The notes beneath the pieces are model-generated. The model saw nothing but the letters and a program-made list of their open reading frames with translations. It was not told where the DNA came from and did not search any database. Position numbers and translations under genes: made by a program. A DNA stretch of 64,000 nt from an uncultured Solirubrobacterales bacterium (GTDB lineage Bacteria; Actinomycetota; Thermoleophilia; Solirubrobacterales; Solirubrobacteraceae), in contig CAVRXP010000002.1 in the NCBI GenBank assembly GCA_963725265.1, forward strand, positions 699,426 to 763,425, in the 5' to 3' direction. How positions within the stretch are numbered: position 1 is the stretch's first letter; each line of letters begins with the position of its first letter. Shown piece by piece: positions 1 through 64,000 of the stretch.

Positions 1-1776
1 CGCAAAGGGGGTGTTCACCGGTTCGGCGCGTTCGATCACGATCGCCGTGCGGCCGCTCGACTCCCAGCGCTCCAGAACCGGCCCAAGCTCGGGCAGACGC
101 TCCAGCTCGCGCTCCAGCTCCCGCGGGCGCCCGACCCACACCTCGGCGCCGTCGAGGAGCGCACGCACCCCATGCCCGGGAGTTGAGCGGAACTCGATCG
201 CCTGCTCCAGCTCCAGGCCGCGCTCGCGCGCGGCGGCCACCACGGCCAGGGCAACGGGGTGCTCGGAGCCAGCCTCCGCGCTCGCCGCAAGCGCCAGCAC
301 CGGCTCGATCTGCTCGCCAGGTGCGGCCCAGATGTCGGCCACCGACAGCTCGCCGGTCGTGACCGTGCCGGTCTTGTCGAGCACGATCGTGTCCAGCTCC
401 TGGCTGCGCTCGAGGATGTCGCCGCTGCGGATCAAAAGCCCAAGGCTTGCGCCGCGCCCGGTGCCGACGAGGATCGCCACGGGCGTCGCGAGACCGAGCG
501 CGCAGGGACAGGCGACGATCAGCACGGCGATCGTCGCGTCGATGCCGCGCTGCAGGTGCATCGAGGCGAACATGCCCTGCAGGTCCTGGCCGGTCAAGAC
601 CCAGCCAAGCGCGGTGAGCGCGGCGAGCACGAGCACTCCAGGCACGAAGTAGCGCGCGATCTCATCCGCCAGTCGCTGGATCTGCGGCTTGGAGGCCTGC
701 GCGCGCTCGACCAGCGACACCAACTGTGAGAGAGCGGTGTCGGCGCCCACGGCGGTGGCGCGTGCACGTAGCGCGCCGTCAACGTTCAGCGTTGCGCCGG
801 TCAAGAGCGCCCCTACCTGCTTCTCGACCGGCAGCGACTCGCCGGTGAGCATCGACTCGTCCACGGCGGAGGCGCCGTCGATCACGACCCCGTCGACCGG
901 TACGCGGTCGCCGGGGCGCACCAGGAAGATGTCGCCGCGGCGCACCTGCTCGACCGGCACGAGCCGCTCGGGCGCCTGCGGATCGTCGGCGTCGAGCAGA
1001 CGCGCCTGCGTGGCGCCGAGCCGCGCCAGCTCGCGTACGGCGCGGCCGCTGCGGCTACGCGCCTTGGCCTCGCACCAGCGCGCGACTAGGAGTGCCGCGA
1101 CGATCGTCGCGCCCATGTCGTAGCAGAGCGCCATGTCGAACTTGCCGACGGGAACCCCGTGCTCGTAGACGGTGTCGCCGGTCAACAACATCACCGTCGA
1201 GTAGACGAAGGCCGCAAGCGTGCTCAGCGCGATCAGCGTGTCCATGTTGGTGGAGCGCGCACGCGCGCGCTCCCAGGCGGAGCGCAGGAACGGCAGCCCG
1301 CACCAGAACTGCACGGGGATCGCCAAGCCGGCTGTGATCCAGCGGGCGGTCTGATCGTGTGGGTAGACGTAGGTCAGGAAGGCGATCGCGGCGGCCAGTG
1401 GGACCGCGACGGCGATACGGCGCAGCAGGCTGGCCTGCTCGCGCGCCTCTTGCGCTTCGAGCGCCTCGAAAGCATGTGCCTGATCGTCGGCGCTGGGCAG
1501 CACGGGTGTCGCGTCGTAGCCGGCGCCGCGCACAACCTGCACAAGCTGCTCGGCGTCCAGCGCCCCAGGCTCCAGCTCCACGGTAGCGCGCCCAGTCGCA
1601 TAGTTGACCGCGGCGTCGCTGACTCCCGGCTGTCCACTGAGCGCGCGCTGTACGCGCGCAGCGCACGACCCGCAGCTCATGCCGCTGACGTCCAGCTCGT
1701 ACAGCTCGTGCTCGGGCGACCCGTCGACCCCCAGGTCGGCGGTGCGTGTCGGCTTTGTAATGTCGGTCGTGCTCAT
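1..1776 (-). CDS. copA: Heavy-metal (Cu+-type) P1B ATPase, runs off the window start
   Basis: Manual translation from ATG at 1776: HMA motif [28 protein letters not shown]. Start and DKTGT codons are in the same frame. Confidence 0.9.
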
Positions 1777-1867
1777 CGGCTTGGGTAGACGTCCCCTACC
1801 GAGGGGGCTCCCGATCGGTATAGGCGATGGTCGCTGTCGGTCAAAGGGGGGTGTGTTCGAACACGAC

Positions 1868-3469
1868 TCATTTCAGCAGGTCGCTCGCGCGGGTCGGGGG
1901 TTTGGGGGGATCGAGAGGGGGTTTGTGGGGATCGAGAGGGGGTTTGGAGGGATCGAGAGGGGGTTTGGGATCAAGAGGGAGGGGGGGATCGACCCTCAGG
2001 CGAGCTTCGCTCGTTGGGAGCGTCGCGCCAAAGCTGACCAGCACGCGCGCCCCGCCGCCGGGCGCGTTCTCGGCCTTGACGTAGCCGCCGTGCGCCTCGG
2101 CCGCCTGGCGCACGATCGCCAAGCCGAGCCCCGAGCCGGGCAGCTTGCGGGCCCGCTCGGCGCGGTAGAAGCGCTCGAATACGTGCGGCAGGTCGGCCTG
2201 CGCGAAACCGGGCCCGTGGTCGCGGACGCTGAGCACGCCCTCGTGCAGCTCGACCTCGATCGGCTGCCCGGGCGGGCTCCACTTGCGCGCGTTGTCGAGC
2301 AGGTTCGACACGGCGCGGTCGATGCGCTCCGCTTCGCCACGGACGAACGTCGGCTCCAGGTTCACCTGAAACGGCGTGTCCGAGCGTCGCTGTGAACGCG
2401 CCACGGCGCCGCGCACGATCCCCTCCAGAGCCACTTCGTGCAGCTCGCCCTTGGGCTCGGCGCCGCGCGCCAGCTCGACCACGTCGCCGACGAGCCGCGT
2501 CAGCTCGTCCAGCTCGCTGACGATGTCCGCGCGCAGGCTCGCTTGGTCGGCGGCCGGCAGGCGCTCGGCGTCGGCGAGCACCTGGATGTTGGCGCGCAGG
2601 CTCGAGATCGGCGTGCGCAGCTCGTGGCTCGCGTCGGCCACCAGGTTGCGCTGGGCTTCGACCGAGCGCGCCAGCGCGTCGAGCGTGGCGTTGAAGCTGG
2701 CGGCAAGCCGCCCCAGCTCGTCGCGGCCGCCGTCGGGCAGGCGCTGCGAGGAATCGAGCCCGCCGGCGAGCGTCTCGGTGCGGCGCGTGAAGCGCGCGAT
2801 CGGCGCGAGCGCGGCACGCGCGACCAGGGCACCGAGCGCGGCGGCCAGCGCGATCCCAACGACGCCGACGATCGCGAGCACCAGCAGCAGCCGGCTCAGC
2901 TCGTTGTTCAGCTCGGTGAGGGGACGCGCGACCAGCACCGCGCCGCGCGCACCGTTGCCCTGTGCGAGCACGCGCAGCTGGACGCCATTGACCGTGCGAT
3001 CGCTCAAGGCCCGGCCGTCGCCGCTGCGGGCGATCGCCTTATCCGTCGCGCTCAGCGGGATCGTCGTCGCAGGCCCCTGTCCACCCGGAACGTGTACTTC
3101 GCCATTGGGCGAGACGAACTGCACATAGCCGGAGGGCCCGCCGAGCGGCGTGGGCTCGACGCTGCTGGGGAAGCCGCCGCCGGGGGGCGGTCCGCCGCGC
3201 GGCGCGTGACTCTCATTCGGGGACAGCCCCCCGCTCGGGGACGGTTCGCCATTCAGGGGCGCGGACTCGCCGGACAGGCCGCCTGAGGGCGCCGTCTGAC
3301 CGCCAGCAGAGGTCGGCGGCACGAACGCCGCCGCGCGCTGGCGCAGCGACTTGTCGATTTCGCCGCGCAGGTCCGAGCGCACCGCGACATAGAGGCTGAC
3401 GGCGGCGACGAGCACGGCCAGCGCGACCGCAAGACCGGCCACAGCCGCGATGCGCGCACGCAGTGTCAT
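1868..3469 (-). CDS. HAMP/HisKA sensor histidine kinase (MprB-like)
   Basis: Two TM segments, [11 protein letters not shown]-box, NLLDNA, DHGPG, GSGLGL. Confidence 0.95.
1896..1993. repeat. 21-bp tandem repeat (~4 copies) encoding the (K)PPLDP tail of the kinase
   Basis: GGGGGTTTGnnGGGATCGAGA repeated. Confidence 0.9.
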
Positions 3470-3511
3470 GGCGCTGGGGATGTCGGTGCGCTGAGGTCCT
3501 CAAAAAGGCCG

Positions 3512-3537
3512 ATGCCCCCCGCGCGCGCGGGGGGCAT
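3512..3537. repeat. REP-like perfect GC palindrome, intergenic copy
   Basis: ATG-CCCCCC-GCGCGCGC-GGGGGG-CAT; same core at 6288-6311 and 26306-26331. Confidence 0.85.
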
Positions 3538-3657
3538 GCCGTTTTGGGCACACCAGACGGAGGCGGAGCCGACGGTCATCGTCCTGGCACGCCCCGTCCG
3601 GAAAACAGCCGGCATCGGAACGATCGATAGCGGCCAAGGCGGCGGCCGCCGGCAGTG

Positions 3658-4332
3658 TCACGGCTCGCGCAGCACATAGCCGACGCCCCTGACGGTGTGA
3701 ATCAACGGGCGCGCCCCAATCCCCTCCAACTTACGCCGCAGATAACCGACATACACGCGCAACGCGTTCGACGCCGGGCCGAAGTCATAGCCCCATACGC
3801 GGTCGTAGATCAGGCTGTGGGGGAGCACGTGCTTGGGGTTCAGCATCAGCAGCTCCAGCAGCTGGTACTCGGTGCGCGTCAGCTCCACGAAGCGCTCGCC
3901 GACCTGCGCGCCGTGGCGGGCGCCGTCGAGTCGGATTTCGGCGAAGCTGAGCGCGTCGGGGTCGGACTGCGAGTTGGTGCGGCGCAGCAGCGCGCGCAAA
4001 CGCGCCTTAACCTCCTCGACGTCGAACGGCTTGACCAGATAATCGTCGGCGCCGGCGTCGAGCCCGTCGATGCGGTCGCTCACCTGCTCGCGTGCGGTCA
4101 GGATCAAGATCGCCACGCGGTTGCCGAGCGTGCGCAGGCGGCGGCACACCTCCAACCCGTCGATCCCGGGCAGGCCGATGTCGAGCACCACGGCGTCGGG
4201 CACGTTCTGCACGACCATCTCGATTGCCTGCTCGCCATCCTCGGCGCTCTGCACCTCATAGCCGCCAAGCGTGAGCGCACGCCGCAACGCTTCGCGCACG
4301 GCCCGGTCGTCCTCCACCACGAGAATTCTCAT
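3658..4332 (-). CDS. OmpR-family response regulator (MprA-like)
   Basis: ILVVEDD, LDIGLP, GADDYLVKPF, IHTVRGVGY. Confidence 0.95.
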   Translation of the reverse strand: MRILVVEDDRAVREALRRALTLGGYEVQSAEDGEQAIEMVVQNVPDAVVLDIGLPGIDGLEVCRRLRTLGNRVAILILTAREQVSDRIDGLDAGADDYLVKPFDVEEVKARLRALLRRTNSQSDPDALSFAEIRLDGARHGAQVGERFVELTRTEYQLLELLMLNPKHVLPHSLIYDRVWGYDFGPASNALRVYVGYLRRKLEGIGARPLIHTVRGVGYVLREP

Positions 4333-4505
4333 GGACTCGATTCTGACGTGCCGCGCGTGGGTGCCGGGAAAACTCCTACGTTCGCCTTACACGGCTCATA
4401 GCTTGCGCTAGTGCGGCTCGTCGATGCTGAGCGCCACAGTAGTTCGACCTCGCGTCCCCAGGTGAGACGACGCGCAACCGTGGACCCCTTGAAAGCGAGA
4501 CCGGC

Positions 4506-6767
4506 ATGTCAACACCTTCGATCAGCGCCCCGAGTCGAGTCCCAGGCGACATAGACCAGTGGTCCTCGCGCGCACGTGCGGGTCTGCGCCGCGCGGTTCG
4601 CGGCCGTGAGGCCGACCCCGTCTGGGAGCGTCCCGCGCTGTGGCTGGTCGCGCTGCTCGCCGGCACGCTCACCTTTTGGGGCTTGACGCACAACGGCTAT
4701 GCGAACACCTATTACGCCGAGGCGGCGCAGGCGGCATCGCACAGCTGGAAGGCGTGGCTGACCAATGCGCTCGACACGAGCGGCTCTGACAGCCTCGACA
4801 AGGGCCCGCTGTCGAACATGCTGATGGGGCTCTCCGGGCGCCTGTTCGGCTTCTCGACGTTCACGATGCTCGCCCCCGAGGCGCTGTGCGGCGTCGGCGC
4901 GGTGCTGCTCTTGCACAACACGGTCAAGCGCACGCTCGGCCATCGGGCGGCGCTGCTGGCCGCGCTGATGCTGGCGCTGACACCGATCTTCGTCGCGATG
5001 AGCCGCTTCGACAACCCCGACGCGCTGCTCGTGCTGCTGGAGGTCGCAGCTGCCTGGGCGTTGGTGCGGGCGCTGCAATCGGGCCGCATGCGCGACGTGC
5101 TGCTGTGTGGGGTGTTCGTCGGCCTGGCCTTCAACGTGAAGATGCTGCAGGCCTACCTGATCGTGCCGGGCTTGGCGCTAACGCTGCTGGTCGCCGGGCA
5201 GGGCACGATCCGACGGCGCGTCGGCCAGCTTTTGGCTGGCGGTGGCGCGATGTTGTTCGTGAGCTTCGCCTGGTACGGGACGATGATGCTGATCCCCACC
5301 GCCGACCGCCCCTGGGTCGGTGACACGACCGACAACTCGTGGTTCTCGCTGATCTTCGGCGCCAACGGGCTAAGCCGCGTCTCAGGCGAAAACAGCGGAC
5401 CGGGTGCGGGCGGGATCACCTTCGGTGGCGCCGCGGGACCCCTACGCCTGTTCAACTCGATCGTCGGCGGGCAGATCGCCTGGCTGCTGCCGCTGGCGCT
5501 CGTGGGACTGGCGCTCGGCTTGTGGACGCATGGCCGCAGCTCGCGCACCGATCTGCGCCGCTCGGCCTACCTGTTGTGGGGAGGATGGGCCTTCGTGTCC
5601 TGGCTGGTGTTCAGCTTCTCGACGGGCATCTTCCACCCGTACTACACGACGGCGCTCGCGCCGGCCGTGGCGGTGCTCGGCGCCGGCGCGCTGGTGGCGC
5701 TGTGGGACCGCTCGCGCGACTCCGCGGCCTGGACCGTCGCGCTCGCGGCCGCGCTGATCGGCACAGCCGCGCTGGCGGCAATGCTGCTCGACCGCGCCTC
5801 GGGCTTCGTGCCGTTCCTGGCCCCCGCGGTGATGGTGATCGCGGTGCTCGCGGCGTGCGCAGTACTGCTTGCGCGAGTCACCCCTCTCTTGGGCTCGACG
5901 TCGAGCCGCAACAAGGTCGCGGCGGTCGCGGCGACGGCGGGCCTGGCTGCGATGCTGGCAGGCCCGACCGCGTACTCGCTGGCGACGGTCGGCAAGACGC
6001 TCAGCGGCGGCGATCCGCTCGCGGGCCCGGCCAGCGCCGAACTGGGTGTTGGCGGTCCAGGCGGCGGTGGGAGGGTCGGAGGCGGCGGCTTCCCAGGAGG
6101 TTTTTTTGGGGGAGGATCAGTGCGTGGCGCTAGGTCTTCAGCGCCCTTGGGGCTGCGCCCCAGCGGCGCGGGCGCACCGGGCGGGGGCGCACCGGGCGGG
6201 GGCGTGCCAGTCGGTGCGCCGCCGGCAGGCACGGCCGCGGGCGCCAGCAGTCCACCGAGCCTGTTCGGCAATGGATCGAATGCAGGCAGCCCCCCGCGCG
6301 CGCGGGGGGCTTTTGGTGCGGGAGCCGCAGCGGCCCCCGGCGCCGGCGTCAGCAAGGCCCTCGTCTCCTATCTGAAGGCCCACCAGGGCAAAGCCGAGTA
6401 TCTGGTAGCCGCCGTCGGTTCGAACACCACCGGCTCGATCGCCGTGCAGAGCGGTCGTGAAGCGATCGACATGGGCGGCTTCATGGGCTCGGACCCCGCG
6501 CCGAGCCTGGCCAGGCTGAAGAGCTTCATAGATTCCGGGCAGCTGCACTACGTCTTGCTGAGCAGTGGCGGTGGCGGTGGCGCGGCCGGCATCCCCGGCG
6601 GCCGCACGGGCGGCGGCCGGGGCGGTCCCGGCGGCGCCAGCTCGGCGGCGTCAAGCAAGGCGGTCAGCGAACGCGACGAATGGATCGAAAAGCGGGGTAC
6701 GGTCGTGCACGTGCCGGGGGAGAGTGCGGGCGCGGGAGGGATGACGTTGTACTACTTCGCCGGATAG
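4506..6767 (+). CDS. GT-C glycosyltransferase family 39 (ArnT/PMT-like, YkcB-like)
   Basis: Multi-TM protein; NxYY, DKGP, RFDNPD, FNVKMLQA motifs; Gly-rich loops; C-terminal MGGFMGSDP. Confidence 0.85.
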   Translation: MSTPSISAPSRVPGDIDQWSSRARAGLRRAVRGREADPVWERPALWLVALLAGTLTFWGLTHNGYANTYYAEAAQAASHSWKAWLTNALDTSGSDSLDKGPLSNMLMGLSGRLFGFSTFTMLAPEALCGVGAVLLLHNTVKRTLGHRAALLAALMLALTPIFVAMSRFDNPDALLVLLEVAAAWALVRALQSGRMRDVLLCGVFVGLAFNVKMLQAYLIVPGLALTLLVAGQGTIRRRVGQLLAGGGAMLFVSFAWYGTMMLIPTADRPWVGDTTDNSWFSLIFGANGLSRVSGENSGPGAGGITFGGAAGPLRLFNSIVGGQIAWLLPLALVGLALGLWTHGRSSRTDLRRSAYLLWGGWAFVSWLVFSFSTGIFHPYYTTALAPAVAVLGAGALVALWDRSRDSAAWTVALAAALIGTAALAAMLLDRASGFVPFLAPAVMVIAVLAACAVLLARVTPLLGSTSSRNKVAAVAATAGLAAMLAGPTAYSLATVGKTLSGGDPLAGPASAELGVGGPGGGGRVGGGGFPGGFFGGGSVRGARSSAPLGLRPSGAGAPGGGAPGGGVPVGAPPAGTAAGASSPPSLFGNGSNAGSPPRARGAFGAGAAAAPGAGVSKALVSYLKAHQGKAEYLVAAVGSNTTGSIAVQSGREAIDMGGFMGSDPAPSLARLKSFIDSGQLHYVLLSSGGGGGAAGIPGGRTGGGRGGPGGASSAASSKAVSERDEWIEKRGTVVHVPGESAGAGGMTLYYFAG
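6288..6311. repeat. REP-like palindrome inside a coding sequence
   Basis: AG-CCCCCC-GCGCGCGC-GGGGGG-CT, read in frame as SPPRARGA. Confidence 0.8.
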
Positions 6768-7438
6768 GCGCCCCACGCGCTAACGGCAGGTGACACAGCG
6801 ATGCCCTCGGACAGGCGCTCGTCGGGAATGGGCTCGCCCGCGACCGTGCTCAACGGGATGACACCTGCCCACGTGTCGAGCGCATAGTCCTCCTCGTCGT
6901 CCATCGGCGGCCCGGCGCGCAGCTTGGCCGACGCCTCCTCCAGCGGTAGCGCAAGCACCTGGATCGCCTTCAGCTCTTTAGCCGTCGGGCCGCGTACCTC
7001 ATCCCAGCGGCCGGGCATCAAGCGCTCGGTGAACGCCTCGATCGCGGCCATCTTCTCGCTCGGCTCGACGATCGCCCGTGCCTGCCCGAGCACGACCACC
7101 GAGCGATAGTTGACGGAGTGGTGCACTGCCGAGCGGGCGAATACGAGCCCGTCGAGCAAAGTCACCGTCAGGCACATCTGCGCACCCCCTGCCAGCGTCC
7201 GCACGGTGCGGCTGGCGCTGGAGCCGTGAAAGTAGACCAGCTCGCCCACGCGCGCGTGCAACGTGGGAACCACGTAGGGCTGATCGTCCGCCACGAACCC
7301 AAGGTGCGCGACCATCGCCTCGTCGAGGATCGCCTCGATCGTCGCGCGCTCGTAGTCGGCGCGAGCCGGCATCCGCCGTATGCGTGTACGGGGGGAGGCC
7401 CCATTGGTCGGCGTTTCGGTCACGGGAGGTTGCGTCAT
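6752..7438 (-). CDS. Pyridoxamine 5'-phosphate oxidase-like flavin-binding protein
   Basis: PYVVPT, YFHGS, ARSAVHHSVNYRSVV, WAGVIP; divergent from a MocR gene. Confidence 0.9.
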   Translation of the reverse strand: MTQPPVTETPTNGASPRTRIRRMPARADYERATIEAILDEAMVAHLGFVADDQPYVVPTLHARVGELVYFHGSSASRTVRTLAGGAQMCLTVTLLDGLVFARSAVHHSVNYRSVVVLGQARAIVEPSEKMAAIEAFTERLMPGRWDEVRGPTAKELKAIQVLALPLEEASAKLRAGPPMDDEEDYALDTWAGVIPLSTVAGEPIPDERLSEGIAVSPAVSAWGAYPAK

Positions 7439-7458
7439 GGGAGCACCCTACGAATTAC

Positions 7459-7504
7459 TTGGCTCTGTGAAAAGGTCCAAGTCTGTATAAAGATCTAGGG
7501 CCAA
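7459..7504. promoter_or_regulatory. Putative MocR operator: one inverted plus two direct motifs
   Basis: TTGGCTCT, AGGTCCAA and AGGGCCAA in the divergent intergenic region. Confidence 0.55.
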
Positions 7505-8872
7505 ATGGATTTGCATCTCGATCTCTCCGACATCTCCGGCGGCTCGCTGCGCGCGCGTGTCGAGCGGTCGCTGCGCGAGGCGGTGCGCAGCGGACGACTC
7601 GTACCAGGAAGCCGGTTGCCCTCCACCCGCGCGCTGTGTGTCCAGCTCGGTGTCTCGCGCGGGGTGGTCGTGGACGCCTATTCGCAACTTGCGGCCGAGG
7701 GCTACCTGCAAACACGGCGCGGGGGCGGCACGAGCGTCGTTGGGGCAGCCCCGACGCCTCGGCCAAGCACCGCAGGCGTTGTGCCCGGCGACCCCGTCCG
7801 CCACGACCTCAACTCATATTGCCCAGCGCTCGACGGCTTCCCGAGGGCAGCGTGGCTATCGGCGATGACGCGTGTACTGCGTGGCGCCCCTGACGAGCGC
7901 CTCGCCTATCCCGACCCGGCCGGCACCCCCGAGTTGCGCGCTGCGCTCGCCGCGTATCTCGGTAGGGCGCGAGGTGTACGCGCGGCGCCCGAGCAGATCG
8001 TGGTCACGAACGGCACGCGTCAGGGCATCGAGCTGCTGTGGAACGTGCTGGTCGCGGACGGAGCCAGTCGCGTGGCGGTCGAGCAGCCGGGTTGGCGAGG
8101 CGTGAGCGAGACCGCCGCCGACGCGGGCCTGGACCAGCACCCTGTTCCGGTGGACGAGCACGGTCTGGTGGTGGATCGCTTGCGAGACGAGCAGGTGGAC
8201 GCGGTAGCGCTCGCACCCGCTCACCAATTCCCGACCGGCGCGGTCCTGTCCGCCGCTCGGCGGCTGGCGCTGCTGGAGTGGGCACGCACGCACGATGCGT
8301 TGATCGTCGAGGACGACTACGACGCCGAGTACCGCTATGACCGCCAGCCGATTGGCTCGCTGCAGGGCCTCGCGCCCGAGCGCGTCGTATATGCGGGCTC
8401 GACCAGCAAGACGCTCGCACCGGCGATACGCATCGGCTGGCTCGTGCTGCCGTCGCGGCTCGCGGAGCAGGTCGCGGTCCGTCAGCGTCGGCGTGGCGGC
8501 ATGCCTTCACCATTGAACCAGCTGGCGCTCTCCGACCTGATCGAGCGCGGCGAGCTAGATCGCCATCTGCGTCGCCAACGACGTCGCTACAGCCGCCGTC
8601 GCGAGGCTCTGCTCGATGCCCTGGATCGCAAGTTGCCCGATGTGAGAGTGTCCGGTGCGGCCGCCGGCCTATACGTCGTCGTCGGCCTGCCCGAGGGCGT
8701 CGGTGAGCAGGCTGTGCTCGACGCGGCGCGTGCGCGGGGAATCGTGTTGGAGGGGGTCGGCGCCCCCACGCCGGCGCTCGTGGTCGGCTACGCCAACCTC
8801 GCCGACGCAGCGGTGATGCCGGCCGTGGAGGTGCTGGCGGCGAGTTTGCGCGCGGCAGGAAAGGCCAAATAG
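7505..8872 (+). CDS. MocR/GabR-type GntR regulator with PLP aminotransferase domain
   Basis: RLPSTR HTH, HQFPTG, EDDYDAEYRY, STSKTLAP. Confidence 0.95.
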   Translation: MDLHLDLSDISGGSLRARVERSLREAVRSGRLVPGSRLPSTRALCVQLGVSRGVVVDAYSQLAAEGYLQTRRGGGTSVVGAAPTPRPSTAGVVPGDPVRHDLNSYCPALDGFPRAAWLSAMTRVLRGAPDERLAYPDPAGTPELRAALAAYLGRARGVRAAPEQIVVTNGTRQGIELLWNVLVADGASRVAVEQPGWRGVSETAADAGLDQHPVPVDEHGLVVDRLRDEQVDAVALAPAHQFPTGAVLSAARRLALLEWARTHDALIVEDDYDAEYRYDRQPIGSLQGLAPERVVYAGSTSKTLAPAIRIGWLVLPSRLAEQVAVRQRRRGGMPSPLNQLALSDLIERGELDRHLRRQRRRYSRRREALLDALDRKLPDVRVSGAAAGLYVVVGLPEGVGEQAVLDAARARGIVLEGVGAPTPALVVGYANLADAAVMPAVEVLAASLRAAGKAK

Positions 8873-8932
8873 CACCACGCACAAGCAGCCGGAGCGCAGG
8901 GTTCGCGTCACAACTTCCCGGCCCGTGACACA

Positions 8933-9481
8933 TTGACCGTGATGGCCGACTTGGGGGAGTTCGACGACCTTTACCGACGAGAGAGCGAAGGGGTGCTTGT
9001 GTTCTTCACGCGGCGCACGTTCGATTCGGAGATCGCGCTCGACCTGACGGCCGAGACATTTGCGCAGGCCTATATCGGCTGGCGCCGCTTGCGGGGTCGT
9101 TCGCGCGAGGAGCGCCAGGCGTGGCTGTACACGATCGCCCGTCGGCAGCTGTCGCGCTATCTGCGCCGCGGGCATGTCGAGCGGCAGGCGCTCGTGCGCC
9201 TTGGCATCCAGGTGCCGGTGGCGCATGAGGACGACCTGCGCTCGATCGAGCGGCGTGCGGAGCTGGCCGAGTTGCGCGGCGCGCTCGGCGACGAGCTCGG
9301 CCGTCTGAGCGCCGAGCAGCGTCGCGCACTGGAGCTGCGCGTCGTGCAGGAACGACCGTACGAGGAGGTCGCACGCGAGATGGGCATCTCCGAGCCGGCG
9401 GCTCGTGCACGTGTGTCGCGTGGCCTGCGCACGCTGGGGCGGGCGCTGGATCTGCGACCGGCGACGCAGGGGGGATCGTGA
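8933..9481 (+). CDS. ECF sigma-70 factor
   Basis: DLTAETF, WLYTIARR, region 4 YEEVAREMGISEPAARARVSRG. Confidence 0.92.
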   Translation: MTVMADLGEFDDLYRRESEGVLVFFTRRTFDSEIALDLTAETFAQAYIGWRRLRGRSREERQAWLYTIARRQLSRYLRRGHVERQALVRLGIQVPVAHEDDLRSIERRAELAELRGALGDELGRLSAEQRRALELRVVQERPYEEVAREMGISEPAARARVSRGLRTLGRALDLRPATQGGS

Positions 9482-9641
9482 TGGTGGCGCGATCGATGCC
9501 GCAATGTCTGGCGCGGCTGGTGCAGACGCGGTCGGTGGGCGTGGTCTGGAGGCGACCGGCGCGCGCAGCGCCGACGCTCGGACCGCAGATTACGTCGATT
9601 GGCGTATGGATGATCCGCCAATTCGCTCGTAGGGAGGCTGC

Positions 9642-12221
9642 ATGACCGAGCCACTGCCCCCACTCGACGCGCTTGGCGAGCGCTTCCGTAGGCTCGGCGA
9701 GCCGCCGGTGCGCCGTCGTAATCGACTGCCAAGTCCACTGCCAAGGGCCCTGGTGATCGGTGTCGCGCTCGCGTTGCTGCTCGCGGGAGCCGCGGCTGCC
9801 GCGATCCTGATCGCGCGCGGTGCGCCACTGCCGGCGCCAAACGCGGTCGATCTCAGCTCCAGCGGCGTGCCGATTCCGGGCAGCGCGCATCTGGCGGGCC
9901 TCGACGTCCCCGACCCAGACCCCGCGCTACCCCCGTGGGACATCCGCATCTCGCGTACGCGCGCGGGCGAGACGTGCACGGCGGTTGGGCAGGTCCTCGG
10001 CGGACAGTTCGGCATCGTCGGCCTCGACCACGTCTTTCGCGCGCTACCGCTTGGTGGGGTAGACGCCTGCGGGGTGCAATCTCCCGACGGTCCACTGCTC
10101 GCCGGTGCGCGCGTATTCCTTGGCGATGCCACCACCGAAGCGCGCACGATCGTCAACGGGCTCGCGGGCGCCGGCGCCCGCTCTGTCACCGCCTATGGTC
10201 CCGAAGGCGCGCGCAAGCTGCCGCTGGGGCCGGAAGGTAGTTTCCTAACCGTCTATCGCGGTTATGTCGAAGAAGTGCGCCCACACATCGTCGTGGTAAC
10301 GCGCGATGGTCACAGCCACACGATCGCGTTCGCCTCTTCCACAGCCTTTGAAGTGGCCGACCCCGATGGTGGCACGCCGTGGCAGGCCAGTGGCAACCCC
10401 GCGCCCGCACCGGGCGCTCCGGACGAGAACTGCGCCCAGGTTTCGCAGGAGCTTGGCCGCGCGACCCCCAGTCGCGAGGGAGCTTCGTTGACACCAGTGG
10501 TTTGCGGTCGTTTGGGACAGCAACCGCTATTCGTGCTGATGCGCCGCTTCGTGCCCGGCAGCGGCGAAGGCACCGGCTATCCGTGGGGCAACAAACCGGC
10601 ACGCACACTCGTATACGGTGCGGCCTCGCGACGGGTGGTCTCGCTCACGCTGAGCGGGGCCGGCGCTCTGCGGCCTGTGCCGATCGACGCGCATGGCGGC
10701 GTGTTCGTCGCGGTGCTCGATGGCCATGTGAGCCCGCACACGCTGACGCTGACCGCACACCTGCGCGACGGGCGCTCCGTCTCCTACGGACGTTCGACCA
10801 ACCTGCGCGAAGAATCGGGCGACAGAGTGTTCAACAACGCTCCGCCCAAGCCCTGGCTGAGCGAACCGAACGATCCGCCTTACCGCAATCCGCTACCGGC
10901 GAGCGAAGAATTTCCGCCGGGCTCGATACCGATTCTGCACACGGTACGAGAGACCCTGCACGCGAGCGATCCGGCCGGCGGCCCCGAATGGGCGCTACGC
11001 AGCTGGCAGGGTCGCCCCAATCCCCGCGTCCACTATGGCGGATCTCCGCCGTCTCGCTTGGTCTGCTTCCAGGTGGGCATACGTCGCGGGGGAGGACTCT
11101 TCGAGCCGCGTCCCGGCGCGAGCCCGCGTCCGCTGCGGGTCGGTCAAGAAGAGGGGTCGGAAGCTGGGGGTTGCAACGCAACCGCATATGTGGCCGACCA
11201 CCCCCCGGTGGTAATGGTTGGAAGCTACACCGACGATCCCTACGCCTACGCGCCAACCCCAGAACGTACAGTCGTCGCCGGCATGCTCCCGCCGGACGCA
11301 ACTCGTCCAATGCTGCTTGGCGCCGGAGCGCCGAGACCTTTGCCCACCGACGCCAACCACATGTTCCTGATGGTCCTGCCCGGTCGCTACTGGCGCTCGT
11401 CGCTGCGGGTCTCGGTGGTCGAGCACGGGCACACGATCGCGCCGAGCGCTGCATCCACGCGGTCCGCTTCCCCGGCACTGATGGTCCCGCAGTCGCGCGC
11501 CCCCGACCCCGATGGCGGCGCGCCCTGGGGTTATACCGCGGGTGCCAATGGATCCTCGGCATATGGACGGATCATCGATGGCCGCCTGGCCGGCGTCTCA
11601 GAACGCGAAGGAGCCATCCGCAACGGCCCGATGGGCTGGGGTAGCGGCGAACCGTGCTTTGCCCGTCGGCGCAGGCCGGTGTGCCCCTTTGCGAACCGTC
11701 ACCAGCACGCGGTTGAATTCGACGTTCAGGGTGGAGCGGGAGAAGGCTCATCCGATGGGACCGCGCCCGCGCTCAGCCCACCGCAGATCGAGCGGCGCAC
11801 GCTGGAAGGCCGCACGATCATCACCGGGCGCGCCGAACCCGACGTGGTCTCGGCCACGCTGGCGACGCCAAGCGACGTGCGCACGCTGCGTCCAGCGGGT
11901 CCGCAACACGTGTTCATCGTCGTCTACGACGGCCAGTTCTTCCGCGGCGCGATCACCGCGACGATCCTGTTGCGCGACGGGCGAACGATGACCCAGCAGG
12001 TCTTGCAGGGACCCGACAATGTCGGCAGTGCCCCGCCTGAACTGTCGCTGGCGGCGGAGCTGCAAAGAGATAAGCGCGAACTTGCACTTACGAAGGCCAA
12101 TAGCCACAGTCCCTCGGCGATGCAGCGGCGGGGACTTGCGTTTTTGGAAGACAACGCGCGGCTGATCGAACAGCGCATCGCCTACGAAAGGCTTCACCCG
12201 GGGGTCCTGCCGGAGAACTGA
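9642..12221 (+). CDS. Membrane-anchored protein with four repeated extracellular domains; candidate anti-sigma factor
   Basis: One N-terminal TM; four DPxGGxPW-like...RTxxxG units; directly downstream of the ECF sigma. Confidence 0.75.
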   Translation: MTEPLPPLDALGERFRRLGEPPVRRRNRLPSPLPRALVIGVALALLLAGAAAAAILIARGAPLPAPNAVDLSSSGVPIPGSAHLAGLDVPDPDPALPPWDIRISRTRAGETCTAVGQVLGGQFGIVGLDHVFRALPLGGVDACGVQSPDGPLLAGARVFLGDATTEARTIVNGLAGAGARSVTAYGPEGARKLPLGPEGSFLTVYRGYVEEVRPHIVVVTRDGHSHTIAFASSTAFEVADPDGGTPWQASGNPAPAPGAPDENCAQVSQELGRATPSREGASLTPVVCGRLGQQPLFVLMRRFVPGSGEGTGYPWGNKPARTLVYGAASRRVVSLTLSGAGALRPVPIDAHGGVFVAVLDGHVSPHTLTLTAHLRDGRSVSYGRSTNLREESGDRVFNNAPPKPWLSEPNDPPYRNPLPASEEFPPGSIPILHTVRETLHASDPAGGPEWALRSWQGRPNPRVHYGGSPPSRLVCFQVGIRRGGGLFEPRPGASPRPLRVGQEEGSEAGGCNATAYVADHPPVVMVGSYTDDPYAYAPTPERTVVAGMLPPDATRPMLLGAGAPRPLPTDANHMFLMVLPGRYWRSSLRVSVVEHGHTIAPSAASTRSASPALMVPQSRAPDPDGGAPWGYTAGANGSSAYGRIIDGRLAGVSEREGAIRNGPMGWGSGEPCFARRRRPVCPFANRHQHAVEFDVQGGAGEGSSDGTAPALSPPQIERRTLEGRTIITGRAEPDVVSATLATPSDVRTLRPAGPQHVFIVVYDGQFFRGAITATILLRDGRTMTQQVLQGPDNVGSAPPELSLAAELQRDKRELALTKANSHSPSAMQRRGLAFLEDNARLIEQRIAYERLHPGVLPEN

Positions 12222-12293
12222 CATACACGGGCCAGTTGGGACCGCCGCTTCCGGGCTGGCGCTAGCGGATCGTCCAGGCGAGGGACGCCGCTT

Positions 12294-13016
12294 TCAGGGA
12301 CTGCTGGCGCCGGGTTGCCCAGGCGGGGGAGACCCTTGCGTGGAGTTTTCCGCGGCCCGCCGCGAGCGCCCGGCGAAGTTACCGACGAGCACGCCGATCA
12401 CGGTGACGAGGTAGAGCTGGCCGAGCAGCATCTCGACCACCGCCAGCGCGCGACCCACATGCGTCGCGGCGCTCAGGTCGCCGAAGCCGGTGGTGGTCAG
12501 CACGGTGAAGCTGAAGTACACGATCTGGCTGGTGGAGGCGTTCGCGGTCTGGGCGAAGTACTGGGCATCCTCGACCTTGGCGACGAAGCCGATCGTCCAG
12601 GCGAACACGAGCCCAACCAGCAAGTACAGGGTCAGCGCCCCCGAGACCGCCTGCGGGGTCACACCGTGTATGCGCACCAGCCGAATCAGCCCGCCGACGA
12701 GCGCCAACGGGATCGCGGCCGAGAGCAGCCCGCTGATCGCGAACAGCACGGCGCCCGAGAGCGCGCCGGCGGCCTCGCCGACGACGGTGAAGCTCGCGAG
12801 TGCCAGCAGCACGATCGCCACGGGCCGGCGCACGTTGCTGCTCGCGCGCGAGGTGGCCACGACCGTCAACAGCGCGAGCCATTGCAGCGCGCATCCGACA
12901 GCCCGCGACCAGTTCGTCGTGGGGGTGACGATTACGAATACGAGCAGTATCAGCGTCAGCAGGAATACGACGCCGTACCTGAATCCAGCCTCGCTGTCCT
13001 CGGAGGACGCCATCAC
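12294..13016 (-). CDS. Potassium channel family (Ion_trans_2) protein
   Basis: YFSFTVLTTTGFGD pore signature. Confidence 0.9.
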   Translation of the reverse strand: MMASSEDSEAGFRYGVVFLLTLILLVFVIVTPTTNWSRAVGCALQWLALLTVVATSRASSNVRRPVAIVLLALASFTVVGEAAGALSGAVLFAISGLLSAAIPLALVGGLIRLVRIHGVTPQAVSGALTLYLLVGLVFAWTIGFVAKVEDAQYFAQTANASTSQIVYFSFTVLTTTGFGDLSAATHVGRALAVVEMLLGQLYLVTVIGVLVGNFAGRSRRAAENSTQGSPPPGQPGASSP

Positions 13017-13029
13017 GATGGATTGTGGC

Positions 13030-13737
13030 CTATGGGCCGGCGCGGCTCATCAGCGCGACCGGCAGCGCCAGTCCCGCCGAGCGTCGCAGTGTGGCGATGC
13101 GCCGCCCCGGCTGTACCGCCGCGCGGATCTCGCTCGAATGCTCGCCGAGCTGCTCGACGCTGCGTTCGAGATCGTCGCTGAGCAGCGCCAGCCCCCAGAA
13201 GCGCGCCGGCCCATCCGCTCCGTCGGGGCGTGCGGCGAGCACCTCGGCGGGCTCCTGCACCAGCTCGAGGATCACTTCACCGAGGCGAAAGAAGGCCTGG
13301 CGGGGCGCGCCGGCCGGGGTCGGCTGCTCGCGGATGCGTCGCAGGTCCAGCCCGGCCGCCTGCAGCACGCGCACGCTGCGGTCGAGGTCCGGCGACATCG
13401 CCACCAGATGGTCGATCGCGGCGATGCCGTTGGGATGCTCGGTCGGAGCGCTCGCGGCTGAGCGCTCTGCCTGTTGACCAGTTTCGTCGCCGTGTGGGCC
13501 CGGTGGCTCGGGTTCGTCCTCGCGCGCCTCAGACATCTCGGCCGCGACGGTTGGAAGACCGTCAAGCTCGGTGCTAGCAAGATCGCAAAGCGACCAACCG
13601 AGTATTCCGCGCCCAGCCTCCCTGCCGGCAAGCACAACACGAACGCAGCCCAGCTGCAGCGTCGCATCGGACACGGCGAAGCCGAGCGCTTCCCACTGTG
13701 CCGGCTCGTCGGCAAGCGTGATCTGGCCGATCGTCAC
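13030..13737 (-). CDS. VOC/glyoxalase-like protein
   Basis: IDHLV, QAFFRLGEVILELV, AVQPGRRIAT. Confidence 0.8.
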   Translation of the reverse strand: MTIGQITLADEPAQWEALGFAVSDATLQLGCVRVVLAGREAGRGILGWSLCDLASTELDGLPTVAAEMSEAREDEPEPPGPHGDETGQQAERSAASAPTEHPNGIAAIDHLVAMSPDLDRSVRVLQAAGLDLRRIREQPTPAGAPRQAFFRLGEVILELVQEPAEVLAARPDGADGPARFWGLALLSDDLERSVEQLGEHSSEIRAAVQPGRRIATLRRSAGLALPVALMSRAGP

Positions 13738-13806
13738 CAAGGGCGCATGGCCTCTTCTGTGCATCGCGGGGGTCGCCCCAACCGGAACGAATTCTCAATC
13801 CTCACA

Positions 13807-13840
13807 ATTTGCTCTCTGTCTCCATTTGCTCTCTGTCTCC
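13807..13840. repeat. Perfect 17-bp tandem duplication in a divergent intergenic region
   Basis: ATTTGCTCTCTGTCTCC x2. Confidence 0.85.
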
Positions 13841-13930
13841 AGTCAGGCCGCGTGTGCGTGCGCGGAGAGCTCGATGGTACAAGCTGTCGTGGCGATCTGG
13901 CCAGACGGCCAGCCATGTTCGCGGCTAAGC

Positions 13931-13965
13931 TTGAAGAATCTCTTGGCATGCCTTACTATTTCTGT
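13931..13965 (+). promoter_or_regulatory. Leaderless sigma-70 promoter with candidate DtxR/MntR operator
   Basis: TTGAAG-N17-TACTAT-N6-ATG; palindrome GGCATGCC in the spacer. Confidence 0.7.
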
Positions 13966-14724
13966 ATGGCTACCAAGGAAAGTGTCCGCTCGGCGGCGAT
14001 CGAGGACTACTGCAAGGCGGTCTACACGCTTGAAACCCGCGCAGACGAGCCGGTCTCCACCAATGCGCTGGCCGAGCGCCTGGAGCTAACGAGCGGCTCG
14101 GTCTCGGGCATGCTCAAGAAGCTCGGCGAGCTCGGCCTGATCTCGCACGTCCCTTACCGCGGCGTGAGGCTCACCCCGGAGGGACGGCGTGTCGCACTGG
14201 AGGTGATCCGCCATCACCGCCTGCTCGAGCTGTATCTGGCCGAGGCTCTGCAGATGCCCTGGGATCGCGTGCACGACGAGGCAGAGGTGCTCGAGCACGT
14301 CCTCTCCGACGAGCTGGAGGCGCTGATCGCCGCGAAGCTCGGCCACCCCACGATCGACCCGCACGGCGACCCGATCCCGAGCGCCGAGTTGGAGCTGGAG
14401 GAGGCCCCGACGCGCAGCCTGGAGAGCCTCGTGCCAGGCGAGGAGGGCACCTTCGTGCGAGTCTCCGACGCCGACCCGGAGATGCTGCGCTACCTGGCCA
14501 AGCAGGGAGTCCTGCCAGGCGGCCACCTGCAGGTACTGGAGCGCCAGCCGTTCGGCGGTCCGCTGCTCGTCAGCGTCGACGGACGCGAGCACACGCTGGG
14601 TGGCGAGCTGGCCGGCGCGATGCGCGTCGAGGTGGACCGGCCTGCAGCTGTCGAGGGCAAGAGCCCTCCGTGTGCAGAGGTGGACAGCTCTGCGCGTGGA
14701 AGGGCGGCCGATGGCGACGCCTGA
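13966..14724 (+). CDS. DtxR/MntR-family metal-dependent regulator
   Basis: EDYCKAVY, RHHRLLELYL, EAEVLEH, DPHGDPIP, FeoA-like C-terminus. Confidence 0.93.
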   Translation: MATKESVRSAAIEDYCKAVYTLETRADEPVSTNALAERLELTSGSVSGMLKKLGELGLISHVPYRGVRLTPEGRRVALEVIRHHRLLELYLAEALQMPWDRVHDEAEVLEHVLSDELEALIAAKLGHPTIDPHGDPIPSAELELEEAPTRSLESLVPGEEGTFVRVSDADPEMLRYLAKQGVLPGGHLQVLERQPFGGPLLVSVDGREHTLGGELAGAMRVEVDRPAAVEGKSPPCAEVDSSARGRAADGDA

Positions 14725-16102
14725 AGTCAGCGTCTCGCCGGGCTTCGCCCTGCCGGGAGTCGCCTCGCCGGGCGTGCCGCCGCCGCTGACCGCCGAGGAC
14801 GCCGCTCGCTCGCTCGATCGCTCGCGCGTACATCAAGCTCGCGGTCACGGCAGGCGCTGGTGGCTTTTGTGGCTGCTCGTAGGCCCGGGAATACTCGCGA
14901 TGCTCGGCGAGAACGACGGCCCCAGCATGATCGCCTATGCCTCCGACGGCGCCGAGTATGGCCTGGGTTTCTTCGTGCCGTTCATCCCGGTGCTGTTCGC
15001 GATGGCGTTCGTCTGCCAGGAGATGTGCATGCGCGTAGGCGCCGTCACCCACCGCGGCTACGGCGAGCTGGTGCTGCAACGCTACGGGCGGGTGTGGGGC
15101 TGGTTCGGCGCCGGCGACCTCAGTCTCACCAACCTCGTCACGCTGGTGGCCGAGTTCATCTCGATCCGCGTCGGGCTGTCCTATTTTCACCTCGGCCCGG
15201 GTATTGCCGTTGCGCTCGGGATGGCGCTGGTGCTGTTCACGCTGAGCGGCGGGCGCTACTGGCGTTGGGAGCGCATCGTGCTCGGCCTGGCGCTGTTCAA
15301 CGCCCTGTTCCTGGTGGCGGCGATCCTCGTCAAACCACACATCGGAGCGATCGCCGGCTCGTTTGACTTCAGTCCGTTCCCGGGCGGCAGCTTCAACACG
15401 TTGCTGTTGCTGCTGGCTTCGACGATCGGCGCCACGGTGACGCCGTGGATGATCTTCTTCCAGCAGAGCGCCAGCGCCGACAAGGGCATGACCCCCGAAG
15501 ATGTCAAACACGGCCGCTACGACACGGCGGCGGGCGCGGTGCTCGCCGCGATCTTCGGGATCGGCGCACTGGTCGCGGGCGCGGCGCTGCTCGGTCACGG
15601 TGGGTCGGGCATTCAGGGCTTTGCCGGCGCCGGCTTTCCCAGGGCGCTGGGACATGTCGCGGGCAGTGCGGCAGGCACCGTATTCGCGCTGGGCCTGATC
15701 GAGGCGGGCGCAGTGGCGATCCTCACGATCTCCGCGAGCACCGCCTACGCCGCCGGGGAATGCGTAGGTGTCTCCCACAGCTTCAACAGCTCGCCGCGCA
15801 ACGCGAGCGTCTTTTATGCGGCGAACATCGGCGTCGCGCTGCTGGCCGCCGCGGTCATCCTGATTCCCGGCGCGCCGCTGCTCTCGATCGCGCTCAATGC
15901 CAACGTGCTGGCGACGGTGCTGCTCCCAGTCAGCCTGGTCTTGATGCTTATGCTCGCCAACGATAAATCCCTGATGGGCGCGTGGGCCAACAAGCGTTCG
16001 ACCAACGTGATCGGGATCGCGGTGATCGCCTTCGTCGGCCTCTGTGGAGCCGCATACGGCATCGACTCGTTCCTGCAAGTGACTCATCTCATCGGCTCAT
16101 GA
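14711..16102 (+). CDS. NRAMP-related divalent metal transporter
   Basis: GPGILAMLGENDGPS, GATVTPWMIFFQQS; about 11 TM segments. Confidence 0.9.
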   Translation: MATPEVSVSPGFALPGVASPGVPPPLTAEDAARSLDRSRVHQARGHGRRWWLLWLLVGPGILAMLGENDGPSMIAYASDGAEYGLGFFVPFIPVLFAMAFVCQEMCMRVGAVTHRGYGELVLQRYGRVWGWFGAGDLSLTNLVTLVAEFISIRVGLSYFHLGPGIAVALGMALVLFTLSGGRYWRWERIVLGLALFNALFLVAAILVKPHIGAIAGSFDFSPFPGGSFNTLLLLLASTIGATVTPWMIFFQQSASADKGMTPEDVKHGRYDTAAGAVLAAIFGIGALVAGAALLGHGGSGIQGFAGAGFPRALGHVAGSAAGTVFALGLIEAGAVAILTISASTAYAAGECVGVSHSFNSSPRNASVFYAANIGVALLAAAVILIPGAPLLSIALNANVLATVLLPVSLVLMLMLANDKSLMGAWANKRSTNVIGIAVIAFVGLCGAAYGIDSFLQVTHLIGS

Positions 16103-16464
16103 ACACAGACGCGCTCGCCCTGAAGAAGGCCGAAGCGGCGGCTCGCCGAGACGGTGACGCGCTCATCCTAAGAGATGCCGACGCGCTCGCCCGCCGGGAG
16201 CTCGATGCGCCGGCGCGCCAGCCGGCCGACGAGCCGGCCCAACGGGATCCGGCCATCGCAGAGCGCGACCTGCAAACACAGGAGCGCTTCGAGGACGAGC
16301 TGATCATGCACCTCGAGCGCGACCAGTTCGTGGCCGAAACCTCGCGCCCGGTGCCGCGCGCGATGATGAGCGCACGGGTCACGGCCGGGCTGTGGGCGTT
16401 GCGCGTGTTCGTCGTGCTCGTCAGCCTGATGGTTCTCTACACCTTCATCGACCAGCTGCGCTGA
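16099..16464 (+). CDS. Small protein with a C-terminal TM, coupled to the NRAMP gene
   Basis: ATGA start/stop overlap; hydrophobic C-terminus. Confidence 0.7.
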   Translation: MNTDALALKKAEAAARRDGDALILRDADALARRELDAPARQPADEPAQRDPAIAERDLQTQERFEDELIMHLERDQFVAETSRPVPRAMMSARVTAGLWALRVFVVLVSLMVLYTFIDQLR

Positions 16465-17491
16465 CCCCCAGCTCATAGGCGCCGCCATGGGCACTGTGCA
16501 GCGTGATGGCCGCCTCGCCCGGCGCGCGCACGTTGAGCGCGAGCGCCGCTACCGAGCAGTTGCTAACGTCGTGCTCAGCGCCTAACCCGCGGTCGCCCGA
16601 ACCGGTATCTGGACCGTTGCCGGGGTCGCTGTAGCGCCACCGCGCAGAACAGTTCGGGGGTGTGTCGACATGCGCTTCGACGATCAGCCCATGCTCGCCC
16701 GGCAGCGTCAGCGAGCAGCGGGTGGGGCTCTCGGCGACCTTCAGTCCGCGTGCGCCCAGCCCGCCGAGGCGCCAGCGCCGACCATCGACGCAGATCGCCC
16801 CGTTTGCAATCCAGGGTGTGAGGCGCCCGGCGACGAGCACCCGACCGAGCGCCACGTCGAGCCAGGCGTCTGTGTCCTCGCGGAAGTCGATCCCGTGCAG
16901 CCAGATCCAGCGCGCGGCATGCTCACCACCCCAGTTGTGCCCAACCATGCCGCGCCAGCCATCCACTTGCAGAGTGCGACCAGGCAGCTCGATCGCTCCG
17001 TCGAAGCGGGCGGCGGGCCACGGACTGGTGGGCTTGGTGCGAGGCAGCGGGGTCCTGTAGAGCCAGTTCTGTTTGAAGTGCCTGAGCTCGGGCGTGTCGC
17101 CCCGGATGTTCAGCGTCCAGCGAACCTCGCCGGCGCGACCGTGGGAAGGGAGCTCGGAGCCAGCGGTTTCGTCCAGCTCGATGTGGCCCCGCGCGCTTGT
17201 AGGCCCGAAACTAGAGTCGCGCCCGATCTGGATCCACCCACTGGCGGGGGCGTCCAGCTCGGCGGTCGTGTGCTTGCGCATGAACGGAGCCCCTCGGGAC
17301 GCGTCGAAGACGGTGCACCACAGCGAGCCCTCCGGGGCGTGGCCGGGTCGCTTGTGCACGGTGTAGCGGATCCATGCTCCAATCGGCTCCTGCGGGGAAA
17401 CGGCGCGCAGGTAGAAGGACTCGTACATGCCCGTCTTGGGTGCCGCATCGGGAAACCTGGCGTCTACGACGCTCTTCGGGGCTTGACCCAT
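16445..17491 (-). CDS. Hypothetical protein, tocopherol-cyclase/CrtC-like fold
   Basis: YESFY, WIRYT, GMVGHNWG, WIWLH motifs. Confidence 0.7.
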   Translation of the reverse strand: MGQAPKSVVDARFPDAAPKTGMYESFYLRAVSPQEPIGAWIRYTVHKRPGHAPEGSLWCTVFDASRGAPFMRKHTTAELDAPASGWIQIGRDSSFGPTSARGHIELDETAGSELPSHGRAGEVRWTLNIRGDTPELRHFKQNWLYRTPLPRTKPTSPWPAARFDGAIELPGRTLQVDGWRGMVGHNWGGEHAARWIWLHGIDFREDTDAWLDVALGRVLVAGRLTPWIANGAICVDGRRWRLGGLGARGLKVAESPTRCSLTLPGEHGLIVEAHVDTPPNCSARWRYSDPGNGPDTGSGDRGLGAEHDVSNCSVAALALNVRAPGEAAITLHSAHGGAYELGVSAAGR

Positions 17492-17501
17492 CGCAAGCAA
17501 T

Positions 17502-18836
17502 CTACAGCCGCTTCAATAGCTCCGGAAGCCCTGGCGCGGGGGTGAAGACGTACTGGCGCCCCACACGACGGCGCTCCAGCAGCCGACGGCTGAGCAACCC
17601 GCCGAGGTCCGACCTGGCGGTCTCGTGGGTGACCCCATGTGTGGTGGCATGCGATTGGAACGTGTAGCCAGCGCCCGGATCGCGCACGGCGTCTCCGAGC
17701 AGGGCGAGCTGGCGATGGTTGAACTCGGGCGAGTCACGCACCAGGCGCTCCACCTCCTTGACCTCAGCCACCTTGCGGCGCAGGTAGCGATGCAGCTCCT
17801 GCACTGCCTGGCGGATCGCGGTCAACTGGTGCAGCAGAAAATAGGTCGTGTCCAGGTCGTCGGTCTCCGTCAACAAAAAGGCTCGCGCGTACTTCGAGGG
17901 CGCCTGACGCAGAATGCGCGAGATCGACAGGTAGTCGACCAGCCAGTAGCCACGCTTGCGCATCTGCCAGTAGAACAGCGCTCGCGCGGTGCGCCCGTTT
18001 CCGTCCTCGAAGGGATGGTCGTAAGCCAGCCAAAAATGCAGCAGGATCGCGCGGATCACCGGGTGCATGAAGCCGCCCGTATCGGAGTCTGCGTTGGCGA
18101 ACTCGCAGAGATCTTCCAGTCGCTTGGCAAGTTGGTCGGCCGGTGGTGGCGTGTGCAACACCTTGCCTGTCGTGGCGTCGGCGACGACGATTCGTTCTTC
18201 CTCGACCGTTTGGAGTCTGCCCGCGGCATCGGGACGGTCGAGTGTGTCTTCGGTGAGGATGCGCTGCAGCTCGAGTACGGACTGGGGAGTCAGTCGATCG
18301 CCGATCTCCTCGCGCATGAACGTCAGGGCGAGATAGTTGTTGAGGATCATCGTCTCGCTACGGTCGCGCGGTCTGCGCCCGCTGCGCAGCAGCTCCTTGG
18401 CGATGCGGCGCGAGGTCGTGGCGCCCTCGAGCTGGCTCGAGCGGATCGCCTCCTCCATCAGCGAGTTCACGAGGTAGTGGCGGCGTGCCTGACTGTCGGC
18501 GGTAACCACCTCGGGCATGGCAATCTCGCCGCTGCAGTGGCGGTCGATGTAGTGCAGCAGCTCCAGGGCTTGGTCGGGGACGGTATAGGAGGCTGTGGTC
18601 TTGGCGGTCGCGTCGCTGAGCGCCAGATCGCGCCGTGATGCGTCGCGTGCGGACTTCACCGTGAGCCACCACTCCTCGCTCGTCATCCCTGTGGGGGCTT
18701 TCAGGTGGCGGAGTTGGTCCCAGTGGATGTATCGGGACGGTAGGTTCGCGGTGTCATTCATGACGATGGCGATTGCCCGCGCGGGGTCGAGGTTGAGGAC
18801 GATCTCTGTGAGATTGGGGGGCTTCGCGACGTACAC
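17502..18836 (-). CDS. Fic-family protein with C-terminal wHTH
   Basis: HPFEDGNGRTAR catalytic motif; SSQLEG autoinhibitory motif; start codon uncertain (ORF is open to 18911). Confidence 0.93.
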   Translation of the reverse strand: MYVAKPPNLTEIVLNLDPARAIAIVMNDTANLPSRYIHWDQLRHLKAPTGMTSEEWWLTVKSARDASRRDLALSDATAKTTASYTVPDQALELLHYIDRHCSGEIAMPEVVTADSQARRHYLVNSLMEEAIRSSQLEGATTSRRIAKELLRSGRRPRDRSETMILNNYLALTFMREEIGDRLTPQSVLELQRILTEDTLDRPDAAGRLQTVEEERIVVADATTGKVLHTPPPADQLAKRLEDLCEFANADSDTGGFMHPVIRAILLHFWLAYDHPFEDGNGRTARALFYWQMRKRGYWLVDYLSISRILRQAPSKYARAFLLTETDDLDTTYFLLHQLTAIRQAVQELHRYLRRKVAEVKEVERLVRDSPEFNHRQLALLGDAVRDPGAGYTFQSHATTHGVTHETARSDLGGLLSRRLLERRRVGRQYVFTPAPGLPELLKRL

Positions 18837-18840
18837 AGCT

Positions 18841-18941
18841 ATCTCCAAATCTATTCCAAGCAACTCCAGAAATTTGGAGTTTAGCTCATCTATCTCCAAA
18901 TCCTTGTGCAAATTTGGAGTTCATTTGGAGTTCGTTTGGAG
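18841..18941. promoter_or_regulatory. Array of TTTGGAG/CTCCAAA motifs upstream of fic
   Basis: Motifs at 18843, 18864, 18873, 18894, 18913, 18924, 18935; the last three have an 11-bp period. Confidence 0.7.
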
Positions 18942-18995
18942 CGTGCTCGGTCTGCGCGGAAGCGACGCCGACGAAGGACATGCAAGGATCACGCC

Positions 18996-20135
18996 ATGGA
19001 GCGCGAGTCGCTGGTCACACTGCCCGGGTCGCTGATCGCGCCCGGCCCTGGCCCCAGCGCATCCGACGGCTGGTCCGCGGTGTCCGCGCGGGAGGATGGG
19101 GCGGGCGTTCCGCGGCATGCGCTGACGGGCGATGGCGGTGTGAGTTCGCCGCCGGCACGCTTCGTGATGGGTGTCGACGGAGGTGCGACCAAGACGCTGG
19201 CGGCGGTGCTGGACCTGCACAGGGGCGCGCTCTATCTCGGCCACGGCGACTCCAGCAACCCGGATTCGGTCGGCGCGCAAGCCGCGACAGACTCGCTCGT
19301 GAAGGCCACCGACGAGGCGATCGGCCGCGCCGACATCGAGCGTGACAGTCTCGACGCGGCAGTGCTGGCGGTCGCGGGCACAGACACGGAGGCGCTCGCG
19401 GCGCACATGCGCGAACGCCTCCCTCAAACGTGGCTGGTGGTCAACGACGTCGTCGGCGCCTGGGCCGCGGCGACCGACGCCCGTCCAGGTGTGGGCGTGA
19501 TCTCGGGCACCGGCAGCAACGTGCTCGGCGTCGGTGTGGACGGGCGAACGTGGCGAGCAGGCGGCTGGGGCCACGTGCTCGGCGACGAGGGCAGTGGCTA
19601 CTGGCTGGCGCTGCAATCGATCAAGGCCGCGCTGGCCGACCGCGATGCCTCAGGTCCGCCGACGGCGTTGAGCGCGGCGACGACCGACTACTTCGGTGTG
19701 CAGAGCGTCGAGGCGCTGGCCACGCTCGTCTACGCCAAGCCTCTCTTCAAGGGCGATATCGCCGCGTTTGCGATCGAGACGGCGCGCGTAGCGCACGCGG
19801 GCGACGAGGTGGCGCGCGATCTGTACGTGCGGGCGGCCAAGGAGCTGGGAGTGCATATCGCTGCGGTGATCGAACAGACGGGCCTAACCGGCGAGTTCCC
19901 GGTCGGCTTGATCGGAAGCGCGTTCAAGGCGGGCGAGCTGTTCGTCGCGCCGCTCGCCGCCGCGATCCACGAGCTGGCCCCACAGGCCCGGGTGGCGGTC
20001 GTCGAGATGGCCCCTGTCGGCGGCTGCATGCTGCTGGCAGCGCTCGCGGCCGGGCGGCGCGAGGCGGTCGATCCCGCCCAGCTGAAGGCGCTGCTGGAGC
20101 ACGCGCTGGCGCAAGAGCAAGTCTTCAGAGAGTAA
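18996..20135 (+). CDS. BadF/BadG/BcrA/BcrD-type ATPase, N-acetylglucosamine kinase-like
   Basis: GVDGGATKT, VVND, ISGTGS, GGWGHVLGDEGSG. Confidence 0.92.
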   Translation: MERESLVTLPGSLIAPGPGPSASDGWSAVSAREDGAGVPRHALTGDGGVSSPPARFVMGVDGGATKTLAAVLDLHRGALYLGHGDSSNPDSVGAQAATDSLVKATDEAIGRADIERDSLDAAVLAVAGTDTEALAAHMRERLPQTWLVVNDVVGAWAAATDARPGVGVISGTGSNVLGVGVDGRTWRAGGWGHVLGDEGSGYWLALQSIKAALADRDASGPPTALSAATTDYFGVQSVEALATLVYAKPLFKGDIAAFAIETARVAHAGDEVARDLYVRAAKELGVHIAAVIEQTGLTGEFPVGLIGSAFKAGELFVAPLAAAIHELAPQARVAVVEMAPVGGCMLLAALAAGRREAVDPAQLKALLEHALAQEQVFRE

Positions 20136-21084
20136 GTCGGGCGCGAGTGGCGATCGCGCCGGGACCGACGCCGGCGACGCGCGCCGCCGCGGCCGCGTTG
20201 GCGAACGTGGCGGCCTCGAGCGGCTCGCGCCCTTCGCTGAGCGCGACGAAGAAGGCGGCGGCGAACACGTCGCCGGCACCGAGATCCTCGCGCGCCCGCA
20301 CCGGCCGCGGCACCCCGGTCTGCAGAGACGATCCAGGTGCGGGCACAGGCAGATGGACGGTCGCCGGCCGCGATCCGGCGGTCACCGCGACATACGCTCC
20401 ACCGCGGCGCGCGAGCGTGAACAGCGCGTGGCAGCTCCTACACTCCTCCTCGGAGATCACCGCTGCATCGAAGCGCGGCGGGAGCAGTTGCGGGTCCAAA
20501 TCGACAGCCGTAATGTCTCGGGCCAAAGCTTCGGGCGTGCCGACGGCGAGCGGCACGTCGCCCAGCAGCGACTGGGTATCCAGCTGCACCAGCGGCATTC
20601 CCTCGCGGGCATGCCCCGGTCGCATTCTCTCGCGGGCTTGCCACCGGCGCACGAGCCCTTGCGGTGTGAGGCCGACGAAGCGAGCCTGTCCACGCCAGCT
20701 GGTCGGCGTCTCGCGCGCGACGGGCGCAAGGTGCAGGATCCCAGTGTCGAGCGTAAGCGGCTCGACGATCGGCCCGGCCCAGGCGAGCAGCCGCTGCAAG
20801 CGCCGAGTCCCGGAGCCGCGTGTGCTCAGCGTGGTGGTCTGCTCTGCTGGGATGACGCGCAGGGCGACTTCGTCGCTGAAGCTTTCGAGCAGCGCGTATA
20901 TCTCGGCGGGGACGCCCTGGGTGACGATCAGTGTGCGTAGCCCCAGCCGCGCCGCCTGCAGCGCGCTATAGAAGGCGCTGCCGCCGGGCTGGGACGCGGC
21001 GCCGCCGGCGCGATCCTCGATCACGTCGCGCGTTACGTGCCCAACAGCGACATAGTCATAGCGTTTGTCTGGAGAGTTGGCCAT
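20125..21084 (-). CDS. PfkB-family carbohydrate kinase
   Basis: VGHVTRD, PGGSA, DLGAGDVFAA. Confidence 0.88.
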   Translation of the reverse strand: MANSPDKRYDYVAVGHVTRDVIEDRAGGAASQPGGSAFYSALQAARLGLRTLIVTQGVPAEIYALLESFSDEVALRVIPAEQTTTLSTRGSGTRRLQRLLAWAGPIVEPLTLDTGILHLAPVARETPTSWRGQARFVGLTPQGLVRRWQARERMRPGHAREGMPLVQLDTQSLLGDVPLAVGTPEALARDITAVDLDPQLLPPRFDAAVISEEECRSCHALFTLARRGGAYVAVTAGSRPATVHLPVPAPGSSLQTGVPRPVRAREDLGAGDVFAAAFFVALSEGREPLEAATFANAAAAARVAGVGPGAIATRARLTL

Positions 21085-21159
21085 AGCGGTGGGTTGGTCA
21101 GATCCCCAGAGCGGGTGGCTATGTTGACTTTTCCAAGGGGTATTGCTCGCGTTATAGCC

Positions 21160-23063
21160 TTAAGCGCGGGGAGGAATACGCACCGGCAGCTCGGCGCCGG
21201 CGATCGTGGCGGCGGCAAGGCGCCCGGTGAAGACGCATCCGCCGAGAAACGTCCCCTCCAGCGAGCGCTTGCCGTGCACGCCGCCGCCGCCGAAGCCGGC
21301 GGCCTCGCCGACCGCGTACAGCCCGGGGATCGGCTCGCCTGCGTGCTTGCCGCCATCGCCCGTGTCGCCCCCCTTGCCCGTGCCGCCCCCCTTGCCCGTG
21401 TCGCCCCCCTTGCTCGTGCCGCCCCCCTTGCTCGCGCCGGCCCCCATGCTGGCGCCGCCCCCCATGCCCGTGTCGCCCCCCATGCTCGCGCCGCCCCCCA
21501 TGCTCGCGCCGGCCCCCATACTCGCGCCCGTGCCAGAGCCTGCGTACAGCACACGGCAGCCGAGGTCGGTCTGGATGCCGCCAAGGCTCTTGCGCGCCAT
21601 CGGCTGCAGCCGGATCGCGATCAACGGCATCGCTTTGGGATCGACGATGCGCTGAAAGCGCGCGGTGCGCAGCCGGTCGCCGCGCCAGTTGCGCAATTGG
21701 CCGATGCGCCGCAGCTGGTCGTCGTTGAACAGCCCCTTGCCGCGCGCGATCGTCGCGTCGTAGCGGCCGATCTCGCGTTCGAGCACGGCGGCGTCGATCG
21801 CGCGCTCGCCACCCAGCTCGGCGGTCACATCGTTCATCCTCGCGGCCAGCTCTTCGAGCGAGCCGGCGCTCACGAAGTCGGGTGAACCGTCGAGGAAGTG
21901 TTCGATCAGGCGGCCCTTGCCCAGCAGTACGCTGAGCAGGAACGGCAGCAGACGTCGCTCGCGCAGGTGCGGATTGTGCTGGGAGCCAGACACATCCAGC
22001 TCGCGCTTGGCGATCTTGAAGTTGCAAACCAGCCACGAGTACTTGCGCTCGTCCTTGCACATGCGCTCGAGCGCGCTGTAGGCGTCGAACGTCGGCATCA
22101 CCGGCACAGGCCCATAGCGCCGCCCGTCCGGGTCGAGCATGACCCCAGAGCGCGGCGGGATCAGCTTGAGCCCATGACGCTCGCGCTGCGGTTTGGGATG
22201 GCGCACCGCGTCGGCGTAGTTCCACATGCGCGAGAGGTGCGTCACGTTGCCGCCGATCCTGCCCACCTCTTCGTGCATTGCGCCGTCAGCGTAATAGTGG
22301 GAGCCCATCAGCAGCTTCTCGGGCGCCGCCCCGAGCCGCTCGGTAGGCCATTCGCGGCGGACCAGATCGAGGTTGCCGCCGATCCCACCGGCGGCGATCA
22401 CGACGGCCTTGGCGGCACGAACCTCATAGTCGCCAGCCTCGCGGGGGAGTGCCGCGGACTCGATTTCAGAGGTGCCCGCGCGCGCGCGCGGGCCGGCGTC
22501 CTCGACGGTTACGCGACAGCCGACGGCTCGCCCCTCCTCGACGATCAGCCCCGTCACGCGCGAGCGCAGGCGCAACTCCAGCGCGGAGCGACGCGGATGG
22601 GCCTCGATCGCCCCCCAAACGGCCTGCACGAGCGCCTTGCCGGTCCCCCAGGTGAGGTGGAAGCGAGGCACCGAGTTGCCGTCGCCGAAGTTGCCGCGCT
22701 CGGCCCAGTTGACGACCGGAAAGAACTTCACCCCCAGCTCGCGCAACCAGCCGCCGACGTCGTCGCGAGCACGCGTCACGTACTGCTCGGCCCAGCGCCT
22801 CGGCCAGATGTCCTGCGGATCGAACTCGGCGATCCGCAGCCAATCCTCGAGCGCCAGCGCCTCGTTGTCGGGTATGCGCGAGCGGCGCTGCTCGGGCGAG
22901 TCGACCATGAACATGCCGCCGAACGCCTCGCGAGCAAGCCCCCCGATCTCCTGCGGCTCGCAGCGGTCGAGCAGCAGCACGTTGTGCCCGCTGCGCAACA
23001 GCTCGAGCGTGCTGACCAGCCCGGCCAGTCCGGCGCCGACGACGATCACGTCGGGCGACTCGC

Positions 23064-23067
<4 letters not shown>
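21160..23067 (-). CDS. FAD-binding dehydrogenase
   Basis: GAGLAG, RFHLTWGTG, KSLGG, LEGTFLGGC; start at MSESPDV. Confidence 0.9.
21349..21533. repeat. 18-bp degenerate tandem repeat (~10 copies) encoding Gly-rich hexapeptides
   Basis: GASMGA/GASMGG/DTGKGG units between RVLY and GEPIPGLYA. Confidence 0.9.
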
Positions 23068-24747
<1,680 letters not shown>

Positions 24748-24839
24748 TTAGCTCGGAGGACAATACCTTCAGCGAATCGTTTGCGATGGTGGTCTGTTGC
24801 GGGAGTCAGATCTTGGTCAGTCGCGGTGGACATAACTCG

Positions 24840-26300
24840 ATGGGTCGTGTGCGGCGGCTGCCGGCCGTCCTCGCCTGTGCGCTCGCATGCGCGTGGGCGT
24901 GCGCGTGCGCCTCTCAGCGGCGCAGGCGAGCCCCGCAGCGCGAGGCCATGCGACGCGGCTCGCCCTACCCGGCCGCGGCCCAGAACCCGCGCAGGCTCGC
25001 GCGCCCCAGCGAATACGCGCACAGCTCCTCCAACGGCGTCGGGGGCGTCTCGCCCGGCGCCTCCACTCCCGCGAGCGCACCGAGCGCCAAAACGCCGAGC
25101 AAGACGACCACGCCCACGACGACACAGCACCAAGAAGACCAAAACGCCGGCCAAGAAGAAGCCCAAGCCCGGCCTGCACGGCAACCCGGCACGCGCGCTA
25201 CTGGCTTTCCAGGCGATGCAGCAGAGCTTCTACATCCCCGGCACCGGCCTCTACGAGGGCGAACCGTACTCCTACCTGTGGCCGTTCTCGCAAGCGTTGG
25301 CGGCCACTGTCAGCGTCGCCAACATCCCAGGTCAGGCGGCCAGCGCGGCGAGCACCGACTCGCACGAACTGAAAGCGCGTATCGTCGGCCTGCAGAAGTA
25401 TTGGGGCGCACCGGTCGCCCGTCGCGGGCCAGGGCACCGGCGAACAGCCCGAAAGCGAAGAACACGGCGAAGGCCCGAACCGATCCGAAGCCGCGGGCAT
25501 CGCGCCGCCGTCGCTGCCCTCGTTCAACGGCGAGGTGGTGCCGCCCGGCGGCGCCAGCTACTACGACGACAACGAGTGGGTCGGAATCGAGCTGGTGCGC
25601 CTGTACAAGCTGCACCACGAAGCGGCGATGCTCGAAAAAGCCGAGCAGATCATGTCGTTCGTGATGGCCGGCTGGCAGACCAACCCGAAGCTCGCCTGTC
25701 CCGGCGGCGTCCCATTCTCGGATTCGCCAAGCAACACCGAACGCAACACGGTCACAGACGGCCCGGCCGCCGAGCTCGGCGTGCAGCTCTACAGCATCAC
25801 CGGCGACACGACATATCTGCAGTTCGCCGAGCAGGCCTACGAATGGGTGCGCGCCTGCCTGCGCACGCCGAGCGAACTGTATTACGACCATATCCGCCTA
25901 CACGGTGTGCTCGACACGACGCTGTGGAGCTACAACCAGGGCTCGATGATCGGCGCCGGCACGCTGCTCTACCAGGCCACCGGCAACGGCGCCTACCTCT
26001 ACCAGGCCCGCCAGACCGCCAAGGCCGCGCTCGCCTACTTCACGATCGGGCGACTGCTCTCGGAAAACCCGTTCTTCCCGTCGGTCTACTTCCGCAACCT
26101 GATGTACCTCGACTCGGTCACGCACGACCCGCCGGGCCCGAGGCTCGCCCAGGAATACATCAACAGCGTGTGGGTGCATCAGCGCCTGAGCGACAACCTG
26201 TTCGCGTTCGGCTCGCCGCCGTCCACGCAGCTCTTGGATCAAGCGGCGGTCGTGCAGATCTATGCGCTGCTTGTCCACGCCGGCCGGCACGTACTTCTGA
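24840..26300 (+). CDS. Secreted glycoside hydrolase family 76 protein, frameshifted
   Basis: Signal-like N-terminus, YLWPFSQ, YYDDNEW, WSYNQG in successive frames. Confidence 0.85.
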
Positions 26301-26305
26301 GTGCG

Positions 26306-26331
26306 GTGCCCCCCGCGCGCGCGGGGGGCAC
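26306..26331. repeat. REP-like palindrome, intergenic copy
   Basis: GTG-CCCCCC-GCGCGCGC-GGGGGG-CAC. Confidence 0.85.
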
Positions 26332-26400
26332 AGCGGTTTTGGAAGGACTTGGCACACCCCCTGAGCGCGGCGAGGCAAGGCCGAGTAGGCTAGGCGGCAG

Positions 26401-26874
26401 ATGACGACCGACGCCGCCAACATGGTCACCGCCGCGGGCCTGCAAGAGCTGGAAGCCGAACTGGCTGCGCTGGAGGGCGAGGGTCGTCGCGAGATCGCCG
26501 AGCGCATCAAAACCGCGCGCGAGTGGGGCGACCTCAAGGAGAACAGCGAGTATCACGACGCCAAGAACGACCAGGCGCATCTGGAGACGAAGATCGCGAA
26601 ACTGCGCGAGCGGATCTCAGCGGCCGAGGTGGTCGAGGCCGTACAGGCCAGCGACGGTGCCGTCGCGTTCGGCTCGACCGTGGTGGTTCGCGACGAGGCG
26701 GGCAAGGAGCGCAGCTGGCAGATCGTCAGCTCGCACGACGCCTCGCCGTCAGATGGGCGGCTGTCGGCGGACTCGCCGGTTGCCCGCGCCCTGCTCGGAC
26801 GTCGTGCCGGCGAGCGGGCTGCCGTTGCGCTCCCCAAGGGCGAGAGCGTGCTCACCGTTGTAAGCGTAAGCTGA
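26401..26874 (+). CDS. greA: Transcription elongation factor GreA
   Basis: GDLKENSEYHDAK, SADSPVARALLG. Confidence 0.93.
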   Translation: MTTDAANMVTAAGLQELEAELAALEGEGRREIAERIKTAREWGDLKENSEYHDAKNDQAHLETKIAKLRERISAAEVVEAVQASDGAVAFGSTVVVRDEAGKERSWQIVSSHDASPSDGRLSADSPVARALLGRRAGERAAVALPKGESVLTVVSVS

Positions 26875-28309
26875 GCGCCGCGCCGCGGCTTCCTCCTTGC
26901 GTCGGTAGAGACGCTGGTCGGCGAGCTGCAGGATCGTGGCCGGGTCGGCCACCTCGGCGGGAATCATCACCGAACCGTGCGAGGCGGTGATCGAGAAGTT
27001 GGGGGCATGCTCGCAGAGCGCCGCGACGCTCAGCTGCGACGAGATTCTCCTGTTCGGACAACGAGCGGTCGAACAGCACGCAGAACTCGTCGCCGCCCAT
27101 CCTGTAGGCGCTGCCGTGCGGCTCCACGGCGCTTTTCAAGCGCGCGCTCAAGTGCACCAGCAGCGTGTCGCCCGCCGGGTGGCCGAAGGTGTCGTTGTAG
27201 AGCTTGAAGCCATCCAGGTCGTAGAGCACCAGCTCCCACGGCTCGTGTCGGGCGGCCGACTTGCACGCAAGGCGCAGATCGCCCATCAGCAGGCGTCTGT
27301 TGCCCAGCCCGGTGAGCGGGTCGGTGAGCGACAGGCGCCGCGAATGCGCAAGCAGCAGCAGGTTCTCGCGCAGCGTGAAGATCAGGTGCACGCCCACAGC
27401 AAGCACGGTCGCTCCGGCCAGGATCAGAGCGGGGAGCGTCAGGCGCGGGCCGACGTTGCCGTACACGAGCACCCCAAGCGCGCTGAGCAGGGCGAGCGCC
27501 GGCACCGACATCATCTGCCAGCTCTTCATGTGTCGCGGCTGCACGCGTGTCGTCGGCATCCAGGCGGCGGTCGCCAGCAGGATCGCCGCCAGCGGCCACA
27601 GGCATTCAAGCCACGTGCCCGCCTGATAGGAGTCGGTGGCGGTCTGGTAGACGTAGGTCGAGTCGGCCACGCCGCTGACGAGCATGCTCAAAGCGATCAG
27701 CAGCCACAGGTTGCCAGCGCGCCAGCCGGTGATCGACAGCGCGCCGACGGCGAACATCATCAGCAGCATGTCGCCGATCGGGTAGGCCAGCGAGACGATG
27801 ATCGAGCTGTGCGTGCCGGTGGCGCCGCCGAGGATCGGGGGTAGGATCAGGGCCCCCGCGACGCTTGCGGCACCGAGCCCGGCGATCAGTCCGTCGAGCC
27901 ACATGCTGAGGCGCAGCTCGCGCAGGTGGCGCCTGGCGAGCAGCCCAAGGGCAACATAGAAACAGGGGTACATCGCCAGGAAGAGCACGTCGGCGAAGGA
28001 GACGCTGCCGCCGGCTTCGGCGCTCGTGCCTTCGATGTAGAGCGAGTAATACAGTTCGCCAAGGCTCCAGGACAAAAGCCCGACGCCCATCGCCGTCCAG
28101 GCCGCACGGTCCGCGCGCACGAACGCGGCGCGCGCCAGTACGACCACCGCCGAGCCGAGCATCAGGATGTTGTAGATCCAATCCTGGAAGAGCCCCTCGC
28201 CCCCCGGGCCGCCGAAGCCGACGGTCGTGTGCAGGGCATACACGCCCAAACCTCCGATCAGGGAGGCCAGGACGAGCGTCGAGGGATGGAGTCGAGGTAG
28301 TGCGCGCAT
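26852..28309 (-). CDS. Membrane-bound diguanylate cyclase, frameshift near the C-terminus
   Basis: Multi-TM sensor, TDPLTGLGN, DLDGFKLYNDTFGH, GGDEF; ADQRLY lies in another frame. Confidence 0.9.
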   Translation of the reverse strand: MRALPRLHPSTLVLASLIGGLGVYALHTTVGFGGPGGEGLFQDWIYNILMLGSAVVVLARAAFVRADRAAWTAMGVGLLSWSLGELYYSLYIEGTSAEAGGSVSFADVLFLAMYPCFYVALGLLARRHLRELRLSMWLDGLIAGLGAASVAGALILPPILGGATGTHSSIIVSLAYPIGDMLLMMFAVGALSITGWRAGNLWLLIALSMLVSGVADSTYVYQTATDSYQAGTWLECLWPLAAILLATAAWMPTTRVQPRHMKSWQMMSVPALALLSALGVLVYGNVGPRLTLPALILAGATVLAVGVHLIFTLRENLLLLAHSRRLSLTDPLTGLGNRRLLMGDLRLACKSAARHEPWELVLYDLDGFKLYNDTFGHPAGDTLLVHLSARLKSAVEPHGSAYRMGGDEFCVLFDRSLSEQENLVAAERRGALRACPQLLDHRLARFGDDSRRGGRPGHDPAARRPASLPTQGGSRGAALSLRLQR

Positions 28310-28572
28310 CGGGTATGCGGGTCGCCACTTACATCGGCTATTCACGGAAAAACCCTGAGCGGATCAGGGGATTTGGCACGAGTTGGCGGATTGCGGCGAG
28401 GGCCGCACAAGCGGCCGACCGCCATCCAGCCGAGTTGGCTCGCCGCCGGCGCGGGCGGCCTGGGTCAGTCGGCCAGCGCGCGGCCGCCCACGATCCGGCC
28501 AGACCGGCTCGTTGCTGGCGGCGTGGGCGGCGCGGGCGGCGTGGGCGGCGCTGGCGGCGCGGGCGGCGCGGG

Positions 28573-29436
28573 TTAGTCGGCCAGTGCGCGGCGGATGCGC
28601 CGCGTGAACTCGGCGGGCTTGCGTTTGTACAAGCGACCCCCCAGCGCGAGCGCACGTTTGCGCAAGCGCCGGCGTCTGTGCTCGATCAGCTCGAGCAACT
28701 CGGCCATGGCCACGGTGTCCGCGGCGAAGGCTTGGGGATGCTCTTCGACATAGGCGCCGAGCATCCACAGGTCGTGCTCGCTGCCGAGCAAGTCCCCCAG
28801 GCGGTTGGCGCGGCGCGTAGCGCGGCGTGCGCCTTTGACCTTCTTGGCTCCAAGCATGTCGAGCGCGTAGTAGAGACTCTTGACGCGCTTGCGCCAGTCG
28901 TGAACATCCTGCTCGTCGCCTCCTTGGGCCTGTGCGCAGCGGACATAGCGGTGGCGACCTTCGCGATAGATGCGCTGCAACCCGGGGGCAAGCGTGTCGA
29001 AGCCGGTGTCGACCAGGCTCCAGTGCGCCAGTTGGTCGCGCATCGCGGCGATGTCCGCAAGCACGTTGTCGATATCCGCCGGCGGCTGGCCATCGCGCGA
29101 GCGCTCACGCTGTAGTTGCTGCTCCAGCAATCCGATCCCCTCGTGCCTCCCCTCTGTGGGGGCTGGAGAGGCAAGCGCGCGGGGGTGGCGTTCGATCAGC
29201 TCTTGCAGCGTCGCAAGGCGCACGTCGGCGTCGCGCGCTCCCGCCAGGCGCCGGCCGGCCTCGCGTAGCGAGGCGTTGACGCGTTTGAACTCCTGCTCGC
29301 CCAGTTGCTCTCGCAACAGCCGTGCGAGTGCGCGCATGCGCTTGATCGTCTTGCGCGCCTCGTGCACCAGCTCGGCGGGATCCGCCGCCTGTGCGCTCAT
29401 CCGACCGTCCTCGATTGGGTTGCTTGCGATAGCCAT
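28573..29436 (-). CDS. CHAD domain protein
   Basis: VHEARKTIKRMRA, RDADV, HDWRKRVK, LGSEHDL. Confidence 0.9.
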   Translation of the reverse strand: MAIASNPIEDGRMSAQAADPAELVHEARKTIKRMRALARLLREQLGEQEFKRVNASLREAGRRLAGARDADVRLATLQELIERHPRALASPAPTEGRHEGIGLLEQQLQRERSRDGQPPADIDNVLADIAAMRDQLAHWSLVDTGFDTLAPGLQRIYREGRHRYVRCAQAQGGDEQDVHDWRKRVKSLYYALDMLGAKKVKGARRATRRANRLGDLLGSEHDLWMLGAYVEEHPQAFAADTVAMAELLELIEHRRRRLRKRALALGGRLYKRKPAEFTRRIRRALAD

Positions 29437-29483
29437 TACGTACCACTGCCCACAGACCAGGCTATCGCCGCGAGAATGCTGTG

Positions 29484-29768
29484 ATGTCGAAGTTGCCCGC
29501 AGCGCGCTGGTGGACGGTGCGCTCCACCCACAGCAACAAGCCCGCGACCTACCGTTGTCCGATCTGCGGGCGCCACCTGCCGGCGCTGAGCGAGCATGTG
29601 CTGATGTTCCCCGAAGACGACAAAAGCCGTCGGCGTCACGCCCACACGAAGTGCGTGCTGGCGGCGCGCCAGCGGGGAGAGCTGCTACTGCGCGAAGACT
29701 GGCTGCGCACCCAGCCGAAGCCGCCCTCGCTGTGGCGGCAACTGCTGGCGCGCGTCAAAGGGGAGTAG
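29484..29768 (+). CDS. Small hypothetical protein, possible Zn finger
   Basis: YRCPIC...H...HAHTKC. Confidence 0.75.
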   Translation: MSKLPAARWWTVRSTHSNKPATYRCPICGRHLPALSEHVLMFPEDDKSRRRHAHTKCVLAARQRGELLLREDWLRTQPKPPSLWRQLLARVKGE

Positions 29769-30170
29769 TCACCCTCCGCTGACGTGCACGTATTCCGGGT
29801 CGACGCGCACGATCACGCGCTGTTCGCCCGGTTGGCGGAAGGGATAGGACTCCTTGCCCAGGTACTTCATCGCAAGCGAGTCGATGTGCGCGTCGGCCCC
29901 GTCGGTCGTGCGTGCGCCCACGCGACCGCGGATCGTCACGTATTCGTAGGGATTCTCCATGTTCTGCACGGTCAGCGTCACACGTGGGTCGCGCTCGAGA
30001 TTGCGGGGCCAGGCGCGTCCTTCGGCGGTGTTCAGAAGCGGATGCCCGTCCTGCACGTCAACCCAGGCCGGCGCCGCGTGCACAGAGCCGTCGGGACGAA
30101 TGGTGGACACGAGCACGAAGTTCTTGTCTTTGAGCAGTTCCTCGGCGCGCCCTTCGATCGCTTGGCTCAT
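29769..30170 (-). CDS. PPOX-class F420-dependent oxidoreductase
   Basis: STIRPDGS, NLERDPRV, HIDSLAMKY. Confidence 0.9.
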   Translation of the reverse strand: MSQAIEGRAEELLKDKNFVLVSTIRPDGSVHAAPAWVDVQDGHPLLNTAEGRAWPRNLERDPRVTLTVQNMENPYEYVTIRGRVGARTTDGADAHIDSLAMKYLGKESYPFRQPGEQRVIVRVDPEYVHVSGG

Positions 30171-30246
30171 CGGATCCCCTTTCGGGTCGCAGTGGTCAGG
30201 GCTCGTGTGAGCCCACGCGAAGCAATCTACCCGCCTGCGCGACCGC

Positions 30247-30906
30247 TTAGCCGCCGTTGCGCGCGGATGCGGAGGGGATCGGATCGAGTGCGACGAGGCG
30301 CCCGTTGTTCAACTGAAAGCGCACGGTCTTTTCGCCGCTGGGTTTGCCGAGTGGGTCGCCGCTCTTGTAGAGGGAATAGGCGAGCGTCACTTCGGTGTCG
30401 CTCTGTCCGACCACCTTGACGGTCGCGCTGGGTTCGCTCGTGTCGGTGCCGGCGTAGCGCCCGTCCACGAAGAAGAAGGCCTGCTGGCCGGAGCCGGCGC
30501 GGGTGCCGACGAGCACGCGCAGCGTCTGTTCGGGACGGTAGGTGGAGGTTTCGCCGACGCTGTAGCCGTGCGCTTTGACAAGGCTCACGGCGGCCGCCAA
30601 CCCTTCGACGCCGCTGGATTCCTTGGTGAATGCGGGCGCGGTCGTGGTACGCGTAGCTTCCGCGCCGCCGGTGCCGTTCGCGTTCGTGCTCGTGCTCGTG
30701 TTCGTGTTCGTGCTGGTGCCAGCAGGCGTAGTGGTGGTGGGGGAGGAACTGGTCGTGCCGGTGGTGCCAGTGCGCTGTGGCGCACGTTCGGAGGGCAGAG
30801 AACTGGAAACGGACACCGTTTTCGTGCCCGAGGAGCCACAGCCGCCGCTCGCCAACACGACCGCAGCCGTGGCGAGCAACAGCGGTAGACGTAGTCTCGC
30901 GTTCAT
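30247..30906 (-). CDS. LppP/LprE-like lipoprotein
   Basis: Lipobox-like GGC, Thr-rich linker, QQAFFFVDGRYAGTDT. Confidence 0.85.
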   Translation of the reverse strand: MNARLRLPLLLATAAVVLASGGCGSSGTKTVSVSSSLPSERAPQRTGTTGTTSSSPTTTTPAGTSTNTNTSTSTNANGTGGAEATRTTTAPAFTKESSGVEGLAAAVSLVKAHGYSVGETSTYRPEQTLRVLVGTRAGSGQQAFFFVDGRYAGTDTSEPSATVKVVGQSDTEVTLAYSLYKSGDPLGKPSGEKTVRFQLNNGRLVALDPIPSASARNGG

Positions 30907-31121
30907 CGTGCTCCCCCTATTCGTCGTTGCCCCCTTTCATCCTCGCAGCGGTCTACCGTTTGCGCGCCGGGTGGAGCGGGGTCAGGTGGGTCGTGCAAGC
31001 TGGGCGAGGGATCGTCGTCGTTGCGCGCCGGGTCGTCCGCGTGGCGGGACTCGCGCGAGGCGACGCACCCTGACCTTGCGTAAGAGCGTTCGGCAGGAGA
31101 AGAAACATTTCCCAAAAATTA

Positions 31122-31135
31122 TTAGCGACCGCTAA
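31122..31135. promoter_or_regulatory. Candidate TetR operator
   Basis: TTAGCG-AC-CGCTAA palindrome upstream of the tetR gene. Confidence 0.6.
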
Positions 31136-31181
31136 GTTGAACGCTGGGGAAGATCGGACCTGCAATCATCGGAGATGCGCA

Positions 31182-31781
31182 ATGACAGCTCAAACAAAGC
31201 CGACAAGCCACAATCGCACGAGGATCCCGGCGGCCGAGCGACGCGAGGCGCTGATCGCCGCGGCTGTGCACGAGTTCGCGCTCACGGGCCTGCACGGCAC
31301 GCCGGTGGAGCGCATAGCGAGAAGGGTGGGAGTGGCCCAGCCGTACGTCTTCAGCCTGTTCGCGGGCAAGCGGGCTCTGTTCCTGGCGGCCGTCGATCAC
31401 TGCTTCGCACGCTTCGCCGAGACCTTCAGCCAGGCCGCGGCCGAATATCGCGCCGGGCAGGCGCCGCGGGACTGCGAGGACGTGCTGATGGCGATGGGTC
31501 TTGCCTATAAGCAGCTGCTGGAGACCGACCGCGACTACCTGATGCTCCAACATCAGGCCTACGCGGCCTGCGACGACGAGTTGGTGCGAGCAAGAGTGCG
31601 CCGGCGCTACGCCGAGCTGGTGGCGTTCGTGCAGGAGCTATCCGAAGCCCCCCCAGAGCGCCTGGACGACTTCTTTCGCCACGGTATGGCCCTCAATGTG
31701 GCGGCGGCGATGGGCGTGGCAGAGCTGTCGGCCGACTGCTCGTGGGTGCAGGCCGAGCTTGCTGCCCGGTCGAGCGGTTAG
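31182..31781 (+). CDS. TetR/AcrR regulator
   Basis: IARRVGVAQPYVFSLF HTH. Confidence 0.92.
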   Translation: MTAQTKPTSHNRTRIPAAERREALIAAAVHEFALTGLHGTPVERIARRVGVAQPYVFSLFAGKRALFLAAVDHCFARFAETFSQAAAEYRAGQAPRDCEDVLMAMGLAYKQLLETDRDYLMLQHQAYAACDDELVRARVRRRYAELVAFVQELSEAPPERLDDFFRHGMALNVAAAMGVAELSADCSWVQAELAARSSG

Positions 31782-31790
31782 CATCAGCTT

Positions 31791-32039
31791 GTGGCCCCGC
31801 CCGACTCCAGGGATGCACAGGTCCAAAAGCGCAGCCGCCGCGAGCAGGCGCGTACCGGCGCGGCGGTCGCGTTGGCGGTGCTGATGACCCTGTTCGCGGT
31901 GCTCAACCTCAAACAGGTGGAGGTCAACTGGATCTTCGGCAAGAGCTCGACGCCGCTGATCATCGTGATCGTGGTCTCCCTGTTGGTGGGAATCCTGCTG
32001 ACGCATTTCGCCGAGTTGCGCTACCGGCGTCGGCGCTAG
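31791..32039 (+). CDS. LapA/DUF1049-like small membrane protein
   Basis: FAVLNxxxVxVNWIF; two TMs; Arg tail. Confidence 0.8.
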   Translation: MAPPDSRDAQVQKRSRREQARTGAAVALAVLMTLFAVLNLKQVEVNWIFGKSSTPLIIVIVVSLLVGILLTHFAELRYRRRR

Positions 32040-32184
32040 ACCGTCACCGGCAGAGCTGCGCTACCGGCGCCGACGCTAGACCGTCACCGGCAGAGCTGCG
32101 CTACGGGCGCCGGCGCTAGACCGTCATCGACCGAGTTGCGCTACCGGCGCTGGCGCTAGACCGTCGCCGGCAGAGCTGCGCCAC
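32011..32184. repeat. 40-bp tandem repeat (~4.3 copies) duplicating the gene 3' end and stop codon
   Basis: GAG(T/C)TGCGCTAC...CGCTAGACCGTC units starting at 32013, 32053, 32093, 32133, 32173. Confidence 0.95.
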
Positions 32185-32239
32185 GGACACCCCAGAGCAC
32201 CCGCGGGAGGCCCCCAGGTGCGCGCGGATCAGGGAGTCT

Positions 32240-33613
32240 TCAGGCCACCTTCTGCGCGGCGTGCTGCTCGGTGACGATCTGAGCGGCCTGCTCGGCGCCG
32301 AGGAACGGCGCCAGCACCACATAGCCCAGATAGCCCGACAGCTCTGGCAGCGCGCCGCTGCCGCCGCGAGTGGTTTGAGCGTAGATCGTATGCCAGATCG
32401 CCCCTTCGATGCCTTCCTGGGCTATGCCGGTGAGCGGCGTCCGGGGAGCACCTGCTGTCAGCCGGGCGGCCACGTCGCACGCGAGCTCGGCGACCATGTC
32501 CCCTCCGTACTGTCCGATGGCAAACACCCCTGTCGCGAGCGTCTGGGCGTAGGCGGGCCGTGCGGCGAAGTAGCGCATCATCCTCTCCGAAGATCGGAGC
32601 ACGGCGGCCGCCCATTCGCTGGAGGAGCGCAGCCCAGGGTCAGAAACAGTCTCGAGCACCTCCAAGGCGAGCTGCTCGATCGCCGCCAGGAAGCATTCCT
32701 CCATGTCCTCGAACAGGTCGAAGAAGGTGTCGATCGAGACGCCGGCCTCGTCGGCGATCCGCATCGGCGTCAGGTTTCCATGCCCTTCAAGGGCGGCCAG
32801 TTCCAGGGCGCTGCGCTGTACGCGCGCGCACTCGTCCTGCTCGCCGATGCGCGCCCGCTTGGGCAGCGCCGGCAACCGCAGTGCGAGCGGCCCCGGCTCG
32901 AACGTCCTGAAGAGGAGCATCCAGCTCAGCATGTCCTCCACCAGCCCAGGCAGCTCCGCGGTGCGCTGCTCGAGCAAGCGCACGAACGTCACGCGGCGCA
33001 CCCCGCCCACGATCGCGCGTGTAACGGGCTCGGGCAGCGGCGCGGCGTCCGGAGCATGGGCGAAGCCGGCCTCCAGCAACTGCTCGAAGATGCGCAGCGT
33101 TTCAGTCAGCCGCTCCCATCCTGCCGGCCCGGCCGACGGCGCCTCCACAAGCAGCAGCCGCCCCCCCTTCGGGTTGCTGGCGACGGCGTCGGCGAAGCTG
33201 CTCAGCGCGGCTTCCAGGCGCTCCTCGAGCGTGCCGTCGGTCGAGCGATAGCCGGAGGCGATATGGGCCAGCCCCTGGTTTGCGACCAGGTCCAGGGTCG
33301 CCAGGAAACACTCCTCCTTGTTGGCGAACTGCTCGTAGAAGGCCCGTCGCGAGACGCCGGCAAGCATCACGACCTGCTTGACGCTCGTGCGTCCATAGCC
33401 GCTGGCGGCGACCGCCTCGATCATCGCCCCATACATGCGCTGGCGCTGGTTGCGGGCTACCTCCAGCGGCTTCATCCGGTGGGGCCCCCTGGGCAGACGC
33501 TCGTATAGCGGCGCGATCCCGCCGAAGTCTTTCCCACCCTGCGTCAACGCTGTTCTATCTCCTCGAATACTTATATCCCCTCGACTATCAAGGAGTCTTG
33601 GAAACAATATCAT
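32240..33613 (-). CDS. Tandem double-domain TetR regulator
   Basis: Two HTHs: AGVSRRAFYEQFANKEEC and AGVSIDTFFDLFEDMEEC; true start probably near 33547. Confidence 0.88.
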   Translation of the reverse strand: MILFPRLLDSRGDISIRGDRTALTQGGKDFGGIAPLYERLPRGPHRMKPLEVARNQRQRMYGAMIEAVAASGYGRTSVKQVVMLAGVSRRAFYEQFANKEECFLATLDLVANQGLAHIASGYRSTDGTLEERLEAALSSFADAVASNPKGGRLLLVEAPSAGPAGWERLTETLRIFEQLLEAGFAHAPDAAPLPEPVTRAIVGGVRRVTFVRLLEQRTAELPGLVEDMLSWMLLFRTFEPGPLALRLPALPKRARIGEQDECARVQRSALELAALEGHGNLTPMRIADEAGVSIDTFFDLFEDMEECFLAAIEQLALEVLETVSDPGLRSSSEWAAAVLRSSERMMRYFAARPAYAQTLATGVFAIGQYGGDMVAELACDVAARLTAGAPRTPLTGIAQEGIEGAIWHTIYAQTTRGGSGALPELSGYLGYVVLAPFLGAEQAAQIVTEQHAAQKVA

Positions 33614-33703
33614 TCCATGTCAGAGATTTATTGTCTACGAGCATATCGGGGGCTGCTGCGCGAGGCAGGTCCGCCCCGTGAGCCGCGCCGAAGCCTCGTA
33701 TCT

Positions 33704-34240
33704 CTAATGCAGCAGCGCCCGCAGCAGCAAGATCGCGCTGCCCATGCCGGCCCCGACAAGCGCCTCCAGCATCAGCTCCAGCGGTTTCGCCCGCGAGCGG
33801 ACCCCGGCCGCCAGCTCGAATACGACCAAGCTGCCCACAATGCTCCACACCGCGGCGGTCAGCGCCGTGGCTTGGGGGGCGCCAGCCGCCCAAGCCACGA
33901 GCAGGACCAGCAGGGGTATGCCGGCCCCCTGGGCGATCGACCAGTCGCGACCGAAGGTATGCCAGAGCACCCCCCAGCTGAAGCTTTCGCGCTCGGCCAA
34001 GCGCAGCCCGAGCACGTCGGAGTAGGAATGCGCGAACCAGTAGAGCAGCATCGCCAGCGCAGCCGAGCCGACCGTCTCGGGATAGGTGTCGTGCAGCCCG
34101 CTCTCGGCGGCAAGCAGCGCCCCAACCGTTACCAGCCCGTAGACGGCTCCGGCCGGATTGCGCTCGGGCACGATCAGACCGGCCAGACGCTCGGCCAGGC
34201 CCACCTGCGCGCGCGTTTCGGTTGGACGGTTGGGCTCCAC
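33704..34240 (-). CDS. Hypothetical integral membrane protein
   Basis: About 5 TM segments; YWFAHSYS motif. Confidence 0.8.
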   Translation of the reverse strand: MEPNRPTETRAQVGLAERLAGLIVPERNPAGAVYGLVTVGALLAAESGLHDTYPETVGSAALAMLLYWFAHSYSDVLGLRLAERESFSWGVLWHTFGRDWSIAQGAGIPLLVLLVAWAAGAPQATALTAAVWSIVGSLVVFELAAGVRSRAKPLELMLEALVGAGMGSAILLLRALLH

Positions 34241-34350
34241 GCTAGGCGCTCAGCTTAAGCCCCAGACTCTGACGCCGCCCCGTCCGCGCCAACCGCCGCG
34301 CGATCCGAGGTCACGCCCGTCGGCGCCAACCGCCGCGCGATCCGCGATCA

Positions 34351-36201
34351 TTGACCCCAGCGTTGAGCACTGTCACGACCCCGCCCATGCCACCGCCTCT
34401 ACCCGATGGCGCCCCTCCGGGATCGCTCCCGCCTGAGCCACCGCGCCGTGGCTGGTGGCTGGCCAGGCGCTTCCTGCTCGCCGCTTTCTGCATAGTCGCG
34501 CTAGCCGGCGCCGCGACCTACATGGTGATCCGCAACGAGGTCGACAAGGTCGTCAGCGCGCTGGGCCAGAACAAGCCGGTGAAGGTCGCGTCGAAAGTGC
34601 TGATCCCCACCAGCACGGGCGAACCAGAGACGCTGCTGCTGGTCGGCAACGACGAACGCAAGGCCCCGAAGGGCAACCCGTCGGGAGCGGTGCTGCCGCA
34701 CTCCAACGAGATGCTGCTCGTGCGCATAGACCCAAGCAAGCCGACGATCTCGATGCTCTCGATCCCGCGCGAGCTGCGCGTCAGCTTCACCGCGCCCAAC
34801 GGCGAAGTCATCACCAACCGCATCAACTCCGCCTACACCTACGGCTACGAGGAGGGCGGTGGCACCTCCGGCGGAGTCAAGCTGATGCTCGAAACGATCA
34901 AAACTTTGCTCGGCATCACCGTCAACCACGTGTTCGTGACCGACTTCAAACGCTTCGAACACGCCGTCGACGAAATGGGCTGCGTGTACATGACGGTGGA
35001 CAAGCGCTACTACCACAGCAACGACGAACCGGGCGCCGAACAGTACTTCGAAATCCACCTGGAGCCTGGCTATCAGCGCCTGTGCGGCCAACAGGCGCTC
35101 GAATTCGTCGCCAACCGCCACGAAAGCACTTCGCTGATCCGCGACGCTCGCGACCAGCGCTTCCTGCTCGACGCCAAGGCGCAGTACGGCCCGGGACTCT
35201 TCGGGAACCGCGAAAAGTTCGAGAAGGTCCTCGGCAAGGCGGTGCAAACCGACCTGCACGGCGAAGAACAGGTGCTCGACCTGCTGGAGCTGCTGGCCGA
35301 ATCGGCCGGCAAGCCGGTGCGCCAGGTCCCGTTCCACGTCAACCTGCTGCCCACCTACGACACGGCGACACCCCAGCAGTTCCAAGAAGCGGCGCACTCC
35401 TTCCTGGCGGGCACGGCGCCGATCCCCAAGCACAAGCTCAACGCCGCGGTGCGCTCCGTCAAGAGCTCGCATCACTCCGCCGAGGCAGCTCTGTCGCTCA
35501 CGCCAACGCCAAGCTCGACGGTCGACCAGGCGTTGGTCGCGGCTCCGCGCCTGCCGTTCCCGCTGGAGGTCCCCCAGTACCAGAAGACAACCGCCGAAGC
35601 CTCCCCAGACGAACTCTTGCTCTACGGCATCCAGAGCCCCAACGGCCGCCACCGCTACCCCTCGTATGTGGTCGTCGTCGACGACGGCGAACTGGGCCAG
35701 TACTACGACATCCAGGGCAGCACGTGGACCGGCCTGCCGCTGCTCAGCGATCCGAGCCAGAGCGTGCGCATCGGCTCGCGCACCTACAGCCTCTACTACG
35801 ACGGCGAACACATCAAGACGGTCGCCTGGAGAGAAGGCCGCGGCGTCTACTGGATCGAAAACACGCTGACCTACAGCCTCTCGCCCGAAACGATGGTGGC
35901 GATTGCCCGCACCACACGCCCCGTCGGCAGCTCGAACTCGACGGTGCCGGCGGTGAGCGCGGCCCCGCACCGCCTGGCGGTCCCCTTGCCCACACCGGGC
36001 GCGACCACTACGGGTAGCAGGGCCAAGATCGAAGCCGCGATCGCCTTGCTCAGCCTCGTGATCGTGGCATTGCTGGCCCTGCGCCTGCTCTACCGCCAAC
36101 GCGAGCTCAAAGCGCTACGCGCGCAGGTCGCGGAGGCGATGGCGCTGGAAGCCCGTCGCGCCACGCGCCTGCGCGCCCGCGTCGGCGCACGCTCCAAATA
36201 G
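34351..36201 (+). CDS. LytR-CpsA-Psr (LCP) family protein, divergent
   Basis: LLVGND, SIPRE, RINSAY, PGYQRLCG; N- and C-terminal TMs. Confidence 0.88.
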   Translation: MTPALSTVTTPPMPPPLPDGAPPGSLPPEPPRRGWWLARRFLLAAFCIVALAGAATYMVIRNEVDKVVSALGQNKPVKVASKVLIPTSTGEPETLLLVGNDERKAPKGNPSGAVLPHSNEMLLVRIDPSKPTISMLSIPRELRVSFTAPNGEVITNRINSAYTYGYEEGGGTSGGVKLMLETIKTLLGITVNHVFVTDFKRFEHAVDEMGCVYMTVDKRYYHSNDEPGAEQYFEIHLEPGYQRLCGQQALEFVANRHESTSLIRDARDQRFLLDAKAQYGPGLFGNREKFEKVLGKAVQTDLHGEEQVLDLLELLAESAGKPVRQVPFHVNLLPTYDTATPQQFQEAAHSFLAGTAPIPKHKLNAAVRSVKSSHHSAEAALSLTPTPSSTVDQALVAAPRLPFPLEVPQYQKTTAEASPDELLLYGIQSPNGRHRYPSYVVVVDDGELGQYYDIQGSTWTGLPLLSDPSQSVRIGSRTYSLYYDGEHIKTVAWREGRGVYWIENTLTYSLSPETMVAIARTTRPVGSSNSTVPAVSAAPHRLAVPLPTPGATTTGSRAKIEAAIALLSLVIVALLALRLLYRQRELKALRAQVAEAMALEARRATRLRARVGARSK

Positions 36202-36390
36202 ACGGCCGGCTAGAAGCCAAACAGAAACGTAACAAAGATGGCCGCTCTATATGTATTGTATCGCTATACGGGATTCCGCTCCGGTCGCTCCGGTCATGCC
36301 GGGCTCGTGCCCGAGCTGCAATCAGTGACGTATCGGCGGGAGTCGATACGTGATTGCACCGCAAATGGAAACCAACAAAGGGGCCATAGA

Positions 36391-36636
36391 ATGACCTGCA
36401 GAGTAAGTGCTTTTAGGGATCGTGTAGTGCTCGTAAGCCATCACCCCATCTCGGTCTTCACTACCACGGACGAGCACCTCGACCGCATCGGTAAGAAGCC
36501 CGACGGACACTACGACAGAGAGGCCCTGTTGACCCTGGCCGAGGAGGGCAACGCCGTCGTGTACGACGAGGACGCGGTACGCGCCATCACGCAGGCGATC
36601 GGCCCCCTCATACACGGCTGCCCCCCGGCGGTGTAG
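36391..36636 (+). CDS. Small hypothetical protein
   Basis: AAAGGGG RBS-like sequence; coding-like codon usage in the 3' part. Confidence 0.6.
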   Translation: MTCRVSAFRDRVVLVSHHPISVFTTTDEHLDRIGKKPDGHYDREALLTLAEEGNAVVYDEDAVRAITQAIGPLIHGCPPAV

Positions 36637-36694
36637 AACGACACCGGCGCTTGCCATTCACCCGAGGGGTCGTGCAGGCCCCAGTCTCATAGCC

Positions 36695-38203
36695 TCACAC
36701 CGGAGCAGGCTCGGTTTCCTGGAGGGCGCTGGCGGTGCTCTCGCCGCGGGCCTCCAGGGAGTGTTCGCGGCTGTCGCGTGAGGAGATCAGGATGGCGGCG
36801 AGGATCGCTCCGGCGATCGCGAAGCCCGCGCCGACGAGGAATGCACGGTCGTACCCCTTGGTGAGAGCGACCGATGTGCTGTGGACGCCTGCGTGCAGGA
36901 GACTCTGGGTGCGGCTGTTGGCGACGGTGGCGAGGATCGCAAGGCCGAGCGCGCCGCCGACCTGTTGTGAGGTGTTGATCAGCCCTGAGGCGAGACCGGC
37001 CTCGTGTGGCTTGGTGCCCGTCACCGCTGCGATCGTCACGGGAACGAAGGAAAAGCCGAGCCCCAACGACGCGAGGATCGACGGCCCGAGGACGTCAGCG
37101 GCAAAGGAGCCGCCCGGCGCCCGCACCCGCGAGAACCACAGCAGCGCGGCGGCGATCAAGAGCAGCCCGCCGATCAGTGTGGGCTTGAACCCCACGCGCG
37201 TGACCAGTTGTGAGGCAGCGCCGGCGGAGAGGATGATCCCGATCGCGAGTGGCAAATAGGAGACCCCGGCCTTGATCGGCGAGTAGTGCAGGACGTCTTG
37301 GAGGTAGAGGGAGATGAAGAAGAACATCGAGAACAACGACATCCCGATCAGCAGTCCGACGATGTCGGCGCCGCGGAGCGTGCGCAGTCGGAAGATCGAG
37401 AATGGCAGCAGCGGGTGGCGCTGGCGATGCTCGATCACGACGAACGCGACAAGCAGGATGGCTGCCCCCGCGAGGCGCAACAGCGTGCCGGTCGATCCCC
37501 AGCCCACGTTCACGGCGTCGACGACCGCGTAGACAAGCAGCGCCAGTCCGGCGGTGACGGTCACCGCGCCGGGGATGTCGAAACCTTCGGTGTCGTCTTC
37601 GGCGTGGCTCTCCAGCAGTATCCGCGGCGCGAGCGCGGCGGCGATCAGGCCGATGGGAACGTTGACGAACAGCACCCAGCGCCAGGACAGCCCACTCGTG
37701 AGGATCCCGCCGAGCAGCACGCCGGCCGCGCCGCCGGCGCCCGCGACCGCCCCCCACACGCCGAGCGCACGGTTGCGCTCCGCTCCTTCGGCGAACGTGG
37801 TCGTGATGATCGAGAGCGCCGCCGGCGAGACGATCGCCGCGCCGAGCCCCTGGGTCGCGCGTGCGACGATCAGCCAGGCCTCCGACTGGGCCAGCCCGCC
37901 GGCCAGCGAGGCGAGCGAGAAGAGCACCAGCCCGATCATGAACATGCGTCGGCGGCCGAGCAGGTCGGAGAGGCGCCCCCCAAGCAGCAGGAACCCGCCG
38001 AATGTGAGCGTGTAGGCGTTTACGACCCACGAGAGGTCGTCGCGGGAGAAGTGCAGGTGGGCGCCGATAGAAGGGAGCGCGACGTTGACGATCGACGCGT
38101 CGATGACGATCACGAACTGGGTCATCGCCAGCAGCATCAGCGCGAGGTTCTTCGCGCGGGGCGTGTCGAGCGATGGCGCATGGGGTTGGGCGAACGAACT
38201 CAT
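36695..38203 (-). CDS. DHA2 (14-TM) MFS efflux transporter
   Basis: DASIVNVALP, GGRLSDLLGRR, WRWVLFVNVPIG. Confidence 0.95.
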   Translation of the reverse strand: MSSFAQPHAPSLDTPRAKNLALMLLAMTQFVIVIDASIVNVALPSIGAHLHFSRDDLSWVVNAYTLTFGGFLLLGGRLSDLLGRRRMFMIGLVLFSLASLAGGLAQSEAWLIVARATQGLGAAIVSPAALSIITTTFAEGAERNRALGVWGAVAGAGGAAGVLLGGILTSGLSWRWVLFVNVPIGLIAAALAPRILLESHAEDDTEGFDIPGAVTVTAGLALLVYAVVDAVNVGWGSTGTLLRLAGAAILLVAFVVIEHRQRHPLLPFSIFRLRTLRGADIVGLLIGMSLFSMFFFISLYLQDVLHYSPIKAGVSYLPLAIGIILSAGAASQLVTRVGFKPTLIGGLLLIAAALLWFSRVRAPGGSFAADVLGPSILASLGLGFSFVPVTIAAVTGTKPHEAGLASGLINTSQQVGGALGLAILATVANSRTQSLLHAGVHSTSVALTKGYDRAFLVGAGFAIAGAILAAILISSRDSREHSLEARGESTASALQETEPAPV

Positions 38204-38288
38204 TGGAAGCTGACCTCCGGTTCCGGTTTGCCTTCGCGACTATAGTGAACTATGATTCCGCTTGTCAAGGGAGTTGGGTGAAAACACT

Positions 38289-38930
38289 GTGAACGTCACG
38301 CCAATCGACACCGAGCGCCCGCTGCGCGCCGACGCTCGCCGCAACCGCGCGCGCATCATCGAGGCGGCACGCGAGCTGTTCGCCGGCGAGCAGCCCAATG
38401 TCCAGATGGACGACATCGCCCGTCACGCCGGTGTGGGTGTCGGCACCGTCTACCGGCACTTCCCCGACAAGGAGGCGCTAATGGGAGAGCTCGTGCGCCA
38501 GCGCTTCGAGCTCTTCAACGAGAACCTCCGCCACGCCGTGGCAGACGAGCGCCACGGCGCGTTCGCGGCGCTCGTCGGCGCGCTGCGCGCAAACGTCGCG
38601 TCCGTCGCCGAGGACGCCGCGACCCGCTTCGCGTTCATGAGCGGCGGCGAGCGCGTCTTCGCCCACGCCGCCTCAGAGATGGAGCAGTTCATGCTGCTCG
38701 CCGACGAGCTCGTGGGCCGCGCCCACCGCGCGGGCGAGCTGCGCAAGGACTTCCAGGCAAGCGATATCCCGATGGTCATGTGCGGGATCTGCGCGACGAT
38801 CGGCGCAAACAAGCCGGACTGGGACTGGCAACACCACTTCGACCTAATCCTCCATGGGATGCAGCCGCTGGGGTCACCGCAGAACCAGTTGACGAGCCGG
38901 CCGTCCAATTCGTCCACCAGCAGCGGGTAA
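38289..38930 (+). CDS. TetR regulator divergent from the MFS gene
   Basis: RADARRNR, AGVGVGTVYRHFP. Confidence 0.93.
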   Translation: MNVTPIDTERPLRADARRNRARIIEAARELFAGEQPNVQMDDIARHAGVGVGTVYRHFPDKEALMGELVRQRFELFNENLRHAVADERHGAFAALVGALRANVASVAEDAATRFAFMSGGERVFAHAASEMEQFMLLADELVGRAHRAGELRKDFQASDIPMVMCGICATIGANKPDWDWQHHFDLILHGMQPLGSPQNQLTSRPSNSSTSSG

Positions 38931-39255
38931 GGCCCGGAGCCGATCCCTCGTTACGGAGAGAGACTGGTTCCGGCAAAAATCGCCCCTGAAACGCCCCCAG
39001 GGCCTGCACAAAAACGCCCCTGGGAACGGCGGGACACCTGGTACCCCGCTGACCGAAGACGAACACCTCCCCATCATCGTCGGGCTTGCTCCGATCCAGC
39101 GCGGAACCTGAGCGCCGCCTTGCCATGGCGGCGAACCTGTCTGACCACTTCGGAGAGACACCGGAGAACAAGGACCTACCGAGGTAGTCCCCGGCAAATC
39201 GATTGCTACCAATGCGATGGTTGCAATCGTTGCAGTCAGCTGCTACCGTCGCCCT

Positions 39256-39681
39256 ATGGCAACCTCACCAACGATTTCCCGCACAGATCTGCAGCGGGTG
39301 CTTCCGACCTTCCGTAAGGCCGCCGCGCTCATCGATGTGCATCCTTCGTTCATCAGTCGTGCCGTGCGTGATCTGGGGATCACGCCAGTCGAGTGGGGCC
39401 GGCGCGAGCGCTACCTGCAGATCCCGGACGTGCTGTTGATCGCGACTCATGCCCGGCGCAACGCTGTCGAGGAGGTCGCGGGGGGCTTGGTCGAGCTAGC
39501 CGAGCAGCAAGCCCCGGAGCTTGCGGGATGGGTCACGACAGAAGCAGAGCAATTCCTCGCGGCGCTTCCCGCGCCCGAGCCCGAGGACAGCGACGCCTTC
39601 CTTGCAGAGCTGCGCAGCGAGCTGCCGGGGGAGTGGGCCGATCGCGCAGAGGCGATCTACCGCCGCCATCTGAATGACTAG
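39256..39681 (+). CDS. Hypothetical protein with an N-terminal HTH-like segment
   Basis: FRKAAALIDVHPSFISRA; upstream TGCAA-N3-TTGCA inverted repeat. Confidence 0.7.
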   Translation: MATSPTISRTDLQRVLPTFRKAAALIDVHPSFISRAVRDLGITPVEWGRRERYLQIPDVLLIATHARRNAVEEVAGGLVELAEQQAPELAGWVTTEAEQFLAALPAPEPEDSDAFLAELRSELPGEWADRAEAIYRRHLND

Positions 39682-40294
39682 ACGGGGTGACGCCGCTCGC
39701 GGTATCCCCGGTCAGCCCAGCCACCGTTAGGCTCGCCAACACCGGGCGTGAACCCGAACCCGTCGAGCTCCTCGAGCGTGAGGGCAATCCCCGAGTCCTC
39801 GAGCACGCCGACGCGTCCGTGTGCGACGGTCACCACGTCGATCGCCGACACGACGAGCGTCAGCAGGAGGGCAGCGGTCATGTACTCCCCTCGGAGCTTG
39901 CCCTCGACATCCCCGCGGACACACACTGATGTGATCAGATGCGGGCGGCGGCGCCCCGCCTTCGCCCGCGGCGGCTTGATGCTTGGTCCTCGAAGTGCCA
40001 GGACAGGAAGGCCGCAACGCGGTTCGAGTTGCGCACGTCGACCGCGAGCAGTCGACGCCCCTTCGCAGCGTCGGCACGGTGCCACTCAGACCGAGCCGGC
40101 TCAGGGGCCGGGACACCGATCAGCCTGTGCCGCGGGGTATACAGACGCCAGCGCACCGCGCTCCCGTCGGGGGCACCAACGGACGGCAGGTAGTGGTCCA
40201 GACGGACCCGGGTCTGCGGATCACCGGACCGCAGGGCGTCCGAAACGACCAGCACCGCCGCCAGTCGTCTGATGAGTTCGTCACGGTCAGGCAC
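39678..40294 (-). CDS. Hypothetical protein, frameshifted near 39950
   Basis: ORFs 39935-40294 and 39678-40085 join into one plausible protein. Confidence 0.5.
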
Positions 40295-40453
40295 GACCGT
40301 ACATTCGAGAGGATGCCCTGGACGCTACAGTTCCGGCAGGCCGGCTCCCATGGCAGACGAAAGGTGCCGGGCACAAACGGACGCCCAAGTCATCCTCAGG
40401 GTGCTGAGCCAGTCTCCTCCTTCGGTCCGGCGGCGGTAGGATGCCAGCGCTAG

Positions 40454-40491
40454 GCCGAAGTAGCTCAGCTGGTAGAGCACCGCCATGGTAA
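40454..40491 (+). pseudogene. 5' half of the split tRNA-Thr(GGT) (attL)
   Basis: GCCGAAG-TAGCTCAGCTGGTAGAGCA-CCGCC-ATGGTAA then non-tRNA sequence; TAGGAT -10 box 11 nt upstream. Confidence 0.92.
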
Positions 40492-40603
40492 AGAAGGAGG
40501 CACAAGCAGAAGTCCCAACTTGTGCTCTTCAAAAGAGATCAAGTATCGGTGCCCTCTCTGCGACTGGCTGGCCCTCCGGAGGGAGGTGCCGGAGGATCTC
40601 GCG

Positions 40604-40624
40604 GGGGGCGTTTTGGGGGCGTCA
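40604..40624 (+). repeat. Candidate integrase arm-type sites (left)
   Basis: GGGGGCGTTTT/GGGGGCGTCA, 11-bp period. Confidence 0.65.
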
Positions 40625-40714
40625 GACGTTTCGGCGCGGCCTGAACAGATCGCCTCCGCCGCGTTGTCGCTTGGCGCAGGCGAACGTCGGGTATAGCCTT
40701 CTATAGACATAGAC

Positions 40715-41974
40715 GTGCGCCCGAAGCCAATCCGTGGAGTTGAGATTCGCAAGCGTGGAGGAGGAGGCCGTGAGGTCTACTACGTCTACCGGGTCCGGTT
40801 TCAGAACGCGCGGGGCGAGCGCGCCCAGCGGACGTTCGACACCGCGCAGGACGCCCTGGACTTCCGTGCTCGCCTGCGGCTGCTCAAGCGCACCGGAGAC
40901 CTCGCCGTGCTCGAAGCTGGCAACGAGACGCTCGCGCAGTTCATGGGCGACTTCTGGCGTCTGTATGCCGAGACCCGCCTGGAGAGCAGCACACGCAGGA
41001 AGTACCGCTGCCTGTGGAACGCCCACATCGCGCGGAGGCTCGGTGCGATGCAGCTACGCCAGATCACTCCGCTTGCGCTCAGCGAGTTCATCCTCGAACT
41101 CCAACAGGCCAGGGCGGGCGCGGCCGCGATCCGGAGCTGCCTGGGCCTGCTGCAGAGCATGTTCGCGCGAGCGGTGGAATGGGATAGGGCAAGCGTCAAC
41201 GTGGTCAAGCTGATCACCAAGCCGCGTGCTCCACGCGTACGTGCGATTAAGCCGCTGCGCCCCATCGAAGTCGAGGCGCTGCGCCGTCAGATGCTGCTCA
41301 ATCCCGACCACGGATTGCGGGACGCCACGCTCGTGAGCGTCCTCGCGTATGCCGGTCTGCGCCCCGAGGAGGCCCTCGCCCTGGAATACCGGCATGTGCG
41401 CAAGACGACGGTTCTGGTCGAGCAGAAGTGGATCGACGGAGAGATCGTGCCTGGCCAGAAGACGACTCGCCCTCCGCGGTGTCCGCCATTGCTCGATGTG
41501 CTGCGCGGCGATCTGGGTGAGTACCGGCTGGCGTGCGGCGATCTGGATGGCGTGATCTTCGCACGCCCGGATGGGGCGCCCTGGCGCGATCACGATTGGC
41601 GAGACTGGCGATCGCGTGTCTGGCAGCCGGCGTGCGTGGCGATCGGTATCGCCACCATCACCAAAACCCCCGTCGTGTACGCCGGCAAACGCAGAATCAG
41701 CCGAACCTACGATGGTCCGGTGCCCTACGACCTGCGCCACAGCTTCGCGAGCCTGCTGATCCACGAAGGCAAGCATTCGATCATGCAGATCGCCGAGTGG
41801 ATGGGCCACAGCGCCGCAACCCTGCTCACCCACCACGCACACCTCATCGCCGACGGCGCCGACAGGTGGACTCTGTCGAGCGAGCAAGCAATCAGGGCAG
41901 CCCGCGAAGGCCAGACGCCCCACACAGCCAGCAGCTCGACAGCCGGCAACGCCCACTGCCTCCTAATGCGGTGA
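40715..41974 (+). CDS. Tyrosine recombinase/integrase; expected catalytic Tyr appears as His
   Basis: AYAGLRPEEALAL, YDLRHSFAS, WMGHS...THHAH. Confidence 0.93.
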   Translation: MRPKPIRGVEIRKRGGGGREVYYVYRVRFQNARGERAQRTFDTAQDALDFRARLRLLKRTGDLAVLEAGNETLAQFMGDFWRLYAETRLESSTRRKYRCLWNAHIARRLGAMQLRQITPLALSEFILELQQARAGAAAIRSCLGLLQSMFARAVEWDRASVNVVKLITKPRAPRVRAIKPLRPIEVEALRRQMLLNPDHGLRDATLVSVLAYAGLRPEEALALEYRHVRKTTVLVEQKWIDGEIVPGQKTTRPPRCPPLLDVLRGDLGEYRLACGDLDGVIFARPDGAPWRDHDWRDWRSRVWQPACVAIGIATITKTPVVYAGKRRISRTYDGPVPYDLRHSFASLLIHEGKHSIMQIAEWMGHSAATLLTHHAHLIADGADRWTLSSEQAIRAAREGQTPHTASSSTAGNAHCLLMR

Positions 41975-42138
41975 AGTGTCTCCTAGCACGACCGTCACGA
42001 ACTCGCAGTTATACGTTTTTATCCGCGAGTATCCGGTTTTCCGGATAGAACCAGACGTCTTCCGTTGCGATATCGCGCGTGGGCACGGCGATATCTTCGC
42101 CCTCCACGGCCAGTGGTATTACTTGCTAGTCTTACCGT

Positions 42139-42354
42139 ATGAGGGTCACGCAGAAGGGTCAGGTCACGATTCCGCTGCAGGTGCGGCGGGCGCTCGGCAT
42201 CGGTCCGGGCAGCGATGTGGACTTTGAGCTCGACGACCACGGCGCGCGGCTGCTCGTCGATTCCTACCGGGCCGCCGAGGAGATCAGCCATATGCGTGGC
42301 GCCGGCGAAGGCGAGATGAGCACTGAGGAGATCCTCGCCCTGACTCGCCGGTGA
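42139..42354 (+). CDS. vapB: AbrB/MazE-type antitoxin
   Basis: MRVTQKGQVTIP; leaderless TAGTCT-N6-ATG promoter. Confidence 0.92.
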   Translation: MRVTQKGQVTIPLQVRRALGIGPGSDVDFELDDHGARLLVDSYRAAEEISHMRGAGEGEMSTEEILALTRR

Positions 42355-42364
42355 GCGGCTGAGC

Positions 42365-42763
42365 TTGGAGACGTTCGTCGACAGCAGCGTCCTGCTTGAC
42401 CTCTTCACTGAGGACCCACGCTGGCTGTCCTGGTCGCAAGAGCAGCTCACGCAGGCGGCCCAGCGAGGCGCGCTCGTCCTCAACGCCGTCGTGCTTGCCG
42501 AGATCGCCCCTAGGTTCCCGCGCATCGAGACGCTGCGCTCGGCGTTGCCCTCGATGGCGGTCATCGAGGACATCCCGCCGCCGGCGGCATTCCTTGCCGG
42601 GCACGCCCACGCCAACTACCGCCGCGCGGGAGGAACGCGTGAGGCCGTACTTCCGGACTTCCTGATCGGCGCACACGCCGCCTTGACTAGGCGGTCGCTG
42701 CTTACTCGCGACCCGCGCCGCGTAGCCGCCTACATTCCCGGCGCCACGCTCATCGCCCCGTAG
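42365..42763 (+). CDS. vapC: PIN-domain toxin
   Basis: FVDSSVLLD, AE, LPDFLIGAHA, LLTRD. Confidence 0.93.
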   Translation: METFVDSSVLLDLFTEDPRWLSWSQEQLTQAAQRGALVLNAVVLAEIAPRFPRIETLRSALPSMAVIEDIPPPAAFLAGHAHANYRRAGGTREAVLPDFLIGAHAALTRRSLLTRDPRRVAAYIPGATLIAP

Positions 42764-42790
42764 TATTGGCAAGACTTACAGTGTGCCTGG

Positions 42791-43980
42791 ATGTCGGACA
42801 CCGATCTACTTAGCCAGCTCTGCACGCCTGACGAGCGCACACTGGCACATTCGCCACTTGGTCTCGGAGGACGACTGCTGCCAGAGGATGCGGCTCGGTT
42901 TCAAGCAGCGGCGATCGAGCAGGCGCAGCTAGCCAAAATCGTCCCGGAGGGAATCCGCAACTACTTTGAGCGTATCCGCAAGCTGCATTTACACGGTGTG
43001 CTTGAGTACGAGTTCTTCTTTGCGGCGCACGATCTACGGCTGCTCGCCATCGAGGCAGCGCTTCGCGTGCGCTTCGTCGAACACTACTCCGGGCGCATCC
43101 CGATTATCGCCAAGGGACGAAAGGTCTCAAACGCACCCGCCGTGATGCCCGCCGTGACCACGAAGGGCGCTGCGGCGACGCTTCTGGCACGCAATTTCGA
43201 TGACGTTTGGCACGCCGCGCCTTACTGGCATCTCGGGCCGCTTCCATGGTGCGAGACGACGCGACTACCGACCGGACTTGAGGCGCTGCTTGCTTGGGCC
43301 AGACGGGAAGGGCTGCTACCGGGTAGGCGCACCCGATTTGTCGATCAGGCGCTCGTCAAACTCCGCAATTGGGCTGCACATCCCACCGACTACACACTAG
43401 TAGGGCCACCTGAGTCAGCAGGCGGCTTGCAGCATGCTGCAGAACTGATCAACAAGCTCTGGGGAATCGATACACCGAACGGTCACTTGTTCCCTCCTCC
43501 CGTCTACCGCGAACCACGTGTAGCCGCAATCGCCGCCGATGGTAAAGCTGCAAGCACGATGCGTCTTGACCAAGTCGCTGGCGTTGAGGCCAAGGAGAAG
43601 GATTACGAGTTCGCTGTCTTCCTCGCGGCTCCGCATGAGCAGCTCACACGGCGCGGCGCAGAGATTAGGTTCGCCTATCGCGACGGAGTGCAGACAACCC
43701 AATTCCCATGCAGGCAGCTCTTCAGAGGCAATTGGCTGAGCTTCTCAAGCAGATCGAGGGCGGAGTCTTCGAGGACGTTGCCGACTCGATCGAGTTCCTA
43801 GACAGGCTTTTTCTTATTCGCATCCTCACCGATCAAGACGGCGTAGACGACGCTCGCTCGCCAGAGGACGTACTCGCACTCTCAGAGCCACTGGAAGGCA
43901 ATTGGCTAGCGATCATTGCTGACTCTCCCTTTGACGCCCGTACGCACGCTGTCCTACACCGCATGGTTGATCTGCTTGAA
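42791..43980 (+). pseudogene. HEPN-motif hypothetical protein, frameshifted (~43740) and apparently truncated
   Basis: LAIEAALR...LRNWAAHP; continues in another frame as ELLKQIEGG...LDRLFLIR. Confidence 0.65.
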
Positions 43981-44437
43981 GACCTCTCCTTGAGCGGCTG
44001 CTGCCGCTGCGCGGCCAATACGCCGAGGACGAGCGCAAGCTCACGTTCGTCGGCGAGGCACGCCGCCTGTTCGATCCTCTCAATGTCATCGTCTGCCCGA
44101 GTTGCCTGCAGAACCTGCCGGAGCCTCCGCGCATCGAGGACTCCGGCTGCACCCTCTGCGGCCAGGAGCTGCTCAAGGACCCAGACTCGGGCTTTGACGT
44201 TGATGCCGAGCGCCGCGCGACAAGCGAGCGCATGCGCGACCTCGACCGCTACATCGACGAGGTTCAGGAGGAGGTCCGATTGGTTGCAGAGACCGTGGCC
44301 GAGACCAGGTTCGCGGAGCAGCGAATCGAAGCCGAGCTCGACAGTCGCGTAGCGAGTGACCTCAGCCCATTTGTGCACGACCGCGAGATCCTGATCGCTG
44401 GCCGCGAGCAGCTGCAGGCCCGGGACGCCGCCCTAGA

Positions 44438-45494
44438 TGACCTGCCCACGGACTTAGTAAACGCCTGAAGGGCTGTCCGGCCCCCGACGGAAGGTGCGGT
44501 TACCACAACTGCATCTCTCGAGGGAGGCCGGACATGGAAGACCGTAGGTGCAAGCTCGGACTGGCTGGGCGTCTGGAGCTGGTGAGGCTGATCGAGCAGG
44601 GTTCCTCGCTGCGAGCGGCGGCGCGTGCGTTGGGGGTCGCACCGGCGACTGCACACCGCTGGTGGCATCGTTGGCAGGCGGCATCAGAGGAGCAGCGCTA
44701 CTCGCGGGAGGCTCTTCAGACTCGTCGGCCGGTGCCTCATAGTTGTCCTTGGGCGCTGAGCGCGGAGCAGGAACAGAAGATCCTCGGCGCGCGTGAGAAG
44801 ACCAACTGGGGCCCGATGCGCCTGACCTATCTGACGGGCTCGCATCGCTCGACGATCTGGAAGGTGCTGGCTCGCCACGGCTGCTCGCGCAGACGCCGAT
44901 CCACCCAGCGTGAGAGCTCTCGCCGCTATGAGTGGTCAGAAGCCGGGGCGTTGCTGCACATCGATGCCTTCCAGGTCCCGAAGTTCTCGGTTCCTGGACA
45001 CTGGGCAACTGGGCAACGCGCAGAGCGACACAAGACGCGTCGGGCCGGCAAGACCGTCGTGATCGGCGTGATCGATGACCACACTCGCTTGGCCTATTGC
45101 GAGCTGCACAGCGCTGAGAACGCGATCAACGTCTCGGTGACCCTGGCTCGCGCTGCTGCCTGGTTCATCGAGCAGGGCTGCGGGCCGGTGCAGGCGGTGA
45201 TGTCTGACAATGCCAAGTGCTACTCGCAGAGCATCGCTTTCCGGCAGACACTTACGACTCTCGGTGCTCGCCACATCCTGATCCCGCCATACACGCCCCG
45301 CTGGAACGGGAAGGTTGAGCGCTTCTTCGGCACGCTCAACACGGAGTGGGCGCATGGGCGCGTTTGGCCCAGCAGCGACAAGCGGGATCGCGCCCTGTCA
45401 TCGTTTATACGCTTCTACAACCGCAGGCGACCACACTCAGCCGCCAGCGGCCGAGCACCCATCAGCCGCGTTCAGCAGGTCCGTGGGCAGGACA
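44438..45494 (+). mobile_element. IS481-family insertion sequence, 1057 bp
   Basis: IRs TG(A/T)CCTGCCCACGGAC...; 6-bp TSD CCTAGA at 44432-44437 and 45495-45500. Confidence 0.95.
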
Positions 45495-45499
45495 CCTAG
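44534..45499 (+). CDS. IS481-family DDE transposase
   Basis: LLHID, IDDHTR, MSDNA, PYTPRWNGKVERF, YNRRRPHS; stop codon supplied by the TSD. Confidence 0.95.
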   Translation: MEDRRCKLGLAGRLELVRLIEQGSSLRAAARALGVAPATAHRWWHRWQAASEEQRYSREALQTRRPVPHSCPWALSAEQEQKILGAREKTNWGPMRLTYLTGSHRSTIWKVLARHGCSRRRRSTQRESSRRYEWSEAGALLHIDAFQVPKFSVPGHWATGQRAERHKTRRAGKTVVIGVIDDHTRLAYCELHSAENAINVSVTLARAAAWFIEQGCGPVQAVMSDNAKCYSQSIAFRQTLTTLGARHILIPPYTPRWNGKVERFFGTLNTEWAHGRVWPSSDKRDRALSSFIRFYNRRRPHSAASGRAPISRVQQVRGQDT

Positions 45500-46213
45500 A
45501 CCAAGCGGTCGCGTCACACGAGGCGCTCGAGCGCCGCAAGACAGACCTGAACACGCTCGAGGCGCGGCAGCAGGTGCTCCGCAAGGAGCTGGATGAGCGG
45601 CGCAAGAACCGGCCGGAGAAGGAGCAAGTCGTCGCAGACCTCGGCGAGCACTTCGCCAATCTGCTGCGCGCCTGGGGATTCCCCAAGGTCGATGAGGACG
45701 GTGCTCCACGACTGGACGAGGACTTCGTGCCGTGGGTGCACGGCAGGCCTTACCGGGAGGTTGGCTCCTCGGGCGCCCTGACCCTGATTGCGGTCGCCTG
45801 GCAGCTGACGATCTTCGAGTGCGCCGTCGAGGAGGGGCGGCCGCACCCGGGTTTCCTCGTCATCGACAGCCCGCAGAAGAACCTCTCTCCCGACGCTGTC
45901 GGCGACACAGACTTCCTGGACCCGAAGATCGTCGAGAGTATGTGGAGCCACATGGCGAGATGGTGCAAGAACCATCCGCAGGCCCAGCTCATTGTCGTCG
46001 ACAACACTCCACCGGCCCTAGTCAGCGACCATGTGGTCGTCCGATTCAGCCGTGATCCTTCGCTACCGCCCTACGGCTTGATCAGCGATGAGACCGGCTA
46101 GAGACTGTGTCCTCCGCCCATCCAATCGCGGAGAGAAGCGCCCCAAGAACCGCAGAAAAAGCCCAAGCTTTTCAGGAGCGTGCAAAAGCGCTCGGTTATG
46201 CGGTTTTGAGGCA

Positions 46214-46286
46214 AGCCGACGCCCGGTCTCGAACCGGGGACCTCCTGCTTACCATGCAGGTGCTCTACCTACTGAGCTACGTCGGC
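46214..46286 (-). tRNA. tRNA-Thr(GGT), intact, inside the element
   Basis: Full cloverleaf: GCCGACG/CGTCGGC, CCTGC-ATGGTAA-GCAGG, CCCGG-TTCGAGA-CCGGG. Confidence 0.96.
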
Positions 46287-46368
46287 GCGGATCGCCAATC
46301 CTAGCGTTCCTGGGGCCGAGGAGCTAGGATCGAGCCCGAACTTGACCACCCGAGACTCCCCGTCTTGC

Positions 46369-46412
46369 TGGGGGTGTTTTGGAGGCTTCCTGGGGGACGC
46401 TGGGGGTGTTTT
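46369..46412 (+). repeat. Candidate integrase arm-type sites (right)
   Basis: TGGGGGTGTTT-like units at 46369, 46380, 46391, 46401. Confidence 0.65.
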
Positions 46413-46503
46413 ACTCCCGCCAAACAGTCCCCCGGAGTCCTTCCAAGCCCCGAAAAACCGGACAGGACGGGACCTCGCGCGACCAGGAGGCTCCCTTGCG
46501 AAA

Positions 46504-46547
46504 CCATGGTAAGGCGGAGGTCTCGGGTTCGATTCCCGACGTCGGCT
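46504..46547 (+). pseudogene. 3' half of the split tRNA-Thr(GGT) (attR)
   Basis: CCATGGTAA-GGCGG-AGGTC-TCGGG-TTCGATT-CCCGA-CGTCGGCT. Confidence 0.92.
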
Positions 46548-46780
46548 CTTATGATCGGGTTGCGCGCTGGAGGCATGAGATGCCGTCAAGGAGCGCGAAT
46601 GCGGGCAGCGGCGACGCGCGAGCTCCGGGCGCTCGTGCGGATCCTCGCGCGCCCCGGCTGTGGGCGCCCGCTCGGCCTCCGGCGTGCCCGCTTTAGCCAT
46701 CGCCGGCGGCGGCCCGCAGGTGGGCGCCCGGGGCCGGCGCTGCCGCGGCGCTCGGCGAGCGTTCTCGATACCTTGAGCAT

Positions 46781-48277
46781 ATGGATACTTCGGATATCGC
46801 AATGGACCACGAGGTCGTCGTGATCGGTGCGGGCTTTTCGGGTATCGGGGCGGCGATCAAGCTCGACCAAGCCGGCTTCCGCGACTTCGTCGTGCTCGAG
46901 GCCGGGGACGGTGTCGGGGGCGCCTGGCATTGGAACACCTACCCGGGGATAGCGGTCGACATCCCGTCCTTCAGCTACCAGTTCTCCTTCGAGAAGCGCA
47001 GCGACTGGTCGCGCGTGTACGCACCGGGGACGGAGCTCAAGGCCTACGCGGAGCACTGCGTGGACAAGTACGGGGTGCGCGATCGCATCCAGCTGAACAC
47101 CAAGGTGGTCGGGGCGAGGTTCGACGAGGACGCCCACGCGTGGCGCATCCAGACCGCGGACGGCGAGCAGATCATCGCGCGATACGTGGTTGGCGCGACA
47201 GGCGTGTTCAGCCAGCCAACACCGCCCGAGATCGAGGGCCTCGACTCCTTCGCCGGCACGACCATGCACACGGCGCGCTGGGATCACTCGGTCGAGTTGC
47301 GCGGCAAGCGCGTCGGGGTGATCGGCACGGGTGCCTCGGCGATCCAGCTCATCCCCGCGATCGCCCCTGAAGTCGAGCAGGTCACCGTCTTCCAACGCAC
47401 TCCCATTTGGTGCCTACCCAAGCTCGACGCGCCGATGAGCCCGCGCGTGCGCCGAGCACTGCGTTCGGTGCCCGGCGCCGAGCTCGCCACACGCTGGGCC
47501 AGTCAGGCCTTTGTGGAGCTCACCTTCGTGCTCGCCGCCCACTTCGCCCGCCAGTTCCCGAGTCTCACTGCCCGCGGTGAAGCCACCGCTCGGAAGATGC
47601 TCCGCGAGGTCAAGGATCCCGTCGTGCGCGAGAAGCTCACGCCTAAGTACTCCCTCGGGTGCAAGCGCCCGAGCTTCTCCAATGAGTACATCCCAGTCTT
47701 CAACCGGGAGAACGTGCTGCTCGAAACCACCTCCATTGAGGCGATCACCGAGACGGGCGTTCGTATGAGCGACGGGGTCGAGCATCCTCTTGACGTGCTC
47801 GTCCTTGCAACCGGGTTCAAGGTGTTCGACTCGGGGAACCTGCCGGCATTCGAGATGCTGGGCGCGGGTGGTGTCGACCTCGAGGAGTGGTGGGATGCCA
47901 ACCGGCTGCAGGCCTATGAGGGCGTGAGCGTCCCCGGCTTTCCGAACTCCTTCTCGATCCTCGGACCCTACGCGTTCAACGGCCAGTCCTACTTCGGTCT
48001 GATCGAGACCCAGATGCGCCACATCGTGCGCTGCCTGAAGCGGGCGCGCAGCGAAGGCGCCACGCGCGTGGAGATCACGCCCGAGGCCAACCGTCGCTAT
48101 TTCGAATCGATGCTCGGGCGCCGCCACAACCAGGTCTTCTTCCGGGGCGCCTGCTCGAACGCGAACAGCTACTACTTCGACAAGCACGGCGACGCGCCGT
48201 TCCGGGCCAGCCTCTCGCTCGAGGCGGCCTGGCGCAGCGCCCGCTTCGACCTCGACGACTACGCGTTCGCACGATGA
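46781..48277 (+). CDS. Baeyer-Villiger-type flavin monooxygenase
   Basis: GAGFSG, NTYPG...D, FAGTTMHTARW, GTGASA, GCKR. Confidence 0.95.
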   Translation: MDTSDIAMDHEVVVIGAGFSGIGAAIKLDQAGFRDFVVLEAGDGVGGAWHWNTYPGIAVDIPSFSYQFSFEKRSDWSRVYAPGTELKAYAEHCVDKYGVRDRIQLNTKVVGARFDEDAHAWRIQTADGEQIIARYVVGATGVFSQPTPPEIEGLDSFAGTTMHTARWDHSVELRGKRVGVIGTGASAIQLIPAIAPEVEQVTVFQRTPIWCLPKLDAPMSPRVRRALRSVPGAELATRWASQAFVELTFVLAAHFARQFPSLTARGEATARKMLREVKDPVVREKLTPKYSLGCKRPSFSNEYIPVFNRENVLLETTSIEAITETGVRMSDGVEHPLDVLVLATGFKVFDSGNLPAFEMLGAGGVDLEEWWDANRLQAYEGVSVPGFPNSFSILGPYAFNGQSYFGLIETQMRHIVRCLKRARSEGATRVEITPEANRRYFESMLGRRHNQVFFRGACSNANSYYFDKHGDAPFRASLSLEAAWRSARFDLDDYAFAR

Positions 48278-48353
48278 CCAAGCCCGACCTTCCCGGGTCG
48301 GACTGGGTCGAGCTCTTGCGCGTGCTCGCCGGATCGACCCTCGCGGGTGCCCG

Positions 48354-49517
48354 ATGAAGGCCGTGAACTGTAAAGAAGGCCAGTTGACGGTCGTCGATCT
48401 GCCGACGCCTGCCCCTGAGGAGGGGCAGGTATTGATCGATGTCCTTCGCTGTGGCATCTGCGGATCGGACCTTCATGCTCGCCATCACTGCAACGAGATG
48501 GCAGACGTGGCTCTGGAGACCGGCTATGCAGACTTCATGCGCTCCGACCAGGACGTCGTCATGGGGCACGAGTTCTGCGGTGAGATCGTCGAACACGGCC
48601 CCTCCTGCCGGCGGTCGGTGCCGACGGGGACGACGGTGGTCTCGTTGCCTCTGCTGCGTGTCGGAAAGGACGTCCACGCCACCGGTCTGTCGGTGGCGGC
48701 TCCCGGTGCCTACGCGGAGCAGATGCTCGTACAGGAGTCTCTTACCGTTCCCGTGCCCAATGGCCTCGCGCCAGGAGTCGCCGTGCTGACCGAGCCGATG
48801 GCTGTCGGCTGGCACGCTGTACGCCGAGGTGAGGTCAAGAAGCGCACCGTCGCGGTCGTCATCGGCTGCGGGCCGATCGGCCTGTCGGTGATCTGCATGC
48901 TCAAGGCACACGGTGTGCGCACCGTGATCGCGAGCGACTTCTCCGCGGGGCGTCGCGCGTTGGCGAGAGCATGCGGCGCTGACGTCGTCGTCGACCCAGC
49001 ACACGAATCGCCCCACGCTTCAGCCGAGAAGCACGGGCACCTCACCGCGGTTCCCGCCGCCCTCGATCTAGCGGTTGACGGTATGGGCAAGATGCAGCGG
49101 CTTCCGATTCCCTGGCATCACACCTGGCGCGCGGCCGAAGCGCTCGGCCTGGCCAAGCCCAAGAGCCCCGTGATCTTTGAATGCGTGGGCGTGCCCGGGG
49201 TGCTCGACCAGGTGATCGCGAGTGCGCCTCTGTTCTCCCGCGTGGTCGTCGTGGGCGTGTGTATGGGTACGGACAAGATCAGGCCGGCAATGGCGATCAA
49301 CAAGGAAATCGAGCTGCGCTTCGTCCTCGGTTACACCCCCATCGAGTTCCGCGACACGCTTCACATGCTCGCCGAGGGAAAGGTGAACCCCGGTCCTCTC
49401 CTCACCGCCACCGTGGGACTCGACGGCGTCGAGAAGGCATTCGAGGCGCTCGGAGATCCCGAGACCCACGCGAAGATCCTGGTCGACCCAAAGAGCACCG
49501 CCGCCGCGGTGATGTAG
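48354..49517 (+). CDS. Zinc-binding (MDR) dehydrogenase
   Basis: CGICGSDLH, GHEFCG, GCGPIG. Confidence 0.93.
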   Translation: MKAVNCKEGQLTVVDLPTPAPEEGQVLIDVLRCGICGSDLHARHHCNEMADVALETGYADFMRSDQDVVMGHEFCGEIVEHGPSCRRSVPTGTTVVSLPLLRVGKDVHATGLSVAAPGAYAEQMLVQESLTVPVPNGLAPGVAVLTEPMAVGWHAVRRGEVKKRTVAVVIGCGPIGLSVICMLKAHGVRTVIASDFSAGRRALARACGADVVVDPAHESPHASAEKHGHLTAVPAALDLAVDGMGKMQRLPIPWHHTWRAAEALGLAKPKSPVIFECVGVPGVLDQVIASAPLFSRVVVVGVCMGTDKIRPAMAINKEIELRFVLGYTPIEFRDTLHMLAEGKVNPGPLLTATVGLDGVEKAFEALGDPETHAKILVDPKSTAAAVM

Positions 49518-49617
49518 TCGTCCATCCACGCGCGAGCGTGGCGGGCAGTCGGGAACGCGCGGCTGCACTCCCGCTTGTCGTGGTCCATTGCGTCTGCTTT
49601 CGTTATGGTCCGGTGCC

Positions 49618-50922
49618 GTGCCGCACGATCCTGTCGAGCTGTTGCGCCAGCTGATCCGGTTCGACACAACCAATCCACCTGGCAACGAGGCTCAGTGCAT
49701 CGGGTGGATCAAGGATCTCTGCGACCAAGCTGGCCTGCTGACGAGAATCTTGGCCAAGGACGCGGCACGGCCGAACCTGCTGGCGCGACTGCCCGGTCGG
49801 GGTGTCGCGCCGCCGCTGCTTCTCCAGGGTCACGTCGACGTGGTCACGACACACGGCCAGAGCTGGCGCCACGATCCGTTCGGCGGCGAGCTGATCGAAG
49901 GCGAGATTTGGGGTCGGGGCGCTCTGGACATGAAGGGCGGTGTGGCGATGATGCTCGGGGCGATCCTGCGGCTCGCGGAGGCCGCTGAGCCTCCACCGGG
50001 CGACGTGCTGTTGTGCGTGCTCGCGGACGAGGAGAATCTGGGACCGTACGGCGCACGCTTTGTAGTTGAGGAGCACCCCGAGCTCTTCAAGGGCGTCAAG
50101 CACGCGCTCGGTGAGTTTGGTGGCGCGCGCACCGAGATGGCGGGTCTGGCCGCTTACCCGATCCAGGTGGGCGAGAAGCAGGTGTGCTGGTCGCGCGCAA
50201 CCATCCGCGGGCCCGGCGGCCACGGTTCGATCCCGATGCGCGGCGGTGCGATGGCGAAGCTTGCCCGGTTGCTGAGCGCACTGGATTCGCGGCGACTTCC
50301 GGTGCACGTCACCGAGATTCCACGGTTGATGATCGAGACGGTGGCAGCCGCGCTACCCGCCGGCGGGCGAGAGCTTGCCGATGGGCTGCTCGACCCCGAG
50401 CGCACCGACGCGACACTCGACATGATCGGCGAGGCGGGCCAGACGCTCGATCCGATGTTCCACAACACGGTCAACGTCACTGTCGTGCGAGGCGGCAAAA
50501 AGGTCAACGTGATCCCGAGTGAGTTGCAGCTCGAGCTCGACGGGCGTCTGCTTCCTGGGCAAACCGCGGAGGACCTCTTCCGCGAGCTGCGTGAGCTTGC
50601 CGACGGCGAAGACCTCGAGCTGGAGGCAATGAACTATGAGCCGGTGTCCGATCGAGTGGACCTGTCCCTGATGGGGCTGCTGAGCGACGTGCTCACCGCC
50701 GCCGACCCCGACGCGGTGCCGTTGCCGATGCTCACGCCAGGTCTCACCGACGGTCGGTTCTTTGCCCGGCTCGGAATCCAGACCTACGGTTTTCTACCGA
50801 TGCGCCTTCCGGCGGAGATGAAGTTCACGAGCCTCATTCATGCGGCGGACGAGCGCGTACCAGCGCAGGAGATCGGCTGGGGCACTGACCGCATCTGCGA
50901 GGTGCTGACGCGATACAGGTAG
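49618..50922 (+). CDS. M20/M25/M40 metallopeptidase
   Basis: GHVDVV, GRGALDMKG, DEE, HAADE. Confidence 0.93.
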   Translation: MPHDPVELLRQLIRFDTTNPPGNEAQCIGWIKDLCDQAGLLTRILAKDAARPNLLARLPGRGVAPPLLLQGHVDVVTTHGQSWRHDPFGGELIEGEIWGRGALDMKGGVAMMLGAILRLAEAAEPPPGDVLLCVLADEENLGPYGARFVVEEHPELFKGVKHALGEFGGARTEMAGLAAYPIQVGEKQVCWSRATIRGPGGHGSIPMRGGAMAKLARLLSALDSRRLPVHVTEIPRLMIETVAAALPAGGRELADGLLDPERTDATLDMIGEAGQTLDPMFHNTVNVTVVRGGKKVNVIPSELQLELDGRLLPGQTAEDLFRELRELADGEDLELEAMNYEPVSDRVDLSLMGLLSDVLTAADPDAVPLPMLTPGLTDGRFFARLGIQTYGFLPMRLPAEMKFTSLIHAADERVPAQEIGWGTDRICEVLTRYR

Positions 50923-50968
50923 CTAACGCTACCGCGGGGCTGCTTGGCCGCACGCACCATCGTTGCTG

Positions 50969-51283
50969 CTACATCTGACCAGGCGAATCCGTGTCGGTCT
51001 CGCTGCTGCGCTCATGGTCGGCGTCGCCGTCCGTGCGTCCGTCGTCCTCCTCGCTGGGCGCCCGATCGTGCAGGATCGCATGGGCGGACTGCGAGTCTCC
51101 GTGTGATGCGTGTTCGATCAGCAGCATCTCGGCCTGCTCGAAGCCCTCGGACTCGCCGCTGCCAGCCTCGTCGAGGGGTGCCGTGGCGGGGTCCGCTGGT
51201 GGGCGGCCGTCGCCGCCGCCGATGCGGGCCGCTTCGCTTGCGGCGCTCTCGGTCTCCCGCTGCTCATAGCGTGAGTCGCTCAT
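50969..51283 (-). CDS. Small acidic hypothetical protein
   Basis: EAARIGG...EAGSGESEGFEQAE; coding-like. Confidence 0.7.
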   Translation of the reverse strand: MSDSRYEQRETESAASEAARIGGGDGRPPADPATAPLDEAGSGESEGFEQAEMLLIEHASHGDSQSAHAILHDRAPSEEDDGRTDGDADHERSSETDTDSPGQM

Positions 51284-51417
51284 TTCACACCGCCGCCGTG
51301 ACCGTCGTCGCCCGCGGTTTTATGGGGGATAGGCGCAAGCATTGCTTTCTTCTCTACCCGCGCCCCCGAATGGGAAACCAGGTCCTCACGACGAGTCGAG
51401 CAGGAGGTCGCTGCTAA

Positions 51418-51576
51418 GAGCGCCTATCAAAATGCGTGTACGTCTGTGACGGCCGTTGGCCTTCGCGGAGCTGTGTCCTCGGGGCTCGACTTGGCACCAC
51501 CAAGCCTTCGCCCCTGCGTCCTTGCTCCGCTCGACCCTCGACCGCCCCAGCCGCACCCGCATTTTGATAGGCGCTC
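51418..51576. mobile_element. 159-bp MITE, IS5-like ends
   Basis: Perfect 19-bp TIR GAGCGCCTATCAAAATGCG, TAA direct repeats on both sides, no transposase. Confidence 0.85.
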
Positions 51577-51850
51577 TAAGGGCCTGTGAAGCGAATCTCG
51601 GCTTCCATAGCCTTGTATGTGGGAAGCGCTCGTTGGTCGGCGCTCAAGCCGTATGAGTTCCAGCGACGCGCACCGGCTCCATTGCGTTGGGCGCCAGTGA
51701 GCGAACGTGCGTTCGTAAATACCGTCCGGATTGCTGGGTAGCTTTGTCGGCGTCTACGAAAGGGCGGGCTCGGCGGCCGGGTAGGTGGTGGCGGTCGGGG
51801 CCTCGGCGTAAAGGAGGGCCGTACGAATGAGCGGACGCGGTAGCTGCGTC

Positions 51851-52078
51851 ATGGCAGAGCAGGAGCGGCAGGCTGAGGGCGCGATCCTCGCGTTGCTGTT
51901 GAACTTCGAAGCGGGCAGTCTGTGGTCGGTGGAGGAGCTGGTCAGCCACCTGAGCGCCTCGCGCCTGGAGGTGATCGACGGCCTGGCAAGCCTGCAAGCC
52001 GCCGGCTTGATCCACAGGTTCGGCGACTACGTGTTCGCGACGCGAGCCGCCTCGACCTTCGACAAGCTCGAGCTTTGA
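51851..52078 (+). CDS. Small winged-helix-like hypothetical protein
   Basis: WSVEELV...LQAAGLIHR...VFATRAA. Confidence 0.75.
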   Translation: MAEQERQAEGAILALLLNFEAGSLWSVEELVSHLSASRLEVIDGLASLQAAGLIHRFGDYVFATRAASTFDKLEL

Positions 52079-52097
52079 GATCGGCAGCGGGAAAGCG

Positions 52098-52316
52098 TCA
52101 GCTGATCCCCTCGAGCAACTCGGCTGGTGAGGAGAGCTCGAGGCCGCGGGCGAGGATCACGATCGTCTCCAGCCGCGGCGAGCGCTTGCAACGCTCCAGC
52201 AGGCTGATCTCGGTTCGATGCAGGTCGCACACGTCGGCAAGCGCCTCCTGGGAGAGCCCGACGCGCATGCGATGGCGTCGCAGGTTGGCGGCGAACTGCT
52301 CGCGAACAGAATCCAT
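52098..52316 (-). CDS. XRE-family HTH regulator
   Basis: GLSQEALA...HRTEISLLER...PRLET. Confidence 0.9.
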   Translation of the reverse strand: MDSVREQFAANLRRHRMRVGLSQEALADVCDLHRTEISLLERCKRSPRLETIVILARGLELSSPAELLEGIS

Positions 52317-52416
52317 AGACGACACTGTCGCGGGCCGCAGACGGAAGGTCTACAGACGAAAGTCGGCGTATGGTCTGGTCACAGCGGCGAACCGTCGCGG
52401 CGAACGGTTATGGTCG

Positions 52417-52875
52417 TCATGCGACGGCCACGGCATGCGCTTCATGGGCGGAGCCTATCGTCGTCACCGGGATCCCCATGCCCGACACCTTGCTGGCCAG
52501 ATCGAGCCTCAGCCAGCGCGCCAGTCGCGGGCTGGGCGCGGAGATGATGATCTCGTCGAACCCGTGCAGGTTGAGCGCGTCTTCGATGGCTGCCACCGGG
52601 TCTGGATCGCCGACCAACCCTTCCACCTGCACTCCAGCCGCCGCGCTCAGGGCGGGAAGCGCTCGATCGAGCATGCCGCGCGCCTCGCCGGCGCCCTGGT
52701 CGTTGGGATCCACCACCTTGTGCAGGCCGTGGGTAGTGTTGGGTACGAGCAGCGCGAACGTGCACGGCCCGCGTCGGGCGCGCTCGGAGACGGCGTCGAG
52801 CAACGGCTGGGTGATCGACGTCTTGTGCTCGACCACGAGCACCTGTGGTTGAGTCGTATGGGTGGAGGACTCCAT
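52417..52875 (-). CDS. Hypothetical protein, USP-like fold
   Basis: VLVV...VGDPDPVAAI...FDEIIIS...GIPVT. Confidence 0.75.
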   Translation of the reverse strand: MESSTHTTQPQVLVVEHKTSITQPLLDAVSERARRGPCTFALLVPNTTHGLHKVVDPNDQGAGEARGMLDRALPALSAAAGVQVEGLVGDPDPVAAIEDALNLHGFDEIIISAPSPRLARWLRLDLASKVSGMGIPVTTIGSAHEAHAVAVA

Positions 52876-52954
52876 AGCTGGAACTCCCTTCTGACTGCGC
52901 TTTGACTTGGCGACCCGGACCGGGTCTCCCAATACTTGGTTTACCCTTCCCGCG

Positions 52955-53332
52955 ATGCGCGTGCACCTATCCGAGGAGAACATCGAAGTCCGACTGGCGT
53001 CGGCGGAGAAGGTGCTGGGTCTGATGGGCAACATCAGCGCCCCCCGCGCGGACCTTGACGACGTACAGGTTCTCGAGGACCCGCTGCGCGAGGTGATGCG
53101 CTCCGGCCTAAAGGTAGGTCTGCGCCTGCCGTGGCTGTACTACGTGTGCCGCTCGATCCGTCTCGACCGGGCGTGGGCGGTGCGCCGCGGTGTCCCGGCG
53201 CTTTCGTTCGCCGTGCGCAACCAGGGCGCGCTGGAGCGCGTCACGGTCAGCACCCCCGACGCGCATGAGCTGGCACGGCGGCTGGGAGATGGGTCTGAGA
53301 AAATGGTGGGGGCAGGATTCGAACCTGCGTAG
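52955..53332 (+). CDS. Hypothetical protein (PH-like); stop lies within the antisense tRNA-Tyr
   Basis: GLRLP, VTVSTPDA. Confidence 0.7.
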   Translation: MRVHLSEENIEVRLASAEKVLGLMGNISAPRADLDDVQVLEDPLREVMRSGLKVGLRLPWLYYVCRSIRLDRAWAVRRGVPALSFAVRNQGALERVTVSTPDAHELARRLGDGSEKMVGAGFEPA

Positions 53333-53385
53333 GCTGAGCCAATCGGTTTACAGCCGATCTCCTTTAACCACTCGGACACCCCACC
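53304..53385 (-). tRNA. tRNA-Tyr(GTA)
   Basis: GGTGGGG...ATCGG-CTGTAAA-CCGAT, long variable arm, GGTTCGAATCC. Confidence 0.97.
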
Positions 53386-53494
53386 AGGTGTCACCGGCGA
53401 CGAGCCGCGGGCGAGGGCAGATTGTAGTGGCTGGCAGCGCAGCGAGTCGACGAGGTCAAGAGCAATCCACGTCCTCGCCGCAGCGCCTACCCCC

Positions 53495-54472
53495 TCAGCT
53501 GGCTTCGCGCAGCTCCTGGGCCTCCGGTGAGGTCTGCAGCTTCTTCAAGGTGCGGCTCTCGATCTGGCGGACGCGCTCGCGTGTGATGTTGAAGGCTCTG
53601 CCCACCTCGTCCAGGGTGCGCACACGGTCGCCTGTGATGCCGTAGCGCATCTCCAGCACCTCGCGCTCGCGGCGGGGTAGGGTGGCGAGCACGCGACCCA
53701 CGCTCTGGCGGCGCAACGCCTCCGCGGCTACCTCGAACGGCGAGGCGGCCGTGGCGTCCTCGATGAAGTCCGCCAGCGCGGAGTCGTCCTCGTCGCCGAT
53801 CGGCTTCTCAAGCGAGATCGGCTGCTGGGCCATGCGCAGCACTTCGCGCACCTCGCTCACCGGGTATTCGACCTCGGCGGCTATCTCCGCCGGCGAGGGG
53901 TCGCGGCCGAGCCGCTGGATCAGCATGCGCTCGGTGTAGACGACCTTGTTGAGCCGTTCGTTCATGTGCACGGGAATGCGGATCGTGCGCCCCTTGTCGG
54001 CGATCGAGCGCGTGACCGCCTGGCGGATCCACCAGGTGGCATACGTCGAGAACTTGTAGCCGCGCCGGTAGTCGAACTTCTCCACCGCGCGGATCAGCCC
54101 GAGCGAGCCCTCCTGGATCAGGTCGAGCAGGTTCATGCCACGCCCGAGATAGCCCTTGGCGATCGAGACCACCAGCCGCAAATTGGCCTCGATCATCTGC
54201 TGCTTGGCCGCCACCTCGCCGCGCTCGATGCGCTTGGCAAGACACACCTCCTCCTCGGCGCTCAGCAGTGGCACACGCCCAATCGCGCTCAGATACAGCC
54301 GCAAAGAATCGAGGCTCGGCTCGACGTTGAGGTCGATCTCGGCCTCGCGCAGCTCCTCCAGGCGCGAGGCGAACAGCCCCCGCTGCTCGTGATCGAACCC
54401 CGCCTGATCGTCTTCCAGCTCCACCACGGAAGTCTCCGCAGCCATCAGCAACCCCTCAGTGTTCTTGCTCAT
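53495..54472 (-). CDS. RpoD/SigA-like sigma-70 factor lacking region 1.1 (group 2-like)
   Basis: [37 protein letters not shown]. Confidence 0.95.
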
Positions 54473-54663
54473 CGCCGGACCCCCCCAGGATCCATGTGGC
54501 TCCCCGTCGGTGCGATGTCCGCTCCGACCTCCCTGTCGTTATAACTGCCTTCCTCCCTCGCAGTTGCGCTGTGACTACGTCCGGATTGATACCAGATACG
54601 GGGGCCGAAAGCGTTGGTTGCCGTGACAAGTACAGGCAAATCGAGCAACGAGCTCAAGGCAAG

Positions 54664-55461
54664 CTAACGACGGATTGAGGCAGCGGGCTTGCGTGGGCAT
54701 GCCACCGTGGCGTGTGCAGCGGCGCTGGAGCCGTCGCTGAAGCTCAGTCGCACCGCGAACGGAAAGCCGCCGCGCGGGCAGCTCTTGGGCAGCAGGATGC
54801 CGCGGGGGTGGAAGCTGACGATCCGCCCGTCGACGCTTTCGCGGTAGGTGATGCCTGCCGGGCCGATCGTCGTCTGCAGCCCTAGCAGCGCGACATCGGG
54901 CCCTTCGGGCACGCTTGGCACAAGCGGCAGCGTCGTTTCGATCAACCCGCCGAACCCATGTCCGGCGGGCAGCACGAGCGCGCTGAAGAGCACTTCGGCG
55001 ATCACGGGATATTCGCCTACGACCACGAACAGCAGCTGCGGATCGCTGCCCTGCACCGGGCCCGAAAAGAGCGTCACGGCGGTGCGCTCGATCACGAAGC
55101 GCGTGCCGAAAGGCACGGCGGTCATCGCACTGCCGTGGCCCATCAGCGAATTAGCCGGGCAGGCGGCGCGTCCGAGTCGTTCCAGTTGCGCGGGCAGGCA
55201 GTTCTGCAGCCCAAGTTCGCTGGTCGCGATGCCCAACCCGCGAGGAAGGAAGAACTGGATGCCGGTCGCGGGCAGGGGCATCTCGCCGCTGGGATAGGAG
55301 ACGTGAAAGCCGAGCTTGATGGTGGTGCCGGCCCCAAGGCGATCAGGGGAGAAGGAGGCGGCGAGCTTGACCGACGGCGCCGCCATTGCGGACGGCGAGC
55401 AGATGGCCAGAGAGCCGCACGCAAGACCCAACAGGAGTGCTCGTGAGCGATGTCCGCACAC
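54664..55461 (-). CDS. Secreted Cys-containing hypothetical protein
   Basis: Signal peptide (AMA); C...CPANS and CPRGG...CP pairs. Confidence 0.8.
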   Translation of the reverse strand: MCGHRSRALLLGLACGSLAICSPSAMAAPSVKLAASFSPDRLGAGTTIKLGFHVSYPSGEMPLPATGIQFFLPRGLGIATSELGLQNCLPAQLERLGRAACPANSLMGHGSAMTAVPFGTRFVIERTAVTLFSGPVQGSDPQLLFVVVGEYPVIAEVLFSALVLPAGHGFGGLIETTLPLVPSVPEGPDVALLGLQTTIGPAGITYRESVDGRIVSFHPRGILLPKSCPRGGFPFAVRLSFSDGSSAAAHATVACPRKPAASIRR

Positions 55462-55471
55462 TGCAAATAGC

Positions 55472-55960
55472 TCAGTAGCTCAGCGTGCCGATGGTCTGGA
55501 CCGTCAGCGCGCTGGTGCGGCGGTCAATCACGCCGTAGAGCTTGCCGGCACCGTGAGCGTGCGTGTAGCTGCCGGTACCATGGCTCACAGACAGCGAACC
55601 GCCGAAGCTCGCGTATCTGCCCGAGGAGTGCAGCGCGGCGCTGCCGCGGCCGTAGATCGTCCCGTATTTGGTCTGGATGGAGAAAGACGAGATCACCGTC
55701 GAGCCGACGAGCAGGCGTACTTTCGCCAGTCCGGGAAGCGTGCCGCCCGCGGCGCCTTCCTCCAACAGCACCGAGCCGAATGCTTTCAGAAGGTGCAGGT
55801 GACCGGTGTCGTCGACGCTCAGCGAACGCGCCGTGTGGCCGTAGGGGTTCGCGGCCGAGCGTGCGGCGAGGGTTGGGCCGGCAAGGATCGCTGCGGTGAG
55901 CGCGAGCGCCGCGCACAGGATGGCCGTCAATCGATGTGAGCGCCTCTGTTTGCCGGTCAT
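55472..55960 (-). CDS. Secreted beta-rich hypothetical protein
   Basis: Signal peptide; GTGSYTHAHGAG...TIGTLSY. Confidence 0.8.
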   Translation of the reverse strand: MTGKQRRSHRLTAILCAALALTAAILAGPTLAARSAANPYGHTARSLSVDDTGHLHLLKAFGSVLLEEGAAGGTLPGLAKVRLLVGSTVISSFSIQTKYGTIYGRGSAALHSSGRYASFGGSLSVSHGTGSYTHAHGAGKLYGVIDRRTSALTVQTIGTLSY

Positions 55961-56185
55961 CGTGCGATTCCCCTGCTCCTCGCCCGAATGCGATGCCCCC
56001 GAGGCCAGACCCCCGGACGATTGTTGGTATCCCCGCAGCTTACGAACCCGAGGTTTGTGACTACAACAATACCGCGTACCAGTGAGATAGTGCCAGTTAG
56101 AAGACGAATCTATCCCCCCTTGCCAATGACTCTCCATTGGGGTATGTTCTTGAGAGATCGTCGAAGTCGGGGAGTCAATCGGCTT

Positions 56186-56782
56186 ATGCTAGTGGTAGCA
56201 GAGCGCAAAGCGGGGACTGCGAAATGGATACGGGGACGTTCCGCACACCTGCGCGGGGCGCTGCTGGGGATGGTGCTTGAACGTCCCAGTCATGGCGGCG
56301 AGCTGGCCAACCGCCTGGCGGTGCGCCTCGGCGAGACGTGGCGGATCGACTCCAACGACGTCTACCGCCTGCTGCAGAACCTGCAGGACGAGGGTCTGGT
56401 CGAGGTGCGCGAAGAGCCCAGGCGCGACAAACGTCCGGGCACGCGCATCGTCTATCACCCGACCGAGCTGACCTCGGCGGCGCTCACGCGCTGGATCGAG
56501 ACGCTCTTGCCACGCGAGACGTTTCGCCTCGGCCTGCACGCCAAGCTGGCGGTGGCGCGCGAGCAGGACGTGCCGGGATTGCGCTCCGCGCTCGCCCAGC
56601 ACCGCCGTGAATGCCTGACGCTGGCGAGCATGATGTGCCCCGGCAACGGTGAGCCGGCCTCGTGGGGCGCGCTGTTCATGGACTGCACGCGCGACGGCAT
56701 CCACCAGATGCTGCAGACCGAGCTGGACTGGGTCAACCGCACGCTGCAACGGATCGACGAGTATGCGGCGAGGGCCGCATAG
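56186..56782 (+). CDS. PadR-family regulator
   Basis: ERPSHGGELA, VYRLLQNLQDEGLV, C-terminal helical domain. Confidence 0.88.
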   Translation: MLVVAERKAGTAKWIRGRSAHLRGALLGMVLERPSHGGELANRLAVRLGETWRIDSNDVYRLLQNLQDEGLVEVREEPRRDKRPGTRIVYHPTELTSAALTRWIETLLPRETFRLGLHAKLAVAREQDVPGLRSALAQHRRECLTLASMMCPGNGEPASWGALFMDCTRDGIHQMLQTELDWVNRTLQRIDEYAARAA

Positions 56783-56798
56783 GAGAAGACGCAGCGGC

Positions 56799-57575
56799 AT
56801 GGGCCAGGACAGCCTTAGCAACAGGCGCGTGCATGCGCCGCTGCTGTCATTCCTGAACGTCGGCAAGAGTCGGCGCGAAGGCGAGCGCGAGCGCGTCGTG
56901 CTCGATGGCGTCTGCTTCGAGCTGCAGCCTGGGCGCGCGCTGGGCGTCTATGGCCAGCGGCGCTCGGGCAAGTCGACGCTGCTGCGCCTGGCGATTGGGC
57001 TGGAGCTGGCAGAGCAGGGTAGCGTGCGCTTTGAGGGTCGCGAGCTCGCGAGCATGTCCAGCGGCGAGCGCGCACGCCTACTGCGCGGCCCGATCGCGCT
57101 GCTGACGGGCGACGGCTGGCTGCCGAGCCCTGGCGAGACGGTGATGGACCACGTCGCGATGTCGGCCGGCAGCGCGGGCCTGTCTCTTCAGGAGGCGCGT
57201 CGCCGCGCGCTGTCGGCGCTCGATCGGGCAGGCGTGGCGGGCGTGAGCGCCGAGGAGATGACTGTGTCGCTAGCACCCGATACGCGCGCGCGAGTGATGC
57301 TGGCGCGCGCGCTGGTGCGCGAGCCGCGCCTGCTTGCGGTCGACGAGCCGGCGCCGCTGCCGAGCCTGCTGGAGCGCGAGCGCTTCTGCGCGCTGCTGCG
57401 CGAGGTGGCCAGGGAGCGCTCGATCGCGCTGCTGGTGGCCTCCGAGGAGCTGAGCGCGCTGCAGGGCATCGCCTCGCTGGCGTCACTGTCCGCCGGAGAG
57501 CTGTGCTCGACGGAGGACAACGGGACCGTGGTGGAGTTCCCGCGCCGGCGCGCCGGCGCGCTCGAGCGCTCGTGA
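56799..57575 (+). CDS. ABC ATP-binding protein with degenerate motifs
   Basis: GQRRSGKS Walker A, LLAVDEP Walker B; signature LAPDT and H-loop ASEE non-canonical. Confidence 0.85.
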   Translation: MGQDSLSNRRVHAPLLSFLNVGKSRREGERERVVLDGVCFELQPGRALGVYGQRRSGKSTLLRLAIGLELAEQGSVRFEGRELASMSSGERARLLRGPIALLTGDGWLPSPGETVMDHVAMSAGSAGLSLQEARRRALSALDRAGVAGVSAEEMTVSLAPDTRARVMLARALVREPRLLAVDEPAPLPSLLERERFCALLREVARERSIALLVASEELSALQGIASLASLSAGELCSTEDNGTVVEFPRRRAGALERS

Positions 57576-57694
57576 GCTCGAGCGGTCTAGAGCCGTGCGC
57601 GCTGGGGCCGTTGAGGGCTCGTGCGCCGGGGCGGTCAGAGCGGGGCGTGCCGAGGCGTTTGAGGGCCCGTGAGCACCGGCGCGATCGAGGCACG

Positions 57695-58394
57695 GTGAGC
57701 GGGGGCGCGCTGGAGCTGCGCAGCGGTCAAGCACTACCAAGCGGCGGCGAGACGGTGCGCGCGGTGGACGGGGTCAGCCTGCGCATCGAGCCGGGCAGCT
57801 GGTGGCGCTGTACGGCCCGAGCGGCTCGGGCAAGTCGACGCTGTTGATGCTGATCGCCGCGCTGCTGGCGCCCGACAGCGGCAGCATCCGCTTCGGCGGC
57901 CGCGACGTGGCGCGCCTGTCCGCGGGTCAGGCGGCCGAGTACCGCCGCCACGAGGTGGGCCTGGTCTCACAGGAGTTCCATCTGATCCCAGGCGCCAGCG
58001 CTCTGGACAACGCACTAATCAAGCTCCCGGTGCTCGGCTTCAGCCTCAAGCAAGCGAGGCAGCGCACACTCCCGTGGCTTGAGAGAGTGGGATTGGCTGG
58101 GCGTGCCGGGTCCCCTCCGGAGCGCCTGTCCATGGGAGAGCGCCAACGGGTCACGATCGCGCGCGCATTGGCGGCGGAACCGGGACTTCTGCTGGCGGAT
58201 GAGCCAACGGGCAACCTGGACTCAGTTCGCACGAACGAAATCCTCACCCTGTTGCGCGAGATCTGCCGCGAGCGCGGTTTGCCAGGTCTGCTCGTCACGC
58301 ACGACCCGAGGCGATCGCCTTCGTCGATCGCGTGCATACGCTGCGCGACGGGCGCTTGAGCGACGGAGTGCCCGAGAGGACCGATACCGGCTGA
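57695..58394 (+). CDS. LolD/MacB-type ABC ATP-binding protein, frameshifted
   Basis: GPSGSGKS, LSMGE, LLADEPTGNLD, VTHD. Confidence 0.88.
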
Positions 58395-58467
58395 CGCCCC
58401 GGGCAGGGATGGGAGCAGGCGCGAGCAGCTCGGGCCGCGCTCGCGCGCCGGTCGAGGTGAGCGAGCG

Positions 58468-61016
58468 ATGAACCCGCGCATCTTCGGCGTGCGCTTGGAC
58501 ATGCTGCTGTACCTGTACCGGCGGCGCCTGCGCGCGCACCCGCTGGCGGAGCTGCTGGCGGGCGCCGGCGTCGCGATCGGCGTGGCGCTCGTGTTCGGGG
58601 TGCTCTTGGCCAACGCGAGCCTGACCAGCTCGGCGGCTCGCCTGATCCACGGCCTGACCGGCTCCGCGCGTTACGAGCTGGTGGCGCGCTCGCCGCGAGG
58701 CTTCAGCGAAGGGTTGGTCGCGAGGGTAGGTGAACTGGAAGGCGTGCAGGTCGCCGCGCCGGTGCTGCGCGAGAACGTCACGCTGAGCGGCCCGCACGGC
58801 CAGCAGGCGGTGCAGCTGATCGGCGTCACTCCAAGCATCGAAGCGCTCGGCGGCGTGGCGACGCAGCAGCTAGGTGCCGCGACCGTGCTGCTGAAGGGGG
58901 GCCTCGGCCTGCCGAGCGGCGTGGCCGAAGTGCTCGGCGCCCAGACAGGGACACAGCTGCGGCTCGCGAGCGGCGGGGTTTTGCGCGACGCACGCATGCG
59001 GGTACTGCTAGATGGCTCGGTCGCGGGCGCCGAGGCCAGCCCGGTGGCGGTGGCGGTGCTGAGTGTTCGCGCAAGGCTTGGTGGGCGATCGGGGTCGCGT
59101 GAGCGCCGTCCTGATCCGCCCGACACCGGGGGCGCAGCGCACGGTCGCGGCCGACCTGTCGCGCCTGGCGGCCACGGAACACCTCGACCTGCGCCCGGCC
59201 GACGACGAACTGCGCCTGCTCGAAGTGGCCACGCAGCCGAACCGCCAATCCACCTCGCTGTTCAGCGCGATCGCGGTGATGATCGGCTTCCTGCTCGCGC
59301 TCAACGCGATGCTCCTAACCGTCCCCGAGCGCCGTCGCTTCATCGCCGAGCTGCGCATGCAGGGCTACGACGCGCGCCAGATCGTGCTGCTGATGGGGAT
59401 GCAGGCGGTCACGCTCGGCCTGTTCGCCTCGCTCGTCGGGATCGCGCTCGGCTACGAGCTGTCGCACGTGTTCTTCCAGCAGGTCCCAGGCTTTTTGACG
59501 GCGGCCTTCCCGATCGGCGCCGAAGAGGTCGTGCGCTTCGGTACGGTCGCGGCGGCGGTGGCGTGCGGCGTGCTCGCAACGGTGCTCGCTTCGCTCTCGC
59601 CGCTCTTGGACCTGCGCGGCGGTCAGCCGGCGGACGTCGGCCTGCACCAGCGCGGCGCCCACAGCGAGGTTGTCACGCAGCGCACGGTGGCGATGCTCGG
59701 GTTGGCGGGCGTGGCGCTGATCGCGCTGGCGTGCGCGCTGGCGCTGCTCGTGCCCTCGCTGACGATCGCGGCGGGCGTGGCCTTGGCACTGGCGAGCGTG
59801 TGCCTGATCCCGGCGGTGTTCGGAGCCCTGGCGAGCTGGTTGCCGCGCGCGGGCGAGCGCATCCATTCGAGCGCCCTGATTGTGGCAATGACCGAGTTGC
59901 GCGCGACGACGACGCGCTCGGTCGCGCTCGCGGGGATCGTGTGCCTGGCGGTGTACGGCGGGATCGCGATCGGCGGCGCGCGGCGCGACCTGCTGCGGGG
60001 ATCGAACGCGCTACAGATCAGTATTTTGCGAGCGCGCAGGTGTGGGTCACATCGGGGAGAGACGTGTTCAACACGAACGCTTTTGCCCCGGCGCGCGCGG
60101 AGGCTGAGATCGCGCGCGCTCCCGGCGTCGCGGCGGTGCGCGTGTACCGTGGCGGGCTGCTCGACGTGGGCGAGCGGCGCATGTGGGTGCGGGCCAAGCC
60201 GGGGCCGGACGAAGCGCTGCTGGAATCGAGCCAGCTCGTGCACGGCGAATACGCGCGCGCGACGCGCCTAATCCGGGCTGGCGGCTGGGCGGCGGTGTCG
60301 AGCGAATTTGCGAGCGAAGAGCATCTGCACGTGGGGAGTTACTTCTCGCTGCCGACGCCGACGGGCACGGCGCGCTTGGGTGTGGCGGCGGTCACGACCA
60401 ACTCGGGTTGGCCGCCGGGGCGATCACGCTGACCGCGGCCGACTACGCGCGCCTGTGGCATACGAGCGAAGCGGCGGCGCTGGAAGTGGCCTTGAAGCCG
60501 GGAGTGAGTCCGACGGTGGGCAGGCAGGCGGTGCTCGGGGCGCTCGGCGCGGGCAGCGGTTTGCAGGTGCGCACCTCAGAAGAACGGGCGGCGCAAAGCG
60601 CGGCAAGCGCGCGGCAAGGCCTGCGCACTTTGGAAGAGATCTCGACGCTGTTGATCGTGGCGGCAGCATTGTCGGTGGCGGCCGCGCTGAGCGCGGCGAT
60701 CTGGCAGCGCCGCCCGCGGCTGGCGGCCTTGAAGATCCAGGGCTACGACGCGGCGCAGCTGTGGCGCTCCGTGCTGCTCGAGTGCGGCATCACGATCGGC
60801 GTCGGCGCGCTCGTGGGCGCGCTCGTGGGGATTGCCGGTCACGCGCTCGCGGGCCGCTTCCTGCAGCTGAGCACCGGCTTCCCGGCCCCCTTCTCGCTCG
60901 GCCCCGAGCAGGTGCTGCTCACTATCCTCCTATTCGGCGCGATCGCCCTGGCGGTGATCGCCCTGCCGGGGATGCTGGCGGCGCGCGTGTCGGCGCGGGC
61001 TGTGCTGCAGGAATAG
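58468..61016 (+). CDS. FtsX/MacB-like double permease, frameshifted
   Basis: Two FtsX-like halves (ERRRFIAELRMQG; QRRPRLAALKIQG) across ORFs 58468, 59063 and 60183; ends VLQE. Confidence 0.85.
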
Positions 61017-61024
61017 CGGCGGCT

Positions 61025-61540
61025 CTAGGGCCAGTCGATTTGCTGGGCGAGCTCGGTGGGGCCGAGGGCGATCAGGGCGCTGTGCTCGATTGGCTCATAG
61101 TGGTCGGCGGTAAGGCCGAGCCAGTGGATTTGGTGGGTGTCGGGGTCAACGATCAGCAGCTCGTCAACGTGGTGGGCGGCGTAGAAGGGGAGCTTGGCCC
61201 ACGTTTCGTCGCCGGGGGAGAGGATCTCCACCACCAGCGCCGCGGTGGGCAGATAGACGCCGCCGGGTCCGGGGCGCAGCAGCGCCGCGTCCGGCACGCG
61301 GAAGTCCTTGGGGGCGCCGAGGTTGAACTCTCCGCGAGGGCGCAGCCCGGTCAGGCGCGCCTGGGGGTTGAGCAGCACGATGATCTGTGCCTGCAGGTCA
61401 GCGTGGCGGTCGTGCGGCGCAGGGACCACGTGGTACACCCCCCCCCAGACCTCGTCTTTGCGATCCTGGTCGAGGCGTCTGCGGCGCTCCAGCAGCGCCT
61501 GCAGCTCGGCGGGGGGCGGGTCGGGGAGCAGCGTTCGCAT
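61025..61540 (-). CDS. Uma2/DUF820 PD-(D/E)xK endonuclease-like protein
   Basis: RVPD, LVVEILSP, KLPFYA, LIVDP. Confidence 0.9.
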   Translation of the reverse strand: MRTLLPDPPPAELQALLERRRRLDQDRKDEVWGGVYHVVPAPHDRHADLQAQIIVLLNPQARLTGLRPRGEFNLGAPKDFRVPDAALLRPGPGGVYLPTAALVVEILSPGDETWAKLPFYAAHHVDELLIVDPDTHQIHWLGLTADHYEPIEHSALIALGPTELAQQIDWP

Positions 61541-62062
61541 GGCTAAGAAGGGTAGCGGTGGGGACGGGCGGTTTCGCAGATGGCATCCTGCTTTCTGATC
61601 CGACCGGCGCCGCCGGCCGGGACGGACGCCTTGGAATCAGAGCCACAGCTCTGCACTCGGCTTCGCCAGCTCGCGCAAATTATGTGGGTAGCCGGATTGG
61701 TACGCCGCCCATCTCTAAATTCAAGTACCCAAATTTTGTCTTGGCTCGCCACCTGAGAGCGGGGAATATAAGCGTGCCGAGAGGGTCAGTAGCACCTAGA
61801 CCGGTGCGGTGAGAGGCGCACAGCGCGCCGGACGTAAGGGCGAAAGGACCGGGGAAGGGCAACGGGATGAGAGAGCAAGGTGTTTCAGTCATGCGCATGC
61901 CGCATGCGGCAGTCATCGCATCCGGCTGGGCTGCGCCCGGGGACGAACGCGCGACGTTCCCGCATTTGAGAGAGGGACTTTGGTCGTACGTGTTGTGCGA
62001 GCCGCTGGCTTCGTGTTGCCCGCGGCTCCGTCGGTTGATGTGAATCGGTCTTCTAGGAGGGG

Positions 62063-64000
62063 ATGGGTGTGATGGGTGCTCGCAGGCTTAGGTTGGTGGC
62101 TGTGGCTTCGCTTTGCGGGCTGGTTTGTGTGCTCGGAGTTGGTACCGGTACGGCGTTTGCCGGAGCGGTGTCACAGTTCGGCAGTCAAGGCGCCAAAGCC
62201 GGACAGCTTAACGAGCCGATTGGAGTCGGGGTCGATCAACAGACGGGCGAGGTGTACGTCAGCGAGCTCTACAATAACCGAGTCTCGAAGTTCTCTGGAT
62301 CTGGGGAATTCGAGTTGGCCTGGGGCTGGAGCGTGATCCCACCCCTCATCGAAGGCTCTCCGCCCGCCAACGAATTTCAGATCTGCACGACTGCGAGCTC
62401 ATGCCAGAAGGGGGCAGGAGCCAAACAAGCGGAAACCGGATCGGCCCCAGCTGGTGAGTTCGCTCAAGAATGCGGCGCTCAGAGTGTGGCGGTAGACAAC
62501 GATCCTACGAGCACTTCGTATAAAGACGTCTACGTCGAGGATTTTTGTGATAATCGGGTACAGAAGTTCAGCCCTTCAGGAAAATTTCTGCTGATGTTCG
62601 GAGGTCATGTCAACGCCACCAAGGATGGCGTGACTGGGGCCACAGAAGCGGAAAAGGATGTGTGCGAAGCGGGTGAAAACTGTACCTTCGGCACCGAAGG
62701 CGCAGGGAACGGTGAATTTATGTGGTCAGGGTACGCCAGCACAATCGCTGTGGGCTCCGATGGTTCGGTGTATGTCGGTGACAAGGCGCGCATCGAGGTG
62801 TTCAATTCTTCGGGCGCGTGGAGCAGGAATATTTCGTTGACGGGCTTGTCCACCGCCGGGGTGACGGCGCTGGCTGTCGATGGCGCTAGCGACCTCTTTG
62901 TAAAGGATGGTGAAGCATCTGGTGTGCGAGAGTTCGAACCCGACGGTGTTGAAAAGACAACCCAGTTTGACAAAGGCAGCGAAATAGTCGAAGACCTTGC
63001 CGTCGACGGCTCGGGCGACTTGTTCGTGGGCGATGCGACCGACGGGTTCCACGTTTTGGAGTACGCACCGAACGGTGACGAGATCGCGAGCTTTGGCTCG
63101 AAGCTCATAACGAGCTCTCATGGTATGGCGGTCGCGAATATTTCGGGTGGGCCCGACGAGCTGTACGTTGCGGGCTATTCGGAGGAAGGCCCCAAAGTCT
63201 GGGTGTTGACGCCGCCCGCGGGTCCGGTGGTCGAAACTGGCAGCGAGTCTGCAATACCTGCGCCTCGTGGTGTCGCAACTTTGGAAGCAAAGATCAACCC
63301 GCAGGGCACGACGACGACATATCATTTCGAATATGGCTTGACAAGCTCGTATGGCTCGAGCACGCCTTCTTTGCCGATCGGGTCGACAACAAGCTTTGAA
63401 GAACAGGTCGTGAGCTCCGAACTGAGCGGGCTTGTTCCTGGTGACCTTTATCACTACCGAGTAGTCGTTGGAAGCACCGTGGGATCAGACGAGACCTTTA
63501 CGGAGACACCGCCGATGTTGGTGAGTGGTCCGTGGGTGGAGGATGTGGCCTCTACAAGCGCTAGCTTTGAGGCAGAAGTAGATCCGCTAGGCACGAGCAC
63601 AGACTATCGTCTCGAATATGGGACGACCAGCTCTTACGGGATGACTTTGAGTGGTAGCTTGGGGGATGGCTCAAATTATGTGCTGGTCAGTTATCACCGC
63701 CAGGAACTGCAACCTAACACCATTTATCATTATAAGCTGACAGTAAGCAACGCGTACGGCACCAGCGAAAGCATCGACCACACATTCACGACGCAGCCAG
63801 TTGGAGGGAACGAGCTTGCACTGCCCGACGGACGTGTGTGGGAATTGGTCTCACCGCCCAATAAACAATTTGGCTTGATCAGGCTTTCGCCAGGAGCTGA
63901 GCAGTCGGCTTCAAGTGACGGTAGCGCTGTGGAGTTTAACGTGGAAGGAGCACTTGGTGAAGACCCCGTAGGGTATAAAGGTGAAGAGTCGAGCGCGCTG
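62063..64000 (+). CDS. Large secreted NHL-repeat/FN3-like surface protein, runs off the window end
   Basis: RBS AGGAGG; signal peptide ending AFA; GQLNEPIGVGVD...NNRVSKF NHL repeats; YHFEYG...YHYRV FN3-like modules; visibly lower GC. Confidence 0.85.
   Translation, partial: MGVMGARRLRLVAVASLCGLVCVLGVGTGTAFAGAVSQFGSQGAKAGQLNEPIGVGVDQQTGEVYVSELYNNRVSKFSGSGEFELAWGWSVIPPLIEGSPPANEFQICTTASSCQKGAGAKQAETGSAPAGEFAQECGAQSVAVDNDPTSTSYKDVYVEDFCDNRVQKFSPSGKFLLMFGGHVNATKDGVTGATEAEKDVCEAGENCTFGTEGAGNGEFMWSGYASTIAVGSDGSVYVGDKARIEVFNSSGAWSRNISLTGLSTAGVTALAVDGASDLFVKDGEASGVREFEPDGVEKTTQFDKGSEIVEDLAVDGSGDLFVGDATDGFHVLEYAPNGDEIASFGSKLITSSHGMAVANISGGPDELYVAGYSEEGPKVWVLTPPAGPVVETGSESAIPAPRGVATLEAKINPQGTTTTYHFEYGLTSSYGSSTPSLPIGSTTSFEEQVVSSELSGLVPGDLYHYRVVVGSTVGSDETFTETPPMLVSGPWVEDVASTSASFEAEVDPLGTSTDYRLEYGTTSSYGMTLSGSLGDGSNYVLVSYHRQELQPNTIYHYKLTVSNAYGTSESIDHTFTTQPVGGNELALPDGRVWELVSPPNKQFGLIRLSPGAEQSASSDGSAVEFNVEGALGEDPVGYKGEESSAL

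What the first reader, a model, noticed from the sequence alone, without database searches (positions are those of the whole stretch)
40454..46547. Integrative element that breaks tRNA-Thr(GGT) and carries its own complete replacement
Seen: a tRNA 5' half (40454-40491) and 3' half (46504-46547) share the core CCATGGTAA. Rejoined, they give a perfect anticodon stem CCGCC/GGCGG. Neither junction rebuilds a tRNA. A different, intact tRNA-Thr(GGT) sits inside the element on the opposite strand, about 220 bp from the right junction. The broken and intact genes both have TAGGAT exactly 11 nt upstream. Established: most tRNA-targeting tyrosine integrases restore the target from attP. Non-restoring integration with a same-isotype tRNA has been described for some actinobacteriophages. 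Inference: this ~6 kb element has no visible phage genes yet uses the same logic, so the host may depend on the island for this isoacceptor.
Basis: partly seen in the sequence, partly recalled or inferred. Interest (0 to 1): 0.92.

Follow-up and report, generated by a model that had tools for sequence, protein, structure and literature searches.

The report
Serial tRNA takeover by mobile islands
A 6-kb mobile island has cut this soil bacterium's threonine tRNA gene in two and carries the only intact copy found in the incomplete genome; the gene it cut was likely itself left by an older island, and about two thirds of sampled relatives have likely lost their original gene the same way, so this likely essential gene appears to be replaced again and again by mobile DNA.

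Summary
Confirmed. A 6.0-kb tyrosine-integrase island (40483-46512) splits tRNA-Thr(GGT) at a 9-bp core, rebuilds nothing at either junction, and carries an intact inverted Thr(GGT), the only one in this 76%-complete assembly. Short-read contigs bridge both junctions.

The design is published for phages (tRNA-dependent lysogeny, PMC10865867). This scan noted it before on other DNA (islands of gut Clostridia and others).

New here: the broken gene is not the ancestral host gene. Its 5' half and 1.3 kb upstream match cargo of a second, distantly related island family, intact in relative G086. Across 84 genomes of the genus:
- 27 keep the ancestral gene type;
- 32 have only the island type, with no broken halves nearby and mostly inverted;
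- 25 show the island type or halves only, some with islands nested in each other's replacement tRNAs.

An rpoB tree needs at least 7-9 changes. The island tRNA body is closest to host tRNA-Thr(CGT), and its anticodon matches the target (GGT, CGT or TGT) in 8 of 8 scorable islands. The integrase clade nests among tRNA-restoring relatives. Dependence, expression and the apparent loss of the catalytic tyrosine are untested.

The parts
39184..40453 (.). Remnant cargo of an older (class B) island: ORFs 39217-39681 (+) and 39935-40294 (-), no family hit, plus the promoter region of the now-broken tRNA
   Evidence: 87.7% identical over 1311 nt (39184-40491) to G086, where it lies inside a class B island next to an intact Thr(GGT); also matches G027 and G087
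40437..40442 (+). TAGGAT, likely -10 box of the broken tRNA
   Evidence: 11 nt upstream; function not tested
40454..40491 (+). 5' half of tRNA-Thr(GGT), island (GCCGAC) type, with A at position 6; attL
   Evidence: Position 6 is C in 126 of 128 GCCGA-starting matches (not de-duplicated); the A is not read-verified
40483..40491 (+). Left copy of the core CCATGGTAA
40601..40614 (+). Likely arm-type integrase site, GGGG(T/C)GTTTT repeat
   Evidence: family D6; role inferred
40715..41974 (+). Tyrosine integrase (class A), 419 aa; His at the predicted catalytic Tyr374 (codon at 41834)
   Evidence: Pfam Phage_int_SAM_3 and Phage_integrase, phrog_1. Tyr in 17 of 18 class A rows; aligns with the C-terminal Tyr region of solved recombinases; not read-verified
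42139..42763 (+). VapBC-like pair (MazE/AbrB antitoxin 42139-42354, PIN protein 42365-42763)
   Evidence: Pfam
42791..43979 (+). Unassigned ORF(s), probably frameshifted
   Evidence: no Pfam, NCBIfam, PADLOC or PHROG hit
43980..46101 (+). C-terminal half of a Lamassu LmuB-like ATPase gene, in two pieces
   Evidence: PADLOC PDLC03862 positions 297-442 and 470-642 of 643
44433..45499 (+). IS481-family element inside lmuB
   Evidence: NF033577 over cut-off; terminal inverted repeats; one X4 contig skips it
46214..46286 (-). Intact replacement tRNA-Thr(GGT), stem CCTGC/GCAGG
46298..46303 (-). TAGGAT, likely -10 box of the replacement tRNA
   Evidence: function not tested
46367..46412 (+). Two likely arm-type sites of the right arm
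   Evidence: arm conserved in 8 genomes
46504..46547 (+). Right core plus 3' half of tRNA-Thr(GGT); attR
52098..53386 (-). Synteny anchor: XRE gene (52098-52316), neighbours and tRNA-Tyr. The ancestral Thr(GGT) follows XRE in relatives but is absent here

Best explanation
This 6-kb non-phage island splits tRNA-Thr(GGT) at a 9-bp anticodon-loop core without rebuilding it and carries its own intact Thr(GGT), which likely keeps the host alive, and it is likely the latest of several islands that each broke the previous one's replacement gene. Steps: (1) Shown: integrase, short core, no restoration, inverted full tRNA 217 nt inside attR. (2) Inferred: the integrase recombined an attP with only loop homology into the resident gene, so the island's tRNA became the sole reader of ACC/ACU (46% of Thr codons) and the island, or at least its tRNA, cannot be lost except by exact excision. 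(3) Shown in relatives, inferred for this locus: the replacement has the same loop, so it is the next target. Islands nest, old island bodies decay, and the tRNA stays behind, often inverted. Likely history here: ancestral GCCC-type gene, then an inverted island-type gene (as in G032), then a class B island's tRNA (as in G086), then the present class A island's tRNA. (4) Inferred: the mobile tRNA body was recruited from tRNA-Thr(CGT) and its anticodon follows the target.
For: Anatomy. Junctions bridged by short-read contigs. Right-end module (inverted full tRNA, arms, core, 3' half) aligned in 8 genomes at 79% column identity; in G069 and G027 the 3' half is of the ancestral type. G135 shows both ancestral halves around a class A island with an island-type tRNA inside. 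Of 37 class A integrase loci, 19 have an orphan 5' half at the attL position and 0 an intact same-strand tRNA (loci not independent). Nesting in a sibling's replacement tRNA: G019, G106. Uninterrupted state: G032 has one intact inverted Thr(GGT) between the homologues of window 32242-36187 and 51703-54556. State table of 84 genomes: the ancestral type is on the anchor's strand in 24 of 24 scorable; the lone island type is opposite in 20 of 22. rpoB tree: Fitch 9 changes, at least 7 if irreversible with nodes under 95 collapsed. All 30 family loci examined (other genera) are GCCC type. Class B: 8 of 8 scorable islands carry a full tRNA with the target's anticodon. Body distance 4.4 to host Thr(CGT) against 11.1 to an ancestral Thr(GGT). 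The class A clade (support 98) is nested in restoring relatives.
Against: The assembly is 75.8% complete and lacks several tRNAs, so another Thr(GGT) cannot be excluded. G014 has an intact ancestral gene plus an island-type locus on another contig, and G092 and G033 have two intact copies, so redundancy occurs. G086's intact gene matches the window's 5' half and upstream DNA but differs from its 3' half in the variable loop and T arm. In G082 and G019 the flanking halves are not complementary. So halves can come from different genes, and the exact order of events here is a reconstruction. No class B integrase or att site remains in G000. The island tRNA is about equally close to the native Thr(GGT) of genus g10 (4.8), so its origin is open. 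Deep nodes of the rpoB tree are weak (46-78), and rpoB is linked to the locus. No expression or genetic data.
Confidence: 0.82

Rival explanations
1. Single event: the island broke the host's own ancestral Thr(GGT) gene, and the GCCGAC type is simply a native allele in part of the genus.
For: GCCGAC-type Thr(GGT) sits 11 nt behind tRNA-Tyr on the same strand in G055 of genus g10. 32 of 84 genus genomes have it with no halves nearby; in G066 it sits at the ancestral place and strand. The states show phylogenetic clustering (9 changes against a shuffled mean of 14.5).
Against: The broken gene's upstream 1.3 kb is class B island cargo in G086, G027 and G087. Members of G000's own clade (G112, G033) still show broken ancestral halves at the anchor. 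The lone GCCGAC type is inverted in 20 of 22 and at variable distance from the anchor. Well-supported sister pairs differ in state (G074/G030, support 100; G070/G095, 96).
Confidence: 0.1
2. The island carries the tRNA but the host does not need it: a second Thr(GGT) is unassembled, or tRNA-Thr(UGU) reads all four Thr codons.
For: 75.8% completeness; Thr(TGT) and Thr(CGT) are present; a few relatives have two copies.
Against: Most genomes give exactly one match to the Thr(GGT) arm pattern, and the ancestral site is assembled in this window and empty. The replacement stems vary yet stay paired: 30 of 31 anticodon stems and 31 of 31 T stems fully Watson-Crick among distinct sequences, which fits selection for function. 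A review passage says cytosolic U34 tRNAs generally need modification to read non-A third positions (PMC5372741); nothing specific for Thr was found.
Confidence: 0.12
3. Misassembly or chimera of the metagenome-assembled genome.
For: The assembly has likely single-base indel errors (39984, 40603, 42360); no contig spans the whole element; one X1 contig has another flank behind 46547.
Against: Both junctions are bridged by short-read contigs, and the architecture recurs in many genomes and metagenome contigs.
Confidence: 0.02

Closest known systems
tRNA-dependent lysogeny of actinobacteriophages (Fionnbharth/K4, Cluster L, Gaia, BrutonGaster, Mollymur; PMC10865867)
   Same: Tyrosine integrase with likely arm-type sites; core of about 9 bp in a tRNA gene; no tRNA at attL or attR; same-isotype tRNA on the element. 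The authors speculate about tandem integration into the element's tRNA and about a very short overlap region.
   Different: Non-phage defence/TA islands. Target Thr(GGT), and Thr(CGT)/Thr(TGT) for class B; the paper's tRNA-dependent cases are Lys, Ile2 and Leu. Natural nesting and lasting loss of the ancestral gene are seen here. The integrase tree points to derivation from restoring elements, which that paper leaves open. No close phage integrase (best 39% in IMG/VR, under 30% in GenBank phages).
Sinorhizobium meliloti Lo5R7ANS-like prophages in tRNA-Leu(UAG) (PMC11476347)
   Same: Integration in the central part of a tRNA gene disrupts it; the prophage carries a functionally similar tRNA; the authors note substitution of a host tRNA by a foreign one.
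   Different: Two cases, intact prophages; in the passages seen, no serial replacement or lineage-wide loss.
Canonical tRNA-restoring islands with related integrases (Thr, Ile, Val, Ala targets in Thermoleophilia and other Actinomycetota)
   Same: Same integrase family (33-50% identity), often the same tRNA target; sister group L166/L171 targets Thr(GGT).
   Different: They keep an intact tRNA beside the integrase, several with a 3'-half duplicate; this clade does not.
Split-and-replace islands noted earlier by this scan, mostly in gut Clostridia (unchecked AI notes)
   Same: Non-phage islands splitting a tRNA at the anticodon loop and carrying a spare.
   Different: Other phylum; no look-alike of this integrase in the scan's index; a search for nested or serial replacement in the notes returned nothing.

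Membership tests
tRNA-dependent lysogeny | Tyrosine-family integrase | tested here: met
   Pfam, PHROG and PDB profile hits; this copy has His at the predicted catalytic Tyr, unverified
tRNA-dependent lysogeny | Short (about 10 bp) common core overlapping a tRNA gene | tested here: met
   9-bp core; 8 nt of it invariant at 8 attR sites
tRNA-dependent lysogeny | No functional tRNA rebuilt at attL or attR | tested here: met
   ARAGORN, Rfam and folding
tRNA-dependent lysogeny | [quoted passage not shown] | tested here: met
   46214-46286 (-)
tRNA-dependent lysogeny | Disrupted tRNA is non-redundant in the host | tested here: inconclusive
   Only copy in a 75.8%-complete assembly
tRNA-dependent lysogeny | Element is a temperate phage | tested here: not met
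   6 kb, no virion genes; no close viral homologue. It works like the system but is not a member
tRNA-dependent lysogeny | Element tRNA required for viable integration | not testable with these tools
   Needs genetics
Canonical tRNA-restoring genomic island | attP supplies the tRNA 3' part so the gene is restored | tested here: not met
   attL continues into non-tRNA sequence
Lamassu defence system | Full-length LmuB with an LmuA effector | tested here: not met
   Only the C-terminal half of LmuB, split by IS481; upstream ORFs have no PADLOC hit

The most novel reading that the evidence does not exclude
A selfish-element ratchet: in this genus the threonine tRNA genes are a revolving door run by two integrase lineages. 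A mobile tRNA chassis recruited from tRNA-Thr(CGT) has its anticodon re-set to match each target (GGT, CGT, TGT). It has displaced the ancestral Thr(GGT) gene at least 7 times, becomes the landing site of the next island, and is left behind as the host's gene when the island decays. Freed from restoring the target, the integrases recombine through the palindromic CATG of the loop in either orientation, which flips the gene. The varied but paired anticodon stems may reflect competition between islands for the site.
Probability: 0.5. Interest if true: 0.8.

Novelty: new variant of a known kind. Interest (0 to 1): 0.66.

Why it matters
If true, a core single-copy tRNA gene, usually taken as vertically inherited and stable, is repeatedly destroyed and resupplied by small mobile elements, until most of a genus runs on a mobile-derived copy. 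It extends tRNA-dependent lysogeny from phages to islands and shows in nature the tandem integration that the 2024 paper only speculated about. For one clade it gives a direction (restoring to non-restoring) to a question that paper left open. It offers a testable addiction mechanism without a toxin. Island finders that rely on an intact tRNA plus a 3' duplicate would likely miss these elements.

Tried and rejected
- ARAGORN with introns at a low threshold gave 605 mostly spurious calls and was not used.
- Search with the right flank: the monooxygenase gene is 95-96% identical in five relatives but without the tRNA half beside it, so it is no synteny anchor.
- No remnant of the ancestral gene or of an older att site was found near 36200-36480. 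The arm-like repeats near 38990-39030 matched no fetched locus.
- The sigma-70 scan found no promoter at 46050-46700, so TAGGAT rests on position and conservation only.
- No RNA holder listed.
- Idea that replacements always change their stem to avoid self-targeting: rejected as a rule, since target and replacement share the stem in G011, G123 and G019.
- Idea that class B elements use serine integrases (CTAG arms): rejected; they align with class A over 374 columns, probability 99.5, and hit phrog_1.
- Class B in viral contigs: none. In a family-wide sample: 1 of 201 genomes, in this genus.
- The two apparent decay changes (His at Tyr374, A at tRNA position 6) remain unverified. The X4 contigs covering them each carry one unlisted mismatch, which fits an assembly error as well as a strain difference.
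- Literature: searches returned no paper on serial or nested tRNA replacement by islands or on such elements in Solirubrobacterales; one search listed 22 of 23 papers using the term 'tRNA-dependent lysogeny'. The library lacks most subscription papers.
Full report
OBSERVATION. The halves at 40454-40491 and 46504-46547 share CCATGGTAA; rejoined in a script they give an ARAGORN tRNA-Thr(ggt), while attL and attR alone give nothing. The rejoined gene has an A6:G67 acceptor mismatch. The intact Thr(GGT) at 46214-46286 (-) scores 69 bits in Rfam and folds as a cloverleaf. It is the only Thr(GGT) in the 3.48-Mb, 75.8%-complete assembly. ACC plus ACT make up 8527 of 18481 Thr codons in long ORFs. Short-read contigs bridge attL and attR, and one skips the IS481.

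ANATOMY. The island is 6021 bp core to core. It holds a tyrosine integrase (40715-41974), a VapBC-like pair, an unassigned ORF, the C-terminal half of a Lamassu lmuB split by an IS481 element, the replacement tRNA and repeats that are likely arm-type sites. There are no virion genes. The best viral homologue is 39% identical. The integrase has His where 17 of 18 class A rows have the predicted catalytic Tyr; this and the tRNA position-6 change could be assembly errors. Record titles of close homologues place the lineage in Solirubrobacterales.

A FAMILY (class A). The right-end module (inverted full tRNA, arms, core, 3' half) aligns across 8 genomes. Of 38 loci examined, 37 held an integrase at 52% identity or more. 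Of these, 19 have an orphan 5' half upstream, 8 only the loop core, 5 nothing and 3 no room. Two were flagged with an inverted 3' half: L503 is real, and L506 was mis-binned and has a 5' half. None has an intact same-strand tRNA. These loci are not independent. Distant homologues behave canonically: 45 of 67 have an intact tRNA beside the integrase and were labelled restoring; the other 22 were left out of the tree. In the integrase tree the 18 class A rows form a clade (SH-aLRT 98) nested among restoring relatives, with restoring Thr(GGT) integrases as sister (99) (quick search, long-branch warnings at the root). Non-restoring behaviour is therefore likely derived in this clade.

THE BROKEN GENE IS NOT THE ANCESTRAL ONE. 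Two Thr(GGT) types exist. The GCCC type follows the XRE gene near tRNA-Tyr. It is the type in all 30 family loci examined and in 18 of 22 order-level loci; 2 of those 22 (genus g10) are GCCGAC type, 1 another type, 1 no tRNA. The GCCGAC type is what the islands carry, and both window copies are of this type. Window 39184-40491 is 87.7% identical to G086, where the tRNA is intact and is cargo of a second island family, class B. G032 shows the site with a single intact inverted gene and none of the window's 15.5 kb between 36.2 and 51.7 kb; about 2.1 kb of other DNA lies beside the gene there. G112 and G033, in G000's clade (support 100), still show broken ancestral halves. The likely history is ancestral gene, inverted island gene, class B gene, present class A gene. 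Caveat: G086's gene differs from the window's 3' half in the variable loop and T arm, while G079 shares that half and 170 nt downstream. In G082 and G019 the flanking halves do not pair. Halves can be shuffled, so the order is a reconstruction.

GENUS-WIDE TURNOVER. Of 101 genomes searched, 84 matched the Thr(GGT) arm pattern. The state table covers 83 of these plus G015; G003 was dropped because its copy is degenerate. Result: 26 ancestral only; 1 ancestral plus an island-type locus (G014); 32 island type only with no halves in the fetched stretches (G075 is a variant); 22 island type with orphan halves; 3 halves only (G109's full copy appeared). The ancestral type is on the anchor's strand in 24 of 24 scorable genomes, 36-2318 nt away. 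The lone island type is opposite in 20, same in 2 and unscorable in 10. On an rpoB tree of 68 labelled genomes (16 ancestral, 52 island) Fitch parsimony needs 9 changes (shuffled mean 14.5, minimum 10). If loss is irreversible, 11 events are needed, or 7 with nodes under 95 collapsed. Nesting is direct in G019 and G106, where a class A island sits in the replacement tRNA of another. G064 (unpublished) is one of the 32 and one of the 20, and a tree tip; G177 (unpublished) enters only the tally.

CLASS B AND THE MOBILE tRNA. The class B integrase is a divergent tyrosine recombinase. It matched in 57 of 151 genus genomes and in 1 of 201 family genomes. Its loci lie beside halves of Thr(GGT), Thr(CGT), Thr(TGT) and Lys genes, and in three cases beside an intact Gly gene. 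Of 20 extended loci, 8 show an orphan 5' half together with a full GCCGAC-type tRNA of the same anticodon (5 CGT, 2 TGT, 1 GGT). Two more end at the contig edge, 3 may be restoring, 1 has an intact Gly gene and 6 showed nothing by my pattern. The script mislabelled most full genes as halves, so I read them from the printed sequence (five confirmed). Outside the anticodon arm and D loop, 31 distinct island Thr(GGT) sequences differ from host Thr(CGT) by 4.4 bases on average (4 identical), from an ancestral Thr(GGT) by 11.1 and from the g10 gene by 4.8. Recruitment from Thr(CGT) is likely, but capture from g10 is not excluded. Island anticodon stems come in 8 paired variants against 3 for the GCCC type, with 30 of 31 fully paired. 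Two near-identical integrase pairs sit in opposite orientations to the target: L502/L503 (95.7% identical) and L348/L349. Their junctions fit a crossover at the palindromic CATG. This suggests orientation-free integration, which is an inference from two cases.

MECHANISM. Shown: split, no restoration, cognate spare, recurrence, nesting, loss of the ancestral type. Inferred: integrase-mediated origin, dependence, the ratchet, the donor of the tRNA body, the short palindromic overlap.

COMPARISON. It works like tRNA-dependent lysogeny but is not a phage. Of PMC10865867 I read parts 1, 4 and 5 of 8 (abstract, introduction, Cluster L results, Table 2, discussion) and keyword passages. It speculates on tandem integration into the element's tRNA, leaves the evolutionary direction open, and has no occurrence of 'island'. 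Of PMC11476347 and PMC12429752 I saw keyword passages: two S. meliloti prophages disrupt tRNA-Leu and carry a similar gene. PMC5372741: passages only, nothing specific to Thr. No supplements were read; the supplementary att-site tables of PMC11476347 could hold further cases. Searches found no report of serial replacement. Earlier scan notes describe the basic design in other islands (unchecked).

VERDICT. Real; a new variant of a known kind. The single island alone would be a new member. The serial, genus-wide displacement of the ancestral gene and the anticodon tracking raise it. Interest 0.66.

Noticed in passing
G000:C2:119335-119431 and 151499-151589 (outside the window): A tRNA-Glu(TTC)-like gene with a hairpin of about 22 nt inserted in the D loop (Rfam 68 bits). 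Its 3' half is duplicated 32 kb away beside a 433-aa ORF, which looks like an ordinary restoring island.
   Followed up: partly
G000:C2:214066-214155 (+) and 1647304-1647394 (-): Two long-arm tRNA-like genes called by ARAGORN but not by the Rfam tRNA model; they resemble allo-tRNA or selC-like genes (resemblance recalled, not tested).
   Followed up: no
G000:C1:1672947, C2:1177578, C2:1067497: Divergent Leu(TAA), Asp(GTC) and Val(GAC) genes; the Leu gene lies near ORFs that may be mobile. Phe(GAA), Lys(CTT), Ile(GAT) and Arg(CCT) are missing from the assembly.
   Followed up: partly
window 46717-48587: Monooxygenase and dehydrogenase genes are 95-96% identical in five other species of the genus without the tRNA half beside them, which suggests recent transfer.
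   Followed up: partly
window 38990-39030 (-): GGGGCGTTT repeats like integrase arm sites, with no match in fetched loci; possibly a remnant of an older island.
   Followed up: partly
window 36692-38945: The MFS/TetR block is 92% identical in G091 but inverted relative to the flanks and abutting the Thr(GGT) 3' end.
   Followed up: no
L108, L104, L094, L106: Stacks of orphan tRNA halves about 200 bp apart with CTAG-containing arms: scars of several successive islands.
   Followed up: partly
L091:16001 and L099:13640: Island Thr(GGT) genes with G in place of A at loop position 32, which alters the integrase core and might protect them from the next insertion.
   Followed up: no
L480, L481, L369-L371: Class B integrases at Lys(CTT) and Gly(CCC) genes, apparently with intact targets; the family may mix restoring and non-restoring members.
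   Followed up: partly
window 39984, 40603, 42360: Likely single-base indel errors in the assembly; the one at 39984 lies within ORF 39935-40294.
   Followed up: no
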